From an uncultured Bacteroidales bacterium (GTDB lineage: Bacteria; Bacteroidota; Bacteroidia; Bacteroidales; ML635J-15): a stretch of 64,000 bases of DNA. How positions within the stretch are numbered: position 1 is the first letter of the stretch; every line of letters starts with the position of its first letter. A program made the position numbers and the translations under genes. A model generated the notes under the pieces. The model was given only the letters and a program-made list of their open reading frames with translations, was not told the origin of the DNA and did not search any database. The stretch is taken from contig CAJOIT010000007.1 in assembly GCA_905234755.1 (NCBI GenBank), positions 50-64,049 on the forward strand, given 5' to 3'. This document shows, one piece after another, positions 1 through 64,000 of the stretch.

Positions 1-20
1 CAACCAATGTGAACTATACG

Positions 21-51
21 GATGGCTGCAACAATGCAGCCATCTTTTTTT
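21..51 (+). terminator. Rho-independent terminator of an off-window upstream gene
   Basis: Perfect 10-bp stem gatggctgca / tgcagccatc (21-30 / 35-44), 4-nt loop, followed by a T7 run (45-51). Confidence 0.8.
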
Positions 52-399
52 ATTGCTTTACGCAAAAAAATCACATTGTTAGTCTTATTTATTTTGCCAT
101 ACGGCTAATATGACCAAAACTTTTCCAATCCCAGGCAACGAAATCGCAATTATAATTGTCATATAGGCGAAAGTGAGCAATCACTGACGATATGTGGAAC
201 CCTATGGTATAACATGATGATGTTTTTATTATAGGCCTAGGCGAATTATATTCAACTACTACACATTTTATTATTTACAAGTCTTGCCAGAGATTGTAAA
301 TGCGTAAAAAACATCTCATTTGGAATGATTCTGTAGGGTTTTCACATATTTATGTTTAATAACATTGTAAAAGTGGAGTTGCAGAAATAAAATAAATTA

Positions 400-407
400 T
401 AGATTTG
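400..407 (+). promoter_or_regulatory. Bacteroidetes-type -7 promoter box (TAnnTTTG)
   Basis: tagatttg matches the TAnnTTTG consensus. It lies immediately 5' of the riboswitch aptamer. Confidence 0.5.
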
Positions 408-409
408 CC

Positions 410-572
410 ACTGGTTTCGGGTTCTCACCGATTAATAGGGAATCCTGTGTAAATCAGGAGCTATGCCCGTAGCTGTGAGTTCCTAAAAAGGCTTCCGACA
501 CCATAGTCACTGATATTTTTATCGGGAAGAAGTCGGAAGTGGAACAAGCCAGAAGACCTGCCCGATTCCGTA
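410..572 (+). promoter_or_regulatory. Cobalamin (B12) riboswitch aptamer
   Basis: Conserved cobalamin-riboswitch blocks are readable directly: aatagggaatcctgtgtaaatcaggagctatgcccgtagctgtgag (AAxAGGGAA..GUGxAAAUC..GCCCGxAGCUGU), agtcactg...gggaag (GCCACUG..GGGAAG block) and the B12 box agccagaagacctgcc (548-563). Confidence 0.85.
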
Positions 573-621
573 TCCACAGCTTTCGGGGTCAAGAGCATGA
601 GGGATTGTAAGAAATGTTGCT

Positions 622-648
622 AAGGCACATTCTGCCCTTTTTGTTTTT
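622..648 (+). terminator. Possible weak intrinsic terminator (riboswitch expression platform?)
   Basis: Short bulged stem aaggca/tgccctt with 5-nt loop, followed by tttttgttttt. The stem is weak. Confidence 0.3.
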
Positions 649-738
649 CCCAGCTGTTATTTTTAAAAAGTAAATGTATGATTGGTATTAATGTAAATAA
701 TGTCATAAAATTGTTTAACCTAACCAAAAATAACAATT

Positions 739-1020
739 ATGGTAATTAAAGAAGCATTTGCAGGAACATTAGAATCGGGCGATATACTAATTCAAATTTC
801 GCCTGCAGAAGAAAAAGGTCTGCACATTGATTTGCAGAGCACCGTAGCCTACCAGTTTGGAAGGCAAATCAAACAAGTGATTACGGAAACTTTGGAAGGA
901 CTTGATGTAAAAGATGCCACCGTGAGGGCTACCGACAAGGGTGCGCTCGATTGTACAATCCGCGCTCGCGTGACAGCCGCTGCAGTAAGGGCAACAGGAA
1001 AAGATGTGTGGAAGGACTAA
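739..1020 (+). CDS. citD: Citrate lyase acyl carrier protein (gamma subunit)
   Basis: 93 aa. The N-terminus AGTLESGDILIQISP matches the CitD prosthetic-group serine region. It is the first gene of a cit cluster. Confidence 0.9.
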   Translation: MVIKEAFAGTLESGDILIQISPAEEKGLHIDLQSTVAYQFGRQIKQVITETLEGLDVKDATVRATDKGALDCTIRARVTAAAVRATGKDVWKD

Positions 1021-1049
1021 TTCATTTGAACAATTAAAAAAGTATAGAT

Positions 1050-1943
1050 ATGAGATTAAGAAGAACCATGATGTTTGTGCCGGGTAATAATCCCGGTATG
1101 ATGGCCGATGCTTTCATATATGGGCCGGATTCCATCATGCTCGACCTTGAAGACTCAGTCACCATGGCCGAGAAGGATGCAGCTCGTCTGCTAGTCTATA
1201 ATGCTTTGAAAACCATAGATTATGGTGACACGGAGATGGTTGTACGTATAAATCCGCTCAACACACCATACGGTAAAAAGGATGTTGAGGCAGTGGTAAA
1301 GGCTGGTGTGGATGTAATCCGTATGCCAAAGACCGAAACTGCTGAGGAAGTTCGTGAGGTAGAACGCGAAATTGAGAAAGTTGAAAAAGAAATAGGCTGT
1401 CTCGGTCGTACCAAAATTATGGCTGCCATCGAAAGTACTCTCGGTATAGTTAATGCTTACGAAATAGCTGTAGCATCAAAGCGTATGATGGGTATTGCCC
1501 TTGGCGCCGAGGACTACTGTGCAAACTTAAAGACTCAGCGTACTCCAGAAGGTACGGAGTTGCTGCTTGCTCGTCAGACTATAGTTGTAGCTGCTCGCGC
1601 TGCTGGTATCGATGCACTCGACACAGTCTATTCTAACTTGAACGATATGGAAACCTTCCGCAAGGAGGTTGAACTAATCAAGGCTTTGGGCTTCGACGGC
1701 AAGTCAATTATCAACCCACGCCAGATTGAAATTATAAACGAGGTATTTGCTCCCAAGCAAAAGGACATCGACAAGGCTCTTACAATTCTTGCTGCCATTA
1801 AGGAAGCCGAAAAGAAGGGTTCTGGTGTTATCGCTGTAAACGGAAAGATGGTTGACAAGCCAGTAGTTATCCGTGCTCAGCGCACCATTGATTTAGCCAT
1901 TGCATCTGGAGTATTAAACAAGGAGGAAATCGACAATGAGTAG
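1050..1943 (+). CDS. citE: Citrate lyase beta subunit (citryl-CoA lyase)
   Basis: 297 aa. It has the HpcH/HpaI-aldolase-like CitE signature RRTMMFVPGNNP ... DLEDSV ... GAEDY and sits between citD and citF. Confidence 0.9.
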   Translation: MRLRRTMMFVPGNNPGMMADAFIYGPDSIMLDLEDSVTMAEKDAARLLVYNALKTIDYGDTEMVVRINPLNTPYGKKDVEAVVKAGVDVIRMPKTETAEEVREVEREIEKVEKEIGCLGRTKIMAAIESTLGIVNAYEIAVASKRMMGIALGAEDYCANLKTQRTPEGTELLLARQTIVVAARAAGIDALDTVYSNLNDMETFRKEVELIKALGFDGKSIINPRQIEIINEVFAPKQKDIDKALTILAAIKEAEKKGSGVIAVNGKMVDKPVVIRAQRTIDLAIASGVLNKEEIDNE

Positions 1944-3474
1944 CATTAAAGATAGAGCAGACCTTATAAAGCAGGCTGCTGCCCAGATGGGTAAGGAAAC
2001 TTATAAAGGAACAGCCGCCAAAGCGCAACAACCGCGCACAGAATATCAGAAAAGCAGTCCCAAAATAGCAACACTTGAAGAAGCTATTCGTAAATGCGGA
2101 TTGAAAGATGGTATGACTATTTCATTCCACCATCACTTCAGAGGTGGCGACAAGGTGGTAAATATGGTGGTTGACAAACTTGCAGAAATGGGATTTAAAA
2201 ACCTTTCGCTTGCAGCTTCAAGCCTTCAGGATGTACATGCTCCACTTATCGAGCATATCAAAAATGGTGTTATCACCGAGATTTCGACTAGCGGACTTCG
2301 TGGTGAATTGGCCGATGAAATTTCACGCGGCTTGATGGAAAAGCCGGTGGTATTCCGCTCGCATGGCGGCCGTGGTAGTGCTATCCGCAATGGTGACCTT
2401 TATATTGATGTTGCATTCATCGGTGCTTCTTCGTGCGACCCGTTAGGTAACGCCTGCGGTTTCTCGCGTTCCGAGAATGCCAAAAGCATCTGCGGTTCGT
2501 TGGGTTACGCAATTCCCGATGCACATCATGCCGACAAAGTAGTTGTGCTTACCGACGACCTTGTTGAATATCCAAATACTCCAAGTTCCATTTCGGAGCA
2601 CTTGGTTGATTATGTGGTGGTTTGCGATAGTGTTGGCGACAGCTCCAAGATTTCGTCAGGAGCCATCCGCGATACCAAGAACCCACGCGATATTCTCCTT
2701 GCAAAACAAGCGGCTAAGGTTGTAATCAATAGTGGATATTTCAACAACGGCTTTTCAATTCAGACAGGTTCGGGCGGTGCTTCGTTGGCTGTAGTGAAAT
2801 ACATTCGCGAAAGCATGATTGAAAAGGGCATCAAGGCATCGTTTGCACTTGGTGGCATTACCGCTCACATGGTAAAATTGCACGAAGAAGGTCTTATCGA
2901 CCGTCTGGTAGATGTGCAATCGTTCGACAGAGCAGCTGCCGAAAGCATAATGAAAGATCCTAATCATCGTGAAGTGTCGGCTATCAGTTATGCCAGCGCC
3001 GATGAACCAAGTTCGGCAACTCACTTCCTCGACATTGTAATTCTTTCCGCTCTCGAAGTGGATGTCAACTTCAATGTAAATGTCCTTGTTGGTAGCGATG
3101 GAATCATCCGTGGTGCAATCGGCGGACATCCCGACACGGCTGCCGACAGCGGTATTTCTATCGTAGTCTGCCCGTTGTTGCGCGGACGCATACCATGTGT
3201 GGTCGATGAAGTCACTACTCTCATCACTCCTGGAAGCACAGTAGATGTGGTTGTTACCGAATACGGCATTGCTGTTAACCCAGGTCGTCCCGAAATCATG
3301 GAACGCTTGAAAGCCGCTGGATTGAATATAGTAACTATGGAATATCTGCGCGACCGTGCATTGAGCGTTATCGGACAGCCCGACCCATTGCCATTTGGCG
3401 ACAAGGTTGTCGGCATAGTGATGAACCGTGACGGCTCGGTGATGGATGTCATTAAGAACATTGTAGAAAAATAG
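1936..3474 (+). CDS. citF: Citrate lyase alpha subunit (citrate CoA-transferase)
   Basis: 512 aa, the typical CitF length. It overlaps the citE stop by 8 nt and has CitF-like blocks (ISFHHHFRGGD, SGGAS, GGHPDTA). Confidence 0.9.
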   Translation: MSSIKDRADLIKQAAAQMGKETYKGTAAKAQQPRTEYQKSSPKIATLEEAIRKCGLKDGMTISFHHHFRGGDKVVNMVVDKLAEMGFKNLSLAASSLQDVHAPLIEHIKNGVITEISTSGLRGELADEISRGLMEKPVVFRSHGGRGSAIRNGDLYIDVAFIGASSCDPLGNACGFSRSENAKSICGSLGYAIPDAHHADKVVVLTDDLVEYPNTPSSISEHLVDYVVVCDSVGDSSKISSGAIRDTKNPRDILLAKQAAKVVINSGYFNNGFSIQTGSGGASLAVVKYIRESMIEKGIKASFALGGITAHMVKLHEEGLIDRLVDVQSFDRAAAESIMKDPNHREVSAISYASADEPSSATHFLDIVILSALEVDVNFNVNVLVGSDGIIRGAIGGHPDTAADSGISIVVCPLLRGRIPCVVDEVTTLITPGSTVDVVVTEYGIAVNPGRPEIMERLKAAGLNIVTMEYLRDRALSVIGQPDPLPFGDKVVGIVMNRDGSVMDVIKNIVEK

Positions 3475-3476
3475 AA

Positions 3477-3986
3477 ATGGAAGTAACGCTCGACCTTCTT
3501 TTGGCAAGCCGTGACGAGCGGTGGCAGCACCAGCAGGAACTGCTTCGGCAGAATCCCAATTTAACTTTGGTGTGTCTTACCGTTGTAATGCCGGGGAAGG
3601 TCAAGCGCGACAACCGTTCTCTCATAGTGGCAAAGTCTGCTGTTGAGGCTCTTAGAAAAGAGTTCTGCTCTCAGGTTGTTTCCTTTGAGGAACGCGACTT
3701 GCCGACAGGCTTTGAAGCTTACATGCTTTGTTCTGCCGATTTGCTTGATGCAAAAAAGCGAGTCTGCCAAATAGAAGAGACACATCCTTTAGGTCGTTTG
3801 TTTGACCTTGATGTAATACGGACCGATGGAACACCAGTTTCTCGTACCGAATTAGGGATGGCAGGGCGGAAATGTATACTTTGCGACAACGAGGCGCGCT
3901 ATTGCATGCGCAATCACACGCACAGCCAAGAAGAACTGCAAACACGTATCACAAATCTTATCGATAGCTATGTACACAGAGTTTGA
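3477..3986 (+). CDS. citX: Apo-citrate lyase phosphoribosyl-dephospho-CoA transferase (holo-ACP synthase)
   Basis: 169 aa. It has the CitX-like N-terminus LLASRDERWQHQQELL...VVMPGKVK and follows citF in the cluster. Confidence 0.8.
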   Translation: MEVTLDLLLASRDERWQHQQELLRQNPNLTLVCLTVVMPGKVKRDNRSLIVAKSAVEALRKEFCSQVVSFEERDLPTGFEAYMLCSADLLDAKKRVCQIEETHPLGRLFDLDVIRTDGTPVSRTELGMAGRKCILCDNEARYCMRNHTHSQEELQTRITNLIDSYVHRV

Positions 3987-5676
3987 AATACGCGAACTTA
4001 GGTTGACCATACCACGCCATCGACAAATGGTGGAGCGGTTTTTGGCTGCCAATGGTCTCCGTATCGACAATGTGGACTATTATGCCGGAGTTTTCTCAAT
4101 TGATGGAGATGAGATTTTGGCTGGCGGTGGATTGGCGGGTAATGTCATCAAGTGCATTGCAGTATCGTCGTACTTGCGCGATGAAGGTTTGTCGAATCGC
4201 CTTATTTCACATCTTATTAGTGTTGCGCACGATAGAGGCTATCAAAACATAAAAGTGTTTACCAAACCTTCCAATCGTAGCATTTTCGAGAGTTTGAGTT
4301 TCCGTCTTTTGGCCGAGGCTCCGCAAGCTATATTTATGGAAACAGGAGCCAAGGGAATTGATGATTATTGCCATTATCTGCAGTCGCTTCGCGAAGATGG
4401 CGAAAACGGAGTTGTCGTGATGAACGCCAATCCTTTCACTTTCGGTCATCGTTACCTAGTTGAACAGGCATCAATGCGTGTGGCGCATCTTTATGTCATT
4501 GCGGTCAAGGAAGACGCTTCGCTTTTCTCGTATCAGGAAAGGTTGGCAATGATAAAGCAGGGTTGTGCCGATTTGAAAAATGTCACCGTGTGCGAAGGTA
4601 GCGACTATGCGATTTCGGCTGCCACTTTCCCGACCTACTTCCTGAAAGAACTTTCGGAGGCAAGCGAAACCCAAATGCGTCTCGACCTTGACTTGTTCCG
4701 CCGTCACATAGCACCTGCGCTCAACGCATCGGTGCGTTTTGTGGGAAGCGAACCGACAGATGTGCTTACTTGTCGCTACAACGAGTTGATGAAGGAAATG
4801 CTTTCTCGTGTGGAAACTATAGAGCGAAAATCAATAAAAGGGAAACCAATTTCCGCAACAGATGTTCGTAAGGTGTTGAGCGAAGGAAGTTTACATAAAG
4901 TTTTGTCTTTGGTGCCAGTTACTACTGTTCCATATCTTGTTGTTCAGTTGGCAATAAGAGCTTTGACTTTGGAACTTGATACCACCCCAAAACCCGGTTT
5001 GGTGGACCTTCACGACAATGGATCCCATCGTGATATGAACTATGACCTGATGATGCGGAGCATTCATGCATTGCGACCACATTTTGTAGAGGTAGCGACA
5101 ACACCATTTGTGACTTTACAGCAGTATGTCAGCGACTTACAAGCCATAGGCATAAGGGCCGAAAAGGATATGCTTGTCGTAACAGGAGGGGTGAATACTC
5201 ACAAAGGCGCTTTTTTCTCTCTTGGAATCACTATTGCGGCTGCACGCATTTCGCCTAGTGACATTCAAACAGGCATCAAGGAAATAGCAAAACTATTTCC
5301 AAGAGCAAAAAACACTCACGGAAGCGAAGCGGTTAATCAATACCACATTAAAGGGGCTTTGGACAATGCTGTGGAAGGTTATTCGCAACTTTTCTCCGAT
5401 TGGCTACCTTATTATCAGAAAGGGCGCAATGAACAATACGCGTTGCATAAGACTTTGCTTCGCATTATGGCTACTCTTGACGATACCAATATATATCATC
5501 GCACCGATGCCGATACTGCCCTTTGGGTAAAGCGTCTGGCAACGGAAGTGCTGGATGATTTCAGTATAGACAAACTCGAAGCTATGAACAAAGAATTTAT
5601 AATTCGTAATATTTCTCCTGGTGGCTGTGCCGATATGCTGGCACTGACATTATTTATTGACTCAATAAAACATTAA
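3970..5676 (+). CDS. citCG: Fusion of [citrate (pro-3S)-lyase] ligase (CitC) and triphosphoribosyl-dephospho-CoA synthase (CitG)
   Basis: 568 aa. The N-terminal two-thirds has a GNAT-like region plus the cytidylyltransferase-like CitC block VVMNANPFTFGHRYLVEQA. The C-terminal third has the CitG block TTPKPGLVDLHDNGSHRDMNYDLMMRS. Confidence 0.8.
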   Translation: MYTEFEIRELRLTIPRHRQMVERFLAANGLRIDNVDYYAGVFSIDGDEILAGGGLAGNVIKCIAVSSYLRDEGLSNRLISHLISVAHDRGYQNIKVFTKPSNRSIFESLSFRLLAEAPQAIFMETGAKGIDDYCHYLQSLREDGENGVVVMNANPFTFGHRYLVEQASMRVAHLYVIAVKEDASLFSYQERLAMIKQGCADLKNVTVCEGSDYAISAATFPTYFLKELSEASETQMRLDLDLFRRHIAPALNASVRFVGSEPTDVLTCRYNELMKEMLSRVETIERKSIKGKPISATDVRKVLSEGSLHKVLSLVPVTTVPYLVVQLAIRALTLELDTTPKPGLVDLHDNGSHRDMNYDLMMRSIHALRPHFVEVATTPFVTLQQYVSDLQAIGIRAEKDMLVVTGGVNTHKGAFFSLGITIAAARISPSDIQTGIKEIAKLFPRAKNTHGSEAVNQYHIKGALDNAVEGYSQLFSDWLPYYQKGRNEQYALHKTLLRIMATLDDTNIYHRTDADTALWVKRLATEVLDDFSIDKLEAMNKEFIIRNISPGGCADMLALTLFIDSIKH

Positions 5677-5713
5677 ACGATAATTAGAATAACTTATTTT
5701 AAATTAGATAATT

Positions 5714-7954
5714 ATGATAGAAGTAATCAATCACGGAGTTTACCTCCTCAATGGTTCTGAAATCACCACCGAGCCACAGTCCATTTCTGCTGACGAAGCT
5801 CGCGAGAACACCATCACCTACGGCATTATGCGTGCCCACGATGTTGATGGAAGCAAAGGCAAGAAGATGCGTATTCATTTCGATGCTTTGGCATCGCACG
5901 ACATCACTTATGTAGGAATTATCCAGACAGCCCGTGCGAGTGGATTGGAAAAGTTCCCAATTCCTTACGCAATGACCAACTGCCACAATTCCCTTTGTGC
6001 AGTAGGCGGTACAATCAACGAGGATGACCATGTGTTCGGTCTTTCGGCTGCAAAGAAGTATGGTGGCACATACGTTCCTGCAAATCAGGCTGTTATTCAC
6101 CAGTATGTGCGCGAAGAAATGGCTAAGTGCGGTAACATGATTCTTGGTTCCGACAGTCACACGCGTTACGGCTCTTTGGGTAACATGGGCGTTGGCGAAG
6201 GCGGTGGCGAGTTGGTAAAGCAGTTGCTTAAGAATACTTGGGATGTAAATGCTCCCGAAGTTGTTCTTGTTTGGCTCGAAGGCTCACCAAAGAAGGGTAT
6301 CGGTCCTCATGATGTGGCTATCTCGTTGGTAAAGGCTACTTTCGAGAGCGGTGCTGTAAAGAACAAGGTTCTTGAGTTTGCCGGTCCTGGCGTTAAGAAT
6401 CTTCCTATCGACTTCCGCAACGGCATTGATGTTATGACAACCGAAACCACTTGCCTCAGCTCCATTTGGATTACCGATGACGAGGTTAAGCGTTATTATG
6501 AGACACACAAGCGTCCTCAGGACTATCGTGAGTTGAAGCCCGGCAAGGTGGCTTATTACGATATGATGATTCGCGTTGACCTCTCATCGCAGGAGGCCAT
6601 GATTGCATTGCCTTTCCATCCGTCAAATGCATATACCATTCACGAGTTGCAGGCTAATCCAGTTGAAATCTTGAAGAAGATTGAGGACGAAGCAAATAAG
6701 ACTTTCGGCGACAAGGTTGATGTTCATCTTGTTGACAAGGTTCGCGATGGTAAGGTTTATGCCGACCAGGGTATTATTGCAGGTTGCTCGGGCGGTATGT
6801 ACGACAACCTCGCAGAAGCTGCTTCTATCATGAAGGGCAAGACTATTGGTAACGACTATTTCACAATGTCGGCATACCCGCAGTCGATGCCTGTATATAT
6901 GGCTACCACTCGCAATGGTATAACCGAGGAACTTATTGAAAGCGGTGTTGTTATTAAGCCGGCTTTTTGCGGTCCGTGCTTCGGAGCTGGTGATGTTCCT
7001 GCAAACAACGGACTCAGCATCCGTCATACAACTCGTAACTTCCCGAACCGCGAAGGTTCAAAGCCTGGACAGGGACAGTTGTCGTTGGTTTGCTTGATGG
7101 ACGCTCGCTCTATCGCAGCAACTGCAGCCAACGGAGGCGCTATCACAGCAGCTACCGATGTTGATTACACCAACAACCACAAGCCATACGAGTTTGATGC
7201 AAACATTTATCAGCGTCGTCTTTACTACGGTTTCGGCAAGGAAGATTCCTCTGTGGCATTGAAATATGGTCCAAACATCAAGGATTGGCCGACAATGTAC
7301 CCGATGCAGGAGAATATGTTGGTAGAATTGGCAGCAGTTATTCACGACCCTGTAACAACTACCGATGAGTTGATTCCTTCGGGCGAAACATCATCTTATC
7401 GTTCTAACCCGCTTAAACTCTCCGAGTTTGCATTGAGTCGCCGCGTCCCAGAATATGTTGGTATTGCTAAGCGCATCCAGCAGGAAGACCACGAACGCCG
7501 TGATGGCAAATGTCCAGCACATGTGTTGGAAGCTTTGAAGAAGGTTGGCGCAACACCAGAAAACACTTCGTTTGGTTCGTGCGTGTATGCAAACCGTCCG
7601 GGCGATGGTTCTGCACGCGAACAGGCTGCTTCGTGCCAGAAGGTTCTTGGCGGTGACGCTAATATCTGCATAGAATATGCAACCAAGCGTTATCGTTCCA
7701 ACTGTATCAACTGGGGTATAGTTCCTTTCACTCTTGATAAGGATGCTAAGTTCGACTATGAACCAGGCGATATGGTGTTTGTTCCTGGATTGCGTAAGGC
7801 TATTCTCGACGGAAAAGAGGAAATCAACGCTAAGGTTATCACCAAGCAAGGTGTAAGCGATATTCACCTCAATTTCCAGAACCTCACCGCCGATGAACGC
7901 CAGATTTTGGCCGATGGTTGCTTGATGAATTATTACAAGAATTTGAACAAATAA
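5714..7954 (+). CDS. acn: Aconitate hydratase
   Basis: 746 aa with aconitase-family blocks (GSDSHT, IIAGCSGGMYDN, FCGPCFG Fe-S cysteine region, swivel-domain C-terminus). Confidence 0.9.
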   Translation: MIEVINHGVYLLNGSEITTEPQSISADEARENTITYGIMRAHDVDGSKGKKMRIHFDALASHDITYVGIIQTARASGLEKFPIPYAMTNCHNSLCAVGGTINEDDHVFGLSAAKKYGGTYVPANQAVIHQYVREEMAKCGNMILGSDSHTRYGSLGNMGVGEGGGELVKQLLKNTWDVNAPEVVLVWLEGSPKKGIGPHDVAISLVKATFESGAVKNKVLEFAGPGVKNLPIDFRNGIDVMTTETTCLSSIWITDDEVKRYYETHKRPQDYRELKPGKVAYYDMMIRVDLSSQEAMIALPFHPSNAYTIHELQANPVEILKKIEDEANKTFGDKVDVHLVDKVRDGKVYADQGIIAGCSGGMYDNLAEAASIMKGKTIGNDYFTMSAYPQSMPVYMATTRNGITEELIESGVVIKPAFCGPCFGAGDVPANNGLSIRHTTRNFPNREGSKPGQGQLSLVCLMDARSIAATAANGGAITAATDVDYTNNHKPYEFDANIYQRRLYYGFGKEDSSVALKYGPNIKDWPTMYPMQENMLVELAAVIHDPVTTTDELIPSGETSSYRSNPLKLSEFALSRRVPEYVGIAKRIQQEDHERRDGKCPAHVLEALKKVGATPENTSFGSCVYANRPGDGSAREQAASCQKVLGGDANICIEYATKRYRSNCINWGIVPFTLDKDAKFDYEPGDMVFVPGLRKAILDGKEEINAKVITKQGVSDIHLNFQNLTADERQILADGCLMNYYKNLNK

Positions 7955-7974
7955 TAAATTAAAAAACGAATATC

Positions 7975-9186
7975 ATGAAAGAAAAAATTCAGATGACCAC
8001 TCCGCTCGTTGAGATGGATGGCGATGAAATGACCCGAATTTTATGGAAGATGATAAAGGACGAACTCATCCTCCCCTTTGTAGATTTGAAGAGCGAATAC
8101 TACGACCTTGGTCTTATGAAGCGCGATGAAACCAACGACCAGATTACCATCGATTCGGCAGAGGCAACAAAGAAGTATGGTGTTGCTGTAAAGTGTGCAA
8201 CCATTACTCCGAATGCACAGCGTATGACCGAGTATAACCTCCACGAGATGTGGAAGTCGCCTAACGGCACTATCCGTTCCATCCTCGATGGTACAGTGTT
8301 CCGCACACCAATCATCATCGACAGCATTAAGCCTGTTGTTAAGAATTGGGAGTTGCCTATCACTATCGCCCGTCACGCATACGGTGATGTGTATAAGAGC
8401 GTTGAACTTCGCGTTGAAGAACCAGGTGTTGCCAAGTTGGTTTTCGATGGCGAAAGCGGCAAGCACGACGAAGTTGTAATTCAGAACTTCAAGGGAGCAG
8501 GCGTTCTTCAGGGAATGCATAATGTAGATAAGAGCATCCGTTCGTTTGCTCACTCTTGCTTTAAGTTCGCTCTCGACCGTGGCGAAAGTTTGTGGTTCTC
8601 AACCAAGGATACTATTTCTAAGAAGTACGATGCTCAGTTCCGCATCATTTTCGACGAAGTATTCCAGGAATACAAGGACGAATTCGACAAACGCGGTTTG
8701 GAATATTTCTACACTCTCATCGACGATGCTGTTGCTCGTGTTATCCGCTCGAAGGGTGGTTTCATTTGGGCTTGCAAGAATTACGATGGTGATGTAATGA
8801 GCGACATGGTTTCCACAGCATTCGGTTCGTTGGCAATGATGACATCTGTACTTGTTAGCCCTGATGGCAATTACGAGTACGAAGCTGCTCACGGCACTGT
8901 AACCCGTCACTACTATAAGTATTTGAAGGGCGAGGAAACATCCACCAACCCGATGGCAACTATCTTCGCATGGAGCGGTGCATTGCGCAAACGCGGTGAG
9001 AAGGATGGCAACAAGGCATTGAAGAATTTTGGTGACCAGCTCGAAGGCGCATGCTTCGACACACTCAACGAGGGCATCTGCACAAAAGATCTTGTAAACC
9101 TTATGGAGGGAATTACGCCTAAGCCCGTCAACTCGGCAGACTTTATCGCAGCTATTCGCGAGCGTCTCGAGAAGAGGTTGGCTTAA
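7975..9186 (+). CDS. icd: NADP-dependent isocitrate dehydrogenase (eukaryote-like, subfamily II)
   Basis: 403 aa. PLVEMDGDEMTRILW, TITPNAQR, ARHAYGD and NYDGDVMSD are characteristic of ~400-aa type II IDH. Confidence 0.9.
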   Translation: MKEKIQMTTPLVEMDGDEMTRILWKMIKDELILPFVDLKSEYYDLGLMKRDETNDQITIDSAEATKKYGVAVKCATITPNAQRMTEYNLHEMWKSPNGTIRSILDGTVFRTPIIIDSIKPVVKNWELPITIARHAYGDVYKSVELRVEEPGVAKLVFDGESGKHDEVVIQNFKGAGVLQGMHNVDKSIRSFAHSCFKFALDRGESLWFSTKDTISKKYDAQFRIIFDEVFQEYKDEFDKRGLEYFYTLIDDAVARVIRSKGGFIWACKNYDGDVMSDMVSTAFGSLAMMTSVLVSPDGNYEYEAAHGTVTRHYYKYLKGEETSTNPMATIFAWSGALRKRGEKDGNKALKNFGDQLEGACFDTLNEGICTKDLVNLMEGITPKPVNSADFIAAIRERLEKRLA

Positions 9187-9228
9187 GCTTCCAATGCTGT
9201 ATGGCAAATATTTTTAGACGGAATACGA

Positions 9229-9262
9229 TAAAGCACCGCCCTGTTTGCGGTGGTGCTTTTTT
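9229..9262 (+). terminator. Rho-independent terminator after icd
   Basis: aaagcaccgcc / ggtggtgcttt stem (one G-U pair) with an 8-nt loop, then a T-run (tttttt). Confidence 0.75.
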
Positions 9263-9486
9263 CCGTATTCCAAGAATTAAGGATGGTGGATTTGTAACCA
9301 ATTAATCGGCGAATGTGTATAAAATTTGATAGATTGTACAACAATCTTCATTCGTAATCTTAATAATTTTGCCGTACAGATAATTTCGGAAAAGATGCTT
9401 TCAAATACAAAAAATATTTCGTAACTTTGAACGGATATTTTTTTATTTTTAAACTATTGATTTATAGACAAAAAACAATAATATAG

Positions 9487-11220
9487 ATGGGTAGGAAGAT
9501 TAAATTCTGTTTGGTTTACAGGGATATGTGGCAGTCTGCCGGCAAATATGTTCCGCGTGTTGACCAGTTGAAGGAGGTTGCTCCGGCAATAATCGAAATG
9601 GGATGTTTCTCGCGTATTGAAACCAATGGTGGTGCATTCGAACAAGTTAACTTGCTTTATGGCGAAAATCCGAATAAGGCTGTCCGCGAGTGGACAAAGC
9701 CTTTCAACGAGGCAGGAATAGAGACAATGATGCTTGAGCGCGCATTGAACGGTTTGCGCATGTATCCTGTGCCTGCCGATGTTCGTCGGTTGATGTACAA
9801 GGTAAAGAAGGCTCAGGGAGTTGATGTTGTACGCTCGTTCTGCGGTCTTAACGACACACGCAACCTTGAGTTGTCGGTAAAGTACGCCAAGGAAGCCGGA
9901 ATGATTTCGCAAGGCGCATTGAGTATCACGCACTCGAAGATTCACACAGTGGAATATTACATGAGTGTGGTTGACAAACTTGTGGAATTCGGTGCTGACG
10001 AAATCGGCCTGAAGGATATGGCTGGTGTTGGTCGTCCTGTAACATTGGGAAAACTCACAAAGGCTATCAAGGATAAGTATCCTCACATAATAGTTCAGTA
10101 TCACGGACATTGCGGACCAGGTTTTTCACCTGCTTCGATGCTCGAAGTTGCTCGCAACGGCGCCGACATCATTGATGTGGCAGTAGAACCGTTGTCATGG
10201 GGAAAGATTCACCCCGATGTAATAACAATCAGGGAAATGCTTTATGATGCTGGTTTCGATGTTCCCGAAATCAACATGAATGCCTACATGAAGGTTCGTA
10301 CCCTCAACCAGAAGTACATGGACGATTTCTTGGGTTATTTCATGGAAATGAAGAACAGGCAGAGTTCGTCATTGCTTGTAAGGTGCGGTCTTCCAGGTGG
10401 AATGATGGGTTCGATGATGTCCGACCTTAAGAGTATGCACAGTGCTATCAATGTTTCGTTGCAGCAGTCGGGCAAGCCAACAGTTTCGATTGATGACCTT
10501 CTGGTTCAACTTTTCGAAGAGGTAGAATATGTATGGCCTAAGCTAGGCTATCCGCCACTGGTAACACCTTTCAGCCAGTATGTCAAGAACATAGCCTTGA
10601 TGAACATATATGCAATGTCGGCTGGTCAGCCTCGCTTCTCGATGATTGACAAGGACAGCTGGAACATGATTCTTGGTCGTATGGGTAAGCTTCCGGGCGA
10701 ACTTGATCCTGAAATTGTAGAACTTGCCAAGTCGAAGGGTTACGAGTTCTTCACAGGCACTCCGCAAAACGAATATCCCGATGCACTCGAATCCTACCGT
10801 CAGGAAATGCAGACTAAAGGCTGGGATTGTGGTCAGGACGATGAAGAATTGTTTGAACTTGCAATGCACGACCGTCAGTATCGCGACTACAAGAGTGGTC
10901 TGGCAAAGCAGCGATTCCATGAGGAACTTGAAGTTGTAAAAAACAAGGAACATAAAGTTATTCAGGTTGAGGACGACAAGGATCCGAAGATTAAGAAAAT
11001 CAAGTCGCCAGAGACTGGCAAGCTGTTGTTTGCTTTCATTTCCGACCAGTACAAGGTTGGCGACCAGATTTCTATTGACGAACAGTTGTTCTATATCGAG
11101 TCGAACACCAACTACGAGGTTGTCATTTCCGAATTTGCCGGAACCATTGGCAAGCTTTACTGCAAGCAGGGCGACTGGGTTCACGAAGGCGATACGATTA
11201 TGACAATCGTTACAGAATAA
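9487..11220 (+). CDS. Oxaloacetate decarboxylase alpha / pyruvate carboxyltransferase-like protein with degenerate C-terminal biotinyl domain
   Basis: 577 aa. It has a divergent carboxyltransferase TIM barrel (YRDMWQS, ETNGGA, LKDMAGVG, QYHGHCGPG). The C-terminal ~70 aa align to a biotinyl/lipoyl hammerhead, but the E-A-M-K-M position reads E-S-N-T-N. Confidence 0.7.
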   Translation: MGRKIKFCLVYRDMWQSAGKYVPRVDQLKEVAPAIIEMGCFSRIETNGGAFEQVNLLYGENPNKAVREWTKPFNEAGIETMMLERALNGLRMYPVPADVRRLMYKVKKAQGVDVVRSFCGLNDTRNLELSVKYAKEAGMISQGALSITHSKIHTVEYYMSVVDKLVEFGADEIGLKDMAGVGRPVTLGKLTKAIKDKYPHIIVQYHGHCGPGFSPASMLEVARNGADIIDVAVEPLSWGKIHPDVITIREMLYDAGFDVPEINMNAYMKVRTLNQKYMDDFLGYFMEMKNRQSSSLLVRCGLPGGMMGSMMSDLKSMHSAINVSLQQSGKPTVSIDDLLVQLFEEVEYVWPKLGYPPLVTPFSQYVKNIALMNIYAMSAGQPRFSMIDKDSWNMILGRMGKLPGELDPEIVELAKSKGYEFFTGTPQNEYPDALESYRQEMQTKGWDCGQDDEELFELAMHDRQYRDYKSGLAKQRFHEELEVVKNKEHKVIQVEDDKDPKIKKIKSPETGKLLFAFISDQYKVGDQISIDEQLFYIESNTNYEVVISEFAGTIGKLYCKQGDWVHEGDTIMTIVTE

Positions 11221-11240
11221 AGGATTTTTTGGTTAAACTT

Positions 11241-11285
11241 GCCGCGGCTACTATTGCAAAAGCGATGGTGGCCGCTTTTGTTTTG
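11241..11285 (+). terminator. Probable terminator after the oadA-like gene
   Basis: gcggctac ... gtggccgc stem (one mismatch) followed by ttttgtttt. Confidence 0.5.
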
Positions 11286-11367
11286 CAAAAGGAAATTGTG
11301 TGGGTCGGTAATTTGAGAAATGCAGTAAGAGAAAGATAAGTTGCGATATTTTATTCCTTTCAAATTC

Positions 11368-11499
11368 GGAATAAGTGGTTATTTTATAGTGCTAAAAAAT
11401 GGAATAAGTGGTAAAATTCACCTCCTCAAAAACGGAATAAGTTGTAATTTTTACCCCTTAAAAAATGGAATAAGTGGTTTTTTGTTTTGCAAAAGCAAA
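11368..11499 (+). repeat. Four direct repeats phased every 33 bp, core GGAATAAGTGGT preceded by an A-tract
   Basis: Cores start at 11368, 11401, 11434 (ggaataagttgt) and 11467, exactly 33 nt apart. The last unit abuts the -33 TTTG and the -7 box TAtcTTTG (11509-11516) of the ATPase gene. Confidence 0.9.
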
Positions 11500-11536
11500 A
11501 GAATGATTTATCTTTGTGGCATAAAATTATTGTAAA

Positions 11537-12904
11537 ATGCTCGAAAGAAAATTTACACAATATTTGGAGGACTTCATAGAGAACGAACCTAATAAAATAC
11601 TGTTAGTCAATGGCGCTAGGCAGATAGGAAAGTCATACATAATACGCTATGTAGGGAAGAAACTTTTTAAGCATTTTGTTGAGATAAACCTCAAGGAAGA
11701 CAAAGAGGGCGAGCAAATTTTTGCCGATGTTCAGACCACAAGCGACTTGTATATGCGGCTAAGCAACTATCATTCAAAGCATTTGGGAGACAAGACGGAC
11801 ACCCTTATCTTCCTTGACGAGATACAAAGCTACCCTCACCTCATGACTATGCTAAAATTCCTTAACGAAGAAGGAAAATACCGCTACATTGCAAGCGGTT
11901 CGCAACTTGGTGTAGCATTGTCGCAAACGCCATCGGTCCCTATCGGCAGCATCACAATAAAACAGATGTATCCGCTTGATTTTGAGGAATTCCTCTGGGC
12001 TACGGGCATTGGAAAAGAATGGATAGACCACATAAGAGAATCGTTCCAGAAGGAAGAAAGTCTGGATAAAAGCACCCACGAGTTGCTGCTTAAGCGATTC
12101 CAGTATTACCTGCTTATTGGCGGTTTGCCCGAAGCCGTTAACAAGTATTTGGAGGACAGAAATATAGTGCGCGTAAGGACAGTTCACAAGGACATCCACG
12201 AACTATATCGCATCGATGCTTCGCAATACGACGAGGAACACAAACTGAAGATTCGCAGGATTTACGACCTGATTCCAAGTAATCTGGAGAACAAGAAGAA
12301 GCGTGTGGTTTATAACAAGATTGAAAACAAGACTGGCAAGCACTTTTCCGACTATGCCGACGAATTTGAATACCTTACCAATTCGGGCGTTGCATTAGAT
12401 GTGTTGGCAATCAGCAATCCGCGTTTCCCCTTGGCGGAATCGGAGCAAAAACGACTTGTAAAATTGTACCTGAACGACATCGGGCTGCTCACTAACCTTC
12501 TTTATGGTCTCAATGTCAATGCAGTGTTGCAGGACATCAGAAGTATAAATCTCGGAACTGTTTATGAATCTGCCGTAGCACAGGAACTTGCAGCCCACCA
12601 GTTCAAACTTCATTATTACGACAACAAGCAAAAAGGCGAAGTTGATTTTCTGATAGACGACTACAATCGGCTTCAGGTATTGCCTTTGGAAATAAAATCG
12701 GGCAAGGACTACACCGAGCATAGTGCGCTGACAAAATTCCTTGAGACGCCCGAATATGGAATCGGCAGGGCAATAGTCTTTTCTAACGAACAGCAAGTTT
12801 ACAAAAAGAAGGGCGTTACCTATATGCCTATCTATTACTGCATGTTCCTTCAAAACTCATCTGACAACGACACTATAATTTTGCCGGAATTGGAATCTGT
12901 TTAG
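11537..12904 (+). CDS. AAA+ ATPase, AAA_14/DUF4143 family
   Basis: 455 aa. It has Walker A NGARQIGKS and Walker B LIFLDEIQ, with the long C-terminal region typical of DUF4143 ATPases. Confidence 0.8.
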   Translation: MLERKFTQYLEDFIENEPNKILLVNGARQIGKSYIIRYVGKKLFKHFVEINLKEDKEGEQIFADVQTTSDLYMRLSNYHSKHLGDKTDTLIFLDEIQSYPHLMTMLKFLNEEGKYRYIASGSQLGVALSQTPSVPIGSITIKQMYPLDFEEFLWATGIGKEWIDHIRESFQKEESLDKSTHELLLKRFQYYLLIGGLPEAVNKYLEDRNIVRVRTVHKDIHELYRIDASQYDEEHKLKIRRIYDLIPSNLENKKKRVVYNKIENKTGKHFSDYADEFEYLTNSGVALDVLAISNPRFPLAESEQKRLVKLYLNDIGLLTNLLYGLNVNAVLQDIRSINLGTVYESAVAQELAAHQFKLHYYDNKQKGEVDFLIDDYNRLQVLPLEIKSGKDYTEHSALTKFLETPEYGIGRAIVFSNEQQVYKKKGVTYMPIYYCMFLQNSSDNDTIILPELESV

Positions 12905-13083
12905 ACGGACTGCTGACCATTAGTATTGGCTCGTTAATCCAGTAAATACAGTTGGGAGGCCATAGGTTGCGATATTATACTCAACTCGCTGTTGAATAAG
13001 GCTGTGGAGTACGCGATGGAGATGTATTGATTTTCTGATAATTGTTTGTATTACAACAATTTGAATAATTTATTACTCTTTCC

Positions 13084-13165
13084 AAAAACGGAATAAGTGG
13101 TAATTTTTACCCCTCAAAAAATGGAATAAGTGTTTTTTTGTTTTGAAAAAGCGTTTATCTATATC
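13084..13165 (+). repeat. Second copy of the last two 33-bp units plus a decayed promoter (duplicate of 11429-11516)
   Basis: aaaaacggaataagtggtaatttttacccctcaaaaaatggaataagtgtttttttgttttgaaaaagc is near-identical to 11429-11495. Cores at 13090 and 13123 are again 33 nt apart. The -7 box is degenerate (tatctata). Confidence 0.85.
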
Positions 13166-13225
13166 CGAACATTATATTGTTTAAAACTAAACTCGCCTTT
13201 TGTTGTGTTTTATTATAATAATAAG

Positions 13226-13233
13226 TATGTTTG
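13226..13233 (+). promoter_or_regulatory. -7 promoter box (TAtgTTTG) for the five-gene operon
   Basis: Exact TAnnTTTG match 25 nt upstream of the ATG at 13258. Confidence 0.5.
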
Positions 13234-13257
13234 CAGTTTGGAATAATTTGCATAGAG

Positions 13258-14349
13258 ATGTCGGATGTGGTAAAAAATAAAAGGCAAGGGAAACTTCCTA
13301 AAATAGAAGTCGTTGATCTCTTTTGCGGGATTGGCGGTCTTAGTTATGGAATGAAGTCAGCTGGTTTTGATATTCGTGCTGGATATGATTTGGATTGGAC
13401 CTGCCAATATGCATACGAAACAAATACAGGAGGAAAGTTTTTTTATAAAGATGTTAATTCTGTGACAGGAGATGAAATAAAAAAACTATATTCAAAAAAG
13501 AAAAATATCATTAGAGTTCTTGCTGGTTGTGCCCCTTGTCAGCCATTTTCTTCGTATGCATTTAAAAACAAGAAAAAGGACGAAAACAAATATAATCTAT
13601 TATATGAATTTGGACGGTTAGTGAAAGAAGTTCATCCAGACATTGTTACAATGGAAAATGTGCCTGCCATTGCTTCTTTTAAATTAAAATCTGTCTTGTC
13701 TGATTTTGTGAACACTTTAAAATCAGAAAATTACGAAGTGTCCTATAAAGTAGTTTACTGTCCTAATTATGGCGTTCCGCAAACGAGAAAGCGCATGGTC
13801 TTATTGGCTTCGAGATTAGGAGAAATTGAGTTGATACCACCAACACATTCAAAAGACAACTACGTAACCGTGAAAGACGCAATCGGGAATCTTCCAGCGT
13901 TAGCAGCAGGAGAAAGTTGTTCTTCCGATCCGTTGCACAGATGTCGAGCCTTATCCCCTTTGAATAAGCAGAGAATGTTAGCAACACCTTATGGTGGAAG
14001 TTGGAGGGATTGGCCGGAAGAATTACTTTTGGAATGCCATAAGAAGGAAGAAGGCAAGAGCTTCGGTAGTGTATATGGACGAATGGTATGGGAGGAACCT
14101 GCGCCGACAATGACAACCCTTTGTACAGGTATTGGTAACGGGCGTTTTGGACACCCAGAACAAAACAGAGCCATCTCTGCTAGAGAAGCAGCATTGTTCC
14201 AGACATTTCCTACATCCTATAAGTTTTTTCCTGATGAGCAGAGTGTTTCTCTGTCAAAAGCATCTCGATATATCGGGAATGCCGTACCGCCCAGATTAGG
14301 CGAAATAATTGCAGAAAGTATAAAACAACATATTAGAACACACAAATAG
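13258..14349 (+). CDS. DNA (cytosine-5)-methyltransferase (MTase 1)
   Basis: m5C MTase motifs are present: I DLFCGIGG, IV PCQPFS, VI ENV, VIII QTRKR, X GNAVPP. The start is moved to ATG 13258 because the track's 13231 start lies inside the promoter box. Confidence 0.9.
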   Translation: MSDVVKNKRQGKLPKIEVVDLFCGIGGLSYGMKSAGFDIRAGYDLDWTCQYAYETNTGGKFFYKDVNSVTGDEIKKLYSKKKNIIRVLAGCAPCQPFSSYAFKNKKKDENKYNLLYEFGRLVKEVHPDIVTMENVPAIASFKLKSVLSDFVNTLKSENYEVSYKVVYCPNYGVPQTRKRMVLLASRLGEIELIPPTHSKDNYVTVKDAIGNLPALAAGESCSSDPLHRCRALSPLNKQRMLATPYGGSWRDWPEELLLECHKKEEGKSFGSVYGRMVWEEPAPTMTTLCTGIGNGRFGHPEQNRAISAREAALFQTFPTSYKFFPDEQSVSLSKASRYIGNAVPPRLGEIIAESIKQHIRTHK

Positions 14350-14351
14350 AA

Positions 14352-16460
14352 ATGGATGACGATCAAGTTTTAAAATGGCGATTTGATGTTAGCACATTCA
14401 GGTTAATTGGGCGGGATTTGATAACAGACCGAGTAACTGCTTTGTTTGAACTAGTGAAGAATTGTTATGATGCAAACGCGTCGGAGGCTACAATCATTTT
14501 TAATAATGTAGGTTTGGACAAAAAAGGAGAATCATCTATCTATATTAAAGACGATGGAATAGGTATGTCTTTTACAGATATCAAAGACAAATGGATGGTA
14601 ATAGGCACATCTAATAAACGTTCCAATCCATATAGCCCAGAGCCGTTTTCCCGGAAATGTGTGGGAGAAAAAGGAATTGGCCGATTTGCAGTAGATAAAT
14701 TAGGAGACAAAGTCAACATTATCACTAAACAAAAAAAAGGAAAACAATGGTTGAATGTTGAAATAGATTGGGAAGCATATTACAAACAGAGTTTTGAGAG
14801 TAATGAAATAAAACTCTTTACTGATATAGAAAACCATTACGAGTATTATGATTCCGAGGATATTAATGAGCATGGAACAACGCTGAAAATAACAAATATT
14901 AGGGAAATTTGGTTAGAAAATGACATAAAGCGCTTTATTGAAGAGGCGGGGAAACTAGTCTCTCCTTTTGCGAACATGAGTTATCCTATGCAAATCAAGG
15001 TTATTGCACCAGAATACGGCATAGAAACAATCGCAACTAAAAACATGGATGATGTTAGCATTGCTACCATCAGTTTTTCACTAGGTTTTGATATCACTTC
15101 TCAAACACAAGACAGTGCCTATTTTGATGAAGAGACAGGAGAAATAAAAATCCGAACTATTCCAATGAAGTCGTTTGGCGGGATTAAAATGAAAGTATAT
15201 TATTTTGATGAAGCCGCTCGTCGACGTTATCGTAAAGAATTTCCTAATAATCAAATAGATGGCGTAAAAATATATCGCGATAGTATTATTACCACTCCAT
15301 TTGCCGAAAATGAGTCTGAGGATGATAAGAAACGTGATGTTTTAGGAATTGACAAACGATTATGGATGAATATCTTTGATCGAGTAAGTACCCGAGAAAT
15401 CATAGGAATTGTTGAAATCACAAAAAAAGACAATCCAATGATCATTGACGCGACAAACAGGCAGGATTTTGTTGACAATGAACAATATCGCGACCTTAAA
15501 GAATTTATCATCACACAATTAGATGCAATTGAAGGTTATAAAAAGTATTCAAGGAAAAAGAAAAGAAAAGAAAACAGCAACACATTAGAATCCGCTGGTC
15601 AAGAGATTCAAAGCTTTATTTCCTCAGTAGAGAATATTGCCGAACAAAACCCTAATCTAAAAGACAGTCTTGCTCCTGTAGTTGAGCAAGCCAAGAAGAC
15701 CGGAAAAGCAGTAAGAACTGCAATTAAAGAAAAGAAAGAAGCGGAAGAAGAGTTTGCGCGAAAAGAGAGTGTTTATATGAGTATTATGTCTTTGCAAGAA
15801 TATGCAATTCATATTACACATGCTGTCCGTACCACATTGAATAAAATCCGTGATAGGGTTGAATATTTTAACATGTTCTATCCAGATCCTACGGAAGAAG
15901 ATATATTTAAGCGTTACGCAAAAGAAATGTATGTGGAATTTTTGAATGTTAATAAAGTGATAGATTATATGTTAAGTTATTCACAATCAAACATTCAACC
16001 CGAAGATATTGAACTTGATGAAACAATTCGCGAAATATTTGTCGAATATACGCCATTGTTCAACTCCAATGGAATCAAAACAGATCTTATTATCCCTGAA
16101 AAGATAATGCTTAGGAACACCCGTCGACAGTTTTTTAGAGATATCTTGCAAAACCTTATTGACAATTCCATTAAAGCCGTAAGAGATGCCGAACAAAAAA
16201 TAATTCGTTGTACGGTATCAGTCGAAAAAGAAGAATTAATAATTCTGTTATCTGATACGGGAAATGGAATCCCACAAGAAAAAAGAACATGGGTTTTTGG
16301 AGTTTATAATACAACCACCCAAGATCAAGGTGGTGCTGGCATAGGTTTATACATTGTAAAAACAAGGGTGGAATCTTTAAAAGGAAAAGTATTTGTAACA
16401 GATAGTGAGTTTGGTGAAATTGGTACAACAATAAGAATCGAATTACCATTTAAAAAATAA
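14352..16460 (+). CDS. Dual-GHKL protein: N-terminal MORC/Hsp90-like ATPase (HATPase_c_3-like) fused to a HisKA-like H-box and a histidine-kinase ATPase
   Basis: 702 aa. N-terminal Bergerat motifs are ELVKNCYDA, DDGIGM and GEKGIGRFA. A lysine/glutamate-rich coiled region follows. The H-box is ITHAVRTTL (His490, codon 15819-15821; compare SHELRTPL). The C-terminal kinase motifs are the N-box NLIDNSIKA, G1 DTGNGIP and G2 GGAGIGLYIV. No TM segments were seen. Confidence 0.7.
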   Translation: MDDDQVLKWRFDVSTFRLIGRDLITDRVTALFELVKNCYDANASEATIIFNNVGLDKKGESSIYIKDDGIGMSFTDIKDKWMVIGTSNKRSNPYSPEPFSRKCVGEKGIGRFAVDKLGDKVNIITKQKKGKQWLNVEIDWEAYYKQSFESNEIKLFTDIENHYEYYDSEDINEHGTTLKITNIREIWLENDIKRFIEEAGKLVSPFANMSYPMQIKVIAPEYGIETIATKNMDDVSIATISFSLGFDITSQTQDSAYFDEETGEIKIRTIPMKSFGGIKMKVYYFDEAARRRYRKEFPNNQIDGVKIYRDSIITTPFAENESEDDKKRDVLGIDKRLWMNIFDRVSTREIIGIVEITKKDNPMIIDATNRQDFVDNEQYRDLKEFIITQLDAIEGYKKYSRKKKRKENSNTLESAGQEIQSFISSVENIAEQNPNLKDSLAPVVEQAKKTGKAVRTAIKEKKEAEEEFARKESVYMSIMSLQEYAIHITHAVRTTLNKIRDRVEYFNMFYPDPTEEDIFKRYAKEMYVEFLNVNKVIDYMLSYSQSNIQPEDIELDETIREIFVEYTPLFNSNGIKTDLIIPEKIMLRNTRRQFFRDILQNLIDNSIKAVRDAEQKIIRCTVSVEKEELIILLSDTGNGIPQEKRTWVFGVYNTTTQDQGGAGIGLYIVKTRVESLKGKVFVTDSEFGEIGTTIRIELPFKK

Positions 16461-16465
16461 ACAGT

Positions 16466-17083
16466 ATGAATTATAACTTGGTATTTATTGATGACAATAT
16501 GAGAGAAGGATTAGACAATCCTTTCGTACGATCAATAGGTAAATTCAAGGAGGATGCAAAACTATCGGTATTCGTAGATCCACAAGAAGGATTGAACTAT
16601 GTTCTAAACAATTTGAACTGTAGAATGATAGTTTTTCTTGATTGCAAATTTGACGGATACGGATTACAAGGTATAAATGTTCTAAAAAAAATCCGTGAAC
16701 AAACCTCCTTGTTATACATTGTGATGATGTCTGCTAATGCAATAAGTCAAATAGCGGGATTGGACATAATTGAAATGATAAACGAAGACTTTATTTGGTT
16801 CTTTGATCGCAATAACGGAACGGTTAAGGATGCGTGCGATTTAATTGATAAAATTAAAAACTTGTGGACAACACGTTTTGATTGTGTGCTTGAACAATGG
16901 ATTCTCCGACATCCTGAAGATGCTGATAAATATGCTTATAGAGAACTTGGTGGCAAATCTTATACATGGTCAGAAATGTTGTCAGAATTGCGACATCAAT
17001 CTGCCGTGGGCAAGGTGTTTGAGGGGATGGTGAATGATTATTATATATATCGTTTTACAAAATTGGAAGATTCAAATGGCTAA
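16466..17083 (+). CDS. Receiver (REC)-domain protein with uncharacterised ~80-aa C-terminal domain
   Basis: 205 aa. It has the beta1 acidic pair VFIDDN, a phospho-acceptor-like Asp59 in VFLDCKFDG (codon 16640-16642), and a beta4 Ser/Ala MMSANA. I could not see a DNA-binding output domain. Confidence 0.6.
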   Translation: MNYNLVFIDDNMREGLDNPFVRSIGKFKEDAKLSVFVDPQEGLNYVLNNLNCRMIVFLDCKFDGYGLQGINVLKKIREQTSLLYIVMMSANAISQIAGLDIIEMINEDFIWFFDRNNGTVKDACDLIDKIKNLWTTRFDCVLEQWILRHPEDADKYAYRELGGKSYTWSEMLSELRHQSAVGKVFEGMVNDYYIYRFTKLEDSNG

Positions 17084-17672
17084 TGTCTTGATTGCTTGTA
17101 ACAATGCTGATTCTGTAGATTTACATAATTTTCTACAATCTTGTGCTGATTTGGCTAGACAACAATGTGTGGACTTCAATCATAATTATTCTTTTGTAGA
17201 ACCACCTCATTTAACAGAACAAGAAGTGATATCTCCAATGCCATATCATCAAATTTGTTTAATTGCGGCTCATGGTGACGCTGATGGTGTGTATAATGAA
17301 AATCATGAAGATGTTGTAACAACTAGAACAATCAATTATAATTTTGAAGGCAAGGGGTTTTATTCTGTGTCATGTTTGTGCGCTCAAAATTTGCGTATAG
17401 AACTTATGCGAATAGGGTTGAAGTTGTTTGTTGGCTATAATATCCCTTTTTGTGTAGGAGATGATGAAGATTTGTTTTGCGAATGCGCATTGGAAGGTTT
17501 TAAGAGTATTCTTAATGGAAACTCAAAGAAGGTTGCGCACAAAGCAATGTTGGATAAATATGATGAAGTGATTAAGACTGCATCATTTGAAGATAAAATT
17601 AAATTGCTCCGAAATAAAGAACATCTTGTTTTTGATGGTGAAGATAATCTTTTGTTGTCCGATTTAATATAG
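17076..17672 (+). CDS. Small CHAT/caspase-like (clan CD-like) protein, putative
   Basis: 198 aa from ATG 17076, which overlaps the upstream stop as ATGGCTAA. A hydrophobic strand + His-Gly (ICLIAAHGD) and a hydrophobic strand + Ser/Leu-Cys (FYSVSCLCA) are spaced like the clan CD dyad. The following LKLFVGYNIPFCVGDDEDLF...GFKSILNGNSKKVAHKAM resembles the post-Cys region of CHAT domains. Confidence 0.4.
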   Translation: MANVLIACNNADSVDLHNFLQSCADLARQQCVDFNHNYSFVEPPHLTEQEVISPMPYHQICLIAAHGDADGVYNENHEDVVTTRTINYNFEGKGFYSVSCLCAQNLRIELMRIGLKLFVGYNIPFCVGDDEDLFCECALEGFKSILNGNSKKVAHKAMLDKYDEVIKTASFEDKIKLLRNKEHLVFDGEDNLLLSDLI

Positions 17673-17676
17673 CAAC

Positions 17677-18357
17677 ATGGACTGGCGATTAGATAACATT
17701 TGTGTATATTGTGGAGCCCCAGCAGATACTCTGGATCATGTTCCTTCAAAATGTTTCTTAGATGAACCATATCCTAAGAATCTGAGAAGTGTGCAATGCT
17801 GCGGAAAGTGTAATCATAAGTTTTCTTCCGATGAGGAGTATGTTTCTTGTCTAATAGATTGTATGAAAGAAAAAACAAAGAACCCTAATATGATAAAAAG
17901 GGAGAAAACAAGGAAAACTTTATTGCACTCTACTAAGTTATTAAAAAGAATAACAGGACAATTTCGAATGTTTGCTGACATTGAAGTTTGTGATATAGAG
18001 AAGAGTCGTTTGGAATTAGTTATGTACAAATTGGCTTTTGGACATTTGGCTTATGAGAATAATTCTATAAATTGGGATTCAGAATATAAAGTAGATATGT
18101 GGTTGTTAGAAAATATGTCTAAACCTTTATTGAATGATTTTGAAACGCCATATTATGGAGATGTTGTTCCTGAAATTGGTAGTAATAGTTTGTCTCACAT
18201 TCTTGTTGGATTAGACGATTATGTAAATTATAGTAATTGGATAGTGGTTCAGGATGGAAGATATAGGTATTGCGTTTCTCCTGATAGCACAACAGTAAAA
18301 TTTGTAATCGCAGAGTATTTGGCAGTAGAAGTATCAGTTAAAGGCGATAAAAATTAA
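17677..18357 (+). CDS. HNH endonuclease-domain protein
   Basis: 226 aa. The N-terminal treble-clef HNH reads CVYCG..ADTLDHVPSK...CCGKCNHKF. The C-terminal ~150 aa are unassigned. Confidence 0.65.
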   Translation: MDWRLDNICVYCGAPADTLDHVPSKCFLDEPYPKNLRSVQCCGKCNHKFSSDEEYVSCLIDCMKEKTKNPNMIKREKTRKTLLHSTKLLKRITGQFRMFADIEVCDIEKSRLELVMYKLAFGHLAYENNSINWDSEYKVDMWLLENMSKPLLNDFETPYYGDVVPEIGSNSLSHILVGLDDYVNYSNWIVVQDGRYRYCVSPDSTTVKFVIAEYLAVEVSVKGDKN

Positions 18358-18435
18358 ATTGTGGTTATTGTGAATAATATATTGATTCAGATAAGATTTT
18401 TAATGGATTTTGCTAATAATAATGCTCAATAAATG

Positions 18436-18443
18436 TATATTTG
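18436..18443 (+). promoter_or_regulatory. -7 promoter box (TAtaTTTG) for the second MTase/REase cassette
   Basis: Exact TAnnTTTG match 21 nt upstream of ATG 18464. Confidence 0.5.
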
Positions 18444-18463
18444 CAGATTAAAAATAGATTGAT

Positions 18464-19525
18464 ATGACAAATAAAAAATATAAAGTTTTGGATTTATTCT
18501 GTGGTTGCGGAGGTTTGTCTAAAGGCTACGAAATGGCTGGGTATGACATTTTATTAGGAGTTGATTTTAATAAACCCGCGTTAGAGACATATCAGAAAAA
18601 TCACAAAGGAAGTAAAGCGTTGTATGCAGATTTGTCTGACGATAAAGCTTTTGACGAAATAGATAATGCAGTAAAAGGTAATAAAATAGATGTTGTCATC
18701 GGAGGTCCTCCCTGTCAAGGATTTAGTTTGACAGGGAGACGGCAATTTGATGATTCGCGGAACAAGTTGTACCTTGCTATGATTGAGGCTGTACGAAGAT
18801 ATAATCCCAAGGCGTTTATGATTGAAAATGTACCAGGAATGGCTACTCTGTATAATGGAGAAGTGAAGGCTGAAATTTTGAAACGCTTTACTGAAATGGG
18901 ATATAAAATGAATTTCAAGATAGTTTGTGCTGCTGATTATGGAGTTCCTCAAATGAGGCGGAGACTTGTTTTTATTGGAATAAAAGATTCTGAGCAAGAA
19001 TATCAGTTCCCGCAACCGTATTTGCTTCCAGACAATTATGTTACATGTAAAGATGCAATAAGTGATTTGCCGTCGTTAGTTGATGAGTTGGGAGATGAAA
19101 TATCATCTTATTCAGGAGAACCGCAAACCGATTATCAGAAAATGATGCGTGGAAACAATAAACTGTTGTATAATCATGTTGCTGTTAATCATAAGGATTT
19201 CGTAAAAGCTACGATTGCTCTAGTTCCAGATGGGGGCAATTATAAAGATTTGCCAGGAGGTGTCGGTGAAAGTAGAAAATTTCATGTTGCATGGACTCGT
19301 TATTGTAGTTATAAACCATCAGGCACAATAGATACTGGACATAGAAATCATTTTCATTATAAATGGAATCGTTGCCCAACAGTAAGAGAGAATGCAAGAT
19401 TACAATCTTTTCCAGATGATTTTGTATTTTATGGAAATAGGACACAACAGAATCGACAGGTTGGAAATGCAGTTCCTCCTTTAATGGCAAAGGCTATCGC
19501 AGAAGAATTAAAGAAGTATTTGTAG
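18464..19525 (+). CDS. DNA (cytosine-5)-methyltransferase (MTase 2)
   Basis: Motifs DLFCGCGG, PPCQGFS, ENVPG, QMRRR and GNAVPP. Confidence 0.9.
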   Translation: MTNKKYKVLDLFCGCGGLSKGYEMAGYDILLGVDFNKPALETYQKNHKGSKALYADLSDDKAFDEIDNAVKGNKIDVVIGGPPCQGFSLTGRRQFDDSRNKLYLAMIEAVRRYNPKAFMIENVPGMATLYNGEVKAEILKRFTEMGYKMNFKIVCAADYGVPQMRRRLVFIGIKDSEQEYQFPQPYLLPDNYVTCKDAISDLPSLVDELGDEISSYSGEPQTDYQKMMRGNNKLLYNHVAVNHKDFVKATIALVPDGGNYKDLPGGVGESRKFHVAWTRYCSYKPSGTIDTGHRNHFHYKWNRCPTVRENARLQSFPDDFVFYGNRTQQNRQVGNAVPPLMAKAIAEELKKYL

Positions 19526-19531
19526 TTTGTT

Positions 19532-20785
19532 ATGAAATTAAATACTATAGATTTATTTGCTGGTTGTGGTGGCATGACTGATGGGTTTGCTCAGGAAGGA
19601 CATTTCCGTGTACTTGGCTGTGTAGAATGGGAAGCTCCAATGTGTGAAACACTTATTAATCGCCTAAAAAACAAGTGGGGACATAATAATGCAAATAATG
19701 AAGTAATTAGATTCGATATTCAGAGAACGGAAGAACTATTTTCTGGATTTTTTGATGGAGAATATGGTATTCATAACGGACTTGATTCTTTGGTGAAAAA
19801 TCAAAAAGTAGATGCGATAATTGGCGGTCCACCATGTCAAGCCTATTCTATTGCAGGCAGGATAAGAGATGAAAATGGTATGCGAGATGATTATCGAAAT
19901 TTCCTTTTCGAAAGTTATATAAAGGTTGTGTCCCATTATCAGCCAGATTTTTTTGTATTTGAAAATGTTGTAGGATTATTAAGTGCTTCGCCAACAGGTG
20001 AGCCTATTACTAATATTATACGTAGAACATTTAGTGAGGCTGGATATAGAATTATATCAAATTTAAAGGATGCTCTTTTTGATGTTGCTGATTTTGGTGT
20101 TCCACAACATCGCCGTCGTGTAATTATTCTTGGAATACGAGAAGCGTCTTTTAATTGTGGACATGAAAACTTTATGGATGATAAGTGCAGTCAGATTTTA
20201 CAAGATTTTTACTATAATATAATGCCGTCATTTAAGACGAAACAATTTTCTACAGTTGAAGATGCAATAAATGATTTGCCTAAATTATTTCCTTCTGAAG
20301 AAATTATCAAATTTGATGGTAGGAAATATTCTCATTATCCAATAGATGGTGGTGGTTATTTAAATCACATTCCTCGTTTTCATAGTAAAAGAGATATAAA
20401 AGTATTCAGAATGTTAGCAGAAGATATAGAATCAGGAAAATTTGAATATGTGAGTACAGAAAAGTTAAAGAATTTATATACAGAAATTACAGGTAAGAAA
20501 AGCAATGTTCATAAATATTATGTTCTACGCAAAAATGCTCCTAGTAATACTATTCCTGCTCATTTATATAAAGATGGGATGCGTCATATACATCCTGATT
20601 CCAAACAAGCTCGTTCAATAACAGTAAGAGAAGCCGCTAGATTGCAGTCATTTGATGATGATTATTCTTTTCTTGGAGCAATGATGTCCCAGTACAAAAT
20701 GATTGGAAATGCTGTTCCTCCAAAATTTGCAAAAATTATTGCCAGTGGATTGTATAAACTTATTTTAAAATATAAAACAAAATAA
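19532..20785 (+). CDS. DNA (cytosine-5)-methyltransferase (MTase 3)
   Basis: Motifs DLFAGCGG, PPCQAYS, ENV, QHRRR and GNAVPP, with a long variable (TRD) region. Confidence 0.9.
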   Translation: MKLNTIDLFAGCGGMTDGFAQEGHFRVLGCVEWEAPMCETLINRLKNKWGHNNANNEVIRFDIQRTEELFSGFFDGEYGIHNGLDSLVKNQKVDAIIGGPPCQAYSIAGRIRDENGMRDDYRNFLFESYIKVVSHYQPDFFVFENVVGLLSASPTGEPITNIIRRTFSEAGYRIISNLKDALFDVADFGVPQHRRRVIILGIREASFNCGHENFMDDKCSQILQDFYYNIMPSFKTKQFSTVEDAINDLPKLFPSEEIIKFDGRKYSHYPIDGGGYLNHIPRFHSKRDIKVFRMLAEDIESGKFEYVSTEKLKNLYTEITGKKSNVHKYYVLRKNAPSNTIPAHLYKDGMRHIHPDSKQARSITVREAARLQSFDDDYSFLGAMMSQYKMIGNAVPPKFAKIIASGLYKLILKYKTK

Positions 20786-20789
20786 AAGT

Positions 20790-21812
20790 ATGTCACAGTA
20801 TTATATTCATAAAGTTGGAAGTCAAGAAATGGGTTCTGTGGAACGAAATAATGGTGTGCCACAGCGTGGACGTTACTTTCTTATATCAAAAAGATGTTTA
20901 GATTTTTTCCCGCATCTTTCTTCTGTTGCATTGAATGATAAGGCGCCAGTGTTTATTGTGCCGACATTCGCAGAAAATAATATCAAAGTGCTTTGCACAA
21001 TAGATTATCATAATCAGAAACATTCGCTTATTGATTATTCTGGGAATAATCCTCGTGATGAAGTTCGATTGTATATGAATCAGCAAATAGACCCTAATTT
21101 ATATTTTAAAACAGATGACCTTGCTGTATTTGAAAGGTTTGTTATGGAAGGGGATGTTGTTTATTCGCTTACTCGTATAAGACCAATGGAAGAAGGGTAT
21201 GATTTTCTACTTCAACATTTATCATCGAATGACAGAGGTCCTTATTATTCAAATGCCATATATGATGGGGTTCTTGATTTTATTCAACAGCCTTTAATAA
21301 ATGAGGATACACCTATTGCTATAAGTACTGATGCTGAGGAATATTTGGAATCTGCGTCTTCTGATATACTATCACATGAAGATGACGAAACTGTGATTAT
21401 TGAGCAGCAAATGGGAGGTCAGTTGTTTAATAGTGTTACATTTCGCCAATTTGTCCTATTCGCTTATGATTATAAGTGTGCTATAACCCGAAAAGTTATC
21501 CGTTATAATGATTTATGTAATCTTGAAGCTGCGCACATTAAGCCTCAGGCTCATAATGGACAATTCTTACCATGCAATGGTATTGCAATGAGTCGCGATA
21601 TGCATTTTGCTTTTGATAAGGGATTTTTTACGATTGATCGCAATTATAATGTTTTGGTGGCTGATGTGTTAAGAGGTACTGATTTTTATAAGGAATATAA
21701 TGGTCTTAGGATATTTGTGCCTCAAGTTGATTATTATAAACCTAATATTGCATTTCTTGAATATCATCGTAGAAACATATTTCAAACATTTGCCCAAATA
21801 AGGCATTTGTAA
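20790..21812 (+). CDS. HNH_2-family restriction endonuclease with N-terminal putative DNA-binding domain
   Basis: 340 aa. The C-terminal block YKCAIT...LEAAHIKP...NGIAMSRDMHFAFDKGFFTID is the HNH_2 (PF13391-like) pattern seen in R-M nucleases. The N-terminal RGRYFLISK...FFPHL resembles B3/EcoRII-N-like effector domains (weak). Confidence 0.7.
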   Translation: MSQYYIHKVGSQEMGSVERNNGVPQRGRYFLISKRCLDFFPHLSSVALNDKAPVFIVPTFAENNIKVLCTIDYHNQKHSLIDYSGNNPRDEVRLYMNQQIDPNLYFKTDDLAVFERFVMEGDVVYSLTRIRPMEEGYDFLLQHLSSNDRGPYYSNAIYDGVLDFIQQPLINEDTPIAISTDAEEYLESASSDILSHEDDETVIIEQQMGGQLFNSVTFRQFVLFAYDYKCAITRKVIRYNDLCNLEAAHIKPQAHNGQFLPCNGIAMSRDMHFAFDKGFFTIDRNYNVLVADVLRGTDFYKEYNGLRIFVPQVDYYKPNIAFLEYHRRNIFQTFAQIRHL

Positions 21813-22030
21813 AATTGTTTCTAGATATTTTTACAGATATGAACTATCCGCAATTTCCGAATAGTTCAATCTTTTTTTCATCCCAAATCTACATCCAAAT
21901 CTCATTTCCACCGAAGCGTTAGTTTTTTCAAATTCGATTGCGGGGTGGAAAATAAATGGAGAGCTATTTATGAAATATTATGTATTTTTGTGCGATAAAA
22001 ATGCCGATCCTGTAGCGATAAATAAATAGT

Positions 22031-23068
22031 ATGACTAATGAGAATAGAAACATATTGCTAAAATTGCTTGAGCAACATCAAGAGTCAGGCATATCGGAGC
22101 AGATAGACTACAACAAATTCTATTTGTATTCCATTATCACGCATTCTACGGCTATAGAAGGCTCAACAGTTACTGAAGTTGAAGCTATTTTGCTTTTCGA
22201 CGAAGGTATTACAAGTAGCAAGCGCACAGTGGTCGAGCAGATGATGAACCTTGATTTAAAGGCAGCATACGAATATGGGATGCAATGGATTTTGCGTCAT
22301 GAACCAATTACGGTCGAATGGCTTGTCCTGCTTGCATCAAAAGTTATGGCTCGCACCGGTAGTGAGTATCATTCTGCAAGTGGAGACTTTTCTGCTGCAA
22401 AAGGTGAGTTGCGCAAACTGAATGTTACTGCAGGATTTGGCGGCAAGTCGTATATGTCGTATCAGAAAGTGCCAGCTCGTCTTGAAGCTTTTTGCGAAGA
22501 ATTGAACAGACGGAGAAAGGCAATTGACGTGTCGGATGTGAGCGCTATATACGACCTTAGTTTCTGGGCTCATTACGAATTGGTGACCATTCATCCGTGG
22601 GCAGATGGAAATGGCAGGATGAGTCGTTTGCTTATGAACCTGCTCCAGATTGAGTTTGGCGTTTTGCCGACCAAAGTGTTAAAAGAAGACAAGGAGGCAT
22701 ACATACAGGCACTAGTGGATACTCGCGAAAACGACGACATAAATATTTTTCTCGATTGTATGTCTCGCCTTCACATCGCTCATCTTCAGAGCGATATAAA
22801 GCAATACGAGGTGGCTTTGCAAGATGAAGTGGACAGAAAAGGTGGACAGAAAAAGCAAAAGGTGGACAGAAAAAGTGGACAGAAAACACGCGATGCCATT
22901 ATCGCTCTCATTTCTAGCAATCCGCACATTACTACAACCCAAATGTCTGAGTCGCTTGGAATCAACCGAAGTGCACTTTCAAAGCATATCAAGCGTATGC
23001 AGGAAGATGGTATCATCCGTCGTGTTGGACCCGACAAAGGCGGTTTCTGGGAGGTGATTAGCGATTGA
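22031..23068 (+). CDS. Fic/Fido-domain protein with C-terminal winged-helix domain
   Basis: It carries the Fic motif HPWADGNGRMSRLL (HxFx[DE]GNGR). The C-terminal HTH-like region is ITTTQMSESLGINRSALSKHIKRMQEDGII. Confidence 0.85.
   Translation: MTNENRNILLKLLEQHQESGISEQIDYNKFYLYSIITHSTAIEGSTVTEVEAILLFDEGITSSKRTVVEQMMNLDLKAAYEYGMQWILRHEPITVEWLVLLASKVMARTGSEYHSASGDFSAAKGELRKLNVTAGFGGKSYMSYQKVPARLEAFCEELNRRRKAIDVSDVSAIYDLSFWAHYELVTIHPWADGNGRMSRLLMNLLQIEFGVLPTKVLKEDKEAYIQALVDTRENDDINIFLDCMSRLHIAHLQSDIKQYEVALQDEVDRKGGQKKQKVDRKSGQKTRDAIIALISSNPHITTTQMSESLGINRSALSKHIKRMQEDGIIRRVGPDKGGFWEVISD
22829..22886 (+). repeat. Four copies of GTGGACAGAAAA inside the Fic linker
   Basis: Copies lie at 22829, 22842, 22862 and 22875. 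They encode VDRKGGQKKQKVDRKSGQK. Confidence 0.9.
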
Positions 23069-23156
23069 TGTATCATTGATCCAAGAGCAAAAGGCATTGT
23101 GCCAATACAATGTATTTTTTTGAATATTGTACAATCGCACCACGGTAAGATTCAAC

Positions 23157-23250
23157 AAAAAACGAAATTAGATTCTGCCCTTCGACAGGCTCAGGGAGCA
23201 GTTCAGGATGACATTCCGTTTTTTAGAAACGGGCTTTAGCCCATAGAAAC
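23157..23250. repeat. Dispersed hairpin element, copy A (loop-expanded)
   Basis: aaaaaacgaaattagattctg[24-nt insert]ttcaggatgacattccgtttttt, followed by gaaacgggctttagcccatagaaac. It is homologous to 29628-29723. Confidence 0.8.
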
Positions 23251-23348
23251 GCCGTAGGCATAGAACGGCGTACTTCGGCTATGCTCAGCACAAGTAGCCC
23301 TCAACGAAGTTAAACAGCGTCAGCCACGGAACGGCTTTAGTCACAAAC

Positions 23349-24545
23349 CTAATACATCATTCCTAAAAGCCAAAGCGGAAGTTTTTTCCCTATGGGAGTT
23401 TCGATATTGTCGGCCAATATGTAGGAGTTTGGAATGTCGGCAATCTGAGAAAAATCCTTGTCGATACCGCCTACTTCTACCACCCACTTGCCATCAATCC
23501 TAAAGTCGCCATTTTTGTTGTATTCAACTGTATGTCTGGCAGACAACTGGTTCACAGCAAACGCTTCCCTAATAGTTCCTATATTGCTCTTGGATGTTGC
23601 AAGTGCATATATAAGATTGGTGTTGTCAAGATAAATCTTGTCGGGCTTTTGGAGTTTGCCAACCGATTTTGCATCGTAATATAATTGCTGTATTATGTGC
23701 GCATCGGCAAGATTTCTAAGGTAGGCGATAATAGTGTTTCTGTTTATGCCAGTATATACCGATAGTTTGCTTATGTCAACGTCAAATGGCACAGTTGTCG
23801 ATAAAATGTAAAGCAATGCCTTTATTTTCCGAATATTAGACGGATCAACCTTGCAGATTTGTGTAAGTTCCACATCAATAGTGAAATTGACCACTTGCTC
23901 TATTATCTGGTAGTAAGTTGACTTGTTTTTGCTGTAGAACGGATAGTAGCCGAATTTTAGGTATTCGTTGAAATATTCTATCGGTCTGCACTTCCCGTTC
24001 ACTTCGGTGCAGATGTTCTGTGGATTGCAAAGTATTGTCTCCAAAGATGCTGGCATTATCCTTATCTCCTTGTATAACCCGAGGTATTCCCTAAACGACA
24101 ATCCTTGCATTTCGTACGACACGCACCTCCGCGACAGGTCGGCATCGCCCATAAGTAGGTTAAGCAACGATGATGCACTAAGCACTATCCGCATTTCGGG
24201 ATAGAGGTCGTATATTTCCTTTATTTCCTTGCTCCAATTTTCATATTTGTGAGCCTCGTCAAGGAAAAGGTGCTTTCCGCCTTGCTTGTAGAAATCGCTG
24301 GCTAACGAAAGTAAACTGTGCGAAGCAAAGTACATCGTATCCAAAGAGCAATACAGGACTTCTCTGCTGTATGGCTGATAGTTGAGTTTAATGTATTGCA
24401 GCATAAGTGTGGTTTTGCCGACACCCCTCGGTCCCCGCAGTGCTATCAGATGCGCATCCCAGTCAATGTCGTCCATTATGCTTCTCACAAAGTTAGTCTT
24501 TGTGTTTCTAATCAATATGTCGTGTTTCTCGAAAAGTGTTTCCAT
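23349..24545 (-). CDS. AAA+ ATPase, AAA_14/DUF4143 family
   Basis: 398 aa from METLFEKHD (ATG complement at 24543-24545). It has Walker A GPRGVGKTT and Walker B HLFLDEAH. The track's longer start (24623) would translate the promoter and repeat array. Confidence 0.8.
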   Translation of the reverse strand: METLFEKHDILIRNTKTNFVRSIMDDIDWDAHLIALRGPRGVGKTTLMLQYIKLNYQPYSREVLYCSLDTMYFASHSLLSLASDFYKQGGKHLFLDEAHKYENWSKEIKEIYDLYPEMRIVLSASSLLNLLMGDADLSRRCVSYEMQGLSFREYLGLYKEIRIMPASLETILCNPQNICTEVNGKCRPIEYFNEYLKFGYYPFYSKNKSTYYQIIEQVVNFTIDVELTQICKVDPSNIRKIKALLYILSTTVPFDVDISKLSVYTGINRNTIIAYLRNLADAHIIQQLYYDAKSVGKLQKPDKIYLDNTNLIYALATSKSNIGTIREAFAVNQLSARHTVEYNKNGDFRIDGKWVVEVGGIDKDFSQIADIPNSYILADNIETPIGKKLPLWLLGMMY

Positions 24546-24581
24546 AAATAAATTTTTTGCAAAGATATAAATGCTTTTTAT

Positions 24582-24657
24582 AAATAGCAAATATTTATCA
24601 AAAATAGTATTTGCAAATAGCAAAATCTATTCGGAAATGCTATTTATAAATAGCAAA
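24582..24657. repeat. Three direct repeats phased every 33 bp, core AAATAGCAAA
   Basis: Cores lie at 24582, 24615 and 24648, exactly 33 nt apart. The outer two sit in 22-nt near-identical units (atgcttttta/atgctatttataaatagcaaat). The array is directly upstream of the minus-strand -7 box TAtcTTTG (complement of 24560-24567). Confidence 0.85.
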
Positions 24658-24879
24658 TTAGTTATATTAAACCACCATAAATAACGGATATGCAAGACTT
24701 TACATCTCAACGGACATAAAAACACTACCCAAATAATACCCTTTTACAATTTGTGGGAGTCGTTGTGCGCAACGACCCTACAAATGACCCTTCAAACCCC
24801 TTCCCAAAATATTTTCACTTTTCTTTCACCCATCCCAAATAATAAAATTAAATTTGTCCCCACATTTTTAATTTCGAGT

Positions 24880-27393
24880 ATGAAGCGTAAATTTTTACCA
24901 CTCATTTTCGTGTGCCTGTCGGCAACGGCCTATGCCCAGACCGACACGACAAAGAACAACGACTATCTTGAAGAACAAGCGGTTCCAACAATAACACTTA
25001 CCGAATCGGAGATTGAGGAGGGCTCGCAGGACAACGACATCTCAACCTTGCTGCAGTCGTCGCAAGATGTATATGTAAATTCCGCAGGCTACACTTTCGG
25101 TCAGGCTCGCTTCCGCTTCCGCGGCTACGACAACCAGAATGCCGAAGTGCTGATGAACGGCATATATGTTAACGATGCCGAAAACGGCCGTCCCGTATAT
25201 AGCAACTGGGGCGGTCTTAACGATGTAATGCGCTTTAAGACAAATACATCGGCATTGCATTTCTCCGACTATTCGTTTGGCGGACTTAGTGGAGTTACCA
25301 ATATCTCAACCCGCGTGTCGGAGTTCCGTCAGGGAGGAAGCGTATCGTATGCCAACTCAAACCGTTCGTACCGCCACAGGGCAATGGCCGCCTACAGCAC
25401 CGGACTTATGGCTAACGGCTGGGCTTTCTCGGCTGCCGCATCAACACGCTTGGCTCAGAAATGCTACATCCCCGGCACATTCTACGAGGGCTATGCTTAT
25501 TTCTTCGGTGCCGAAAAGAAATTCAACGACCACCACAGCCTCGGACTTACAATTTACGGTTCGCCGTCGCGTAGCGGAAGGTCGGGCGCAGCAACCGCCG
25601 AAACCTACGAACTTCTCGGCACAAACTATTACAATCCCAACTGGGGCTACCAGAACGGCAAGGTCCGTAACGCCAAGGTCGGATATTTCCACCAGCCGCG
25701 AATCATCCTCTCGCACTACTGGGACATCGACAACACTATGAAACTGCAGACCTCGGCATCGTATATGTTCGGTCGCGGCGGAACAACAGCCCTCAACTGG
25801 TACGACGCTCCCGACCCGCGTCCCGACTACTACCGCAACTTCCCGTCGTACTACGATGACGACGAAAATATGTTCGCCCAGCTTACAAACGAATGGCAGA
25901 ACGACGAGAACAAAGGTCTGCTCGACTGGGACCACTTCTATTTTGCAAATATGAAAAACCTATATACGGTTACTAATGTGGGCGGAAATCCCAACGATTC
26001 AATCACAGGCAACCGTGCAAAATACATCATCGAAGAACGCCGCAACGACATTAGCCGCTTCGATTTCTCGTCGCGCTTGAGCAAGATTTTTACCGATGAG
26101 ATAAAGATGGTCGCTGGCGTAAACTACATGATGAACCAGACGCACTACTTCAAGGTAATCGACGACCTTCTGGGTGCCGACTGGTGGCTCGATGTTGACC
26201 AGTTTGCCGAACGCGACTTCAACGACGACAACTACATCCAGAGCGACCTCGACAATCCAAACCAAGTGAAAAAGGAAGGCGATTTGTTCGGCTACAACTA
26301 CTTGGCAAACATTCACAAGGCCGATGCTTTTGCCGAAGCCGAATTCAAATACTCGAAGGTTGAGTTCTTCACAGCCTTAAAACTTTCCTACACCGAATAC
26401 TGGCGCGACGGAAAGATGCGCAACGGAAAGTTCCCCGATGGCTCGTACGGTGCTTCTGAACACCAAAGATTCTTCAACTATGCTGTGAAGGCAGGCGTCA
26501 ACTACAAGATTACAGGCCGCAACTTCCTGCTTGCTAATGTGGCTTACCTCACACGCGCACCTTATTTCCGCAATGCGTATGTTTCGCCTCGTACACGCGA
26601 CAATGTTGTGCCAAACCTCAAGAGCGAGACAATCTTCTCTGGCGACCTCAGCTATTTCTTCCGCTCGCCAAACTTCCAGCTCAAGATTACGGGCTACTAC
26701 ACCGAATTCCGCAACGGAACCGAAGGCACAAGCTTCTACCACGACGAGCTTAACACCTTCGTCAACTATATGATGACGGGCGTAAACAAGGTTCATTATG
26801 GCGGAGAATTCGGAACCGAAGTGAAGATTTCACCGACTGTAACTGCAACTGCTGCATTGGGTTACGGAAGATATATGTACAACAGCCGTCCGTCGGTAAC
26901 CATAACTCAGGACAACAGTTCCGAAGTGCTTGCAACCGACCGTACCGTTTATATAAAGAACTACCACATCGGCGGAACTCCCGAACTAGCAGCAACTATC
27001 GGTGTTAAGTATTCCGCTCCAAAATATTGGTACATAGGTGCTAACGCAAATTATTTCGGTGAAAACTATGTTACAATCAATCCCGAGAAGCACACCGTTG
27101 AGGCTCTCGACATTTTTGTTGTCGGCGACCCGCAGCTCGAAACCATTCTCGGTCAGGAAAAGTTGAAAGGCGGTTTCACTCTCGACATCTACGGTGGAAA
27201 GTCGTGGAGGATACAGCACAAATACACTATCGGTTTCACTGCAAGCATCTCGAATGTAACTCACAACACCAAGATTGCAACCAGCGGATTCGAGCAGTAC
27301 CGCTTCGACAAGACCAACATCGACAAGTTCCCCAACAAGTACTACTATATGTACGGAATTAATTACTTCGCAAACCTATATTTCAGATTCTAA
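24880..27393 (+). CDS. TonB-dependent outer-membrane receptor (non-SusC type)
   Basis: 837 aa from MKRKFLPLIFVCLSATAYAQ (signal peptide). It has a plug-like region (NGIYVNDAENGRPVYSNWGGLND), a long beta-barrel rich in alternating aromatic residues, and a C-terminal ...NLYFRF. Confidence 0.8.
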   Translation: MKRKFLPLIFVCLSATAYAQTDTTKNNDYLEEQAVPTITLTESEIEEGSQDNDISTLLQSSQDVYVNSAGYTFGQARFRFRGYDNQNAEVLMNGIYVNDAENGRPVYSNWGGLNDVMRFKTNTSALHFSDYSFGGLSGVTNISTRVSEFRQGGSVSYANSNRSYRHRAMAAYSTGLMANGWAFSAAASTRLAQKCYIPGTFYEGYAYFFGAEKKFNDHHSLGLTIYGSPSRSGRSGAATAETYELLGTNYYNPNWGYQNGKVRNAKVGYFHQPRIILSHYWDIDNTMKLQTSASYMFGRGGTTALNWYDAPDPRPDYYRNFPSYYDDDENMFAQLTNEWQNDENKGLLDWDHFYFANMKNLYTVTNVGGNPNDSITGNRAKYIIEERRNDISRFDFSSRLSKIFTDEIKMVAGVNYMMNQTHYFKVIDDLLGADWWLDVDQFAERDFNDDNYIQSDLDNPNQVKKEGDLFGYNYLANIHKADAFAEAEFKYSKVEFFTALKLSYTEYWRDGKMRNGKFPDGSYGASEHQRFFNYAVKAGVNYKITGRNFLLANVAYLTRAPYFRNAYVSPRTRDNVVPNLKSETIFSGDLSYFFRSPNFQLKITGYYTEFRNGTEGTSFYHDELNTFVNYMMTGVNKVHYGGEFGTEVKISPTVTATAALGYGRYMYNSRPSVTITQDNSSEVLATDRTVYIKNYHIGGTPELAATIGVKYSAPKYWYIGANANYFGENYVTINPEKHTVEALDIFVVGDPQLETILGQEKLKGGFTLDIYGGKSWRIQHKYTIGFTASISNVTHNTKIATSGFEQYRFDKTNIDKFPNKYYYMYGINYFANLYFRF

Positions 27394-27405
27394 AACACTT
27401 GCAAG

Positions 27406-28200
27406 ATGAAAAAGATAATTTCCATAATAGTTCCGATGTTTTTTGCAGCTGTGGCACTTGTCTGCTCCTGCGAGAAACCCGATGTCCCAGCAATAACCGA
27501 GTTGGACAAGGACCATATACTTACGGTTTCCGACATTTACAAGATGTGGGCCGACAGTGGCGACTACTACCAGTTTAAAGACGACTATATGCTGTTCGGT
27601 ACAATCACTATGGACGACAGCCACGACAACATCTACAAGGAAGCCTACCTGCAGGATTCCACTGGCGGAATAAACATCTACAAGCTCAGCAAGGCAGGTA
27701 TGGTAAAGGTTGGCGACCGCATCCGCATGAATCTGAAAGGCAGCCAGATAGTAAATTACAGCGGCAAGATGGAACTAAGTTTTGTCGATGTCGAGGATGC
27801 CTCTCTGCAGGTGATACTTCAGGAACCAAATGTACCGATTACTCCAGAGGAAGTTACTATGGCTCAGGTTATTGAAAATCCAGCATATTACGACTGCCGT
27901 CTTGTAAAACTCAACAATGTGCAGTTTGCGGCAAGCGACACCTCGATGACCTACGCTGTGGAACACGGTTCGGCAACCCAGAACCGCAACATGACAAGCT
28001 GCGACGGAAATACACTCGTCGCCCGCAACAGCGACTACGCCGACTTTGCAGGGCAACCTTTGCCAAAAGGTAGCGGAAGCGTAGTAGGAATTATGACACG
28101 GTACATTAGGTCTGGCTCAAACGGAACAACAACGACTACCTATCAGATAATCATCCGTTCGACCGATGAAGTGAATATGGATGGTGACAGATGTGACTAG
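27406..28200 (+). CDS. Lipoprotein with OB-fold-like (DUF5689-type) domain
   Basis: It has a signal peptide + lipobox (LVCSC). FGTITMDDSHDNIYKEAYLQDSTGGINIY...GDRIRMNLKG...YSGKMEL is the pattern of DUF5689/OB-fold lipoproteins found next to TonB receptors. Confidence 0.6.
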   Translation: MKKIISIIVPMFFAAVALVCSCEKPDVPAITELDKDHILTVSDIYKMWADSGDYYQFKDDYMLFGTITMDDSHDNIYKEAYLQDSTGGINIYKLSKAGMVKVGDRIRMNLKGSQIVNYSGKMELSFVDVEDASLQVILQEPNVPITPEEVTMAQVIENPAYYDCRLVKLNNVQFAASDTSMTYAVEHGSATQNRNMTSCDGNTLVARNSDYADFAGQPLPKGSGSVVGIMTRYIRSGSNGTTTTTYQIIIRSTDEVNMDGDRCD

Positions 28201-28219
28201 AATTTTAAAACGAAAAGAC

Positions 28220-29545
28220 ATGAAACACACAATCAAAATATTTGCAGTAGCATTGGCAATAGTGCCGGCATTTATGTTCAGCGGTTGTATCCAGGGCAAG
28301 TACGATACTCCCGAAGTTAGCGAAGTGCCTGTTGGCGATACGGTTACAATCACACATTTATGGGATATATATGAATCGCTTACAACAGCAGTCACAAACT
28401 ACGATTTGCTCATTGCTGATGATAGTGAGTTATATGATTCACTTGGAATGATAGATCATAGGAAATATGACTCTGTTATGGCTGCGTGTGGTGGAAAATA
28501 CCAGTTTAAAAAAGATCATTCTGTTTTCGGCTACATAACCATGTCCGACAAGATTGGCAACATCTATAAGTCAGCATATTTGCAGGGTGGAGCTGATGAC
28601 GACAAGGCCATTAACTTGCATCTGCTTTCGTCGGGTGGAGTGTACGAAGGCGACTATGTGCGCGTGAACCTCAAAGGCTTGGTTCTTAGCGACTACAGCG
28701 GTATGATACAGTTGGATTCGGTTCATGTTGACAACAACATTGTAAAGTTGGAAACGCGCAAATTCCTCGAACCGGAGTTGGTTGACATGGAGAATATTGG
28801 CACTGGTTCGTATGTCGGAAAACTTGTCAAGCTCCGCAAGGTTCAATTCCAGCAGCAGTATGTTGGCACAACATACGCCGACAAGGAAGGACAAAAGACT
28901 GTAAATACCTACATCGAGGACGAGTACGGCAACACTATGATAGTCCGCACCAGCGGTTACGCTAATTTTGCAGGCGACACTATTCCTGCAGGGAGCGGTT
29001 CGCTTGTGGCTATTGTTAGTCGATATAATACTGAATACCAGTTGTTTATCCGCAACACCGATGAAGTGCAACTTACAGGTCGCAGGTTTGGCGATGTGGA
29101 TGAATTATTCGAAAACAACTTTGATGCTTCGCCAGTTGGCGAATTTGCCGATGCAGGATGGCAGAACAATGCTGTACAAGGCAGTGCAAAGTGGATGGTT
29201 CAGGCAGCAACCGACGGAAATATACTTAGTGTTAGCGGAAACAATGCCGAGCAGAACGAAACATGGCTTATTACTCCGGAAATCACACTTCAGTCTAATT
29301 CCTACCTCAGCTTCAAGACCAGAATGATGACAAGTGGCAATACCTTGACCGCCATGATTTCAACTGATGGAACAAACTGGATACCTTTGCCAGCCAACAT
29401 TGCAGCATCTACCGACTGGGCTATCTCGGGCGATGTAAGTCTTGCTCAATACTCAGGAAGTATCCGCATAGCCTTCAAGTTTGAAAGCCCTGTAGGAGTT
29501 GCAGGAAAGTATTTCTTGGATGATGTAAAGGTGTTTACGAAGTAG
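28220..29545 (+). CDS. Lipoprotein, DUF5689-type OB-fold domain + choice-of-anchor-J-like C-terminal domain
   Basis: 441 aa from MKHTIKIFAVALAIVPAFMFSGC (lipobox). It is a paralogue of the preceding gene (FGYITMSDKIGNIYKSAYLQ..., GDYVRVNLKG...YSGMIQL). The C-terminus FDASPVGEFADAGWQN...WLITPEITL resembles choice-of-anchor J. Confidence 0.6.
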   Translation: MKHTIKIFAVALAIVPAFMFSGCIQGKYDTPEVSEVPVGDTVTITHLWDIYESLTTAVTNYDLLIADDSELYDSLGMIDHRKYDSVMAACGGKYQFKKDHSVFGYITMSDKIGNIYKSAYLQGGADDDKAINLHLLSSGGVYEGDYVRVNLKGLVLSDYSGMIQLDSVHVDNNIVKLETRKFLEPELVDMENIGTGSYVGKLVKLRKVQFQQQYVGTTYADKEGQKTVNTYIEDEYGNTMIVRTSGYANFAGDTIPAGSGSLVAIVSRYNTEYQLFIRNTDEVQLTGRRFGDVDELFENNFDASPVGEFADAGWQNNAVQGSAKWMVQAATDGNILSVSGNNAEQNETWLITPEITLQSNSYLSFKTRMMTSGNTLTAMISTDGTNWIPLPANIAASTDWAISGDVSLAQYSGSIRIAFKFESPVGVAGKYFLDDVKVFTK

Positions 29546-29627
29546 TTACGGTAGTTTATATTGTTTGATGTTGTTTCAAAATTGTTAGTTCCTGAATCTA
29601 AATCAATAACATCAAACAACCAGAAAC

Positions 29628-29723
29628 AAAAAACGGAATCAGATCCTGAAATAAATTCAGGATGACATTCCGTTTTTTCCTCTAAACAATATCAAATTTT
29701 GAAACGGCGCTAGCCATAGAAAC
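29628..29723. repeat. Dispersed hairpin element, copy B (bidirectional terminator-like)
   Basis: aaaaaacggaatcagatcctgaa-ataaa-ttcaggatgacattccgtttttt is a long near-perfect hairpin flanked by A- and T-runs. gaaacggcgctagccatagaaac follows. Confidence 0.8.
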
Positions 29724-29863
29724 TGTGCGTAAACCCACTTAATCCTCATTTTTATCTAAAATACGCTTCTATATTTCATTTTCATATAATTTACCAACAA
29801 AACAAATTCATCGTATTGTAAAAATTCTTAACTTGCGAAGCTATTTTTAAAATTAATTGTTTT

Positions 29864-32800
29864 ATGAAACGACTGTTATTATTAGTGGTCATCTGCGCAA
29901 TGTGCGGTTTAGCATTTTCGCAGAACGGGCGTATCCCGTTGACCCCAACGGCAACAAAAAGTGGTTCGCTTCAATCCAACAGCATGTCGGGATTCAGCAC
30001 CACATTTTCATTCAGCTCCATTGAGAGCGAAGCTATTTCAAACGAAAAAGGTAATTTCTCCGAAATTTATATTGATGGTTCATTTCCATACGGAGAAGTC
30101 GGTTCGCCATCGTTGCCGATGATTACAAGATTGATTGCAATTCCAGAAGGAGCAATACCAGTTGTAACGGTAAACGGATATTCTGAAAACGAATACGCAT
30201 TGCAGGATTACGACATCCAAACACTTTCGGCACAGCAGGCTCCTGTTCGCAAGAGCATCGACCCGACAACTGTCGAATATGTTGTGAACCAGTCTGCTTA
30301 CGCACGCGATACCTACACAACCGATGAAATTGCTTCGGTAGAATACCTTGGCACAATGCGTGGCATTCGTATCGGTAAACTGACAATCCGTCCCGTTGCA
30401 TACAATGCTGCTTCAAATACGGTTAAGGTTTATAACGACATCAATGTTTCGGTTGATTTCGAGAATGCAAATGCTGCACTTACACAGAGCATGTTTGCAA
30501 GCACTTACAGCCCTGCTTTCAACAGCATCTACGACCAGTTGCTGAACAAGAGCATTTTCGGTTCGAACACAAGGAGTGCTTACACCGACCACCCAGATTT
30601 ATACAACACTCCTGTAAGAATGTTGGTTATCTGCTATTCTGGGTTTAGAGACAATGCATCTCTCAACCAATGGCTTGCATGGAAATTGCAGAAGGGCTAC
30701 TATGTTGACATTTTCTACACCGATGAAACTGGAACAACAGCATCTGCTATTGCATCTTTCATCAGAACCAAGTATAACGCTTCGGTTGCAGCTGGTAATG
30801 CATATACCTATTTAATTACAATAGGTGATACTGGACAAGTTCCGCAGTATGCAACGGAGAGTGTTGATGAGCAATGCGCAACCGATTTAGGATATTCGTC
30901 TGTTGATGGCGACTACTTCCCCGATATGTTCTATAGCCGTATGTCTGTTGAAAACGCAACTCACCTTGCTAACTATATAGAAAAAGTTATAGTATATGAG
31001 AAATTTCAAATGTCAGATGGTGGCAACTACTTGAATAACCTTATTCTTGTCGGTGGTTGGGATTCAAATTGGACTCCCAAAGTTGCTCGTCCTACAGTCA
31101 ACTATGGAAGCACCAATTATTTCAATACATCCAACACAACTTACGGTGGCTTTGAAAACGGGACACTCAACATAACCGTTTCAACAAGTTCTACGCAAGG
31201 CTATTCTGGAACAAACAATGGTTGCTACAATGGCATTAACAATGGTGCTTGTTTAGTAAACTACACTGCACATGGTGACAAGCAAGAATGGTATCAACCC
31301 AAATTATCCGCTACACAAGTAGCTACTTTAACCAACAATGGGAAATATTTCTTTGGCGTTGGAAACTGCTGTCTTACAGGTAATTTCAACAATACGTCCA
31401 CGGATTATTCTCCAGGTTCTGCAATAGGAACAAACGCTTGCTTCGCTGAAACAATGATTCGTGTTCCCAAAGCAGGTGCTGTCGTATATGTAGGATGCTC
31501 ACCATATTCATATTGGTACGAAGACTTCTACTGGGCAGTTGGTGCTCACACATACTCACAAGGAAATGCACCTTCAACGTCTGCATCAACGATGGGTGTT
31601 TACGATGCAATGTTTATTGATGAATATTGGAACTCTGCTTCTTCTCTGTTGTACTTGGGTAACCTTGCTGTACAGCAAGCTGTCACTTCTGGAAACACAA
31701 ACTCTAGTGTTACTGATGGAAACTGCAGTAATTCGGCAAACTACTACTTTAAGTTCTATCATACTTTCGGTGACGGTTCCGTAATGCCTTACGTTACAAA
31801 ACCAGAAGCTAACAATGTTACTATTCCAGCATCGGTAATGTCTGGAGCAACCTCAATGACTGTAAATGCAATTGCTGGTTCATACGTTGCTGTTACCGAT
31901 AATGAATCTACAATCTATGGTGTCGCAGTTGCAAACTCATCTAATGTAGCAACGGTTAACTTCACCGAGGCAATACCCGGTTCTGGAACACTTTATGTTG
32001 TAGTTACCCGCCAGCAGTATCAGCCTTACTTCGGTACTGTTTCGGTAATTGCTCCAAATCCTCCAACAGCCGACTTCACAGGTACTCCAACCACTATCCT
32101 CGAAAGAGAATCGGTAACCTTTACAAACAACTCGCAGTACGCTGCAACTTACCTGTGGAACTTTGGTGACGGTGAGACCTCAACCGAAATGAACCCCGTT
32201 CATACATATATGACTCCTGGTACTTACACAGTAACATTGCGAGTTGAAAACACTCTTGGCAACGACACCAAGACTCGTACAAATTACATTACTGTTAATC
32301 CAAACACCAATCCTCCAGTAGCAGATTTCGTAGCTTCGGAAACTGAAGTTTATATGGGAGCAACGGTAACATTCACCGATCTTACAGAAAATATCCCGAC
32401 ATCGTGGGAATGGACTTTCGAAGGCGGAACACCAGCAACATCAACAGAACAGAATCCAAGCGTTTCCTACGATGAGCCAGGTGAATATACAGTAACACTT
32501 GTTGCCCACAATGCATATGGTTCCGACACTGAAACAAAGACAGGTTACATTACCGTATTCTACCCAGACATAATAATGAGCAATGAAACAGTGTATGCAT
32601 GTGCTGGAACATATAAGGACCCGGGAGGAGATGAAAATTATGAAAATAATTTGTCGTATACCCAAACTATTTACCCAAGCACTGAAGGTGCGTATGTAAG
32701 ACTTACATTCACTGAATTTTCGTTAGAAAATACTTATAACAATAGGTGCTATGATAAGTTCTACATCTACGATGGAACTTCAACTTCGGCGACAGCCCTT

Positions 32801-35800
32801 GTAAATGGCGTTTGCGGAACAAGTAATCCAGGAACAGTAACAGCTACGAACAATGCTGGTGCTTTGACAATTAAATTTACATCTGATAACTCTGAGGTTT
32901 CATCAGGATGGAGAGCAGAAATAAGCTGCTACATACCGGGACCAGAAGTCGCTGTACAAAGCTACACACCGACAACTGCCCGTTACAGTACAACAAGTGA
33001 CTTGAATATTACATTCACCAATACAGGTGTAGGTACTACAAGTGAAAACACAACTGCAACTATTTCTACAACCGACGAATACATTACTCTTAACAATTCA
33101 TCTGCAATACTCGGTTCAATCGCTCGCAACGCCACCACAGACGGCACATTCAATTTCACAATGGCAGAAGATGTTCCCGATGGTCATGTTGTAACAATAA
33201 ATGTAGCAATTACAGATGGAAGCAATTCATGGAACGAAACGATAACAATCACTGCTATTGGCCACTCATGCGACGCACCTACAGGATTGCAGGTTGCTGT
33301 AAACAATTCAGACGCTACAATCACATGGGATGCACAGACAATATCAACAGTAACCATTAGTGATGATTTTGAAGGACATACATACGGAATGATTAATTCG
33401 GCAGGTACTGTAGGTTGGACTTACATTGATGGTGACAACACGGCCACAGCTACATTCAGTACGATAGATTTCACCAACGAAGGTGCAAATATGGCTTACA
33501 TCGTAATTGACGGCAGTCAGGTAACAGGTAGCAGTGTAGCAACTGCACATTCTGGAAACAACTACATAGGATCCCCGTACATCAGTTCCACGACTCAAAA
33601 CGATGACTGGATTGTAAGCCCAGAACTTAATTTTACAGAAGATTTCAATTTCTCGTTCTATGCACGTTCCTTCTCGTCAAGATATAGCACCGAAAAATTC
33701 TACGCTGCATATTCTACGACAGGAAATTCTGCTGGAGATTTTATTAATTTGAACAATCCTGCAACAACGACCACTGCGACATGGACAGAATATTCCTACA
33801 CTGTTCCAGCCAATGCAAAATATGTTGCAATACATTGTGTATCAAAAGACATGTTTATGTTCTGTGTTGATGACATAACAATCAGCGGAAATGGTTTATC
33901 TGGAGCTGCTTCTGTCAACATCTACGACAACGGTGTTCTTGTAGCATCTAACATTTCTACAGGAACTTACACAGCAACCGATCTTACACCTGGTGAACAT
34001 TGCTTTAGCGTTCGCGCCATTTGTAATGATGATAGCGAATCGCTTGCTGCACAACAGTGTGTAACCATTGAAAACAATTTGCCACGCTACAATGTAACAG
34101 TTAACTCAAACAATGGTGGTACGGTAACTCCTAACGGAACGCAAACCGTTTACGAAGGCAGCAGCTTCACTTTCACAGCAACTCCAAACGACTGCTACGA
34201 AATAGGTTCTGTAACCGTTAATGGAAACGCAGTATCTCTTACAAACAATTCGTACACCATTAATAATATTACAGCAGATCAGACAGTAAATGTTACATTC
34301 AACCAGATTGCATACACAATTGTAGCATCCGCTGGAAATGGTGGTACAATTTACTCTGCCGGAAATGTTAGCGTTAATTGTGGCGAAAACAAGACATTTG
34401 CAATCGCAGCAAACAATGGCTATAGAATTCTTGATGTAACTGTGGATGGTCAAAGTGTAGGTGCTGTCGAAAGCTACTCATTCTCGGATGTTAATGCAAA
34501 CCACAGCATTTCGGCTACATTTATCGCTGTTCTTACAATTGATGTTACTGCCGATGCAGAAGGCGGTTCGGTTTATCCAACAGGAACACAAACCCTTGAT
34601 GCTGGAGAAAGCTTCACTTTCACAGTTACACCCGACAACTGCTACGAAATAGGTACTGTTACCGTTAATGGAAACGCAGTTGACCTTGATGCAAACAATC
34701 AGTACACCATTAACAATGTTACAACCAACCAGAACATCAATGTTACCTTCAATTTGTTGTCATACACGATTACAGCATCAGCAGGAAACGGTGGTACTAT
34801 CACACCTAGTGGTGATATAAATGTTAACTGTGGTGAAAGCAAGGCATTTACAATTTTAGCAAACGAAGGCTATATGATTTCCGATGTACTTGTTGATGGA
34901 CAAAGCGTTGGTTCACAAACTTCATACACATTCACAAATGTTGATGCAAATCACACAATTTCTGCAACATTCGCAGAAATTCCTGACAATCACATTGTAA
35001 TAACAGTAAATGCTGATGCAGTAGGTGGTTCTGTTTCGCCAAATGGCACACAATCGGTAGAACAAGGCGAAAACTTCACCTTCACAGTTACTCCAGATGC
35101 TTGCTATGCAATCGGCACAGTTACCGTCAACGGAAACGAAGTAACTCTGGATGCAAACAACTCCTACACAATACAGAATGTAACTACCGAGCAGACTGTT
35201 AACGTTACTTTCAACCCGATCACCTACATTATTACCGCAAATGCTGGCAATGGTGGTACAATCACTCCTGCTGGCGAAGTAAATGTTAATTGTGGAGAAA
35301 GCATGACATTTGCAATAGCAGCCAGCGAAGGCTATCAAATTGCTGATGTTGTTGTTGACGGACAAAGTGTTGGCGTTGTAGAAAGCTACACATTCAACAA
35401 TGTTACAGCAAACGGACATAGCATTTCGGCTACTTTCGAAGTTATACCGCCTAACGAAATCGAGATTGTTGTAAATGCTGATGCAGAAGGCGGTTCTGTT
35501 TCTCCAACAGGAACACAGACTGTAACCGAAGGCGATAACTTCACATTCACAGTAACTCCTAATGCATGCTACACAATTGGTACTGTCACTGTCAATGGTA
35601 CGGCTGTAGAACTTGATGCTAACAACTCCTACACAATACCGAATGTAACAACCGAACAGACAATCAATGTGACATTCAACCAGATTGTTTACACAATTGC
35701 TGCAAGTGCCGAAAATGGCGGTACAATAACTCCTGCTGGCGATGTTGAAGTTAACTGCGGTGACGATGCTGTATTTACCATCACACCAAACGAAGGCTAT

Positions 35801-36442
35801 GATATTGCCGATGTAATAGTTGACGGACAAAGCGCTATTAATGATATTGCAAGCTATGCAACTATTGGAGCAAGCGCAAGCTACACATTCAGCAATGTAA
35901 CAGCAAACGGACACAGCATTGTTGCTAATTTCAGACAGATACCAGTAGAAGAATGTAACACAGTTACCGAACTTGAGGTTTCGGTTGAACCTTACGGAAA
36001 CTTGATTTCGTGGACTGCTGCCGAAAATGCAGTATCGTACAATATCTTCCGTAACAACGAAGAAACCATACTTGCCAACATTTCTACAACAAGCTATGTT
36101 GACATGAACGGACAGGAAGGCGATACCTATTATATTGTAACCGTTTGCCAGTATGGTGAATCCGATCCATCAGAAGGCGTTCAAGCAATACAGACAGGTA
36201 TAGACGGAAGCAGCATTTCGGTTGAAATTTATCCTAACCCAGCAAGCGACAAGTTCATGATTGAATGCGAAGGAATGACCACAGTTGAAATCTTCAATGT
36301 AGTTGGTCAGTCAATGGGCATGATTGATGTGAACTCGAGTGCAATAAGCGTTGACTCGTCAGACTGGACAAACGGCGTTTACAACATTAGGATTACAACT
36401 GAAAATTCAGGTATAATCGTAAAGCAAATAATTAAACAATAG
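29864..36442 (+). CDS. Giant T9SS-secreted gingipain-like (peptidase C25) multidomain protein
   Basis: 2192 aa with a signal peptide. It has a C25 propeptide-like region (GSPSLPMITRLIAIPEGA) and a catalytic-dyad-like NYTAHGDKQEW / GVGNCCLTGNF. Two PKD domains (WNFGDGETS..., WEWTFEGGTP...) and a choice-of-anchor-J-like domain follow. There are four tandem ~150-aa double modules of divergent InlB-B-repeat type and one Fn3. The C-terminal T9SS sorting domain is IYPNPASDKFMIECEG...VKQIIKQ. Confidence 0.85.
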   Translation: MKRLLLLVVICAMCGLAFSQNGRIPLTPTATKSGSLQSNSMSGFSTTFSFSSIESEAISNEKGNFSEIYIDGSFPYGEVGSPSLPMITRLIAIPEGAIPVVTVNGYSENEYALQDYDIQTLSAQQAPVRKSIDPTTVEYVVNQSAYARDTYTTDEIASVEYLGTMRGIRIGKLTIRPVAYNAASNTVKVYNDINVSVDFENANAALTQSMFASTYSPAFNSIYDQLLNKSIFGSNTRSAYTDHPDLYNTPVRMLVICYSGFRDNASLNQWLAWKLQKGYYVDIFYTDETGTTASAIASFIRTKYNASVAAGNAYTYLITIGDTGQVPQYATESVDEQCATDLGYSSVDGDYFPDMFYSRMSVENATHLANYIEKVIVYEKFQMSDGGNYLNNLILVGGWDSNWTPKVARPTVNYGSTNYFNTSNTTYGGFENGTLNITVSTSSTQGYSGTNNGCYNGINNGACLVNYTAHGDKQEWYQPKLSATQVATLTNNGKYFFGVGNCCLTGNFNNTSTDYSPGSAIGTNACFAETMIRVPKAGAVVYVGCSPYSYWYEDFYWAVGAHTYSQGNAPSTSASTMGVYDAMFIDEYWNSASSLLYLGNLAVQQAVTSGNTNSSVTDGNCSNSANYYFKFYHTFGDGSVMPYVTKPEANNVTIPASVMSGATSMTVNAIAGSYVAVTDNESTIYGVAVANSSNVATVNFTEAIPGSGTLYVVVTRQQYQPYFGTVSVIAPNPPTADFTGTPTTILERESVTFTNNSQYAATYLWNFGDGETSTEMNPVHTYMTPGTYTVTLRVENTLGNDTKTRTNYITVNPNTNPPVADFVASETEVYMGATVTFTDLTENIPTSWEWTFEGGTPATSTEQNPSVSYDEPGEYTVTLVAHNAYGSDTETKTGYITVFYPDIIMSNETVYACAGTYKDPGGDENYENNLSYTQTIYPSTEGAYVRLTFTEFSLENTYNNRCYDKFYIYDGTSTSATALVNGVCGTSNPGTVTATNNAGALTIKFTSDNSEVSSGWRAEISCYIPGPEVAVQSYTPTTARYSTTSDLNITFTNTGVGTTSENTTATISTTDEYITLNNSSAILGSIARNATTDGTFNFTMAEDVPDGHVVTINVAITDGSNSWNETITITAIGHSCDAPTGLQVAVNNSDATITWDAQTISTVTISDDFEGHTYGMINSAGTVGWTYIDGDNTATATFSTIDFTNEGANMAYIVIDGSQVTGSSVATAHSGNNYIGSPYISSTTQNDDWIVSPELNFTEDFNFSFYARSFSSRYSTEKFYAAYSTTGNSAGDFINLNNPATTTTATWTEYSYTVPANAKYVAIHCVSKDMFMFCVDDITISGNGLSGAASVNIYDNGVLVASNISTGTYTATDLTPGEHCFSVRAICNDDSESLAAQQCVTIENNLPRYNVTVNSNNGGTVTPNGTQTVYEGSSFTFTATPNDCYEIGSVTVNGNAVSLTNNSYTINNITADQTVNVTFNQIAYTIVASAGNGGTIYSAGNVSVNCGENKTFAIAANNGYRILDVTVDGQSVGAVESYSFSDVNANHSISATFIAVLTIDVTADAEGGSVYPTGTQTLDAGESFTFTVTPDNCYEIGTVTVNGNAVDLDANNQYTINNVTTNQNINVTFNLLSYTITASAGNGGTITPSGDINVNCGESKAFTILANEGYMISDVLVDGQSVGSQTSYTFTNVDANHTISATFAEIPDNHIVITVNADAVGGSVSPNGTQSVEQGENFTFTVTPDACYAIGTVTVNGNEVTLDANNSYTIQNVTTEQTVNVTFNPITYIITANAGNGGTITPAGEVNVNCGESMTFAIAASEGYQIADVVVDGQSVGVVESYTFNNVTANGHSISATFEVIPPNEIEIVVNADAEGGSVSPTGTQTVTEGDNFTFTVTPNACYTIGTVTVNGTAVELDANNSYTIPNVTTEQTINVTFNQIVYTIAASAENGGTITPAGDVEVNCGDDAVFTITPNEGYDIADVIVDGQSAINDIASYATIGASASYTFSNVTANGHSIVANFRQIPVEECNTVTELEVSVEPYGNLISWTAAENAVSYNIFRNNEETILANISTTSYVDMNGQEGDTYYIVTVCQYGESDPSEGVQAIQTGIDGSSISVEIYPNPASDKFMIECEGMTTVEIFNVVGQSMGMIDVNSSAISVDSSDWTNGVYNIRITTENSGIIVKQIIKQ
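34082..35935 (+). repeat. Four tandem ~450-nt coding repeats inside the C25-like gene
   Basis: The units start near 34082, 34525, 34990 and 35460. Each encodes ...GGSV.P.GTQ.V..G..FTFTVTP..CY.IGTVTVNG..V.LD.NN.YTI.NVT..Q..NVTFN...YTI.A.AGNGGTITP.G...VNCGE...F.I.A.EGY.I.DV.VDGQSVG...SYTF.NV.AN.HSISATF. Confidence 0.85.
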
Positions 36443-36462
36443 CAAATAGGTGTAATAGAAAA

Positions 36463-36492
36463 ATGGGCAATCAATCGGTTGCCCATTTTTTT
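36463..36492 (+). terminator. Rho-independent terminator after the C25-like gene
   Basis: atgggcaa / ttgcccat 8-bp stem (36463-36470 / 36479-36486), 8-nt loop, then a T-run. Confidence 0.8.
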
Positions 36493-36560
36493 GTAACGGT
36501 CTTGAAGACTCACAGCCTTCAAGCCTTTTAGCCTGTTCGCCTTTTGGTCAGCAAGCCTCT

Positions 36561-37538
36561 TTATATTTTCGCTATTTCGTTCTTTATTCTTGTCCAGCGC
36601 TTTTCGTCCATTGTTGCACCAACGACTTCGATTACATTGCCAGCGATTACATTACCTGCCTTAACGCACCTGTCAAGCGACCAGTTGTTTACTAGGCCGT
36701 AAATAAAGCCTGCTGCGAAGTTATCTCCTGCAGCTGTGGTATCAACACGGGTAGCCGGAAATTCGGGCTCACAATCCTTGTAAGCGCCTTGTTTTACCCA
36801 TGCGCCATGCTTTCCTATCTTTACAACGGCAATGTCGCAAATCGATGAAATCATATCAAGTGCAGCTTCCGGGTCTTTGCCATCGGTAAATGCTGCTGCT
36901 TCTTCCTCGTTGGCAAAAACAATGTCTACATACTTTTCTATAAGGTAGCGCAGGAATTCAATATTATCCTCAACAACATTGTAGCTTGCAAGGTCGAGCG
37001 AAACTTTCAGTCCATTTTCCTTCGCCAGAGACATTGCCTTTTCAATAAGTTCGTGGTTAATAATTAGATAGCCTTCAATGTGAAGGATATCGTAACCCAT
37101 GAAGGTTGTTGAATTTATGTCGTTTGCCGAGAGTTCTGCAGCAGCACCGAGATAGGTCGCAAATGTGCGTTCCGAATCCTTGCTGACAAGAGCAACAGCC
37201 CTTCCGCTTCGTGTTTCGCTAGTTATCAGTCGTGGAAGCACGCCCATACGCTTCATGTCGCTGGCAAAGAAATCGCCCAGTTCATCGGGACCAATCTTGC
37301 CTACAAAGCCAGTTGTTATACCCATGTTTGCAAGGCTGCGGATTGTATTTGCTGCCGAACCTCCGCTTGCCATCGTGCGCGGGAAAGACCTTGTTTCTGT
37401 TTGTATTTTTTCGCTTAATTCGCTATCAACCAATTGCATACTGCCTTTAGGCAGATTCAATTTTTCCAATACCTTGTCGCTGTCAATAACAGTCATTATA
37501 TCGACCAAAGCGTTTCCAAGTCCTATTACTTTTGCCAT
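36561..37538 (-). CDS. PfkB-family carbohydrate/adenosine kinase
   Basis: 325 aa. It has GLGNALVDI, GGSAANT and the C-terminal PfkB signature DTTAAGDNFAAGF. Confidence 0.8.
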   Translation of the reverse strand: MAKVIGLGNALVDIMTVIDSDKVLEKLNLPKGSMQLVDSELSEKIQTETRSFPRTMASGGSAANTIRSLANMGITTGFVGKIGPDELGDFFASDMKRMGVLPRLITSETRSGRAVALVSKDSERTFATYLGAAAELSANDINSTTFMGYDILHIEGYLIINHELIEKAMSLAKENGLKVSLDLASYNVVEDNIEFLRYLIEKYVDIVFANEEEAAAFTDGKDPEAALDMISSICDIAVVKIGKHGAWVKQGAYKDCEPEFPATRVDTTAAGDNFAAGFIYGLVNNWSLDRCVKAGNVIAGNVIEVVGATMDEKRWTRIKNEIAKI

Positions 37539-37884
37539 ATTTTTTTACAATTTTAGTGTTGCAAATATAGTAATCAATGAGCAATGAACAATGAACAATT
37601 GATAATGGATAATGCACAATTGACAATGTACAATTAACAATGGATAATTGGCTGCGCCGAGCTAAAGGTTAGCTTCGCTGAGCTGAAGGTTGACAATTGA
37701 TAATCGACACCATTTATCATAAGATTAAATTTCATAAATTTTACTATTTTTGTTTCGTTGTATGAAATAAAAATCTATCTTTGCAACAGATAGAAAATAA
37801 TTTAGTGTTAATTGTATTTAAGTTGAGTTTTATGAAAATTTAAAGCCGAGGGCTCAGATGGTATATAACATGAGGTTTGTTAAT

Positions 37885-40800
37885 ATGAAGAAGCTAATAT
37901 ATAATTTAATTCTATTGCTGACAGCGTTTTGTTTGCCAGCGGTTATGTTTTCGCAGACTATTGTTCAGATAGGAAATCAAAATTCATCATGCCTAGATTT
38001 GCCAATGAGTATGACCCACAACTACTCAGTCACCCAGCAGATATATACTGCAAATGAAATTGGTATGGCAGGAACAATATCTTCAGTAGGTTTTTGTTAT
38101 AGGAACAATCAACAGCCTTTGTCTATGCCGGGAATTCGGATGTACCTGATGCACACTACAAAAACAATGTTTGAAAACGATACAGATATAGTTCCCATTG
38201 ATGAAGCTACATTAGTATATGAGGGAGATTTGGTTGCTTCTGATACTGGTTGGGTTACTCTTCCTTTTAGTACAACATTCGAATACAACGGAGTAAGCAA
38301 TCTTTTGATGTGCATGTATGATGCGACAGATGGATACCATGGTGGGTATAGGTTCGCATATACGAATGGTGGTAGATACAGCACAATAAGCTATTATAGC
38401 AATTTTATTATTCCAAATATTAATGATTTGTCTTCATTTATCGGGACTAAAAGTCGCTTTGGGTACCATAGTTCTATTCAACTGGGAATTATACCGGCAA
38501 TAGGGCAATGCCCAGCTCCTTCATCTGTTACTATAAGTGATATAACAGATCATGAAGCTTCAATTTCCTGGATTCCCGGAGACAACGAAGCATCATGGCA
38601 AATATGCATCAATGGCGATGAGGACAACCTGATAGACATAAGCACAACTTCGTATCATTTAACAGGTCTGGCTGGTGAAACTTCATATAATGTAAATGTT
38701 CGGGCAGTTTGCTCTGAAGATGGACATAGCAATTGGACTGAAATTGCATCTTTTACAACTCTTACAGCATGCTTTGTCCCTGCAAACTTGGCTATAGTGG
38801 ACAAAAGCGCGACGACCGCAACTATAAGATGGGATGCTGGTGGTGAAGAAACCGCTTGGCAAATTTGTATTAACAATGATGAGAATAATATTATTGATGT
38901 GTCTGATAGTGAATACACAATTACGGGTCTTATACCTAACACATCTAATTATGTAAAGGTTCGAGCAAATTGTATCGCAGACGGTTATAGCAATTGGACT
39001 AGCAATAAAATTTTCTATACCTTAATTGCCTGTGAAACACCCACATCATTGACTAGTACTTCAACAACAAATTCAGCAACAATATCATGGTCTGCTGGTG
39101 GTGACGAATCTTTTTGGAATCTACAATATAAGAACATTACGGAAAATAGTTGGACAAGTGTTAATGGGTTAACCTCCCCTACATATACTATTACAGGACT
39201 TACACAATCAACAATATATAAAATATCTGTTAAAGCAGACTGCGAATCTGGTGGTATTTCCGGAGGGCTCAACGGAAATGTCTCTACCTATTTTCTACCA
39301 TTTTATGAAGATTTTTGGACAACTGACCTCCCTGCTAATTGGTCAAGGTATAAAGGACTTCTGTCCAGTGTAATGGAAGGTTCTGCTCTTTCTCCTACTT
39401 CTTCTGATTATTGCTGGTATTTCGGTCAATATAATGGTGTATTAAATTATAATCATGCATGGGTAAATTTATGGGGAACATCACGCAAAGAATGGTTGGT
39501 AACGCCAAGCATTGTCATGGATGTAGATGCTAAAGCGCAACTTAAATTCGATTTGGCCCTTACCAAATGTTCTGGATCTATGCAGCCTGTCGACGCAAAT
39601 CAGCAGATGGATGACAAATTTGTTGTCCTTATCAGTACCGATGATGATTCAACTTGGACTATCCTGCGCCAGTACGACAATGAAGGTTCCGAGTTTGTGT
39701 ATAATAATATTGCCACAACAGGAGAGGAAGTTGTCATCGACTTTACAAATTATACCTGTAATAATGTAAAGATTGCATTCTATGGTGAGTCTACAGATGT
39801 AGGTGGTGATGTTAATATTCATGTCGATAATGTATTAATAGACTATATAAGGCCGGAAGTGACAAACATTACAGCAACTTCTGCTGATGTTACTTGGTTG
39901 GCCGGTGAAAATAATTGGAACATAAAATATGTCATTCACGGATTCGATGTTGAAACAGAAGGTTCTCAGGTGGAAAATATATCTCAGACATCATATTCGC
40001 TCACAGGTCTTTCTCCCAATACAATTTATGATGTGTATGTAAAGGCTGTTGGCAGTGTAAAATGGTTGATGACTTCGTTTAGAACAGATTGTGGTGTACA
40101 AGCTATTCCTTATTCAGAAACTTTCGAGGGAATATCCAATAGAGTTATACCACCATGTTGGAAAAGTTTTGGAAATGGCGCTTCTCAAGTTTCGTATTCT
40201 GGTACAAATTACTTGTATATGCGAACGGACGGAATTACTCCACAAATTACAACTCTGCCAATTATGGACGACATTAATGCCCTGCGATTGTCATTTTGGG
40301 CAAAATGCCCAAATATTCTCCCAGAAGTTTTCCAGATTGGATATATAGCTGAAGGGGATTTTTTCCCGATAGAGTCGTTGACACTAACGCCTACCTATCA
40401 GCACTTTAATGTCCTTTTTAATAACGCACCTGAGAATGCTGAAAAAATTGCAATATATTTATTTAATCCGACAATATCTACTTGTGTAAATATAGATGAC
40501 ATTGAGGTTGATTATATCCAGTCGTGCTCACAACCAATAAGTCTAAATGTACTAAATGTATCTAATACAACGGCCACCATTTCATGGATACCTTTAGGTA
40601 TAGAAAATGCTTGGCAATACACTTTGGACGATGGCATTACATGGAACGACTTTGCAAATGCGCCTACTGGTACAACAATAAAAGAAGCTACAATTGTAGG
40701 CCTTGCAAGTAATACCAATTATACAGTAAAAGTTCGTGCCTATTGTAGCGACAATGAACAAAGCGAGGCTAGTAACGAGGTGACATTTTATACGGAAGCA

Positions 40801-43536
40801 TGCGAAGCGGATGATATGTGCGAAATCAGTTATTGTTTTTATGATCGTCTCGGTGATGGTTGGGAAGGCTCGGCAATAAATGTGGTTGATGTGGAGACAA
40901 ACAGAGTTCTTGCTACTTGGACAATAGCGTATGGTGGTCGTTCGGCGACAGGAAGTCTTAGGGTATGCAACGAAACGGAAATTCGTTTCGAATGGATTCA
41001 AGGTTCGAGCACTAACGAATGCTCGTATGCTGTATATGATGCAAGAGGTGATGTAATATTCACTGGTGAGGGATCAATGTCTTCGAATATAAACTACAGA
41101 GTAAATTGCTCTGTTTGTAGAATGCCAACTGAATTGGCAATTTCTGATATTGGTTTTACTGATGCCACATTGACTTGGGGCGCTGAAAACGAAACAACTT
41201 GGCAAATTTGCTTGAATGATGACGAAAGCAATCTTATTGATGTAACGGGAAGTCCTTTGTACAATCTTACAGGTCTTGATACTGCCACAAACTACTCGTT
41301 AAAGGTTCGTACTGTTTGTGGTGACGACAATGATATTAGCCACTGGAGTCCAAAAATTAGTTTTACTACTGACACATATCTATGTGAAGTTGCTGACAAA
41401 TGCGAAATTAACTTTGTTCTTACCGATAGATATGGTGATGGTTGGGAAGGTAACGCAATTAAGGTTACAGATGTCGCAACTGGCTATGTTATAGGAACAT
41501 TTACCAATGAGAACCTTAATGGTTCTATTAATTCAGTAGAAAATGAAGTAAACACTCACACTTTGATGGTTTGCAATGGAAGAGAAATCCAATTCTCATG
41601 GGTTTCTGGCAATTTTAGTGCCGAATGCTCTTATATTGTAACAGATGTAAATGGTGCCGAAATATTCTCAGGTTCTGACGCAATGTCGGAACCAGTAAAT
41701 TACATAGTAAACTGTGACGGTTGTAGAATACCTACTGCTTTGGATGTTTCTAATATTGGAATTACTTCTGCAACTATTACATGGACCGCAGGTGCGGATG
41801 AAACAGCTTGGCAGATTTGCTTGAACGACGATGAAGAAAATATTATTAATGCGACTTCCAATTCCCACACTTTTACCGACCTTGCTTCCGAATCTTCATA
41901 TATGGTAAAAGTTCGTGCCGAATGTGGTGAAAACGAATATAGCCTTTGGTCAGCAAACATTCCATTTACAACTCTTATTTCTTGCCATGTACCAACATCC
42001 CTTACATCAATAGATTCTATTACAACAGCAGTTTTGACTTGGGCGCCAGGTGAATCTGAAGAAAACTGGCTGCTGCAATATGGTACCGATAATACATTTG
42101 CCGAAGGGACATATACCGAAATAATTGTAAGTAATAATCCTACATACGAAATTTCAGGACTTACACCGGAAGTGGTATATTATGCTCGAGTCAAGGCCAT
42201 TTGTGGAGATGATGACGAAAGTGCCTGGAGTACAATTTGCGATGTCAATCCTACATTAAAGCGTATTATCGGTCATGACAGTGCTACGCATTGCTATCTA
42301 CCGACAGATTGCGTATATAAATATTCTATGACACAGCAGATTTATACTGCAGAGGAACTTGGAAATGAAGCATATACAATCCAAAGCATCGACTTTTATG
42401 CAATGGAAAATTGTACTCGTTATTTGAAAATATACTTGGTTGCTACCGATAAGGAAAGTTTTGATGGCAGAACCGACTGGATTGCAGTATCAGATGCAGA
42501 CCGTGTATTTAGCGGAAGTGTTACTTTCACATCAAATGCATGGAAAACCATTACCCTTACAAATCCGTTTGGTTACAATGGAATTAGCAATGTCGCTATA
42601 ATTGTTGATGATAATACTGTTTCTATTGTACAGAATGAAAAATTCCGTACTTTCCCTGCAACATCACAGGCAATCTGCATTCAAAGCGATGTTACAAACT
42701 TTAATCCATTAAATCCAACTGTCTATTATGGTACAATTGTTAGCACCAAGAATCAGATTCGTCTTTCCACAACGGAACCTCCTTCATGTATTAATCCTTG
42801 GTCGTTAACTGCATCTAACATTGGTGTGAATGAAGCAACCATTACATGGTCTGCAGTTCCTGACCAAACGGCTTGGCAGATCTGCATTAATGGCGACGAA
42901 GATAACCTTATTGATGTTGATGCACCAACTTACACATTGACAGACCTAACTGAAGAAACAACATATACTGTAAAGGTGCGTGCAAATTGCGGCACTGAAA
43001 CAAGCGGATGGGTAACGATTTCGTTTGCTACTTTGAAACCTTCCTATACAATTATCGCAACTGCTGGCGAAAACGGAACCATCACTCCTTGCGGTACGAT
43101 TACAGTTACCGAAGGAGAAGACCAGACTTTCAATATTGTTCCGTATGAAGGCTATCGAATCGAAAATGTATTGGTTGATGGGACTTCTGTATTATCTAAT
43201 TTAGAAAACAATACTTATACTTTCACAAATGTAACTGAAGATCATGCTATTCAAGCAACCTTTGAACTACTTGTTTCGGTTGATATGGCAGAAGTTCCTT
43301 ATGTTTCAATCTTCCCGAACCCGAACAACGGTACTTACAATATAGTCTTTGGCAACATTAGTGGCAATGTAACATATCAACTCTATGATGTTCGTGGCGC
43401 AATGATTGAAACCCGCGACATCAGTGTTACAAACGATGAACCTATTACTTTCAGTCATCGCATAATCCCAGGAACTTACTTTGTAAGAATCATTGCTAAC
43501 GACAATGTTTTTGTTGAGAAACTTGTTGTCGAATAG
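37885..43536 (+). CDS. Giant T9SS-secreted Fn3-rich surface protein
   Basis: ~1883 aa from MKKLIYNLILLLTAFCLPAVMFSQ. It has at least 7 Fn3-like units carrying A(T/S)I(S/T)W....E..WQIC(I/L)N(G/D)DE.N(L/I)ID...Y.LTGL...Y.VKVRA.C. A choice-of-anchor-J-like domain, two Cys-rich DR(L/Y)GDGWEG modules and one InlB-B-like module are present. The T9SS CTD is IFPNPNNGTYNIVFGN...VEKLVVE. Confidence 0.85.
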   Translation: MKKLIYNLILLLTAFCLPAVMFSQTIVQIGNQNSSCLDLPMSMTHNYSVTQQIYTANEIGMAGTISSVGFCYRNNQQPLSMPGIRMYLMHTTKTMFENDTDIVPIDEATLVYEGDLVASDTGWVTLPFSTTFEYNGVSNLLMCMYDATDGYHGGYRFAYTNGGRYSTISYYSNFIIPNINDLSSFIGTKSRFGYHSSIQLGIIPAIGQCPAPSSVTISDITDHEASISWIPGDNEASWQICINGDEDNLIDISTTSYHLTGLAGETSYNVNVRAVCSEDGHSNWTEIASFTTLTACFVPANLAIVDKSATTATIRWDAGGEETAWQICINNDENNIIDVSDSEYTITGLIPNTSNYVKVRANCIADGYSNWTSNKIFYTLIACETPTSLTSTSTTNSATISWSAGGDESFWNLQYKNITENSWTSVNGLTSPTYTITGLTQSTIYKISVKADCESGGISGGLNGNVSTYFLPFYEDFWTTDLPANWSRYKGLLSSVMEGSALSPTSSDYCWYFGQYNGVLNYNHAWVNLWGTSRKEWLVTPSIVMDVDAKAQLKFDLALTKCSGSMQPVDANQQMDDKFVVLISTDDDSTWTILRQYDNEGSEFVYNNIATTGEEVVIDFTNYTCNNVKIAFYGESTDVGGDVNIHVDNVLIDYIRPEVTNITATSADVTWLAGENNWNIKYVIHGFDVETEGSQVENISQTSYSLTGLSPNTIYDVYVKAVGSVKWLMTSFRTDCGVQAIPYSETFEGISNRVIPPCWKSFGNGASQVSYSGTNYLYMRTDGITPQITTLPIMDDINALRLSFWAKCPNILPEVFQIGYIAEGDFFPIESLTLTPTYQHFNVLFNNAPENAEKIAIYLFNPTISTCVNIDDIEVDYIQSCSQPISLNVLNVSNTTATISWIPLGIENAWQYTLDDGITWNDFANAPTGTTIKEATIVGLASNTNYTVKVRAYCSDNEQSEASNEVTFYTEACEADDMCEISYCFYDRLGDGWEGSAINVVDVETNRVLATWTIAYGGRSATGSLRVCNETEIRFEWIQGSSTNECSYAVYDARGDVIFTGEGSMSSNINYRVNCSVCRMPTELAISDIGFTDATLTWGAENETTWQICLNDDESNLIDVTGSPLYNLTGLDTATNYSLKVRTVCGDDNDISHWSPKISFTTDTYLCEVADKCEINFVLTDRYGDGWEGNAIKVTDVATGYVIGTFTNENLNGSINSVENEVNTHTLMVCNGREIQFSWVSGNFSAECSYIVTDVNGAEIFSGSDAMSEPVNYIVNCDGCRIPTALDVSNIGITSATITWTAGADETAWQICLNDDEENIINATSNSHTFTDLASESSYMVKVRAECGENEYSLWSANIPFTTLISCHVPTSLTSIDSITTAVLTWAPGESEENWLLQYGTDNTFAEGTYTEIIVSNNPTYEISGLTPEVVYYARVKAICGDDDESAWSTICDVNPTLKRIIGHDSATHCYLPTDCVYKYSMTQQIYTAEELGNEAYTIQSIDFYAMENCTRYLKIYLVATDKESFDGRTDWIAVSDADRVFSGSVTFTSNAWKTITLTNPFGYNGISNVAIIVDDNTVSIVQNEKFRTFPATSQAICIQSDVTNFNPLNPTVYYGTIVSTKNQIRLSTTEPPSCINPWSLTASNIGVNEATITWSAVPDQTAWQICINGDEDNLIDVDAPTYTLTDLTEETTYTVKVRANCGTETSGWVTISFATLKPSYTIIATAGENGTITPCGTITVTEGEDQTFNIVPYEGYRIENVLVDGTSVLSNLENNTYTFTNVTEDHAIQATFELLVSVDMAEVPYVSIFPNPNNGTYNIVFGNISGNVTYQLYDVRGAMIETRDISVTNDEPITFSHRIIPGTYFVRIIANDNVFVEKLVVE

Positions 43537-43553
43537 TTAGGATTAATATCAAA

Positions 43554-43584
43554 CAAAAAAGCCATCTTTTGGATGGCTTTTTTA
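43554..43584. terminator. Bidirectional terminator between convergent genes
   Basis: aaaaaagccatc-tttt-ggatggctttttt is a 7-8-bp stem flanked by an A-run and a T-run. Confidence 0.75.
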
Positions 43585-43601
43585 TGAATAATCAAAGGTT
43601 T

Positions 43602-44432
43602 TTATCTTGCCTTCAATCCAAGAATCTGTCTTGCTTCAGCAGGAGTTGCGATTCCACGACCGAGTTCCTTAGCGAGTCTTACTACCTTAGCAACGAGTTC
43701 ACCGTTAGATTTTGCCAAAACGCCCTTTTCAAGGTAAAGGTTGTCCTCGAAGCCAACGCGAACATTTCCGCCCATTGCTATTGCAGCGGCTGCCATCGGG
43801 AAAGCATTGCGGCCAACGCCTGTTACTGTCCATGTAGAACCAGCAGGAATGCCGTTAACAAGCCAGCAGAGGTTAGCAACTGTTGCTGGAGTGCAACCCG
43901 GAACGCCAAGTACGAAGTTGAACTGCATCGGGTCACCTGGAACCTGTCCCTTACGGGCCATTGTAAGAATGGTGTCAAGGTGTCCCATTTCGAAGCATTC
44001 GTATTCGGGCTTAATGCCGCGTTCAATCATGCGCTTGCCGAATGCACGCATTGTAGGCATTGTGTTGTCGAAAATTTCGTCACCGAAGTTGCAGGTGCCG
44101 CAGTCGAGTGTAGCCATTTCGGGAACTGGATTTGTATCGGTAGATTGCAGACGCTCATCAGGAGTCATACCTACAGCACCGCCAGTCGATGGGATAAGAA
44201 TTACATCGGGGCAAACCTTGAGGATAGCCTCGGTGCATTCCTGGAAGCGGTCGCGGCTCTGGGTAGGAGTACCGTCATCGAAACGAACATGCAGATGAAC
44301 GATAGCAGCACCAGCGTCAACAGCCGACTTTGCTTCGCGTACGATTTCCTCAACGGTATAAGGTACATTAGGATTTTGTTCCTTGGTAACTTCTGCGCCA
44401 CATATTGCGGCTGTGATTATCAGCTTTTCCAT
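43602..44432 (-). CDS. kce: 3-keto-5-aminohexanoate cleavage enzyme (BKACE/DUF849 family)
   Basis: 276 aa from MEKLIITAAICGAEVTKEQNPNVPYTVEEI...AAIVHLHVR. The start is set at 44432, 9 nt after the kal stop; the track's 44495 start would overlap kal. Confidence 0.8.
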   Translation of the reverse strand: MEKLIITAAICGAEVTKEQNPNVPYTVEEIVREAKSAVDAGAAIVHLHVRFDDGTPTQSRDRFQECTEAILKVCPDVILIPSTGGAVGMTPDERLQSTDTNPVPEMATLDCGTCNFGDEIFDNTMPTMRAFGKRMIERGIKPEYECFEMGHLDTILTMARKGQVPGDPMQFNFVLGVPGCTPATVANLCWLVNGIPAGSTWTVTGVGRNAFPMAAAAIAMGGNVRVGFEDNLYLEKGVLAKSNGELVAKVVRLAKELGRGIATPAEARQILGLKAR

Positions 44433-44440
44433 ATCGTACC

Positions 44441-44830
44441 TTATTTTTTTCTTTGACAATCCTTTGGTGTTACGCATGTTCCAGATGCACGGCAAACAAG
44501 TATCGGTTCATCCAATTCATCAGCAGCAGATGCTGAAATGTCGGGACGAGCAACAGCAACCTTGCGAGCTTCGAACATCATGTGGCGTGAAGTATTGCCT
44601 TCGCGGTCGATCCAACCTTCAGCCTCGATGAAGTCGCCTGCATAAACAGGAGCCTTGAATTCAATCATATCGTATGCGCAGAAAAGGCCTTCATCGCCGT
44701 CACGCATGATTAAAAGTTCGGTAGCCACATCGCCAAACAGATGTACCATGTGAGCACCATCAACCAAATTGCCACCGTAGTGTGCGTCCTTTGCGCTCAT
44801 GCGCAGTCTAATCTTTGTTCTGTATTCCAT
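44441..44830 (-). CDS. kal: 3-aminobutyryl-CoA ammonia-lyase (hotdog fold)
   Basis: 129 aa. [26 protein letters not shown] matches Kal of lysine-fermentation clusters, and the gene is adjacent to kce. Confidence 0.7.
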
Positions 44831-44988
44831 GTTCTAAATTTCTAATTTGAAGATTTGATAATTTGATAATTCAATGATTATGATGGGCTTGAAGGCTCAA
44901 AGTCTTAAAGGCTTGAAGACGGCTTTTTGCCTTTTAGACTTCTAGCCTTTTCTTCTTTCTGCCTGTTAGCCTGCAAACCTTGTCGCCC

Positions 44989-45633
44989 TTATTTTACAAT
45001 ATAGTCAACGAAGATGTTCTGGGTATGGATTGCTTCAGGAGCAATTTCACCAACCTTAACGATGTTCTCGATTTCTGCGATAACAACATCAGCTGCCATA
45101 GCCATCATCGGGTTGAAGTTCTGGGTTGTGCCCTTGAAAACGAGGTTACCAGTTTCGTCACCAACGGTTGCACCAAGTAATGCGATGTCAGCGTGAATCG
45201 GGAGTTCGAGGAGATAGTCCTTGCCATCTACATTAATTACGCGTTTCCCTTCTGCTACAACGGTTCCAAGTCCAGTTGGAGTAAGAACACCACCAAGACC
45301 AGCTCCACCGCAACGGATGCGTTCTGCAAGAGTTCCCTGAGGTACGAATTCGATTTCGAGTTCCTTCGAGTTCAACTGTGCGATAGTCTCCGGATTTGTA
45401 CCGATGTGCGAAACTATTGCCTTCTTAACCTGATGGTTTGCAACGAGAATACCTACGCCCTTGTCAACAAAAGCGGTATCGTTACCTATGATGGTAAGGT
45501 TCTTGATTCCTGCATCGTGTATTCCCTTCAACACCTTGTTGGCTGAACCTACACCTAAAAATCCGCCGATCATGAGGGTCATTCCGTCCTTCACCATTGA
45601 TACGGCCTGTTCTACTGAAATGAATTTATCCAT
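44989..45633 (-). CDS. 3-oxoacid CoA-transferase, subunit A
   Basis: 214 aa. It has DGMTLMIGGFLGVG, PQGTLAERIRCGGAGLGG and ...NIFVDYIV. This is the subunit A pattern; no subunit B gene is adjacent. Confidence 0.8.
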   Translation of the reverse strand: MDKFISVEQAVSMVKDGMTLMIGGFLGVGSANKVLKGIHDAGIKNLTIIGNDTAFVDKGVGILVANHQVKKAIVSHIGTNPETIAQLNSKELEIEFVPQGTLAERIRCGGAGLGGVLTPTGLGTVVAEGKRVINVDGKDYLLELPIHADIALLGATVGDETGNLVFKGTTQNFNPMMAMAADVVIAEIENIVKVGEIAPEAIHTQNIFVDYIVK

Positions 45634-45803
45634 AATTAATTCCTTTAATTTATCTGTTGTTAAAAAACGGCTTCAAATATAGCACAAAATTTTTGTTCGC
45701 GTAAAAAATATTTGATGTTTGTTTTTGTGCATCTTTGTTTCTGTGTTTCTGTGGAGACGCAAAATTTTGCGTCTGTACATTTTGTTGTTTTTTCAGTAGG
45801 CGG

Positions 45804-47048
45804 TTATATCGTCAGGCTGTTTGATTTCAGTTTTCTCGTTACTATTCTCACTGGCACCCAGGCGGCAAACAATCCGATAATCATTACCGCAATAAACGAC
45901 CACAAAATGTCAATCATATTTACAACAACCGGATATGCATCAATGATAAACGAACCGCTTCCTCCGCCGAGTTTTACAAATCCGTATGTCATTTGCAACC
46001 AGCAGATAAGTCCACCGAAAATCAGTCCTGCCACTGCACCGACCAAACTAACACCAACGCCTTCGATGAAGAAGATTCGCCTTATCGCCTTGTCATCGGC
46101 ACCCATGCTACGAAGTATGGAAATGTCGTTGCGTTTGTCGATTATAAGCATTGTAATAGATGCAATTATGTTGAACGATGCAATCAACAATATGAATATC
46201 AGTATCATAAATATTGCCCACTTTTCCGACTGCATAATCTTGTAGGCGTACTCATGCTGCTGTTTTCGGTCAAGAATTTGAAACTCGTCACCTAATTTTT
46301 GCGAAAGATATTCCACAGACTTGTCATTGTCGGCATTACGCTTCAATTTCAATTCAACAGCACCAACTTCGGTTTCAAATTCCAACAGTTTTCGCACCTC
46401 ATCGATTGGCAAAACCACATACTTGGTGTCGTACTCTTGTTGTATTGCAAAAATTCCTGAAGGATAGGTCGTTATTCTATTGAGAATGTCGGAGGCGGCA
46501 TCGCTGAAGTTGCCATGTATTTCCTTTGTGCGACTTGGAATATTGATTGTCAACGGTTCAAGGTAGTCGCATAAAACGCCCATAGAGTATGCCACACCAG
46601 AGCCCATGATTGCACAAGGAACACCTTCATTGTACAAAAGCGGTTCGCCACGCACAACCATAGTGTCGAGTCCTGTAGTTTCTAAAAATTTGTCATCTAC
46701 TCCCTTTATTGTGGCGATAAGTTGTTTGTCGTCATATTGCAGAAGGGCGTTTTCCTCGATTGTGTACGATGCCGATGCAATGAAGTCGCATCCATCTATA
46801 GCTGACTTGAATTTTTCATCGGGAACGAAGGTTTTTCCATGCACTGGCATCACCTTTATGTCGGGGTCGAATGAATTGTTGAGCCTTGTGAGCAAATCCT
46901 CGAAACCGTTGAATACGGACATGACTATCACCAGTGCTGCCGTGCCTACGGCAACTCCCAGAATGGAAATTATGGAAATGATGTTTATCGCATTGCGCGA
47001 TTTTTTCGACACCAAATACCGTGATGCTATGTAGAAAGGAAAGTTCAT
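45804..47048 (-). CDS. FtsX-like ABC transporter permease (LolC/E-like)
   Basis: 414 aa. It has the N-terminal TM SRYLVSKKSRNAINIISIISILGVAVG, a large periplasmic loop and C-terminal FtsX TM helices. Confidence 0.8.
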   Translation of the reverse strand: MNFPFYIASRYLVSKKSRNAINIISIISILGVAVGTAALVIVMSVFNGFEDLLTRLNNSFDPDIKVMPVHGKTFVPDEKFKSAIDGCDFIASASYTIEENALLQYDDKQLIATIKGVDDKFLETTGLDTMVVRGEPLLYNEGVPCAIMGSGVAYSMGVLCDYLEPLTINIPSRTKEIHGNFSDAASDILNRITTYPSGIFAIQQEYDTKYVVLPIDEVRKLLEFETEVGAVELKLKRNADNDKSVEYLSQKLGDEFQILDRKQQHEYAYKIMQSEKWAIFMILIFILLIASFNIIASITMLIIDKRNDISILRSMGADDKAIRRIFFIEGVGVSLVGAVAGLIFGGLICWLQMTYGFVKLGGGSGSFIIDAYPVVVNMIDILWSFIAVMIIGLFAAWVPVRIVTRKLKSNSLTI

Positions 47049-47387
47049 CTACGACTTTAGAGCCTTCTCGATGCGTTCAACCTCATCGAAACTGTCATCA
47101 AGGTAGAAAATAAGTTCGGGAACACGGCGCACATCGTTGCGGATTGCATTTCCGAGTTCGTAGCGTATTCTCGAAACATTGGTATTTATTTCCTTTATTA
47201 TTGCTTGACCATCGGTTGATGGGAAAATGCTGAGGTATATCTTTGCAAGTCCTAGGTCTGGCGACATTCGCACGCCAGTAATTGTAAGTAATCTGCCCGG
47301 CACCAAACCGTTGAACTTAAACTGCAATACATTTGCCAGTTCCTTCTGAACCAAGCCGGCAACCTGTGTCTGTCTCTTTGAATCCAT
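47049..47387 (-). CDS. rbfA: Ribosome-binding factor A
   Basis: 112 aa. RQTQVAGLVQKELANVL...ITGVRMSPDLGLAKIYLS is the RbfA pattern. Confidence 0.85.
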   Translation of the reverse strand: MDSKRQTQVAGLVQKELANVLQFKFNGLVPGRLLTITGVRMSPDLGLAKIYLSIFPSTDGQAIIKEINTNVSRIRYELGNAIRNDVRRVPELIFYLDDSFDEVERIEKALKS

Positions 47388-47397
47388 CTGTCCTTAT

Positions 47398-48207
47398 TTA
47401 AAGCCTTTCTATCATCTTTGTAAAAATCTCCGTCATCTTCGATTCGGAGGCAGCAGCAACCTTCTGTACTTCCTCGTGCGACACCTCCACAATCTTGTCG
47501 GGCACACCGAGGTCGGTAATTATCGACATCGCAAAGCACGGAATCCTCATCTGGCGCGCCACAATTGCTTCGGGTACGGTTGACATACCTACGGCATCGG
47601 CACCGACTGTACGGAAATATCTGTATTCGGCAGGTGTCTCGAATGTCGGTCCTGTGGTGGCAAGATATACGCCTTTCTGCAACTTGTAGCCAAGTTCATT
47701 GGCAATGCTCTCGGCGCTGGCTATCAGCGATTTGTCGTAAACGCAACTCATATCGGGGAAACGGTCACCATCTTCTGGATTGTGCTTGCCGATAAGCGGA
47801 TTTGGCAACAGGCATATATGGTCGCTGATGATCATCAGGTCGCCAATCTCGAAGTCTGGATTTACGCCACCGCTGGCATTCGACACGAAAAGGTACTTTA
47901 TACCCAAGCGTATCAATGTCCTTGTTGCAAAAACAAGTTGTTTCATCGAATAGCCTTCGTAGTAGTGGAATCGTCCCTGCATGGCAACGACAATTTTTCC
48001 TCCAAGTCTGCCAAGTATAAGCCTTCCGCTGTGTCCTTCCACGGTAGAAACTGGAAAGTCGGGAATTTCCTCGTATGGAATAGCCTCGATAATGTCGATT
48101 ACCTTGACCAATCCGCCAAGTCCAGTACCTAATATTATGCCCACTTCGGGAGTTTCCTTAAAGCGAGCTTTGATAAAGTTTATTGTAGCGTTTGTTGTTT
48201 CTGACAT
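47398..48207 (-). CDS. Purine nucleoside phosphorylase (PunA/PNP family)
   Basis: 269 aa. It has GIILGTGLG, VEGHSGRLILG, MQGRFHYYEGY and VGMSTVPE. Confidence 0.85.
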   Translation of the reverse strand: MSETTNATINFIKARFKETPEVGIILGTGLGGLVKVIDIIEAIPYEEIPDFPVSTVEGHSGRLILGRLGGKIVVAMQGRFHYYEGYSMKQLVFATRTLIRLGIKYLFVSNASGGVNPDFEIGDLMIISDHICLLPNPLIGKHNPEDGDRFPDMSCVYDKSLIASAESIANELGYKLQKGVYLATTGPTFETPAEYRYFRTVGADAVGMSTVPEAIVARQMRIPCFAMSIITDLGVPDKIVEVSHEEVQKVAAASESKMTEIFTKMIERL

Positions 48208-49270
48208 AAGTAATTATTTGATTGTTAAACAATTTCTTTTCTTCATCATCGCAAAGCAACTCGATTCTGATTGGAATGTAATACATGTACGGTTTAAGTT
48301 CGTCATCGATGAACTTACTTGTACGTAAGCGCACGGCATCCTTTTCGGTAAGGATTATTACTTTAGGCCCGCTCATTTCGGCAAAAGTCTTTTTTATTTT
48401 CTGAACATCGGCAGCCGAAAAATTGTGATGATCCGAATACGACAGATGTACAACACCCTTCGATTTCTCCATTAGCATTTCAACAAAACTTTCTGGGTGT
48501 GCTATTCCCGTGACAGCAAGCACATTGCAATCCTTCAGTCTTGTGTAGTCGAGTTTCTTGTTATTTTTGAACACCGACATCGGATTTTCGTATATTACCG
48601 TAGTAAACGAAAGGTGCTGGTATGGCAAAACGCCCACTTCCTTTGTCAAAATCCGCCTGTCCATTGGCGTAAGTTTCGGAGGGCAGTTGGTATAAAACAG
48701 CAAATGAGCTCGGTGTACATTCGACTTCGATTCGCGCAAGCGACCAAGAGGCATAACATGGTCGCTTGAAATAGGATAGTTGTAGTTTATCAGCAAGATG
48801 TGCAGTCCTGGATTTATGCGCCTGTGCTGGAAAGCATCATCAAGAATAATCAGGTTTAGGTCGGGGTAAAGTTCGCGCAGTTTTTCAACGCCCTTGTTCC
48901 TGTTTTCACACACAGCTACAACAACATCCTTGAATTTGCGTTTTACCTGCAAGGGTTCGTCACCGCAAAGAGTATAGTCGTCGTCGGCTTCCACAATGCG
49001 GAATCCTTTTGTTTTGCGCTTATAGCCACGGCTCAACATTGCAGTCTTGAAATCGTCCTTCAGCATACGGATTACATACTCAACATGCGGTGTCTTGCCA
49101 GTACCGCCTACGCTAATGTTGCCAACAGAAATTATCGGAAGGTCGTATTCCTTTGATTTCAACATTCCGTTTTCATACATGAAATTCCTTACATCGCCTA
49201 TAAATTTGTATATAAGCGACAGCGGCCAGAGCAATATGAACCGAAAGAAACCGACCTTATGACTACTCAT
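48158..49270 (-). CDS. lpxK: Tetraacyldisaccharide 4'-kinase
   Basis: 370 aa. It has the P-loop VGNISVGGTGKTP and the LpxK-typical N-terminal membrane anchor. Its 3' end overlaps the PNP start by 50 nt. Confidence 0.85.
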   Translation of the reverse strand: MSSHKVGFFRFILLWPLSLIYKFIGDVRNFMYENGMLKSKEYDLPIISVGNISVGGTGKTPHVEYVIRMLKDDFKTAMLSRGYKRKTKGFRIVEADDDYTLCGDEPLQVKRKFKDVVVAVCENRNKGVEKLRELYPDLNLIILDDAFQHRRINPGLHILLINYNYPISSDHVMPLGRLRESKSNVHRAHLLFYTNCPPKLTPMDRRILTKEVGVLPYQHLSFTTVIYENPMSVFKNNKKLDYTRLKDCNVLAVTGIAHPESFVEMLMEKSKGVVHLSYSDHHNFSAADVQKIKKTFAEMSGPKVIILTEKDAVRLRTSKFIDDELKPYMYYIPIRIELLCDDEEKKLFNNQIITYVRNNKRYNKLYQSSL

Positions 49271-49403
49271 ACTTTAAAAATTTCGGGGAAAAATAATACT
49301 TTCCCACGGACTGACAAAATTAATTGCTTTTTATTTTTCAAAACAGAGATTTTTTTCATGGAATAATTTTATTTTTGCAAGGTAAAAAAATCAGTATTCT
49401 TAT

Positions 49404-50096
49404 ATGAAAGAATATACCCAACAGATACTTTTGTACCTAGGCAGACATAAGGATACCGAGGTGGCCAAGTCCATGTCGAAAGCAACAAAGGGGGAAACCA
49501 AGTTTCTCGGCATAAAGACCACGGAGCTTAAAAATATCTTCAAGGCGATATTCACAACCTACCCGTTGCCCAAAAGCAACGACACAAAGAGCATAATCCG
49601 TGAATTTTTTGCAATGGAGGAGCGCGAGTACCTTTATTTTGGTATAGAACTTTTCGCAAAGCGCAAGAAAATGTGGAACAAAACCGACATTGTCTTTGTT
49701 GAGAGTCTGATTTTAACCCAGCCGGGATGGGATACTACAGAGTATATTGCAACAGATATTGTATCGCACTTCTACGAAATGTTCCCGAAGGTTACGCTTG
49801 AGTTCCTTGAATCGTGGAGCACATCGAAAAATCCATGGCTTAAGGCAACTGCAATAATGTTTCAGCGCAAAATGAAGGACAAGACCGATAAGGAATTGCT
49901 TGGAAGATTCATTTCGGAAAACCTTGGAACAAACGATGAAATAATAAACAGAGCTATTGGTTCGGCACTCAGGGACTATTCCAAAAGCAATCATAGGTGG
50001 GTTCTCGAAAATGTGGTGCAGAACAGTGAAAAAATGAACAAAAAGACAAAACAGGAAGCAATAAAATGGATAGACAGCAAGGGCTTAATAAAGTAG
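49404..50096 (+). CDS. DNA alkylation repair protein (AlkD-like HEAT-repeat glycosylase family)
   Basis: 230 aa. The helical-repeat sequence has family-like blocks (FLGIKTTELKNI, REYLYFGIELF, NRAIGSALRDYSK). Confidence 0.65.
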   Translation: MKEYTQQILLYLGRHKDTEVAKSMSKATKGETKFLGIKTTELKNIFKAIFTTYPLPKSNDTKSIIREFFAMEEREYLYFGIELFAKRKKMWNKTDIVFVESLILTQPGWDTTEYIATDIVSHFYEMFPKVTLEFLESWSTSKNPWLKATAIMFQRKMKDKTDKELLGRFISENLGTNDEIINRAIGSALRDYSKSNHRWVLENVVQNSEKMNKKTKQEAIKWIDSKGLIK

Positions 50097-51073
50097 AGCC
50101 GTTAGATATAGATACACTTTTCGGAAAAATAAAGGATAAGAAGGCAATCGTTGTCGGCGATGTAATGATTGATTCGTACATGTTTGGCAAGGTTAATCGC
50201 ATTTCGCCTGAGGCACCTGTGCCTGTGGTTTCGGTGTCCGAGAGAAAATACCGTCTTGGTGGTGCGGCAAATGTCGCACTCAATATGGCGGCTTTCGGGG
50301 CTAAGGTTTTCTTATGTGCTGTAATCGGCAACGACAGCATGGGACATGCTTTCCGTGAATTGCTTCACGAACACAATCTTCCCGACAATGGCATAATCAG
50401 CAGCGAAAACCGCAAGACAACCACCAAGACGCGTGTCATCAGCGGTGGTCAGCATTTGATCCGCATCGATGACGAGGATGCATCGCAGATTTCGGATGAA
50501 CTGAAGGAAATCTTGATGTTCCGCATTTCGCAGATTATCGAGAACGAGCATATCGATGTGCTCATTTTCGAGGATTATGACAAGGGGTTACTTTCGCCTG
50601 ACATTATCCACCGCATTACAATGCTATGCCGACAAAACAAGATAAAGGTCACAGTTGACCCCAAGAAGCGCAACTTTGATGCTTATAAGTATGTTACCTT
50701 GTTCAAGCCGAACCTAAAGGAATTTTGCGAAGGTTGCAAGATTGACCGCAGCACCAATGTTGAAACACTAAAGCCGTATGCCAAAGATTTCATGATTCGC
50801 AACAATATTGACATGCTGATGGTTACGCTTTCGGAAAATGGAATCTTCATTTGCAATCGCAAGGAATCTGTTCATATTCCCGCCCAAATCCGCGACATAG
50901 TGGATGTTTCTGGTGCTGGCGATACCGTTATAAGCGTTGCATCTCTTTTGCTTACTGCTACAGACGATATTCACGAAATAGCCCGTATTGCCAACTTTGC
51001 TGGTGGTATCGTGTGCGAAAAGGTTGGGGTTGTGCCGGTTGATGTTGAGGTACTAAAGCAGAAAATATCGTAA
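50066..51073 (+). CDS. D-glycero-beta-D-manno-heptose-7-phosphate kinase (RfaE/HldE domain I only)
   Basis: 335 aa PfkB kinase. It has VVGDVMIDSYMFGKVNRISPEAPVPVV and DVSGAGDTV, with no adenylyltransferase domain. Confidence 0.8.
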   Translation: MDRQQGLNKVEPLDIDTLFGKIKDKKAIVVGDVMIDSYMFGKVNRISPEAPVPVVSVSERKYRLGGAANVALNMAAFGAKVFLCAVIGNDSMGHAFRELLHEHNLPDNGIISSENRKTTTKTRVISGGQHLIRIDDEDASQISDELKEILMFRISQIIENEHIDVLIFEDYDKGLLSPDIIHRITMLCRQNKIKVTVDPKKRNFDAYKYVTLFKPNLKEFCEGCKIDRSTNVETLKPYAKDFMIRNNIDMLMVTLSENGIFICNRKESVHIPAQIRDIVDVSGAGDTVISVASLLLTATDDIHEIARIANFAGGIVCEKVGVVPVDVEVLKQKIS

Positions 51074-51098
51074 TAGATTTTTTTTGCTAAAATATCTA

Positions 51099-51584
51099 TT
51101 ACATCTTCGAATAGCAGTCCTTGAAATCCTGAAATCTTGCCATCCAATGCTGCTCGCGCTCGTGGGTGAACTCGTCGCGCTCGATGGTTGAATACTCGTC
51201 AAATTGGTGAAGAATCTGGAAGTTGCCATCGTCGTGGTGTTGTGCGGCGGTGAGTTCGGCTAGGGGCGAATCGGGTTGCTGACCAATGTGGTGCAGTTCG
51301 TAGGGGTCGCCGTTTTCGTCGTGCGGAGGATAACCTTCGCCCATAAGGTCGGCATTGCACCAGTCCCAGTATTCAGGATGCTTGCGTCCGTACCAGTTGC
51401 GGCAGTTGTAGGCCTCGCCTACTATGGTTGGATTCAGCAGTGCCGCTTTTCCGTTTACACGCCCTTCCTTAAGCCCCGCCTTAATATAAACATTGGCTTC
51501 GTTCATGTCGCGGATGTAGTCGGTAATTGCCGATGACCAACCGGTGCGAAGCTTCAGTGTCATTTTTTCTAAGGTTGATAGCAT
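51099..51584 (-). CDS. Stand-alone HNH/EndoVII-fold (LHH / GH-E-like) nuclease-domain protein, putative
   Basis: 161 aa. DENGDPYELHHIGQQPDSPLAELTAAQHHDDGNFQILH resembles the LHH/GH-E toxin-type HNH/EndoVII motifs. No signal peptide or delivery domain is present. Confidence 0.45.
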   Translation of the reverse strand: MLSTLEKMTLKLRTGWSSAITDYIRDMNEANVYIKAGLKEGRVNGKAALLNPTIVGEAYNCRNWYGRKHPEYWDWCNADLMGEGYPPHDENGDPYELHHIGQQPDSPLAELTAAQHHDDGNFQILHQFDEYSTIERDEFTHEREQHWMARFQDFKDCYSKM

Positions 51585-51623
51585 AAATAGAATTTACGAT
51601 TTACGATTTTTGATTGTGCAAAT

Positions 51624-51932
51624 TTATGCAAATAAATGAGCAATTCCAACCACGACGAGCGCAATTATTGCAATAATTAAAACTCCCAGAACTATTATGA
51701 CCCACTTTATGCCCTTGACAATCTTTGCAAGGTGTTCGTTGGATTCTTTCAGGTACGACTGGATAAGATTTAAACTACCCGTTACTGTTATAAGTATATC
51801 GTCAACCCATCCTGCTACTGGAATGGCATCTGGCAAAAGGTCAATTGGTGATATTGCATATATTAATCCTATTACTGCCCAAATCCACGCGCCAACGTGC
51901 GATTCTTTCTTTTCTTCTAAATATTCTGACAT
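51624..51932 (-). CDS. DUF1232 (YkvA-like) membrane protein
   Basis: 102 aa from MSEYLEEKK. It has the DUF1232 core SPIDLLPDAIPVAGWVDD and a C-terminal TM helix. The start is set at 51932, 5 nt after the upstream stop. Confidence 0.7.
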   Translation of the reverse strand: MSEYLEEKKESHVGAWIWAVIGLIYAISPIDLLPDAIPVAGWVDDILITVTGSLNLIQSYLKESNEHLAKIVKGIKWVIIVLGVLIIAIIALVVVGIAHLFA

Positions 51933-51936
51933 AACT

Positions 51937-52152
51937 TTATCTCCTTTCTTCCATTTCTTCCCATATTCGTTTGTAAGATAATTTGGTAAATATATTGACA
52001 AAGGGCCAAATCGAATCAGGCATTGTCCTTATGCTTCCGCAATGCGGGCATGGTTGTGGTACAGACATCATAGTAGCCATATATTCAATGTCTGGAGCCT
52101 TGAATATCTCAGCGCACTCTGTGCATTTGAATCTTGTTATTCCTCGATACAT
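51937..52152 (-). CDS. Small zinc-ribbon protein
   Basis: 71 aa with CTEC ... CPHC cysteine pairs (FKCTECAEIF...PQPCPHCGS). It is the first gene of a three-gene minus-strand operon. Confidence 0.5.
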   Translation of the reverse strand: MYRGITRFKCTECAEIFKAPDIEYMATMMSVPQPCPHCGSIRTMPDSIWPFVNIFTKLSYKRIWEEMEERR

Positions 52153-52243
52153 AATTTCTAAATTTTATGAGGCAAAGATAATGTGTTAAAATGCCAAAAG
52201 AAGGCAGTGCCTAAATTTTTTTCGCCAGTCACAGTACCATTAA

Positions 52244-52373
52244 ATATGCATTCACCGAAAAATAGTATCGTTTGTTTTTCGGTGAACAAGAAAAAATATG
52301 CTTTCACCGAAAAATAGTCAAGTTTATTTTTCGGTTAACGAGAAAAATTGTATCTTTGCCGAAAAATAAACGA
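52244..52373 (+). repeat. 52-bp tandem units, each an inverted repeat TTCACCGAAAAATA-N-TTTTTCGGTGAA, upstream of ATPase 3
   Basis: Unit 1 (52244-52295) and unit 2 (52296-52347) are near-identical. A third partial unit (from 52348, gccgaaaaataaacg) overlaps the -7 box TAtcTTTG (52351-52358). Confidence 0.85.
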
Positions 52374-52383
52374 GGATTTAGTA

Positions 52384-53829
52384 ATGAAATTAGTTGGTCG
52401 AAAAGAGGAAATAAAACTTCTAGAAAGCTTATATTCAAGCGGCAACGCAGAATTTGTTGCCATGTACGGACGCAGGCGAGTTGGAAAGACTTTTTTGCTC
52501 GGTGAACTTTTTAGGTCGCGGATGACATTTTGGCACACAGGATTACCACCATACGACAGGGATAAAACATATCTTCTTCGTGACCAGCTTCAGGCGTTTC
52601 ATTATTCGCTTGAAGAATATGGATTAAAAGGGTATCAGTGTCCAACATCGTGGCTTGAAGCTTTCCACCAGCTCACAATTCTATTGAAACAAAAAGACAA
52701 TGGAAGTAGGCAGGTTGTTTTTATTGACGAGTTGCCGTGGATGGATACTGCAAGGTCAAGATTTATCCCAGCTTTCGAACAATTTTGGAACGGATGGGCA
52801 TCGCGTAGAAGCAACATTATGCTTATCGTATGCGGATCTGCAACATCGTGGATGACAGACAACCTCATAAATAACAAAGGCGGACTTTATAACCGGCTTA
52901 CTCGTGAGATAAAACTAAGTCCTTTTAAACTAAATGAATGCGAGGATTTTTTGAAAGCGAAGGGCGTCGCAATGAGCCGCTACGAAATTACACAGGCATA
53001 TATGATTCTTGGTGGTATTCCGCACTATTTTAATTTCTTTGAGAAAGGTAACAGCTTGGCTCAAAGCATCGACAAAATGTTTTTTGCGGAGAATGCGCCT
53101 TTGCGTTTCGAATATCAAAGACTTTTCGGCTCGTTGTTTACTAGCCCAAACCTTCCGATGAAGATAGTAGAACTTCTTGCTACAAAACGGCAAGGGTTTT
53201 CTCGCAGGGAAATACTAGAAAAAGTTGGCGTTCAAGATAGTGGAAGTTTTTCTGACATTATGAATGCATTGCAATCTAGCGACTTAATTGTACAATACAA
53301 ACCCTTTGGCGAGTCTAAACGCAAGGAAAAATTCAAGTTGGTGGACAATTTTTGCTTATTCAATCTAAAATTTGCCGATGCCATAAAGAAAAACTCAGCA
53401 CAATATTGGCAAAAAAACTACAATTCGTCAAAACTAAACGTATGGCGTGGATTTGCTTTTGAGGAAGTTTGTTTTGTTCATATACAGCAGATAAAAAAAG
53501 CATTAGGATTTTCAAGTGTAAGCAGTACGCAGTCTGGATGGATATTACAAGGGAGTGAGAATGCCTCGGGTACTCAGATAGATATGATTATCGAACGTAG
53601 TGATAATGTTGTAAACCTTTGTGAAATAAAGTATTACGGTAAACAATTCCTCATTGATAAATCCTACGATGAAATTCTCCGCAATCGCCTACAGACACTC
53701 ATCGACCGACTTCCAGGTAAGAAAACAGTTCATCTTACTATGATAACGACTTTCGGGCTATCTCCCAACGAATACAGCGGTCAGATACAATCGCTTGTTA
53801 CCCTTGATGACTTGTTCAAGGACGAGTAA
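52384..53829 (+). CDS. ATPase, archaeal-ATPase (ATPase_2)/DUF234 family
   Basis: 481 aa from MKLVGRKEEIKLLESLY...MYGRRRVGKTFLL (Walker A), with Walker B VVFIDELPW and a DUF234-like C-terminus. Confidence 0.8.
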   Translation: MKLVGRKEEIKLLESLYSSGNAEFVAMYGRRRVGKTFLLGELFRSRMTFWHTGLPPYDRDKTYLLRDQLQAFHYSLEEYGLKGYQCPTSWLEAFHQLTILLKQKDNGSRQVVFIDELPWMDTARSRFIPAFEQFWNGWASRRSNIMLIVCGSATSWMTDNLINNKGGLYNRLTREIKLSPFKLNECEDFLKAKGVAMSRYEITQAYMILGGIPHYFNFFEKGNSLAQSIDKMFFAENAPLRFEYQRLFGSLFTSPNLPMKIVELLATKRQGFSRREILEKVGVQDSGSFSDIMNALQSSDLIVQYKPFGESKRKEKFKLVDNFCLFNLKFADAIKKNSAQYWQKNYNSSKLNVWRGFAFEEVCFVHIQQIKKALGFSSVSSTQSGWILQGSENASGTQIDMIIERSDNVVNLCEIKYYGKQFLIDKSYDEILRNRLQTLIDRLPGKKTVHLTMITTFGLSPNEYSGQIQSLVTLDDLFKDE

Positions 53830-53955
53830 TTGGAAGGATTTGGAGTAAAGTTGGCACGACTTGTCCCCAAATGTACTTAAAATAACATAGATTTGGAGGA
53901 ATGTTACTATGACTTTTCTCCAAATCTCATATTATACCTGCTATCCGATTTGCCC

Positions 53956-54109
53956 TTACAACTTTGTACACAATACAATAACAGCAATTCCGACAATAGC
54001 AAAAAAGCCAATCTGCACCATGACCAACTTTGTGCGCCTAAATTTATTTGCAAGCGCTTCGTACCCTTCTTTCAAGTACGACTGGACAAGGTTAAGAATG
54101 CTTATTGCA
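53956..54109 (-). pseudogene. Truncated paralogue (C-terminal ~50 codons) of the DUF1232 gene
   Basis: My minus-strand translation is ILAISILNLVQSYLKEGYEALANKFRRTKLVMVQIGFFAIVGIAVIVLCTKL*. It aligns with ...SLNLIQSYLKESNEHLAKIVKGIKWVIIVLGVLIIAIIALVV of 51624-51932. It has an in-frame stop just upstream and no start codon. Confidence 0.55.
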
Positions 54110-54194
54110 AGTATTCAAAAAATCGTAAATCAAAAATCCAAAATCGCCAATATTATTGTATCTTCGCAACCGCTAATTACAAACATTTACAGCA

Positions 54195-55574
54195 ATGGAA
54201 TATCGTGAAGAAAAGGATACCATGGGAATTGTTCAGGTTCCTGCCGACAAGTATTGGGGGGCACAGACGCAGCGCTCGTTTCAGAATTTCAGGATTGGCG
54301 GACGAATGCCAATAGAAATAATACGCGCTTTTGCAGTGCTGAAAAAATCAACCGCTAAGGCAAACGAGGAACTTGGCAAACTGACATTAGAAAAATCGGA
54401 ATTAATTGCAAAAGTGTGCAACGAAATCCTTGATGGTCAACTTGATGACCAGTTTCCTCTGGTGGTTTGGCAGACTGGTTCAGGAACGCAGACAAACATG
54501 AATGTCAACGAGGTGATTGCTAACCGTGCTCATGTAATTTCCGGCGGAAAGCTTACCGATGGCAAAAAAGTCATGCATCCCAACGATGATGTGAACAAGA
54601 GCCAGTCGTCCAACGACACTTTTCCCACGGCAATGCACATAGCGGCAAAGCAGGTTATTGAAACGAAAACCATTCCGGCTATCGAAAAGCTTCGCGATGC
54701 TCTTGATGTAAAATCCAAAGAATTTGCCGACATCATAAAGACTGGCAGAACCCATTTCATGGATGCTACGCCGATAAGTTTCGGTCAGGAATTTTCGGGC
54801 TATGTCTCACAACTTGACCATGGACTTAAAGCGCTGAAACACAGTTTGTCGCATTTGTCGGAACTGGCTATTGGTGGTACGGCTGTCGGCACAGGTCTAA
54901 ATGCCCCGAAAGGTTTCGATGAGGCTGTGTGCAGGCATATTTCTGCCGAAACTGGCTTGCAGTTCGTCCCTGCTCCAAACAAGTTCGAGTCGCTGGCTTC
55001 CCACGACGCCATTGTTGAAACTCATGCCGCACTGAAGCAACTAGCCGTAAGTCTTGCAAAAATAGCAGGTGATTTGCGCTATATGGCAAGCGGTCCTCGT
55101 TGTGGTTTTGCCGAAATCCTCATTCCCGAAAACGAACCCGGTTCATCAATTATGCCCGGCAAAGTCAACCCTACCCAAATCGAAGCAATGACAATGGTCT
55201 GCGCTCAGATTATTGGCAACGATACGGCAATAACAGTTGGTGGAATGAATGGACATTTTGAACTTAATGTGTATAAGCCGTTAATTATAAAGAATTTCTT
55301 GGAGTCGGCAAATCTTATGGCGGAAGCATGCATTTCGCTTACCGACAACTGCGTTTCGGGAATCCGTATAAACGAGGTAAAGGTTTCAGAGTACATGAAA
55401 ATGTCGCTTATGCTTGTAACTGCCCTGAACGAGAAAATAGGTTACGAAAAGGCAGCAATCATTGCAAAGACGGCTCACAAGGAGAACATTTCGCTTCGTG
55501 AGGCAGCATTGAAAACGGGCTTTATATCGGCAGAAGACTTCGATTCAGTAGTTGATCCGCGTAAAATGGTATAA
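54195..55574 (+). CDS. fumC: Fumarate hydratase, class II
   Basis: 459 aa. It has [21 protein letters not shown] and the signature [13 protein letters not shown]. Confidence 0.9.
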
Positions 55575-55627
55575 TCGGTTTTCTTGTTTTGACAATAAAT
55601 AATAATTTTGCGCAAATTTTTTTTTGC

Positions 55628-57487
55628 ATGTGCGGAATAACAGGATTCTACTCTATAAGGCATAATCAGTTCGCCACTCAGGAAGAACTGAAGGCAATGA
55701 CCGACTGCATAGGACATCGTGGTCCCGATGCGCAAGGTCATTACTACAACGACTATGTGGGACTTGGTCACCGCCGCCTTAGCATCATTGACCTGTCGAC
55801 CGATGCCAACCAGCCAATGGAGTCGCATTCAATGCGTTACACATGCGTCTTCAACGGCGAGATATACAACTATATGGAAATTGCATCGGAACTTAATATC
55901 GAACTTAAGACCAACTGTGATACCGAAGTTGTTGTGGAGGCTTTTGCCGAATGGGGAATCACTTTTGTAAACAAGCTTAACGGAATATTCGCCATCTGCA
56001 TCTACGACAAGCAGGAGCGTAAAATGTACCTTTTCCGCGACAGACTTGGAATAAAACCACTTTTCTACTATTGGGACGGCGAAAATTTTGCTTTCTCATC
56101 GGAAATAAAATCCTTGCTGAAAATCCGCAAAATCCGCGAAGGAAGACAACTTAACAATATAGCAATCAGCGGATTCCTTAATTTGGGATTCATACCAGAA
56201 CCTGATACCATATATTCCAGCATAAAAAAATTTCCTAGCGGAGAAGTAGGCATTGTGTCTGAGAATGGTTTTCGTTCCGAAACATATTGGGATGTTGAGG
56301 GCATAATCCGCAGAAATGTGATAACCGAATACGATGAGGCAAAATTGCGTATCAAGGAGACATTGGAATCGGCGGTAAAAATGCAACTTATGAGCGATGT
56401 GCCGTTTGGTACATTTCTTAGTGGTGGCATCGATTCGAGTCTTGTGACGGCAATTGCATCCAAGGTTTGCACGGGCAAGTTGAACACATTCTCCATTGGT
56501 TTTGCCGACCGCAAGCACGATGAGTCGGAGTATGCACAAAAGATTGCCGAATATCTTGGAACGACGCATCATAAATATACTGTCACCGAAGACGATGCGA
56601 AGGAACTCATAAGCGATATGCTTGATTTCTACGATGAACCGTTTGCCGATTCATCGGCAGTTCCTACAATGATGGTCTCGAAACTTGCCAAGCGCGATGT
56701 GACAATGGTTCTTTCGGGCGATGGAGGCGATGAACTTTTCCATGGCTACGGGGCATACATCTGGGCAAAAAGGATGAACAGTTTGGGCAAAAAGCCGATA
56801 AAGCAACTTATTGGCGACATACTGAGCATTTCTCCGTCCGACAGGTACAAACGCGCATCGTACATATTCAAGTACAAGAATAAAGCTCATCTGAAGAGTC
56901 ATATTTTCTCGCAGGAGCAGTATCTTTTCAGCGAACTGGAGCTTGCCAAGTTGCTCAACGGAAATTATGTCGATGCTGGCGTGGAGCAGGACTACTCCAA
57001 CTATGTGCGCAAACTTACACCCGAGGAGGCACAAGCGATTTTCGACATTCGCTACTACCTGAAAGACGACTTGCTTGTGAAGGTTGACCGCGCATCAATG
57101 AAGTACGGGTTGGAATGCAGAGTGCCGATTCTCGACCATAGACTTGTGGAACTCGCATTGAATATTAGTCCTAAGTTTAAGATTTCCAACGGAGTGCAAA
57201 AATTCATACTGAAGGACATTTTGTATGATTATGTTCCTAAGGAATTTTTCGACCGACCAAAGAGCGGATTCTCCATACCGTTGGAGCGCTGGCTACAAAC
57301 AGACCTTTCGTATCTCATCAGCGACTATCTTAACAACGACATTATCGCAAGGTATAACATTGTAAATAACGATGAGGTACAAAAGCTTATTAAAAAGTTC
57401 AATGCTGGACACGGATACCTTTACAACCGAATCTGGGCTTTGATAGTCATGCACAAGTTCTTGGTAAAGAACGAAAGAATGGAGTAA
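55628..57487 (+). CDS. asnB: Asparagine synthase (glutamine-hydrolysing)
   Basis: 619 aa from MCGITGF (Cys2 nucleophile). It has the PP-loop SGGIDSS. The track's earlier start (55589) is an upstream extension. Confidence 0.85.
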   Translation: MCGITGFYSIRHNQFATQEELKAMTDCIGHRGPDAQGHYYNDYVGLGHRRLSIIDLSTDANQPMESHSMRYTCVFNGEIYNYMEIASELNIELKTNCDTEVVVEAFAEWGITFVNKLNGIFAICIYDKQERKMYLFRDRLGIKPLFYYWDGENFAFSSEIKSLLKIRKIREGRQLNNIAISGFLNLGFIPEPDTIYSSIKKFPSGEVGIVSENGFRSETYWDVEGIIRRNVITEYDEAKLRIKETLESAVKMQLMSDVPFGTFLSGGIDSSLVTAIASKVCTGKLNTFSIGFADRKHDESEYAQKIAEYLGTTHHKYTVTEDDAKELISDMLDFYDEPFADSSAVPTMMVSKLAKRDVTMVLSGDGGDELFHGYGAYIWAKRMNSLGKKPIKQLIGDILSISPSDRYKRASYIFKYKNKAHLKSHIFSQEQYLFSELELAKLLNGNYVDAGVEQDYSNYVRKLTPEEAQAIFDIRYYLKDDLLVKVDRASMKYGLECRVPILDHRLVELALNISPKFKISNGVQKFILKDILYDYVPKEFFDRPKSGFSIPLERWLQTDLSYLISDYLNNDIIARYNIVNNDEVQKLIKKFNAGHGYLYNRIWALIVMHKFLVKNERME

Positions 57488-57633
57488 TATTCATTAAAGT
57501 CATTCCACAAGTCAGAACATACACGCGATACAGAATGGGGAGCGTTGTAATGTTCGACTGTGCGGAACGCTACAGCCTCGTGAAGCAAAGCGAACAATCT
57601 CCTTTTCTCTGCGTTTAGAGATAGATTTCTGTA

Positions 57634-58368
57634 TTAAGCTAAATATTTTTTCTTGCGGAATACGCTCTGCAATTTCATTTTCAGCACACCGAAAACAGCT
57701 TCGCCTATAATTCCACCACTCATCTTCGATGAGCCTTTCTGTCTGTCAGTAAAGATGATAGAAACTTCCTCAATCTTGAAACCGTGCAACCATGCCTTGA
57801 ATTTCATTTCTATCTGGAAGGCGTAGCCAATCATCTTTATGTGGTCGAGGTTTATGGTTTCAAGTACCTTCCGGCTGTAGCACACGAAGCCGGCGGTTGT
57901 GTCGTTCAGTTTCATGCGTGTGATGAAGCGTACATATTTCGATGCGAAGTAGGAGAGAAGTATTCTCTTCATCGGCCAGTTGACCACATTTACGCCAGTC
58001 TTGTAGCGCGAACCTACGGCGACATCGGCACCTTCCTTGCAGGCTTTGTACAGGTTTTGCAGGTCGGCGGGATTGTGCGAAAAGTCGGCATCCATCTCGT
58101 AAATATATTCATATCCAGCATCTAGGCACCATTTGAAGCCCATGATGTAGGCCGTGCCAAGTCCAAGTTTGCCACTGCGTTCGATAATGAACAGTCGTTC
58201 TGGATATTCCGACATCAGTTTTTTCACTACATCGGCAGTGCCATCAGGCGAACCATCGTCAACAATAAGTATGTCGAACCGAGTTTCAAGTCCAAATACA
58301 TAACGGATTATGGCCTCGATGTTCTCGATTTCATTGTAGGTCGGTATTATGACAATGTTTTCTTTCAT
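57634..58368 (-). CDS. GT2 polyprenol-phosphate mannosyl/glycosyl-transferase (DPM1-like)
   Basis: 244 aa. It has IIPTYNEIENI, IVDDGSPDGT and EMDADFSH. Confidence 0.8.
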   Translation of the reverse strand: MKENIVIIPTYNEIENIEAIIRYVFGLETRFDILIVDDGSPDGTADVVKKLMSEYPERLFIIERSGKLGLGTAYIMGFKWCLDAGYEYIYEMDADFSHNPADLQNLYKACKEGADVAVGSRYKTGVNVVNWPMKRILLSYFASKYVRFITRMKLNDTTAGFVCYSRKVLETINLDHIKMIGYAFQIEMKFKAWLHGFKIEEVSIIFTDRQKGSSKMSGGIIGEAVFGVLKMKLQSVFRKKKYLA

Positions 58369-58522
58369 AAGAAAAATTTAGGTTGCAAAGATACAATTTT
58401 ATTTTTGATTTACGATTTTAGATTTTAGACTGGCGCAGTGTTGTTATTTTAGATTTTGCTTTTCTAAAAAAAAAATTTTTTCAAAAAATTGGTTGCAAAA
58501 GCAGTAATATGAAAATTTTATC

Positions 58523-58530
58523 TATCTTTG
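58523..58530 (+). promoter_or_regulatory. -7 promoter box (TAtcTTTG) for the GLUG-motif gene
   Basis: Exact TAnnTTTG match 69 nt upstream of ATG 58599. Confidence 0.45.
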
Positions 58531-58598
58531 TAATTTTCACGGATTAGTGTCTAAGTTTTGGCACTATATTTGATGGTTTAACATATATTTGATTATAT

Positions 58599-61500
58599 AT
58601 GAGAAGAAATATTTTTACTTTGTTGATTATCATGCTGTTGTGTAGCAGTAGCATGATGGCTCAGTTTAATGGTTTCGGAACGCAGTCCGAGCCATATCTT
58701 ATTTCGTCACAACAGGATTTGGATAATTTTGTGAGGGCTGTTAATAATGGGAATTCTTTTTCTGGCAAATTTTTCAAGCAAACGGCTGACATCGATTTAG
58801 TGGATTCACAGATTTTCTCTGATGGATTTACGCCTATTGGTAATGAAAACAACCCATTTTCGGGTACATACGATGGTGATGGGCATTCAATTTCAAAACT
58901 GACTATCTCTGGATATTATAATGCCGCAATGTTCGGTTGTGTTTATTCAGGATGCGTAAAGAATCTGAATTTTGAGAATGTGAACATCGCTGTAAGCGGA
59001 GATGTTTCTATAGCAGCGGCTGCAGTTGCACTTGCTTACAATTCAACTTTCTCCAATATTACTGCAAGCGGACAATTGTCAGCATCAGACAGATTAAACA
59101 GTGTAACGCTTGCCGGAATTGTCGGCACATCGACCAGCAGCACCATTTCTGGATGTGTGAGCATGTTGTCGTTTGATGTTGATGATGTGTATTCCGATGT
59201 GGTAAGGATTGCTGGCATTACTTACTCTGGAGGACAGCAGAATACTGTAAGCAATTGTTTGGTGTCAACTTTCATCCGTGGCGAATATGAAAATTATTTT
59301 CCGATAAGTGACAATGGTACGATTTCAAAATGTGTGCTTGCAGAGTCAAATGGTGTGCCGTCGGAATTATCGGCAACCTATAGCAACTGCTATTTTGACC
59401 ATCAGAACACAATCATTGCCGATTTTCCAAACCAGCAAATTTACATAGATGGATTCAGTGCTTTGCCTACGACATCGATGACTTCGGGAGCGCTGTTTAA
59501 CGATGAGGCATGGACAGAAACCGCAGGACTTTATCCAAGGCCAGCTTCGGTTGCCAATACCGGAATTGCAATTCTTGCAGCTTCGCCAATGACACTTAAT
59601 ACAACAGACTGCATAACATCGGTATCATCGAATTTTACGGTATCCACACAGAACAATGTGCTGTGGCATAGCGAAAGCGAATGCGTACAGATAAGCGGTA
59701 CCAACGCTACGGTTACACACAGGGAGTCAGATTTGGTTGCCGAGATTTATGCATATAGGAACAGCCTGATGAAAACTTTGCAAATTACTGTTCTCAACAA
59801 TGCATACGGCTCTAAGGTAAATCCGATACTCTTGAGTACAGCTGATGACTTTTTTGCATTGTCTGATATGAGGTGGGACATTCTGTTAACCGATTCAACA
59901 AATTTGGATCTCTTGTATGAGGCATATACAAATGGAGAACTTTATTTCCTTGTAGATTCAGATGTTACTTTAGGCAATTGGACTCCAATAGGATCTGGTT
60001 CTCCATTTAGATGTCATTTCGATGGAGGCAACCACACAATAACAATAGATAGTTTGTATGGAAATTCCTACTATTATGGTTTGTTTAGCCTAATAGAAGG
60101 AGCCGATATTTCCAATGTTACAGTTAATTATGTAGCAGTACCAACAAATGGTTACTCTCAGGTAGGAGGAATATCGGCGTACGCAACATCATCAGTAATA
60201 TCCAACTGCAAAGTAATGGGACAACTTTATGATTATTTCTATCCAGAAGACTTTGGATTTTTTGGAGGTTTTGTCGCTGTTGCAGAAGAGACTTCATTCT
60301 ACAATTGTGTAAATGCGGCCGAGTTATATATGTATGCCGGTGATGTAGGTGTATCAACTGGCGGTATTGTTGGTAAGGGAACAAATGTTGCCTTGTACTC
60401 TTGTACGAACTTGGGATATATTCACGGCTATCCCGATCAGGGGTATGTAGGTAGTTTAATTGGTGAAGTTAATACGGCAACAATTGTAGGCTGCGCCAAC
60501 TTTGCCGATATGGAGCTGAGGGATGAGGAACCGGGAGCATTTATCGGTCAGGCTGATGATGTTATATTTCAGGATTGTGCCAACTATGGTGGCAATTTTG
60601 TGCCATTTGCATATTATTCATCGAATATGACCTTCATAAACTCAATCAATGTGCCGGGCAATACATCTTCCATCGGATACGATAGGGACATTGCAACAAT
60701 ATTCGACCGAAATGCGACGTCCGACCAACCCCAATATTTATTTACGAACAATTACACCGACATTCAGATTGTTCCCGCTACTGGTCACGGCACTGGTATC
60801 AGAGGGCTTCTTACATCGGAACTTACTTCGGCTTCGGCTGAAAGCCTGAATTTAGACCCAAACAAGTGGACTTTCATCAGTGGTCGTTACCCTGTGCCTT
60901 CGGGAACGGAATATAACAACGATTTGGCAATTCTGGCGACAACACCATTTTTCTTGTCGGCAAACAGTGGCGACGACTACGAAACCATAAATGCCATACG
61001 CACTGGCATAAACTTGAATTCGGGAAACAATATCGTGTGGTTGCTCGACTCTACATTGGTTGTTAGCGGATTTGTTGACTTGGATTCTTTGCGACAGGAT
61101 TCGGTAAGTGTACCGAAGTCAATAGTGGCAACTCTTGGAGAACAGGTACGGGAATACGGCTTTTTGCTTGCACCAAGGGTGGCAACTCCCGAAAACCCAC
61201 TGCTAATTGAATCGCTCAGCGACTTCAACGAATTTGCACAGGTATTGGCATATTCCGGTACCAATAGTGGTGAAACATCTCCTTTGACGAGATATAAAGG
61301 CGTTAACGTAACCAACTATGGTGCAGGGCTTAGTTTCAAGCTTACAGCAGACATTTCTGCCAGTGATGCTAATATTTCAATGATAAGCCGCTTCTCTGGC
61401 AATTTCAACGGAGGAGGTCATACCATTACTTTGACAACCAGCGACCTTTCTGGTACGAATGTCAGTTCAAGTCCTATCGGATTATTCTGTACAATAGAAA

Positions 61501-64000
61501 GAGCAAAGATTGATAGCCTTAACATATTGGTTGAAAGTGAGATAAATCTTACTTCAAATACCGATAACTATACTAGCTTGCTTTGTGGAAGGGCAATAAA
61601 CTCTGTAATTAGCAATTGCAACGTAACTCTTAACGCTGATTTTAGAATAGGCGAGGGTGCTGCAATATGTGGTAAGGCAGAACAAGCAGAAATTAAAAAC
61701 TGTAACATTTTGGGTACTGCTTCAATAATAAGTACCAGCGGCAATTATGTTGCAGGATTTGTAAGTAATGCAAGCATGTCGACGATTACGAATTGCACAA
61801 ACAATGTCGATGTTTCTTCAACAATGACAAACAGTGCGAAAATTGGCGGTATTGTAGCAAAGGCATATTCTCTGATAGTCGAAAATTGCGCCAATAATTC
61901 CAATCTTTCGGGCGGAATGCTTGTCGCAGGTATTGTAAGCGAGTTCAACAGCGGTAGTTCCCAGACATTGCCTTCTAAAGTTTTTTATTCGACAAATAGC
62001 GGTATAATCTCGGGACAATACGCTTCGGGTATTGTTGGAAATGTATACGGCTATTCGGGAGGAATGGCAATCTTGGAAGTTGGCAAGTGCATGAACTCGG
62101 GTGTAATAAACGGTAGTTTGTATTCAGCTGCAGGAATTATATCAAAACTTGAAGATGTATACGAAGTAAGTGTTTCAAACTGTGCAAACTATGGAAGTGT
62201 AAGTTGTAATCGAAATATAACGGGCATTGCACCTGAAACTATTACATGTTCGGGCAATATAGTTGCCAGCAATTTTAGCAATAGTTATAATAATAACAAT
62301 TATACCCAGGATGTAATATCACCGAATGCAGATGCAGATGACTTCTTTGACGAGCAGATAACTGAAATAAAGGTCGATTCGCTGAGGCTTAGGTTCTACG
62401 ACAATGGCACACCGCGTACAACCCAGATGATGGTAAGCAGTGCTTTTGCAGAGGAACTTCCGGGCGACTGGGATTTTACCGAGGGACTTTATCCTTTGCC
62501 TGCCGGACTTGACCCCAACGACCCGCGCAACAAACTTGCTCGCCTGCCGATAATCCTGAAATCTGATGGTGTGGGGCGTAGCGAAAGAATAACATCGGTA
62601 CTCACCAACATAACTTTGCCGCAGGTAGACGGAGTAACATGGGAATCGTCCAATCCAGATGTGATTTCAGTACCATCGGACGGTGGTGTGGCCGAGGTGA
62701 CGAATCCAAGTTCCGATGCTGAAGTTACAATCACGGCGACTTGCGAAGGTGTTTCAAGAAGTTTCACATTTACAGTACATAGCGCAGACGGTGTGTCAGC
62801 CGACAATCCAATCATCTTATCCAGTTGTCGTGACATTTTGTACAATATGTGCAACAACGAAAACTATCCATCCGGTGGTTACGGTTTTTATTTCAAGCTT
62901 GGAGATAATGTCGAGATAAATAGATATGATATAGGTGGTGATGTCGATGACAATTTCTATGTAAATCTGGAAAATATAAATGTATTGTTCCCATCAACTT
63001 ATCCTTTCCATGGACATTTTGATGGTGACGGTTACTCGATAAAATGGCAGAATGCCGAATACGAAGGCGATTATTACGGTTTGTTCAAATATGCTGAAGG
63101 CGCTGAAATTTCAAACCTGACAATGTACTACAACGATAACGGAAACTACAATTATTCGGGAACGCTTGTCGGTCATGCGAAGTCTACCACAATACGCAAC
63201 TGTGCCGTATATTCCAATCTTTCGGCAACCGACCGAGTTGGTGGTATAGCAGATAAGACATCGGATGGTACCGTAATTTCTAATTGTATATTTGTAGGCG
63301 AATTGTCTTCCAAGAATATTGGCGGTATTGTTGCATACGCTATCGATACGCGTATCGACAATTCAATATCCATGCTTCGTAAATCCTTCGAAGGCGAAAC
63401 CCTTGAAACTGGTGGTGCAATTGTGCTTTTAGGAGAAAATGTCGTTGTAGATTCCTGCCTTGTGATCGGTGATAACAATTATGGCAGGATAAATGTCGTT
63501 TCTGCTTATAACGAATCGGTTACGGCTAGCAACTGCTATTACGACAAGCAGATGTGGATTCCAGCAGATGGAGATACAATTAATAATATAGGTGTAACTA
63601 CCAGCGAGCTTGTAGAAAATGGCTTGTTCAACTGGTCGCACAGCGAAGGCAAGTATCCTGTTCCGGCCGGGGCAGCAAACTTGTCACCTGTTACACTTGT
63701 TGCAACACCAATGCTCATTGGTGCAGACGATGATGTGATGCATGTTACCGAACTTGGCATTTCAAACGATGACGATGTGCAATGGGCGGTAAATAACACA
63801 AATGCAATAGTTGGATATTCTGTTTCCTGCGTTGAGGAACCACAATCAGCGGAAATAGTTGCAACATATTCAGATGGCACATTGTCCGATCAGGCATTAT
63901 ATTACAACTTTACTCGTGAAATTACTGTTACAAAGGGTATTGTTGATGTACCCGAAAACATTGGCTTTGTGTGCGAAGGTGGAGATTTTACTTTGTCGGT
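58599..64000 (+). CDS. Giant GLUG-motif beta-helix surface protein (5' partial; continues beyond window)
   Basis: It is absent from the supplied ORF track. I translated frame 58599 codon by codon to 64000 and found no stop (>=1800 codons). It has the signal peptide MRRNIFTLLIIMLLCSSSMMAQ. Four repeats of a module start are seen (G..S.P..I.S..DL..F...... FK(L/Q)..DI ... F.G.FDG(G/D)GH(S/T)I). There are many GLUG-like turns (IGGIVA..., VAGIVSE..., ASGIVGN..., ..NC.N.G.V). Confidence 0.85.
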   Translation, partial: MRRNIFTLLIIMLLCSSSMMAQFNGFGTQSEPYLISSQQDLDNFVRAVNNGNSFSGKFFKQTADIDLVDSQIFSDGFTPIGNENNPFSGTYDGDGHSISKLTISGYYNAAMFGCVYSGCVKNLNFENVNIAVSGDVSIAAAAVALAYNSTFSNITASGQLSASDRLNSVTLAGIVGTSTSSTISGCVSMLSFDVDDVYSDVVRIAGITYSGGQQNTVSNCLVSTFIRGEYENYFPISDNGTISKCVLAESNGVPSELSATYSNCYFDHQNTIIADFPNQQIYIDGFSALPTTSMTSGALFNDEAWTETAGLYPRPASVANTGIAILAASPMTLNTTDCITSVSSNFTVSTQNNVLWHSESECVQISGTNATVTHRESDLVAEIYAYRNSLMKTLQITVLNNAYGSKVNPILLSTADDFFALSDMRWDILLTDSTNLDLLYEAYTNGELYFLVDSDVTLGNWTPIGSGSPFRCHFDGGNHTITIDSLYGNSYYYGLFSLIEGADISNVTVNYVAVPTNGYSQVGGISAYATSSVISNCKVMGQLYDYFYPEDFGFFGGFVAVAEETSFYNCVNAAELYMYAGDVGVSTGGIVGKGTNVALYSCTNLGYIHGYPDQGYVGSLIGEVNTATIVGCANFADMELRDEEPGAFIGQADDVIFQDCANYGGNFVPFAYYSSNMTFINSINVPGNTSSIGYDRDIATIFDRNATSDQPQYLFTNNYTDIQIVPATGHGTGIRGLLTSELTSASAESLNLDPNKWTFISGRYPVPSGTEYNNDLAILATTPFFLSANSGDDYETINAIRTGINLNSGNNIVWLLDSTLVVSGFVDLDSLRQDSVSVPKSIVATLGEQVREYGFLLAPRVATPENPLLIESLSDFNEFAQVLAYSGTNSGETSPLTRYKGVNVTNYGAGLSFKLTADISASDANISMISRFSGNFNGGGHTITLTTSDLSGTNVSSSPIGLFCTIERAKIDSLNILVESEINLTSNTDNYTSLLCGRAINSVISNCNVTLNADFRIGEGAAICGKAEQAEIKNCNILGTASIISTSGNYVAGFVSNASMSTITNCTNNVDVSSTMTNSAKIGGIVAKAYSLIVENCANNSNLSGGMLVAGIVSEFNSGSSQTLPSKVFYSTNSGIISGQYASGIVGNVYGYSGGMAILEVGKCMNSGVINGSLYSAAGIISKLEDVYEVSVSNCANYGSVSCNRNITGIAPETITCSGNIVASNFSNSYNNNNYTQDVISPNADADDFFDEQITEIKVDSLRLRFYDNGTPRTTQMMVSSAFAEELPGDWDFTEGLYPLPAGLDPNDPRNKLARLPIILKSDGVGRSERITSVLTNITLPQVDGVTWESSNPDVISVPSDGGVAEVTNPSSDAEVTITATCEGVSRSFTFTVHSADGVSADNPIILSSCRDILYNMCNNENYPSGGYGFYFKLGDNVEINRYDIGGDVDDNFYVNLENINVLFPSTYPFHGHFDGDGYSIKWQNAEYEGDYYGLFKYAEGAEISNLTMYYNDNGNYNYSGTLVGHAKSTTIRNCAVYSNLSATDRVGGIADKTSDGTVISNCIFVGELSSKNIGGIVAYAIDTRIDNSISMLRKSFEGETLETGGAIVLLGENVVVDSCLVIGDNNYGRINVVSAYNESVTASNCYYDKQMWIPADGDTINNIGVTTSELVENGLFNWSHSEGKYPVPAGAANLSPVTLVATPMLIGADDDVMHVTELGISNDDDVQWAVNNTNAIVGYSVSCVEEPQSAEIVATYSDGTLSDQALYYNFTREITVTKGIVDVPENIGFVCEGGDFTLS

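Follow-up and report, generated by a model that had tools for sequence, protein, structure and literature searches.

A private 33-bp repeat array at the promoter of a PDC-S01 ATPase-nuclease gene in an uncultured Bacteroidales bacterium: a candidate self-operator

The stretch of DNA that was analysed (hereafter the window; 64,000 nucleotides from contig CAJOIT010000007.1 of an uncultured Bacteroidales bacterium) carries four 12-nt cores, spaced exactly 33 bp apart, directly in front of the promoter of an ATPase-nuclease gene of the PDC-S01 type. The array is a real and conserved cis-element that is apparently undescribed in the literature. It is probably a private self-operator of the gene downstream, on which one protomer of the encoded protein would occupy each 33-bp unit and repress its own promoter.

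The cores of the array (11368-11478, plus strand) start at 11368, 11401, 11434 and 11467 and follow the consensus GGAATAAGT[G/T]GT. Three of them are identical (GGAATAAGTGGT at 11368-11379, 11401-11412 and 11467-11478), while the one at 11434-11445 reads GGAATAAGTTGT. Tandem Repeats Finder assigns 11368-11478 a period of 33, 3.4 copies and a score of 125, and together with the coordinates this bears out the exact 33-bp spacing given in an earlier sequence-only reading of this DNA. The same reading had placed an A-tract before each copy; an A5-6 tract is indeed found 5' of cores 2 to 4, but core 1 is instead preceded by 'ttcaaattc'. At its 3' end the array leads, as had been described, into the promoter elements of the ATPase gene: TTTG (11486-11489), a 19-nt spacer and TATCTTTG (11509-11516), followed by the ATG at 11537. 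The consensus of Bacteroidetes promoters is TTTG at -33 and TAnnTTTG at -7. By its match to this consensus, the segment 11486-11516 (plus strand) is a predicted Bacteroidetes-type -33/-7 promoter, and the T-rich 3' flank of the last array unit overlaps its -33 region. A sigma-70 promoter scan was discarded as uninformative for Bacteroidetes promoters. On the other side, the left limit of the intergenic region is the intrinsic terminator (11244-11285, plus strand) of the carboxylase gene at 9487-11220, with a 14-pair stem at 11244-11275 and a subsequent T-run; this gene has matches to the Pfam families PYC_OADA and Biotin_lipoyl.

The 12-mer GGAATAAGTGGT occurs four times in the 3.3-Mb genome, every time at this locus, and no pairs of GGAATAAGT at a distance of 33 bp are present elsewhere in the genome. 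The array is more than a product of chance. Paralogues of the gene are numerous: 14 were found by tblastn and 31 genes scored above the cut-off in a Pfam AAA_14 search of the 3.3-Mb genome, about 19 of them PDC-S01-like and about 12 of roughly 480 aa. All 14 tblastn paralogues and, as judged by eye, nearly all of the 31 AAA_14-type genes have their own, different repeats on the promoter. One such gene in the window is the second PDC-S01 paralogue (23349-24545, minus strand), for which the same phasing with a different core had been noted; its cores AAATAGCAAA are indeed located at 24582, 24615 and 24648. Exact 11-mer counts for the 31 genes were too noisy to be used, since A/T-rich words recur by chance, and some of the top 11-mers belong to a dispersed hairpin repeat; the privacy of the window array rests on the 12-mer count. 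Among the tandem repeats of the genome, a period of 33 stands out as a spike, with 14 arrays compared to 1-3 at neighbouring periods, and 10 of these 14 lie directly upstream of AAA_14 genes. Likewise, a lag-repeat score of at least 30 was reached by 13 of 29 ATPase upstream regions but by only 11 of 980 other upstream regions, and several of the 11 represent an intergenic region shared with one of the ATPase genes, scored from the side of the divergent gene. Phased repeats are enriched upstream of genes of this family.

Conservation of the array was assessed in a scan of species-representative genomes, sampled from Bacteroidota, which yielded 80 orthologue loci with 69-88% identity, mostly from rumen and gut Bacteroidales. 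The core (G/A)GAATAAGT is kept in nearly all of them, in 2-5 copies (mode 3), and the copy number is 4 in all 10 strain variants. Across the 80 loci, 151 of the 168 core-to-core intervals measure exactly 33 bp and 160 fall within 32-34 bp, so that 33-bp arrays are also upheld in related genomes. The register to the promoter is similarly stable: in 60 of 74 orthologues, 41-43 nt separate the start of the proximal core from the -7 box. When the loci were aligned by the -7 box only, without use of the core word, conservation peaked at -108, -75 and -42, and the DNA between the peaks was unconstrained. Besides the core itself, an A5 tract (-7 to -2 relative to the core) and a T-rich tract (+13 to +17) are conserved. 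Each unit thereby contains a conserved stretch of about 25 bp, which can be read as a putative footprint, and a free linker of about 8 bp. Related clades with 37-70% identity retain the 33-bp phasing but differ in the 3' half of the word. In homologues from the same genus with 37-65% identity, the phasing and the 5' half, TGGAAAA, are retained, and the 3' half varies by clade.

The gene at 11537-12904 (plus strand) encodes a protein of 455 aa with an N-terminal AAA_14 domain (PF13173, 85.9 bits) and a C-terminal DUF4143 domain (PF13635, 84 bits). It is a full-length member of PADLOC PDC-S01 (COG1373), as the profile PDLC04792 covers residues 1-452 of 455 with 613 bits (E = 7e-185). In an alignment of 79 sequences, Walker A (G26...G31-K32) and Walker B (D94-E95) are invariant. 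The nuclease motif comprises E344, D370 and E385-x-K387, of which D370 is invariant, E385-x-K387 nearly so and E344 at least nearly so in the same alignment. DUF4143 is described as a PD-(D/E)xK nuclease fold of unknown function (PMC3424549). An AF2 model of the protein has a mean pLDDT of 79.5, falling below 50 over residues 239-268, just N-terminal to the predicted recognition helix. The best PDB matches of the model in Foldseek are 4xgc_E, 7tjj_E, 8s0e_A, 2qby_A and 2v1u_A (E 6e-5 to 5e-4), that is, subunits of ORC, Cdc6 and archaeal Orc1, including the DNA-bound structures 2qby and 2v1u. With modest scores (E about 1e-4, whole-chain TM about 0.3), the model points to an ORC/Cdc6-like AAA+ module followed by a winged helix. 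A sequence search of the PDB returned only four chance-level matches (E 0.37-0.99), and a search of NCBIfam with the protein gave no match. Residues 236-312 display a helix-helix-helix-wing pattern and probably form the winged helix, with K268-L280 (K268-HFSDYADEFEYL) as the predicted recognition helix and H269 at its start. The sequence-only reading had proposed the ATPase's own C-terminal domain as a possible reader of the sites. The covariation described below supports the protein itself in this role, but not its extreme C-terminus: this part is the PD-(D/E)xK nuclease-like domain, and the likelier reader is therefore the winged helix in the middle of DUF4143, at about residues 236-312.

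Within the GGAATAAGT clade, the helix K-x-FSDYADEFEYL is almost invariant, as is GGAATAAGT, and x corresponds to residue 269. Of all 455 alignment columns, column 269 has the highest mutual information with core bases 10-12 (1.56 of 2.04 bits), and it is also the top discriminator in two separate contrasts. The word following GGAATAA is GTGGT in 14 of 18 loci with histidine at this position, GTGG[G/A/C] in 25 of 37 loci with threonine and in all five with serine, GTGAC in all five loci with aspartate, and GTGT in all six with arginine. On a tree built without column 269, the combination of arginine and GTGT arose twice (L098-L103 and L059), and aspartate with GTGAC occurs in two well-supported clades. 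Arginine is shared by the more distant classes E (GGAAAAGTGTAG) and H (TTGGAAAAGTGTCA), which adds two more lineages with the same pairing of residue and word. The informative independent pairs on the tree are all in agreement, yet their number does not suffice for a sign test, and few independent events underlie the covariation. Nor is the code strict, as glutamine at position 269 is found with both TTCC and GTGAC words. The signal emerged only in this finer analysis inside the GGAATAAGT clade; in a broad scan of 12 word classes, class-specific columns were not enriched in the winged-helix region. The covariation argues well, though not conclusively, for the core being read by the helix of the protein itself. 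Together with the private repeats and the conservation among orthologues, it supports the earlier proposal of paralogue-specific operator arrays.

In the proposed mechanism, each 33-bp unit would bind one molecule of the protein encoded just downstream, with the recognition helix contacting the invariant GGAATAAGT and H269 the next three bases. As the sites are arranged head-to-tail and 33 bp correspond to about three helical turns, three to four protomers would be aligned on one face of the DNA. Adjacent protomers could then touch via their AAA+ domains, and binding would presumably be cooperative and dependent on ATP. The proximal protomer would cover the -33 element, such that the filled array turns off its own promoter, and a separate word for each paralogue would make this negative feedback private. 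Repression is favoured because the position of the array relative to the promoter varies between classes. The placement fits occlusion: in the window, the proximal T-rich flank meets the -33 element, and in sister classes the last units lie over the -7 box or in the leader between promoter and ATG. In a plasmid from Parabacteroides, the -7 box lies between two sites that are separated by 66 bp. The cores of the window's clade are themselves upstream of the -33 element and not on the -7 box, a position that would suit activation as well.

Clustering of the sequences around the orthologue loci gave 57 upstream clusters (71 loci) and 58 downstream clusters (68 loci) that are mutually unrelated. 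Array, promoter and gene thus constitute a self-contained module. Since neighbouring genes are not conserved, no neighbour gene can read the sites, and the ATPase gene alone accompanies the array throughout. Near-identical strain copies are found in three different chromosomal contexts, and neither an integrase nor a transposase is encoded inside the module. All three strain types have a C5-methylase and a GHKL-ATPase gene after the ATPase gene but differ in their upstream genes, which indicates that the gene rides on a larger methylase island in this lineage.

Traces of recombination are visible on both sides of the gene. The window array is preceded by a GTGCGATATT-type sequence, namely GTTGCGATATT (11340-11350, plus strand), which elsewhere is located 3' of the gene and is also present at 12966-12976 in the gene's 3' flank; the loci L111 and L115 have a longer pre-array sequence at the position of 11340-11350. 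As judged by strain comparison, this segment represents a junction from recombination between tandem module copies. Downstream, a 3'-end fragment of a DUF2461 gene (12977-13030, plus strand) forms part of a direct duplication that flanks the ATPase gene; in L111, this sequence forms the 3' end of a complete DUF2461 gene that immediately precedes the array. It is followed at 13031-13150 (plus strand) by duplicated pre-array sequence, two cores (13090-13101 and 13123-13132) in the same orientation as the array, and a partial -33 region. The comparison of strains marks 13031-13150 as the scar of a strain-specific duplication, for which a function is possible but not required. In L111, L112 and L114, which encode a 99% identical protein, the gene is flanked by a 192-bp repeat comprising the DUF2461 3' end, 60 nt of pre-array sequence and three cores. 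In L115-L120, the repeated part is limited to a 59-nt DUF2461 fragment, and an array 3' of the gene is absent. The upstream array of the window starts with the unit that comes first in the downstream array of L111, which, along with GTTGCGATATT ahead of the array, shows that recombination between arrays has taken place. Terminal direct repeats were considered as a general feature of the module and rejected, as downstream copies are limited to this lineage among the 80 loci. Direct array duplications flanking the gene also occur in L018. Furthermore, three class-G words form an orphan array without an ATPase gene (C11:169393-169482), another array (C3:156048-156172) lies beside a 29-aa ATPase remnant, and in L016 a two-copy GGAATAAGTGG remnant adjoins a module of another class. 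Arrays therefore persist after their genes are lost, and they recombine readily.

Several other explanations of the array were weighed. If the ATPase-bound sites acted positively, an oligomer upstream of the -33 element would recruit RNA polymerase, either as positive autoregulation or as a signal-dependent switch comparable to STAND-type or enhancer-type ATPase activators. The proximal core starts 42 nt ahead of the -7 box and immediately 5' of the -33 element, where activators are often located. The sister-class units on the -7 box or in the leader leave no fixed activator geometry, however, and the proximal unit extends into the -33 motif with its conserved T-rich flank; activation is considered unlikely. 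In a different role, the array would mark the terminus or the target site of a mobile element made up of a single gene. The ATPase-nuclease would bind and nick it, and recombination at arrays would move, duplicate or delete the module in a homing-like manner, possibly alongside autoregulation. The many unrelated contexts of a module devoid of integrase and transposase, the array duplications around the gene in the window, L111/L112/L114 and L018, the orphan arrays, the remnant in L016 and the conserved nuclease motif would all be in line with such an element. Yet the downstream cores are present in none of the other 79 orthologue loci, the duplication takes in an unrelated DUF2461 fragment and so resembles ordinary recombination, neither a target-site duplication nor defined ends were found, and the gene here moves with the larger methylase island. 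A mobile element of this kind is accordingly regarded as quite doubtful.

The fold similarity to ORC, Cdc6 and Orc1 raises the question of whether the repeats are iterons of a replication origin, with the ATPase as initiator and the locus as a remnant or module of an integrated replicon. Repeats beside the gene recall Rep genes with their iterons and archaeal orc1 genes beside origins. Against this very improbable reading stand the about 19-31 such genes on a single 3.3-Mb chromosome, the attached nuclease domain and the fixed register of the array to a promoter. Matches to the family are confined to 59 of 72,556 records for plasmids and 13 of 50,697 for phages, and on the plasmid inspected the gene lies among toxin-antitoxin genes in a record typed with its own replicon cluster. 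Moreover, a non-systematic inspection showed neither DnaA boxes nor, in 11286-11536, a separate AT-rich unwinding element. A neutral minisatellite generated by slippage would account for tandem units that number 2 to 5 depending on the species. This is hardly credible for an array in which cores and tracts are kept while linkers diverge, 90% of the intervals are exact, the promoter register is fixed and all 10 strain variants agree in copy number, and for unrelated words that recur in the same geometry at other paralogues. Nothing specific speaks for the remaining candidates, namely another host regulator, an RNA element or a CRISPR-like array, apart from a superficially array-like alternation of repeat and linker, and they are similarly far-fetched. 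Another regulator would have to read words that are private to each paralogue amid varying neighbour genes. For an RNA element, the predicted fold is not stable (z = +0.49) and the only two Rfam matches are weak and far below the gathering scores. CRISPR arrays consist of 23-47 nt repeats with unique spacers and are accompanied by cas genes, unlike the 12-nt cores and the semi-conserved A/T linkers of 21 nt found here.

The preferred interpretation, a self-operator read by the downstream ATPase, has counterparts in known systems. In P1 (incC-repA-incA), F, R6K and pPS10, tandem iterons adjoin the Rep gene and Rep represses its own gene. As in these plasmids, direct repeats overlap the promoter of the gene and the word is private, there to a replicon and here to a paralogue; P1 additionally has arrays on both sides of the gene, as does the window with four cores upstream and two downstream. 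In contrast, iterons of about 17-22 bp follow each other at roughly 22-bp spacing as part of an origin, whereas the period here is 33 bp and dozens of modules per chromosome show no sign of a replication function. Rep proteins consist of tandem winged helices without an AAA+ or nuclease domain, both of which are present in the window protein. The repeat geometry beside the gene matches that of iteron/Rep systems, and the covariation is what suggests binding by the gene product. With Orc1/Cdc6 (2qby, 2v1u), the modelled protein would share the order of AAA+ module and winged helix, and in both cases gene and sites are adjacent. A single Orc1 protomer touches an extended segment of DNA through its winged helix and AAA+ domain, and a contact of this kind would agree with the roughly 25 bp that are conserved in each window unit. 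Unlike the window units, which lie head-to-tail against a promoter, Orc1 origin boxes flank an unwinding element and are typically inverted; Orc1 also has no nuclease domain, and its sequence similarity to the window protein is undetectable. A further parallel is offered by the dnaA promoter with its DnaA boxes, and by other self-operators of oligomerising regulators, as an AAA+ protein represses its own promoter via phased sites, but DnaA uses another DNA-binding domain and 9-bp boxes shared genome-wide, in contrast to sites private to one gene. By analogy, the array-gene pair most likely works like the iteron/Rep or Orc1/origin-box pairs without being a member of either family.

PDC-S01 is reported to rank fourth among the most common 'defence' candidates of prokaryotes and to be the single locus found most often in rumen genomes (PMC12988326, PMC13356809). 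Most such defence candidates await validation and none has been reported for PDC-S01 (PMC12988326). No activity, ligand or DNA target of PDC-S01 is known. In the papers found it is treated only as a protein family of unknown function in which an ATPase is fused to a PD-(D/E)xK domain (PMC3424549). Its description as a single-gene system without fixed partners agrees with the unrelated flanks of the module. Repeats, operators or DNA specificity are described in none of the papers found that mention DUF4143, PDC-S01 or PDC-S27, consistent with the statement of the sequence-only reading that no regulatory logic has been described for this ATPase family.

If the repeats are the protein's own sites, every family member carries its recognition sequence beside its gene, which would provide a first experimental handle and an immediate assay. 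Private sites would also account for the absence of cross-talk among 19-31 paralogues within a single cell, and would constitute a natural set of orthogonal protein-operator pairs. A 33-bp unit with one ORC-like protomer would moreover be a simple bacterial model of initiator-type AAA+ assembly on DNA. A bolder extension, to which only a small probability is given, is that PDC-S01 proteins are ORC-like sequence-specific ATPase-nucleases whose recognition code is evolvable, with residue 269 setting bases 10-12 and the adjacent array stating the target of each enzyme, and that this recognition is used beyond the promoter. They might cut invading DNA that carries phased words, or cut their own array and thereby cause duplication, loss and spread of the module. 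Each genome would in that case hold dozens of private DNA-targeting enzymes with specificities readable from sequence.

Direct repeats at 33 bp are only one of several operator layouts in the family. They are found at several paralogues with words such as TTGGAAAAGTGTCAA, TTGCAAAAAGTTACTAA and TTTGGATTTGTTACAAA, and further members have palindromes with 33-bp phasing, repeats spaced 23 or 38 bp apart, or single palindromes. The array of the second PDC-S01 paralogue in the window (24569-24658, minus strand) consists of three sites 33 bp apart whose units are palindromic, e.g. GCTATTTATAAATAGC, and its last site abuts the -7 box of the gene. This A2-type array has TGCTATTTAnAAATAGCA sites at 33 bp in its 88-93% orthologues (L152-L155), and TGCT-N10-AGCA variants are found further out. 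Genes of the PDC-S27 type have inverted-repeat pairs at 51-55 bp. The window contains one gene of this type, which belongs to the group of roughly 480 aa (52384-53829; Pfam ATPase_2, PADLOC PDC-S27) and whose array (52242-52347, plus strand), identified by repeat finding and profile matches, is composed of two 52-bp units of the inverted repeats TCACCGAAAAA / TTTTTCGGTGA. Finally, members of a subfamily of about 385 aa, which has the best match to the DUF4143 profile, carry one private palindrome of 31-41 bp, mostly near the start codon; in a phylum sample, it is present at 17 of 29 loci compared to 3 of 28 downstream controls.

The surroundings of the PDC-S01 ATPase gene of the window differ among its strain variants (L111-L120) on the upstream side and are conserved downstream. 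In the window (11537-16460) and in all variants, the near-identical ATPase gene is followed 3' by a C5 DNA methylase gene and a GHKL (HATPase_c_3) gene. Three different genes are found upstream, encoding a carboxylase in the window, a DUF2461 protein in L111 and a PHP/HATPase_c protein in L115. A 3'-end fragment of the DUF2461 gene moves together with the ATPase gene. This unit appears to form the left end of a mobile defence island.

Replacement of one module, i.e. the 33-bp repeat array, promoter and ATPase gene, by another at a single spot is suggested by locus L016 (G010:C40), next to a carbonic anhydrase-like gene. Here, a remnant consisting of two copies of GGAATAAGTGG and the beginning of its -33 region (1270-1340) lies immediately 5' of an entire module belonging to a different class, composed of four copies of GGAAAAGTGTAG and an ATPase gene. 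In L018 (G012:C3), the ATPase gene is flanked by arrays in the same orientation, with five ATAGGAAAACGCAGTTTTT units on its 5' side and three on its 3' side; this is a second instance of such bracketing.

Four 33-bp arrays of the source genome (G000) lack an intact ATPase gene and look like scars of lost modules (C11:169393-169482, C3:156048-156172, C1:357797-357914 and C3:337497-337591). One of them carries the word of a class that is accompanied by its gene in congeneric species, and one is adjoined by a 29-aa C-terminal ATPase remnant. A paralogue resembling the second PDC-S01 ATPase of the window (A2-type; G000:C9:183028-184221) contains an in-frame TAA stop and is probably a pseudogene; its upstream repeats are nonetheless retained.

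Orthologues with 70-79% identity and typical arrays are also found on contigs binned outside Bacteroidota, namely as Eggerthellaceae, Eubacterium, Ruminococcus lactaris, Firmicutes and a Methanomethylophilaceae archaeon (L082, L083, L086, L090 and L109). Either these contigs are mis-binned or the module was recently transferred across phyla.

The PDC-S27 ATPase gene of the window (52384-53829; Pfam ATPase_2) is preceded by an array of two 52-bp units with the inverted repeats TCACCGAAAAA / TTTTTCGGTGA (52242-52347), which ends at the -7 box of the gene. Comparable inverted-repeat pairs, spaced at 51-55 bp, are located at about 12 genes of the roughly 480-aa PDC-S27 type in the source genome.

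Other repeats were also observed. The regions upstream of G000:C11:78588, C5:30805 and C8:101135 share a dispersed palindromic element (...AGACGCAAAATTTTGCGTCT...), and the source genome contains 35 occurrences of the word AGACGCAAAAT. This element probably represents a REP-like or terminator-like repeat with no relation to the operator arrays. At 22827-22886 of the window, the 3' portion of the Fic/winged-helix gene (22031-23068) contains 13- and 20-nt tandem repeats (AAAAGGTGGACAGAAAAAGC).

Follow-up and report, generated by a model that had tools for sequence, protein, structure and literature searches.

A conserved cassette of a cytosine methylase, a MORC-like histidine kinase, a receiver and a caspase-like protein, probably a phage-defence or addiction module

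Four adjacent genes on the forward strand of the window (the whole 64,000-nt stretch of Bacteroidales DNA analysed here) belong to a conserved cassette, probably one for phage defence or addiction. They encode a C-5 cytosine DNA methyltransferase (gene A), a soluble protein in which a MORC-type ATPase module is joined to a histidine-kinase core (gene B), a receiver protein (gene C) and a protein of the caspase/CHAT fold (gene D). The cassette is widespread and horizontally mobile, and the chances are about even that it is a methylation-linked two-component immune (or addiction) system with a protease output. The methylase–kinase–receiver kind of system is already described, in silico in 2021 and as Ambrosia in a 2025 preprint; what appears new is a caspase-like effector of its own, whose gene is translationally coupled to that of a receiver without a detectable helix–turn–helix (HTH).

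Gene arrangement in the window

Gene A probably occupies positions 13258–14349 (363 aa). Its mechanical ORF (13231–14349) begins with a TTG at 13231; the ATG at 13258 is the more likely start, since a 363-aa gene is called on related contigs (L092, L094). Gene B (14352–16460, 702 aa), gene C (16466–17083, 205 aa) and gene D (17076–17672, 198 aa, inside a listed ORF of 17034–17672) follow on the same strand, and then a fifth gene, E (17677–18357, 226 aa), with an N-terminal HNH-like zinc-finger nuclease motif. The first-pass annotation had described one coupled operon of five ORFs in an AT-rich segment. The junctions are exactly as it claimed, namely 2 nt, 5 nt, an 8-nt overlap of C and D (ATGGCTAA) and 4 nt, and the GC content is indeed lower than in the flanks (0.32–0.38 versus 0.43–0.48). 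The low-GC island reaches approximately 22 kb, far past the five genes.

The same annotation placed a promoter box at 13226. A pattern search finds a Bacteroidetes-type −7 promoter motif, TATGTTTG, at 13226–13233 on the forward strand, 25 nt 5' of the likely start codon of gene A, but TAnnTTTG motifs occur at chance frequency window-wide (67 found versus 65 expected), and this single match by itself only weakly suggests a promoter. A second TAnnTTTG box is located at 18436, 21 nt 5' of the next methylase gene. The latter opens an R-M-like module (18464–21812, forward strand; Pfam, PADLOC and NCBIfam) within the same island, composed of two further Dcm methylases (18464–19525 and 19532–20785) and an HNH_2/phosphorothioate-restriction-like nuclease (20790–21812). 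This module is a separately promoted neighbour in the low-GC defence island, outside the cassette; HNH_2 homologues adjoin the cassette in only 2 of the 80 species-level loci.

Proteins encoded by the four genes

Protein A is a Dcm-type methylase (PF00145, E=4e-60; TIGR00675 above cutoff). The catalytic Cys of its PCQ motif is residue 103 in ORF numbering, and conservation over 79 species extends to motifs I, IV, VI, VIII, IX and X and to the target-recognition region. The first-pass calls for A, B, C and D, made from motifs alone (m5C methyltransferase, GHKL-fused histidine kinase, receiver and CHAT-like protein), all agree with the profile and structural evidence given here.

Protein B, with 2202 full-length homologues, is a cytoplasmic homologue of MORC/SMCHD1-type ATPases (GHKL plus transducer), with a complete histidine-kinase core attached through a long coiled coil. 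Its N-terminus matches HATPase_c_3 (PF13589, E=3e-22) and its C-terminus HATPase_c (PF02518, E=3e-24); no transmembrane segment is predicted. The GHKL (Bergerat) ATPase domain (residues 1–185, positions 14352–14906), delimited by PF13589, NCBIfam and conservation, resembles the N-terminus of BbrUII/HgiDII restriction enzymes (NCBIfam, E=1e-20), and its motifs E33/N37, D67xGxG71, G105EKGIGRF and T176 are conserved in 80 species. An alpha/beta transducer (S5-like) domain follows (residues 189–356, positions 14916–15419), as indicated by conservation, the AF2 model and structural matches; a profile search gave no PDB sequence match for it. The most conserved loops of the transducer, taken up to about residue 375 (YRDG..TPFAE, LGIDKR and IIDATNRQDF), are poorly modelled, and low-pLDDT loops lie at 316–343 and 367–374 of a model with an overall AF2 pLDDT of 75. 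The family phrog_6203 spans residues 18–427. A helical hairpin (residues 377–477, positions 15480–15782; model helices 377–432 and 434–477) joins the ATPase module to the kinase core, and coiled-coil proteins were its only matches in the PDB profile search.

The kinase core consists of a DHp domain (residues 481–544, positions 15792–15983; conservation and AF2 model) and a catalytic ATP-binding (CA) domain (residues 551–699, positions 16002–16448; PF02518, conservation and structural matches to kinase cores), and NCBIfam histidine-kinase matches cover residues 457–701. The phospho-acceptor His490 (codon 15819–15821) in the invariant 'HAVRT' H-box is conserved in 80 species, as are the N (N601/N605), G1 (D635xGxG639) and G2 (G660GxGxGL) boxes. 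A Foldseek search with the B model returned two classes of hits, one of HK853, WalK and CusS cores and the other of N+M modules of SMCHD1, DNA-bound MORC2 and Hsp90; the similarity to MORC2, SMCHD1 and Hsp90 extends over 400–490 columns. No nuclease fold is found among the Foldseek matches listed for B, and the cassette therefore has no recognisable restriction endonuclease.

Protein C is a receiver with an intact phospho-acceptor pocket. Its family profile matches 83 PDB chains (best E=9e-7), and all 60 of the matches listed are receiver domains or response regulators. The REC domain occupies approximately residues 1–120; D9/D10, D59 (codon 16640–16642) and S89 align with D12/D13, D57 and T87 of CheY (hhalign E=7e-5), and D10 and D59 are conserved across about 80 species. 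No position for the canonical beta5 Lys of receivers was found in the alignment to CheY; an invariant Asn106 lies near the expected place. The remaining 85 residues form a family-specific C-terminal domain with conserved D139, E143, W145, R176 and G182, in which profile searches detected neither an HTH nor a Pfam or PDB relative.

The AF2 model of protein D (pLDDT 95.9, pTM 0.92) shows a caspase/CHAT fold, and the His-Gly...Cys dyad of the protein is conserved. Foldseek matches of the model include SAVED-CHAT (E=7e-7), gingipain R, caspase-4/11, separase and Csx29; at the sequence level, no similarity of D to CBASS SAVED-CHAT or Csx29 was found. His66-Gly67 (positions 17271–17276) and Cys100 (positions 17373–17375) are at least 95% conserved in 79 species, the His and the Cys terminate consecutive core strands in the AF2 model (strand position checked), and the dyad is also kept in a Stenotrophomonas homologue of 17% identity. 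The family comprises 675 clusters, and those listed are stand-alone proteins of about 200 aa. On the basis of the model, D is a candidate minimal clan CD-like cysteine protease. CHAT proteases serve as effectors in CBASS and type III-E CRISPR systems. D is also the fastest-evolving of the cassette proteins, with a mean column identity of 35% versus 42% for C and about 59% for B.

Distribution, mobility and the place of gene E

A scan of 185,579 species representatives gave 204 matches. In 77 of 80 species-level loci, genes A–D share one order and one strand, and the other three loci lie at contig ends; the identity of B ranges from 100% down to 43%. Among 78 loci, the junction is 10 nt or shorter for A–B in 73, for B–C in 75 and for C–D in 77, and the identical 8-nt C/D overlap occurs in 38 loci. 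These four genes are inherited together, and their translational coupling is near-obligatory. Such strong conservation and tight coupling fit the earlier proposal of a conflict-system-type module, and the catalytic residues, including both ATP sites of B and the methylase motifs, are kept across about 80 species. As had been predicted, PADLOC (2023 models) called only methylases and a generic similarity to restriction-enzyme N-termini; for B, C and D at E<=0.01, the latter (REase_II) was the only match to its system models.

The first-pass annotation regarded five genes as one functional unit expected to recur elsewhere. This holds for A–D, but only 2 of the 80 loci have gene E with the cassette, and in L030 it lies upstream of A and not after D. 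Near-identical copies (L092, L093, L095) have E interrupted by a frameshift, with A–D intact and D 100% identical, and a homologue of E of 76% identity follows a different cassette of Dcm, paraMORC-kinase and receiver genes (L103). For these reasons E is an optional, lineage-specific accessory outside the conserved cassette, and the evolutionary unit comprises the four genes A–D. It is highly improbable that E is the principal effector of a phosphorelay in which D is secondary or regulatory. Such a model would draw on the start of E only 4 nt past D in the window's lineage, on the three arrangements (window, L030 and L103) that place E-type genes beside paraMORC-kinase cassettes, on the HNH effector of Ambrosia and on paraMORC1 operons with HNH genes noted in 2008 (PMC2292703). 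It has to be set against the 78 loci that keep A–D without E and the frameshifted copies. The HNH assignment itself comes from weak matches (PHROGs, E=0.005–0.07, residues 4–57), although the motif residues C9, C12, D20-H21, C42, C45 and N46-H47 are invariant in four homologues; with no Pfam match, E falls outside the type IV HNH_2 family of Ambrosia, and the HNH_2 gene of the window is a different protein, 3 kb downstream.

Loci with the cassette come chiefly from across Bacteroidota. A copy on a Stenotrophomonas plasmid has a B protein of only 27.5% identity with the catalytic residues kept, and two viral contigs also carry the cassette. Block 12981–18336 of the window, which carries A–E, is 99.1% identical to positions 8629–13986 of the Bacteroidales UBA1184 contig DBYO01000010.1; in the blastn comparison only this block is aligned, and the flanks of the contig are unrelated. 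The neighbours of the cassette differ among the related loci L092–L097, and over the whole set they include Vsr genes, McrBC/LlaJI-like pairs, extra methylases, Fic genes and integrases, none of them universal. Together with the low-GC setting, the occurrence of the block in two unrelated contexts and the fast evolution of D, these neighbours point to a conflict system.

Movement between contexts as a discrete block, and the occurrence on plasmids and near integrases, would also be expected of selfish addiction, in which the machinery monitors chromosome methylation and loss of the cassette leads to death or arrest of the cell (post-segregational killing), so stabilising a mobile island. Sensing of methylation loss is a natural reading of a methylase without a nuclease, and the target-recognition region of A is conserved family-wide, as if matching a fixed reader in B. 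Sequence data cannot separate addiction from defence, and classical R-M systems do both; however, the closest validated relative, Ambrosia, protects against phage without host toxicity. We consider purely selfish addiction unlikely.

Vsr genes are the commonest neighbours (15 of the 80 loci), and MutL boosts Vsr repair in E. coli. A MutL/MORC-like module might work together with these two enzymes, Dcm and Vsr, either in very-short-patch repair or in methylation-dependent gene regulation, the two-component part reporting DNA status, with no conflict system involved. MutL and Vsr repair were discussed by Iyer, Abhiman and Aravind (PMC2292703). This housekeeping role is very unlikely: the distribution is patchy and mobile, with the few matches of the scan supplemented by plasmids and islands, the cassette is low in GC, D changes quickly, repair offers no evident role for a caspase-like output, and most Dcm genes have Vsr alongside whatever the context.

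Relation to described systems and a possible mechanism

The first-pass annotation knew of no named system with this gene set. The methylase–kinase–receiver combination does have precedents; a version with a caspase-like effector was not found in the literature searched. Triads of a C5 methylase, a HATPase_c_3 kinase and a receiver-like protein were reported in silico in 2021, as HEF_HK/Response_reg_2 'TCS-like' pairs tied to R-M systems and paraMORCs (Bellieny-Rabelo et al. 2021, PMC8011034). As in the cassette, a C5 methylase lies upstream, the kinase is soluble and carries HATPase_c_3 at its N-terminus and HATPase_c at its C-terminus, a divergent receiver-like protein is encoded alongside, and Vsr, HNH_2 and R-M genes occur nearby; Bacteroides, Flavobacterium and Chryseobacterium are among the examples given. 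However, B and C do not match PF19191 and PF19192 even at E<=10, the Glu/Asp hallmark after the phospho-His is replaced by an invariant Ala in B, and that purely in silico study, which proposes regulation of R-M, mentions the pair with the methylase and neither a protease nor a fourth conserved gene.

Ambrosia is the only experimentally validated system of such logic found in the literature searched. It consists of AbrR, AbrA, AbrB, AbrC and AbrD, i.e., an XRE regulator, an N6-adenine methyltransferase, a HATPase kinase, a REC-wHTH protein and a type IV HNH protein, and its anti-phage activity, validated in the 2025 preprint, needs the receiver Asp (D60A) (bioRxiv 10.1101/2025.09.30.679545). 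Judged by gene content and description, the A–D cassette is related to it, with a putative protease replacing the nuclease. In both systems a single operon supplies the DNA methylase, the HATPase/histidine-kinase protein and the receiver, the receiver Asp is at a near-identical position (D60 versus D59 in C), and neither has a classical cognate restriction enzyme. The cassette differs in that none of the 80 loci has an XRE regulator, A is a C5-cytosine and not an N6-adenine methylase, no wHTH is detected in C, the HNH effector has only the rare HNH_2 neighbour as a counterpart, D has no equivalent in Ambrosia, and Ambrosia is gammaproteobacterial.

The module of B is also akin to the paraMORC, or prokaryotic MORC, ATPases of R-M operons (Iyer, Abhiman, Aravind 2008, PMC2292703): the N-terminal GHKL+S5 module has intact motifs, stands beside cytosine methylases and Vsr, and matches DNA-bound MORC2 and SMCHD1 structurally. 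Known paraMORCs carry or partner nucleases, helicases and TIR domains, whereas the C-terminal partner in B is a histidine-kinase core, which would feed a receiver and a protease. In VcSduA, a paraMORC GHKL domain governs a Shedu nuclease (PMC12137116), and the GHKL module of B probably plays a comparable part, regulating a defence effector or sensing for it. Detocs (DtcA kinase, DtcB buffer receiver and DtcC receiver-PNP effector) is an anti-phage two-component phosphorelay with a receiver-linked effector; it lacks a methylase, its sensor domain is of another kind, and the effector, a nucleosidase, is joined to the receiver in one protein. The best structural matches of D, CBASS SAVED-CHAT (8tl0) and Csx29 of the type III-E Craspase, share its His...Cys clan-CD-type core and are immune effectors switched on by oligomerisation or a partner; D is a bare 198-aa core without a SAVED or TPR sensor domain, and its proposed activator is the phosphorylated receiver.

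The cassette may work as follows. Methylase A would mark resident DNA at one family-wide site, and the MORC-like module of B would engage DNA. On DNA that is foreign or unmodified, ATP would drive dimerisation of the N-terminus of B; this, or another infection cue, would be relayed through the coiled coil to the DHp bundle, and B would autophosphorylate on His490 and pass the phosphate to Asp59 of C. The first-pass annotation had pictured the same self mark, GHKL sensor and phosphotransfer licensing an effector. C may be an adaptor made stoichiometrically with D, their physical interaction being suggested by the gene overlap alone; dimerisation of the phosphorylated REC domain would bring D protomers together and turn the protease on, by analogy with induced-proximity caspases and filament-activated SAVED-CHAT. 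D would then cleave host or phage targets and halt the infection or the cell. The simple self-marking idea is weakened by Ambrosia, since AbrA methylation gave phage no protection, and because of this result and the wHTH of AbrC, both the self-mark role of A and direct activation at the protein level may be wrong.

An Ambrosia-like circuit, in which C, once phosphorylated, turns on transcription of the operon or its neighbours during infection, and D (with E where present) acts simply by being expressed and not through direct activation by C, is rather unlikely. In Ambrosia, AbrC has a wHTH, reporter fusions are induced on infection and the authors favour transcriptional induction (bioRxiv 10.1101/2025.09.30.679545), and the 2021 paper speculated that such systems regulate R-M genes (PMC8011034). 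The conserved C-terminal domain of C could be the output of such a circuit, but many response-regulator DNA-binding domains exist in the PDB and none matched. Tandem 33-nt repeats precede gene A in the window's lineage; upstream tandem repeats do not characterise the family (9 of 74 loci versus 5 expected), and the repeat of the window also precedes the unrelated PDC-S01 gene. A free, unregulated caspase-like protease would still require a control step, and the very tight C/D coupling suggests a complex. In the preferred reading, with C as an adaptor of D, gene E would be an optional extra nuclease gained by the window's sub-lineage.

Composition of the Cassette and Its Variable Fifth Gene

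Five consecutive ORFs on the forward strand of the window were proposed in the first-pass annotation as a five-gene defence system. According to the ORF listing, they are gene A, encoding a methylase (13231–14349), gene B, encoding a 702-aa MORC-type ATPase fused to a histidine kinase (14352–16460), gene C, encoding a receiver protein (16466–17083), gene D, encoding a caspase/CHAT-fold protein (ORF 17034–17672, with an in-frame ATG at 17076), and the HNH-like gene E (17677–18357). Translation of gene A probably starts with the ATG codon at 13258; this start, the one annotated on related contigs, gives a protein of 363 aa. The listing agrees exactly with the junctions reported previously, namely 2 nt, 5 nt, an 8-nt overlap, and 4 nt.

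The conserved unit, however, is the four-gene cassette A–D and not the five-gene set. A scan of one genome per species revealed relatives of B in 204 species, and 80 loci were kept for comparison. These loci span Bacteroidales, Flavobacteriales, Chitinophagales, Saprospiraceae, Sphingobacteriales, Cytophagales, and a few other groups. Iterative profile searches of all ORFs found the order A-B-C-D on one strand in 77 of the 80 loci, and the three exceptions are contig ends. Junctions of no more than 10 nt were found between A and B in 73 of 78 loci, between B and C in 75 of 78, and between C and D in 77 of 78; an identical 8-nt overlap of C and D is present in 38 loci. Clustering of the ORFs flanking the 80 loci revealed no fifth conserved gene. 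No flanking cluster extends beyond 15 loci, the number with a Vsr neighbour; McrB/LlaJI-like AAA_5 pairs accompany about 16, an extra Dcm gene 10–13, a Fic gene seven, and an integrase gene six. We are nearly certain that A–D form one functional unit. It is also probable that the cassette is a conflict system serving defence or addiction; in this respect, the earlier proposal of a conflict-type module was sound, as were its domain calls.

Gene E is found in only two of the 80 loci, the window's own lineage and the L030 locus, where it lies upstream of A. The 226-aa E protein has an N-terminal CxxC..DH..CxxCNH motif that is invariant in the four known homologues. Its matches to HNH proteins are weak (PHROGs, E = 0.005–0.07), and no relative was found in the PDB at the sequence level. 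Among contigs that encode a D protein 100% identical to that of the window, E is intact in some (L094 and L096), and in others (L092, L093, and L095) a frameshift splits it into ORFs of 148 aa and 93 aa about 4 nt behind D, with A–D intact. This looks like either the ongoing decay of an accessory nuclease or an assembly error. A homologue of E with 76% identity is present in the L103 contig behind a different cassette, composed of a Dcm gene, a 757-aa paraMORC-kinase, and a 315-aa REC-like protein. Given that E is rare, frameshifted in some relatives, and found beside another type of cassette, it is an optional partner rather than a core component. E-type nucleases in general are thus recurrent optional partners of the wider superfamily.

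Domain Architecture of the Encoded Proteins

Protein A is a Dcm-type C5-cytosine methylase (PF00145, E = 4e-60). All its catalytic motifs are conserved across 79 species. The target-recognition region (residues ~270–330, window ~14040–14220) is also conserved across these species, which belong to different orders. Such conservation is unusual among the methylases of restriction–modification (R-M) systems and suggests a single family-wide recognition sequence co-evolving with a fixed reader.

In Pfam, the N-terminal part of B matches HATPase_c_3 (E = 3e-22) and its C-terminal part HATPase_c (E = 3e-24). Across 80 species, B keeps both Bergerat sites, the N, G1, and G2 boxes, and an H-box ("HAVRT") with the phospho-acceptor His490; the Ala following His490 is at least 95% conserved. 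No transmembrane segment was found in B. In the AlphaFold2 model (pLDDT 75), a GHKL domain (residues 1–185), an alpha/beta domain (189–356), a long helical hairpin (377–477), a DHp domain (481–544), and a CA domain (551–699) can be distinguished. No relative of residues 178–385 was found in the PDB at the sequence level, and residues 385–470 gave coiled-coil noise only. A Foldseek search with the model revealed two classes of similar structures. The first comprises histidine-kinase cores such as HK853, WalK, CusS, and ZraS, and the second comprises GHKL plus transducer modules such as SMCHD1, MORC2 bound to DNA, and the N and M domains of Hsp90, aligned over 400–490 columns. Given these matches, the unassigned middle part of B is a MORC-type transducer domain. 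Conservation in B peaks at approximately residues 300–375, in loops that are unplaced in the monomer model; this is typical of segments that become ordered upon binding of ATP, a partner, or DNA.

Thus, B has the GHKL motifs I–IV and the S5-type transducer of paraMORC/MORC-type proteins, with a Dcm gene adjoining it in all loci. It also has the DHp domain with His and the CA domain with N, G1, and G2 boxes of class I histidine kinases, and kinase activity is predicted for it. A role of B as a restriction enzyme was considered and rejected, since its similarity to BbrUII/HgiDII is limited to the GHKL N-terminus and there is no nuclease fold among the structural matches listed. A word-indexed search of protein clusters at 90% identity yielded 2202 matches to the B family, all of them full length.

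The family profile of C gave 83 matches in the PDB, the best with E = 9e-7, and the 60 listed comprise receiver domains and response regulators only. Residues D9/D10, D59, and S89 of C align with D12/D13, D57, and T87 of CheY. Four of the five hallmark receiver residues were thereby matched; the lysine of strand beta5 could not be placed, and an invariant Asn106 is found in that area. The Pfam receiver score of C is 19.2 bits, below the gathering cutoff of 30.2. Judging by its sequence, C is probably a true receiver homologue. Residues 120–205 form a second conserved domain (D139, E143, W145, R176, and G182), for which searches of Pfam and of PDB profiles revealed neither a relative nor a helix-turn-helix (HTH) signal. 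Longer receiver-like proteins of related cassettes were considered as possible fusions of a receiver with D. This was rejected, since the 381-aa protein of L008 and the 315-aa protein of L103 contain no D-like domain and show only remote REC-like similarity to C.

No sequence-level family was found for the 198-aa D protein in Pfam, PADLOC, NCBIfam, or PDB searches. Its AlphaFold2 model has a pLDDT of 95.9 and a pTM of 0.92. The top Foldseek matches, all from clan CD, include SAVED-CHAT (E = 7e-7), gingipain R, caspase-4/11, separase, and Csx29. In the model, H66-G67 immediately follow the core strand 60–65 and C100 immediately follows the consecutive strand 94–99. The only positions conserved in at least 95% of sequences from 79 species are H66-G67, C100, and three structural residues, and the catalytic residues are retained in a Stenotrophomonas homologue with 17% identity. 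The modelled fold and dyad of D are those of clan CD cysteine peptidases (caspase, CHAT, gingipain, and separase), and peptidase activity is predicted for the protein. An exhaustive HMMER search found homologues of D in 675 representative clusters; essentially all of the 150 clusters listed, fragments aside, are stand-alone proteins of about 195–217 aa. Mean column identity falls from about 59% in B to 42% in C and 35% in D, and so fast a divergence of D is in keeping with an effector engaged in an arms race.

Proposed Signalling Route and Relation to Described Systems

Sequence analysis and structure prediction establish a predicted set of components: a methylase, a cytoplasmic MORC-like ATPase that carries a complete kinase core, a receiver whose phospho-acceptor pocket is intact, and a caspase-fold protein with a Cys-His dyad. 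On the same grounds, the four genes are co-inherited with translational coupling. The cue sensed by the MORC-like module of B may be DNA, perhaps through the methylation state that A sets, or some other sign of infection. ATP-driven dimerisation of the N-terminal part would then be relayed through the coiled coil to the DHp domain, and His490 would phosphorylate Asp59 of C. C, made stoichiometrically with D, would activate the protease by phosphorylation-induced dimerisation, and D would cleave targets of the host or the phage. We have middling confidence in this route as a whole, from DNA sensing through the His490–Asp59 relay to the activation of D driven by C, and less in the activation of D being direct rather than transcriptional.

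The main rival explanation follows from Ambrosia (AbrR-AbrA-AbrB-AbrC-AbrD), a system of an XRE regulator, an N6A methylase, a HATPase kinase, a REC-wHTH protein, and a type IV HNH protein that has been shown experimentally to protect Pseudomonas from phages (bioRxiv 10.1101/2025.09.30.679545). Ambrosia needs all its domains and the receiver Asp (D60), and methylation by AbrA does not protect the phage (bioRxiv 10.1101/2025.09.30.679545). According to this model, C would act as a transcription factor. C resembles AbrC in having a receiver domain with the corresponding Asp (D59); however, Pfam and PDB profile searches detected no HTH in its C-terminal domain, whereas AbrC has a wHTH. A conserved operator upstream of A was not found either, as tandem repeats are not enriched there across the family. 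The lack of both an HTH signal and conserved upstream repeats makes this rival less likely.

Other features also distinguish the cassette from Ambrosia. No XRE/HTH_3 homologue comparable to the HipB-like regulator AbrR was found in the window or beside the cassette in the 80 species-level loci; an HTH_3 gene precedes the methylase in the L001–L004 contigs only. AbrA is an N6-adenine methylase, whereas A is a C5-cytosine methylase. AbrB and B have the same domain description (sensor histidine kinase/HSP90-like ATPase), a comparison made by description only. The effector AbrD is a type IV HNH endonuclease; HNH_2 homologues lie beside the cassette in two of the 80 loci, and the HNH_2 gene of the window is located behind two other methylases; E is a different, weakly supported HNH protein, likewise in two of the 80 loci. 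Having no XRE regulator, N6A methylase, HNH effector, or detectable wHTH, the cassette was not assigned to Ambrosia.

Two other assignments were rejected. A classical type II R-M system does not fit, since there is no cognate endonuclease, no nuclease fold is found among the listed matches of B, C is a receiver, D is protease-like, and E is not conserved. As for Detocs (the kinase DtcA, the buffer receiver DtcB, and the receiver-PNP effector DtcC), no PADLOC Detocs model matches B, C, or D, and there is no PNP domain; the cassette has a methylase and a protease instead.

The first-pass annotation knew of no named system with such genes, but systems of this kind were described in silico in 2021 (PMC8011034) and validated in 2025 as Ambrosia (bioRxiv 10.1101/2025.09.30.679545). 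Earlier, Iyer et al. (2008) defined the paraMORC ATPases (GHKL+S5) of R-M operons that also contain cytosine methylases, Vsr, and HNH genes; kinase, receiver, or caspase partners were not described (PMC2292703). Bellieny-Rabelo et al. (2021) found in 628 strains a C5 methylase, a kinase with HATPase_c_3, HEF_HK, and HATPase_c domains, and a Response_reg_2 receiver-like protein, and speculated that this triad regulates R-M (PMC8011034). The cassette is similar in its soluble HATPase_c_3 + DHp + HATPase_c kinase, neighbouring receiver-like gene, and upstream C5 methylase. However, the hallmark of HEF_HK is an acidic residue (Glu/Asp) after the core His in the DHp helix (PMC8011034), whereas B has Ala after the phospho-His, and the cassette includes a fourth conserved gene, which is not mentioned in PMC8011034. 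B and C, like the second-type cassette of L008, had no match to PF19191 or PF19192 at E ≤ 10 in a Pfam copy in which the presence of both models is unconfirmed. A figure legend of DefensePredictor lists a predicted, unvalidated system with HATPase and REC domains. No report joining the gene set of the cassette with a caspase/CHAT protein was found in the literature searched. What sets the cassette apart, apparently without earlier description, is the coupling of a putative receiver adaptor to a dedicated, minimal caspase-like protease.

If the model holds, a receiver-controlled caspase-like protease would be a new effector class for the newly validated family of methylase-linked two-component defence. 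This family would then be modular at its output end, with HNH in Ambrosia, a protease in the cassette, and both in the window. The cassette would also provide a tractable bacterial model of how MORC-type GHKL ATPases convert a DNA or epigenetic signal into a response, and a caspase-fold enzyme of very small size (198 aa), from whose mode of activation the evolution of caspases and CHAT proteins could be better understood. A broader and more tentative reading is that these genes represent an unrecognised innate-immune family using R-M logic without a nuclease, in which a MORC-like ATPase would be the reader of DNA or of its methylation state and would act through a His-Asp phosphorelay on a dedicated minimal caspase-like protease. 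The genes are widespread among Bacteroidota of the gut and the environment and extend to Proteobacteria. Such a system would be the first to link two-component signalling with caspase-type proteolysis, and it would set a precedent in prokaryotes for MORC proteins acting as signalling epigenetic sensors rather than as DNA compactors. The cassette family is frequent among Bacteroidales of the rumen and gut. Databases currently label it only as "sensor histidine kinase" and hypothetical proteins; its recognition would improve the annotation of defence islands in microbiome genomes.

Genomic Island, Mobility, and Wider Occurrence

The segment was described earlier as AT-rich relative to its flanks, and this is confirmed by a GC content of 0.32–0.38 over 13–22 kb against 0.43–0.48 on either side. 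The low-GC island extends far past A–E, from 13 to 22 kb in the GC profile of the window. The promoter box suggested at 13226 is indeed present as the Bacteroidetes −7 motif TATGTTTG, but this motif occurs in the window at chance frequency (67 found, 65 expected) and is weak evidence alone. Scans for sigma-70 promoters and terminators gave counts at or below the shuffled expectation, and Bacteroidetes promoters are outside the models of these scans. A second −7 box is located at 18436, 21 nt ahead of the next methylase gene, which argues for the downstream R-M-like genes being a separate transcription unit. These genes, all on the forward strand, encode two C5 methylases with Pfam, PADLOC, and NCBIfam matches within the low-GC island (18464–19525 and 19532–20785) and an HNH_2/phosphorothioate-restriction-like nuclease (20790–21812; NCBIfam NF045808, E = 1e-20). 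The region 18464–21812 is a separate module and may be either a type IIS-like or a modification-dependent R-M system. The same three gene types, in a different order, lie directly behind the cassette of the L015 locus. The right edge of the island contains a gene for a Fic + winged-helix protein (22031–23068, forward strand; PADLOC SoFic, E = 5e-30). The sole Rfam match in the window is a cobalamin riboswitch (RF00174, 402–579, forward strand, 91 bits), which is unrelated to the cassette.

The island is flanked on the left by a forward-strand gene for an AAA_14 + DUF4143 ATPase (11537–12904), which matches the PADLOC candidate defence family PDC-S01 nearly end to end (E = 7e-185). This gene is bracketed by a composite repeat at 11336–11500 and 12962–13155, which consists of a 21-nt element and 33-nt tandem units AAAAAYGGAATAAGTGG (6 copies against 0.08 expected) and lies ahead of the PDC-S01 gene as well as of gene A. 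A species-representative contig of Bacteroidales UBA1184, with B 100% identical, aligns with the window only over 12981–18336, at 99.1% identity, and its flanks are unrelated. The A–E block is therefore a discrete transferable segment. It was ruled out that the window is part of the UBA1184 contig, since only this 5.36-kb block matches. The second copy of the composite repeat falls at the left edge (12981) of the block. The repeat may mark the boundary of a cassette or act in recombination; alternatively, it may be a regulatory site shared within the defence island.

The complete four-gene cassette was also found on the Stenotrophomonas rhizophila plasmid CP031730.1. Positions 8126–9456 of the locus taken from it (L104), a stretch without a gene in the PLSDB table, contain two ORFs that keep the catalytic residues and are homologous to C (E = 2e-7) and D (E = 5e-11), directly behind an annotated "GHKL domain-containing protein". 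Thus, the cassette exists in Gammaproteobacteria. Viral carriage is rare: relatives were found on 4 of 2.9 million viral contigs, and two viral contigs have the complete cassette.

A second type of cassette can be noted in several genomes. In the L008–L011 contigs (~14.1–18.6 kb of L008), it lies 1–2 kb downstream of the first cassette and consists of an N6_N4 methylase, a 743–751-aa HATPase_c_3/HATPase_c protein, and a 381-aa protein. The latter is remotely REC-like and has a "VLxxW" motif in common with C. A LlaJI-like module (Dcm, a 236-aa protein, AAA_5, and RE_LlaJI) follows. According to this gene order, two paraMORC-kinase systems lie side by side. The different cassette of L103 (2379–7678) has an Ambrosia-like order with the E-type HNH in the effector position, and it is followed by Dcm, AAA_5, and a 692-aa protein. 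The conjugative plasmid pCCDM224L of Campylobacter coli and 42 other Campylobacter plasmid records encode a B-like "sensor histidine kinase", similar over residues 7–393 of B, together with a "response regulator" of 340 aa and, in convergent orientation, dcm. Genes for an AAA ATPase and HicAB adjoin this set, and proteins resembling C or D were not found on these plasmids. In summary, cassettes of the second type (L008–L011 and the Campylobacter plasmids) combine an N6/N4 or C5 methylase, a 743–757-aa kinase, and a 315–381-aa receiver-like protein without C- or D-like proteins, resembling the kinase/receiver-like pair published in 2021.

Follow-up and report, generated by a model that had tools for sequence, protein, structure and literature searches.

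The window, a 64,000-nucleotide stretch of the genome of an uncultured Bacteroidales bacterium, carries on its forward strand a four-gene cassette of roughly 4.4 kb (13231-17672) that is common in gut Bacteroidales. The first gene (13231-14349) encodes a C5 cytosine DNA methyltransferase of the Dcm type (Pfam DNA_methylase, E 3.8e-60; PADLOC MTase_II, E 3.6e-93), the true start of which is probably the ATG at 13261; its homologues are called at 357-369 aa. It is followed by the gene for a 702-aa kinase with an ATG start (14352-16460), by the gene for a 205-aa receiver protein (REC; 16466-17083) and by that of a 198-aa protein designated X below (17076-17672). Packing is tight, with the Dcm stop 2 nt before the kinase start, 5 nt between kinase and REC, and an overlap of 8 nt between the REC stop and the X start. 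On the same strand, 4 nt after X, lies Y (17677-18357; 226 aa), which bears an HNH-like motif (C9-x2-C12 ... D20-H21 ... C42-x2-C45-N46); its residues 4-57 give weak matches to PHROG HNH endonucleases (E 0.005-0.008) and to PADLOC PDC-M01B, and it has no Pfam or PDB match. On contigs with an identical X, Y can be present (226/229 aa), shortened (148 aa) or absent, and systems of 71% and 91% identity lack it; Y counts as accessory and lies outside the conserved cassette. A gene for an HNH_2 enzyme is also found in the window (20790-21812), and the cassette itself sits in a low-GC island (0.32-0.39 vs 0.42-0.47) with other R-M, SoFic and PDC-S01 genes.

The kinase is a single protein in which an ATPase head resembling those of MutL, Hsp90 and MORC is fused to a histidine kinase. 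An earlier note, made from the DNA letters alone, had proposed two GHKL folds in one soluble polypeptide, and both are scored by Pfam: HATPase_c_3 at residues 29-175 (E 3.2e-22; 79.5 bits, cut-off 25) and HATPase_c, accompanied by HATPase_c_5, at residues 593-701 (E 3.2e-24 for the former). No TM stretch is present, the highest Kyte-Doolittle mean over 19 residues being 0.82. From the N-terminus, the protein comprises a first GHKL (Bergerat) ATPase domain of the HATPase_c_3 type (residues 1-185; 14352-14906), a beta-rich, transducer-like middle domain (186-375; 14907-15476), a long charged helical linker leading from the ATPase head to the DHp domain (376-475; 15477-15776), the DHp domain itself (476-548; 15777-15995) and a CA domain that constitutes the second GHKL fold (549-702; 15996-16460). 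The motifs that had been read in the first domain (E33..N37..D40-A41, D67-D-G-I-G-M72 and G105-E-K-G-I-G-R-F112, with codons at 14448-14450 for the catalytic Glu33, 14460-14462 for Asn37 and 14550-14552 for Asp67) and in the second (N601-LIDNSIKA-609, D635-TGNGIP-641 and G660-GAGIGLYIV-669) were all verified. More than 120 90%-identity clusters of about 700 aa each bear both ATPase domains and the kinase family extends to 531 50%-identity clusters at E<1e-30 in many phyla, so the layout results neither from chance nor from a local gene fusion; most of the best 150 family matches align over the whole length.

Regarding the class of the N-terminal ATPase, residues E33, N37, D40, D67, G69, G71, G105, K107, G108 and G110 are invariant across 58 family representatives, and with them GHKL motifs I (ExxxNxxD), II (DxGxG) and III (GxxGxG), motif IV (GT) corresponding to the conserved pair G175-T176; these four motifs serve to bind and hydrolyse Mg-ATP. 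By these motifs the domain belongs to the GHKL (Bergerat-fold) ATPase superfamily and, as had been supposed, it sits where kinases have their sensor. The label "MORC-type" given to it in the earlier note is too narrow. In the searched text of Iyer, Abhiman and Aravind (2008; PMC2292703), membership of the MORC family is defined by a signature motif, GhXhhpXXRhl, in the S5-fold domain, and no regular-expression match to that motif was obtained in the 702 aa, loose and R/K versions included. A profile of the head matches the N-domains of PMS1, MutL and Hsp90 in the PDB (E 2e-8 to 1e-5), with no MORC entry among its best 60 sequence matches, and in sequence the head appears nearest MutL/PMS1 and Hsp90. 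In predicted fold it seems to resemble SMCHD1, MORC2 and Hsp90 about equally, since Foldseek aligns 400-495 columns of the kinase model to the GHKL and middle-domain modules of SMCHD1 (6mw7), MORC2 (9cdj) and Hsp90/GRP94/TRAP1 at E about 1e-11, these alignments having a TM of 0.2-0.33 and an rmsd of 12-14 A for a query that is a monomer model of pLDDT 70. AF2 residues 160-300, in the middle region, mostly reach pLDDT 75-92, and W187, P205, G276, Y308, D310, P316, D329, G352, N361, T368 and R370 are conserved in the middle domain, R370 and Y308-R309-D310 being candidate basic fingers of the S5/transducer type. Residues 18-427 are also matched by phrog_6203 (E 1e-21).

The head is probably a paraMORC-like module of GHKL and middle domain. 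In the searched text of the same paper (PMC2292703), MORC and paraMORC proteins share with it intact GHKL ATP motifs, what is here a predicted alpha/beta middle domain and, for paraMORCs, an operon with a cytosine methylase and HNH or Vsr genes near; every locus of type A (the kinase branch to which the window belongs) has Dcm immediately before the kinase gene, and HNH, Vsr and McrB-like genes are close by. In contrast to MORC and paraMORC proteins, the window protein is devoid of the signature motif and of an SF-II helicase partner, no helicase being found in the type-A gene neighbourhood, and its kinase-core extension is not among the paraMORC1-5 extensions (nuclease, TIR, HxH domain) given in the searched text, where "receiver" does not occur and "histidine kinase" is mentioned generically only. 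That the head might clamp DNA, as the earlier note suggested, would be an analogy with such proteins.

The same domain also attracts restriction-enzyme annotations. The NCBIfam BbrUII/HgiDII model matches the N-terminal part only (5-169 of 659; E 1.2e-20), and PADLOC assigns the kinase to REase_II with no other match. Following the REBASE filing, the protein could thus be the MutL-like subunit of an ATP-dependent restriction enzyme, in which the head would bring in and license a nuclease (Y or the HNH_2 enzyme) on unmethylated DNA and the kinase half would be a dimerising ATP-binding module without phosphotransfer. Besides these matches and the HNH-like gene after X, this is consistent with the occurrence of paraMORCs in R-M operons with HNH nucleases, reported in the searched text of Iyer et al. 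(PMC2292703), and with R.EcoUTORF4938P of REBASE, which has the same layout, namely an N-terminal GHKL domain, a histidine-kinase-like C-terminus (N, D, F and G motifs) and an unassigned middle (Orlowski and Bujnicki, 2008; PMC2441816). However, the restriction-enzyme match is limited to the shared GHKL domain, as is the likeness to R.HgiDII described by the same authors; REBASE-type enzymes are filed as nucleases without evidence, and the window protein contains no nuclease motif. Moreover, type-A cassettes have no conserved nuclease, Y being variable or shortened, and His490, the receiver with its Asp59 and the intact CA site argue for selection on phosphotransfer, making a restriction subunit improbable.

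Between head and kinase core, the linker was said to carry a basic patch. The run K397-K406 is indeed there; it is lineage-specific and not kept across the family, where the aligned segment contains about 22% K/R with a net charge of only about +1. A weak match to GapR_DNA-bd (E 0.003) stays under the Pfam cut-off. The Lys/Glu-rich helix IKEKKEAEEEFARKE was verified at residues 458-472, and DSSP on the AF2 model delineates helices 377-432 and 434-509, whose low pLDDT is to be expected from a monomer model of a dimeric coiled coil; the kinase model, a monomer, is of only moderate quality overall (pLDDT 69.7). No Pfam match to HisKA is found in the 702-aa kinase. Nevertheless, the second GHKL fold forms part of a true DHp and CA kinase core, as the earlier note had it: with phmmer against the PDB, residues 415-701 align to solved kinase cores (7z8n, E 2.7e-12; KinB, 3d36; WalK, 4u7n; HK853, 3dge), and H490 falls on the phospho-acceptor His of all four. 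The H-box (T-H490-A-V-R-T-T-L within the DHp domain; H487-ITHAVRTTLNKI-499) was verified, the His490 codon being 15819-15821, and its histidine is conserved in 53 of 58 family representatives and in 81 of the 82 kinases of the collected loci, as well as in the window kinase. In the CA domain, the boxes N605, D635xGxG639, F649 and G661xG663xG665 are all conserved (N605, G663 and G665 invariant, D635, G637, G639 and G661 at least 90% conserved in the 58 representatives), and Foldseek relates its fold to the WalK, HK853, CusS and ZraS cores (E 1e-12 to 1e-11).

The residue that follows the phospho-acceptor calls for caution. An acidic His+1 residue is needed for autokinase activity in four HisKA kinases, in which family a Thr or Asn at His+4 is the phosphatase-specific residue (PMC3510030). 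In the window kinase, His+1 is Ala491 and His+4 is Thr494, so that the acidic residue of the HisKA pattern is missing and the Thr is present. More generally, His+1 is non-acidic (A/I/M/V and similar) in 22 of the 23 X-linked kinases, whereas it is E or D in 51 of the 60 remaining family members; judged from this alignment, the acidic residue next to the phospho-His was lost in the kinases linked to X. Given Ala491 and the requirement established in the four HisKA kinases, autokinase activity on His490 appears less safe than first assumed. A phosphatase-dominant, guard-type relay could account for this pattern: X-linked kinases, devoid of efficient autokinase activity and working mainly as phosphatases with ATP or ADP bound, would keep the receiver unphosphorylated until infection or loss of a methylase signal turned the phosphatase off, whereupon the receiver would be phosphorylated by acetyl phosphate or another donor and X released. 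The His+4 Thr is kept in most Bacteroidota type-A kinases, including that of the window, and the nucleotide-binding motifs of the CA domain are still invariant, both of which agree with such a relay. On the other hand, His490 itself remains conserved, and loss of the acidic His+1 need not end kinase activity, HisKA_2/HWE kinases functioning without it. On balance, control of the receiver mainly through a phosphatase is considered unlikely.

The 205-aa neighbour of the kinase is a true receiver, as expected. On its own it gives only a weak match to Pfam Response_reg (E 1.4e-3), while its family profile matches solved REC domains at E 1.1e-12; the REC domain takes up about residues 1-130. The acidic pair D9-D10, the phospho-acceptor D59 (codon 16640-16642) and S89 at the beta4 Ser/Thr position are present, and R115 replaces the usual receiver Lys after beta5 in the sub-branch of the window. 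A receiver is encoded directly downstream of the kinase in 72 of 82 kinase loci; all 72 proteins concerned keep D59, and conservation of D10 among them is at least 90%. The C-terminal domain of about 70 aa shows no HTH or other match by Pfam or by the family profile.

X is a stand-alone, predicted cysteine protease of the caspase/CHAT type (clan CD), an identical 198-aa copy of which is contained in public data. Pfam, PADLOC, NCBIfam and PHROG give no match for X, and one member of its family matches Peptidase_C25 (E 6e-4). The AF2 model (pLDDT 96.3, pTM 0.92) is related by Foldseek to SAVED-CHAT (8tl0, E 7e-7), gingipain R, separase and caspases 3/4/7/11, with a probability of 1.0 to 8tl0, 1cvr, 5fc2 and caspases. 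All of 18 diverse homologues keep H66, G67, C100 and G120 (codons 17271-17273 for His66 and 17373-17375 for Cys100), and in the model H66-G67 comes after strand 60-64 and C100 after strand 94-98. The modelled caspase-hemoglobinase fold and the His-Gly...Cys order fit clan CD cysteine peptidases and predict protease activity. The same fold, with the same order and spacing, is found in SAVED-CHAT, in the Craspase protease Csx29 (7zoq) and in gingipain, separase and caspases; unlike SAVED-CHAT-type proteases, X has no SAVED, TPR or other sensor, being a bare catalytic domain without recognisable regulatory or substrate-binding domain. It occurs in 22 loci, every one with a type-A kinase, and is the cassette partner that best defines the kinase branch of the window; no mention of such a partner was found in the literature searched.

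Linkage between the four genes is strict. Dcm adjoins the kinase in every type-A locus with a long enough contig, and the complete Dcm-kinase-REC-X cassette is found in every branch locus whose contig includes the neighbouring genes. The association of type-A kinase, X and Dcm extends over Bacteroidota, Thiomicrorhabdus, a spirochaete, Clostridium, Streptococcus and Nitrosopumilus, and methylase-linked double-GHKL kinases as a whole are found at 587 or more genome loci counted at species level, in bacteria as well as archaea. In the sister branches sampled, methylase, kinase and REC are kept, the methylases being of the Eco57I N6A type instead of Dcm, and the last gene encodes an HNH nuclease or other proteins; such swapping of the last gene between branches is typical of defence systems and favours a role in defence. 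The cassette occupies different chromosomal sites in different genomes, and relatives are carried by 78 plasmids, 54 of them conjugative. Dcm-kinase-REC-X is most likely a mobile anti-phage system. The universal linkage to a methylase could also be read as housekeeping epigenetic or stress signalling, or as post-segregational addiction, in which the cassette would report the methylation or ATP state and kill or arrest cells losing the methylase, with no anti-phage role; Pectobacterium homologues were spotted through their induction in planta, and NTP sensing was speculated upon by the same authors (Bellieny-Rabelo et al., 2021; PMC8011034). The patchy, transfer-driven spread across phyla and conjugative plasmids, the location in a defence island and the anti-phage activity validated for a relative of the same logic, Ambrosia (10.1101/2025.09.30.679545), make this very improbable.

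The earlier note regarded the design as unusual, but it had been described before. The double-GHKL layout was noted in REBASE-derived proteins in 2008 (PMC2441816), and HEF_HK/Response_reg_2 "TCS-like elements" beside C5-methylases were reported by Bellieny-Rabelo et al. (2021; PMC8011034), who proposed HATPase_c_3 as a kinase sensor and assigned these elements to the paraMORC lineage. With HEF_HK (PF19191) and Response_reg_2 (PF19192) elements, the window locus shares the soluble HATPase_c_3-DHp-HATPase_c order, an adjacent stand-alone receiver-like gene, a C5 methylase upstream and Vsr or HNH_2 genes near. Yet neither Pfam model matches the window kinase or the 205-aa protein at E<=0.1, neither appears in the precomputed Pfam annotation of more than 120 close homologues, and in the wider family only 1 of 58 kinases and 2 of 72 receivers are matched. 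HEF_HK is defined by a His followed by Glu or Asp, where the window branch has His-Ala, and no caspase-like partner was identified in that study.

The third description, in a 2025 preprint, is that of Ambrosia (AbrR-AbrA-AbrB-AbrC-AbrD) from P. aeruginosa, which protects against phages and requires every gene and the receiver Asp for defence (10.1101/2025.09.30.679545). Both operons combine a methylase and a soluble kinase, the latter termed a "sensor histidine kinase/Hsp90-like HATPase" in Ambrosia, with a receiver, the Asp of which is essential in Ambrosia, and with a last gene of toxic type, and the Ambrosia gene order (N6A methylase, kinase, REC, HNH) occurs among loci of window-kinase homologues (L022, L046 and L055); Ambrosia is thus a probable relative, the AbrB sequence itself not having been compared. 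The methylase of Ambrosia is of the N6A type, its effector is an HNH protein, its receiver bears a wHTH and an XRE regulator belongs to the system, whereas the window has a C5 methylase, a conserved last gene that is caspase-like and no XRE gene, no such ORF lying in 12905-13230. Its kinase is only about 25% identical to Ambrosia-type kinases and differs at His+1, and the C-terminal domain of its receiver does not align with the tail of Ambrosia-type receivers. Expression of a reporter rises on infection in Ambrosia, and its authors, in line with the R-M regulation proposed by Bellieny-Rabelo et al. (PMC8011034) as a hypothesis in 2021, prefer transcriptional control (10.1101/2025.09.30.679545). 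By extension, the kinase and receiver of the window could be a purely transcriptional regulator that only induces the cassette, methylase and X alike, on a stress or phage cue, the additional domain of about 70 aa in the receiver binding DNA. Against this, that domain has no detectable HTH and does not align with its supposed counterpart, the Ambrosia-type receivers of L022 and L046 themselves give in single-sequence Pfam scans only weak Response_reg matches (E 0.008 and 3e-4; cut-off 30.2 bits) and no DNA-binding domain, and the 8-nt REC/X overlap, in one operon with the kinase, implies that X would be made together with its own regulator. Pure transcriptional control therefore seems rather unlikely.

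The reading to which we give about even chances makes the 702-aa protein the sensor kinase of a two-component cassette that is mobile, linked to a methylase and defensive. The N-terminal GHKL and middle domains would form an active, ATP-driven dimerising module of the MutL/Hsp90/paraMORC type acting as a cytoplasmic input, which would watch a DNA- or methylase-related state altered by the entry of foreign DNA. The signal would pass to the DHp domain via about 100 residues of coiled coil, and the state of phosphorylation at His490, which the C-terminal CA domain would help to set, would govern phosphorylation of Asp59 in the co-translated receiver. The receiver may then turn X on, either by direct contact via its private C-terminal domain or by induced expression, and X would cut host or phage targets, leading to abortive infection or growth arrest. 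Such a relay is supported by the intact and invariant sites of both ATPases and the conservation of H490 (at least 90%), by the downstream receiver with its invariant Asp and the tight gene packing, by the strict linkage of Dcm and X to type-A kinases across phyla, by the fold and invariant residues of X, and by the defence island, varied chromosomal sites and plasmid-borne relatives, in addition to the phage protection conferred by the same gene logic in Ambrosia. Two other defence systems also speak for the scheme. In Detocs (DtcA-DtcB-DtcC), a cytoplasmic kinase hands phosphate to a receiver in control of a cell-killing effector, effectors are swapped between versions, and the phospho-His and Asp are required (Rousset et al., 10.1101/2023.01.24.525353); it has TPR sensing, a buffer receiver, a receiver-effector (PNP) fusion and no methylase, whereas the window has no TPRs, a single stand-alone receiver and an effector encoded by a separate gene. 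In VcSduA, a defence nuclease is regulated by a head made up of a GHKL ATPase and a clamp-like middle domain, and the ATPase Glu is required, the output being a fused PD-(D/E)xK nuclease and not a kinase relay (PMC12137116). The relay is weakened by the non-acidic His+1 of nearly all X-linked kinases, by Arg115 in place of the usual receiver Lys, by the small size of X and its want of a regulatory domain, and by the moderate kinase model. Unmethylated DNA as the non-self input is doubtful, since methylation by the Ambrosia methylase gave phages no protection (10.1101/2025.09.30.679545). A more specific version, proposed only tentatively, would make the cassette an anti-phage system in its own right: a paraMORC-like ATPase would read the DNA or methylation state and a His-Asp relay would switch on a minimal caspase-like protease, not a nuclease, possibly in a phosphatase-off mode, given that the acidic kinase-specific residue was lost together with the arrival of X. 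No case of a protease activated by a phosphorylated receiver was found in the literature searched.

With the architecture already known, it is the X-bearing cassette that the window branch adds. Few unstudied soluble two-component modules are as widespread as the methylase-linked double-GHKL kinases, one relative of which, Ambrosia, has recently been shown to stop phages, and the window branch offers a testable twist on them in that its conserved last gene codes for nothing more than a caspase-like domain. Were X controlled by the relay, R-M self-marking, His-Asp signalling and caspase-type effectors, which are usually studied apart, would be joined in one system; it would be the first two-component relay to have a protease as its output, and a relative of restriction-modification armed with a protease. 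The compact cassette also lends itself to asking what is detected by a MutL/MORC-like head, and the loss of the acidic His+1 residue in correlation with X amounts to a natural experiment in which control by kinase and by phosphatase can be compared.

The 702-aa protein encoded at 14352-16460 on the forward strand carries two GHKL folds in a single open reading frame, as the earlier note had proposed: in Pfam, residues 29-175 match HATPase_c_3 (E 3.2e-22) and residues 593-701 match HATPase_c (E 3.2e-24). The motifs quoted in that note all lie where it had read them, and the reported lack of a hydrophobic transmembrane segment is borne out by a maximal 19-residue hydropathy of 0.82. No HisKA model of Pfam matches the kinase; a phmmer search of the PDB aligns residues 415-701 with the solved cores of 7z8n, KinB, WalK, HK853 and ZraS and sets His490 upon their phospho-acceptor histidine. 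Among 58 family representatives that are 22-50% identical to this kinase, the H-box histidine is at least 90% conserved. The same set shows no variation at E33, N37, D40, D67, G71, G105, K107, G108 and G110 of the first ATP site or at N605, G663 and G665 of the second; conservation reaches 90% or more at G69 in the first and at D635, G637, G639 and G661 in the second, so that both sites look catalytically competent.

The two-GHKL layout is neither a chance ORF nor an assembly fusion, since hundreds of full-length homologues exist. Proteins of about 700 aa that have both domains and are 64-97% identical to the kinase form more than 120 clusters when grouped at 90% identity, and an exhaustive HMMER scan with a limit of E<1e-30 returns 531 when grouping is at 50% identity, with end-to-end alignment in most of the best 150. 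At least 587 kinase loci were confirmed in species-representative genomes, their hosts being Bacteroidota, Pseudomonadota, Bacillota, Actinomycetota, Cyanobacteria, Chloroflexota, CPR bacteria and archaea. Relatives were located on 78 plasmids, of which 54 are conjugative, and on a Stenotrophomonas plasmid the kinase relative has a Dcm gene directly upstream. Campylobacter plasmids of about 50 kb account for 41 of the 78 matches; their "sensor histidine kinase" matches the head and middle part only (kinase residues 7-393). Phage genomes gave only three partial kinase matches, all in unannotated faecal phage contigs.

Such a design has been described before. R.EcoUTORF4938P in REBASE has an N-terminal GHKL domain and a C-terminal histidine-kinase-like domain (Orlowski and Bujnicki, 2008, PMC2441816), and proteins combining HATPase_c_3, HEF_HK and HATPase_c, with an adjacent Response_reg_2 and upstream C5 methylases, were reported from 628 strains, Bacteroides included, the head being proposed as the sensor of a cytoplasmic two-component system tied to restriction-modification (R-M) (Bellieny-Rabelo et al., 2021, PMC8011034). 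The idea of the head as kinase input is reasonable; it had been put forward as unusual, and in essence it was already published. [quoted passage not shown]

Regarding the head itself, i.e., the N-terminal GHKL and middle domains, a profile of residues 1-410 matches PMS1/MutL (E 2e-8) and the N-domains of Hsp90/HtpG in the PDB, and no MORC entry is among its best 60 PDB matches. The AlphaFold2 monomer (pLDDT 69.7; head and CA domain good, coiled coil and DHp poor) yields two Foldseek classes of equal rank, namely kinase cores (about 230 aligned columns, E ~1e-12) and the GHKL plus middle-domain modules of SMCHD1, MORC2-DNA and Hsp90/GRP94/TRAP1 (400-495 columns, E ~1e-11). Iyer et al. (2008, PMC2292703) defined the paraMORCs of R-M operons; because the MORC signature motif of these authors is missing, the head appears to be a paraMORC-like GHKL plus transducer-like module and is no MORC proper, and the label "MORC-type" was too specific. 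The N-terminal 170 residues also match the BbrUII/HgiDII restriction-enzyme family of NCBIfam and the REase_II model of PADLOC, with which they have the GHKL domain alone in common. Two phage families of PHROGs are also hit, phrog_6203 by the head and middle domain (residues 18-427, E 1e-21) and phrog_8137 by residues 307-408. The basic run K397-K406 is present as described and is not conserved in the family, which rules it out as a conserved DNA-binding element; a GapR_DNA-bd match (E 0.003) is a coiled-coil artefact below the Pfam cut-off. The proposal of an ATP-dependent DNA clamp feeding a kinase was reasonable and too specific on both MORC and DNA clamping.

The kinase gene belongs to a tightly packed, same-strand series. 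A Dcm-type C5 methylase gene (13231-14349, forward) precedes it by 2 nt; the kinase gene is followed, after 5 nt, by the gene for a 205-aa protein (16466-17083, forward), then by that for the 198-aa protein X (17076-17672, forward), which overlaps it by 8 nt, and, after 4 nt, by that for the 226-aa protein Y (17677-18357, forward). A promoter and terminator scan of 12800-22100 gave counts at shuffle level, Bacteroidetes promoters being outside its models. The 205-aa protein alone reaches only E 1.4e-3 against Response_reg in Pfam; a profile of 18 relatives matches solved receivers at E 1e-12, and 72 proteins encoded directly after family kinases all have the phospho-acceptor Asp59 and nearly all have Asp10, which establishes it as the receiver it had been taken for. 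For its private C-terminal domain of about 70 aa, neither Pfam nor the PDB offers a match, and hhalign pairs only the REC core with Ambrosia-type receivers.

Protein X has no match in Pfam, NCBIfam, PADLOC or PHROGs. It is predicted to be a minimal stand-alone caspase/CHAT-like protein, since His66-Gly67, Cys100 and Gly120 are invariant in 18 diverse homologues, the AF2 model (built on 29 database homologues) is very confident (pLDDT 96.3, pTM 0.92), Foldseek matches it with SAVED-CHAT 8tl0 (E 7e-7) and further with gingipain R, separase, caspases 3/4/7/11 and the Craspase protease, and the model places the His after strand 60-64 and the Cys after strand 94-98, the arrangement of clan CD peptidases. 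An X-like domain was not detected within the 360-450-aa receivers of other branches, even with filters off.

A survey of 84 kinase loci, by crude ORF calls and iterated HMMs, delimits the conserved cassette. Dcm-kinase-REC-X occurs in all close-relative loci whose contig reaches the neighbouring genes and in four distant ones (Fusibacter, Nitrosopumilus, Clostridium and Streptococcus), and X is confined to 22 loci, all with kinases of this branch. Y is outside the cassette: systems that are 71% and 91% identical lack it, and contigs with identical X carry it whole, truncated or not at all. It has no PDB match and only weak HNH matches in PHROGs. A methylase adjoins the kinase in every branch sampled (C5 in 46 of the 84 loci, Eco57I-type N6A in the others sampled). 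The other branches retain kinase-REC with Eco57I-type N6A partners, and their last gene differs, being an HNH nuclease in 10 of 53 second-downstream genes or else an MBL-fold protein, a HhH-GPD glycosylase or an unknown. A constant methylase with an exchangeable last gene is the pattern of sensor-adaptor-effector defence systems.

The surroundings of related cassettes vary. In two contigs with identical X (L089/L090), the cassette lies at a different chromosomal site and is followed by a 621-aa AAA_5 (McrB-like) gene, a 747-aa gene and a Vsr mismatch endonuclease, the last fitting an active 5mC methylase. In loci with a 91%-identical kinase (L085-L088), a second, paralogous system directly follows Dcm-kinase-REC-X (~12-18 kb of L085), composed of an N6_N4 methylase, a 743-751-aa HATPase_c_3 and HATPase_c protein, a 381-aa protein, a Dcm and a 236-aa protein; its kinase is split into 603 and 144 aa in one contig. 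The 71%-identical systems (L001-L004) have a 66-aa XRE/HTH_3 gene, recalling the HipB-like AbrR of Ambrosia, and a Couple_hipA-domain gene upstream of Dcm; no XRE/HTH_3-type ORF is found at 12905-13230 of the window.

With regard to the phosphorelay, the H-box of the kinase reads T-H490-A-V-R-T-T-L, with the His and the four residues after it at 15819-15833, i.e., the canonical HisKA S-H-E-L-R-T-P-L with Glu changed to Ala. The residue after the phospho-His is non-acidic in 22 of 23 X-linked kinases, that of Nitrosopumilus alone keeping His-Glu; of the 60 other family kinases, 51 have Glu or Asp there and nine a non-acidic residue, so that, in the sequences compared, loss of the acidic residue tracks the presence of the caspase-like gene. 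In four HisKA kinases, the acidic residue at His+1 is needed for kinase and not phosphatase activity, and Thr/Asn at His+4 is needed for phosphatase activity (Willett and Kirby, PMC3510030); the His+4 Thr is retained in most X-linked kinases. The non-acidic His+1 therefore motivates a rival reading, in which the X-linked kinase would mainly keep the receiver unphosphorylated until infection or loss of the methylase signal switched the phosphatase off. Loss of kinase activity is not proven by this change, which is the main caveat to autophosphorylation of His490.

The cassette lies in a region (12000-22000) where GC content falls to 0.32-0.39 from 0.42-0.47 on either side and GC skew is strongly positive, as would fit a defence island gained by horizontal transfer. 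Two AAA_14 and DUF4143 ATPase genes on opposite strands bracket this region, one at 11537-12904 (forward; PADLOC PDC-S01, a candidate defence family, E 7e-185) and one at 23349-24623 (reverse). Also present are a Fic-domain protein with a C-terminal winged helix (22031-23068; PADLOC SoFic, E 4.9e-30) and a separate R-M-like unit (18464-21812) of two C5 methylases in tandem (353 and 417 aa) and a 340-aa HNH_2 endonuclease, whose C-terminal part is similar to restriction enzymes that bind phosphorothioated DNA (NCBIfam, E 1.4e-20); adjacency of this unit to the kinase cassette is not conserved in relatives.

Among known systems, Ambrosia of P. aeruginosa (XRE, N6A methylase, HATPase kinase, REC-wHTH and HNH) is a validated anti-phage operon whose every gene and receiver Asp are required, whose expression rises on infection and whose own methylase modification gives phages no protection (2025 preprint, 10.1101/2025.09.30.679545). 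Precedents exist for a kinase-to-REC-to-effector defence in Detocs (10.1101/2023.01.24.525353) and for a GHKL head controlling a defence effector in VcSduA (PMC12137116). There is about an even chance that the cassette is a defensive methylase-linked phosphorelay, in which the ATP-driven paraMORC-like head would be the input, His490 would relay to Asp59 and the caspase-like X, driven by the receiver either directly or through transcription, would be the output. A caspase-like partner for such a kinase was not found in the literature searched, and the window cassette is a distinct, uncharacterised variant in which a predicted protease replaces the nuclease and the H-box is altered.
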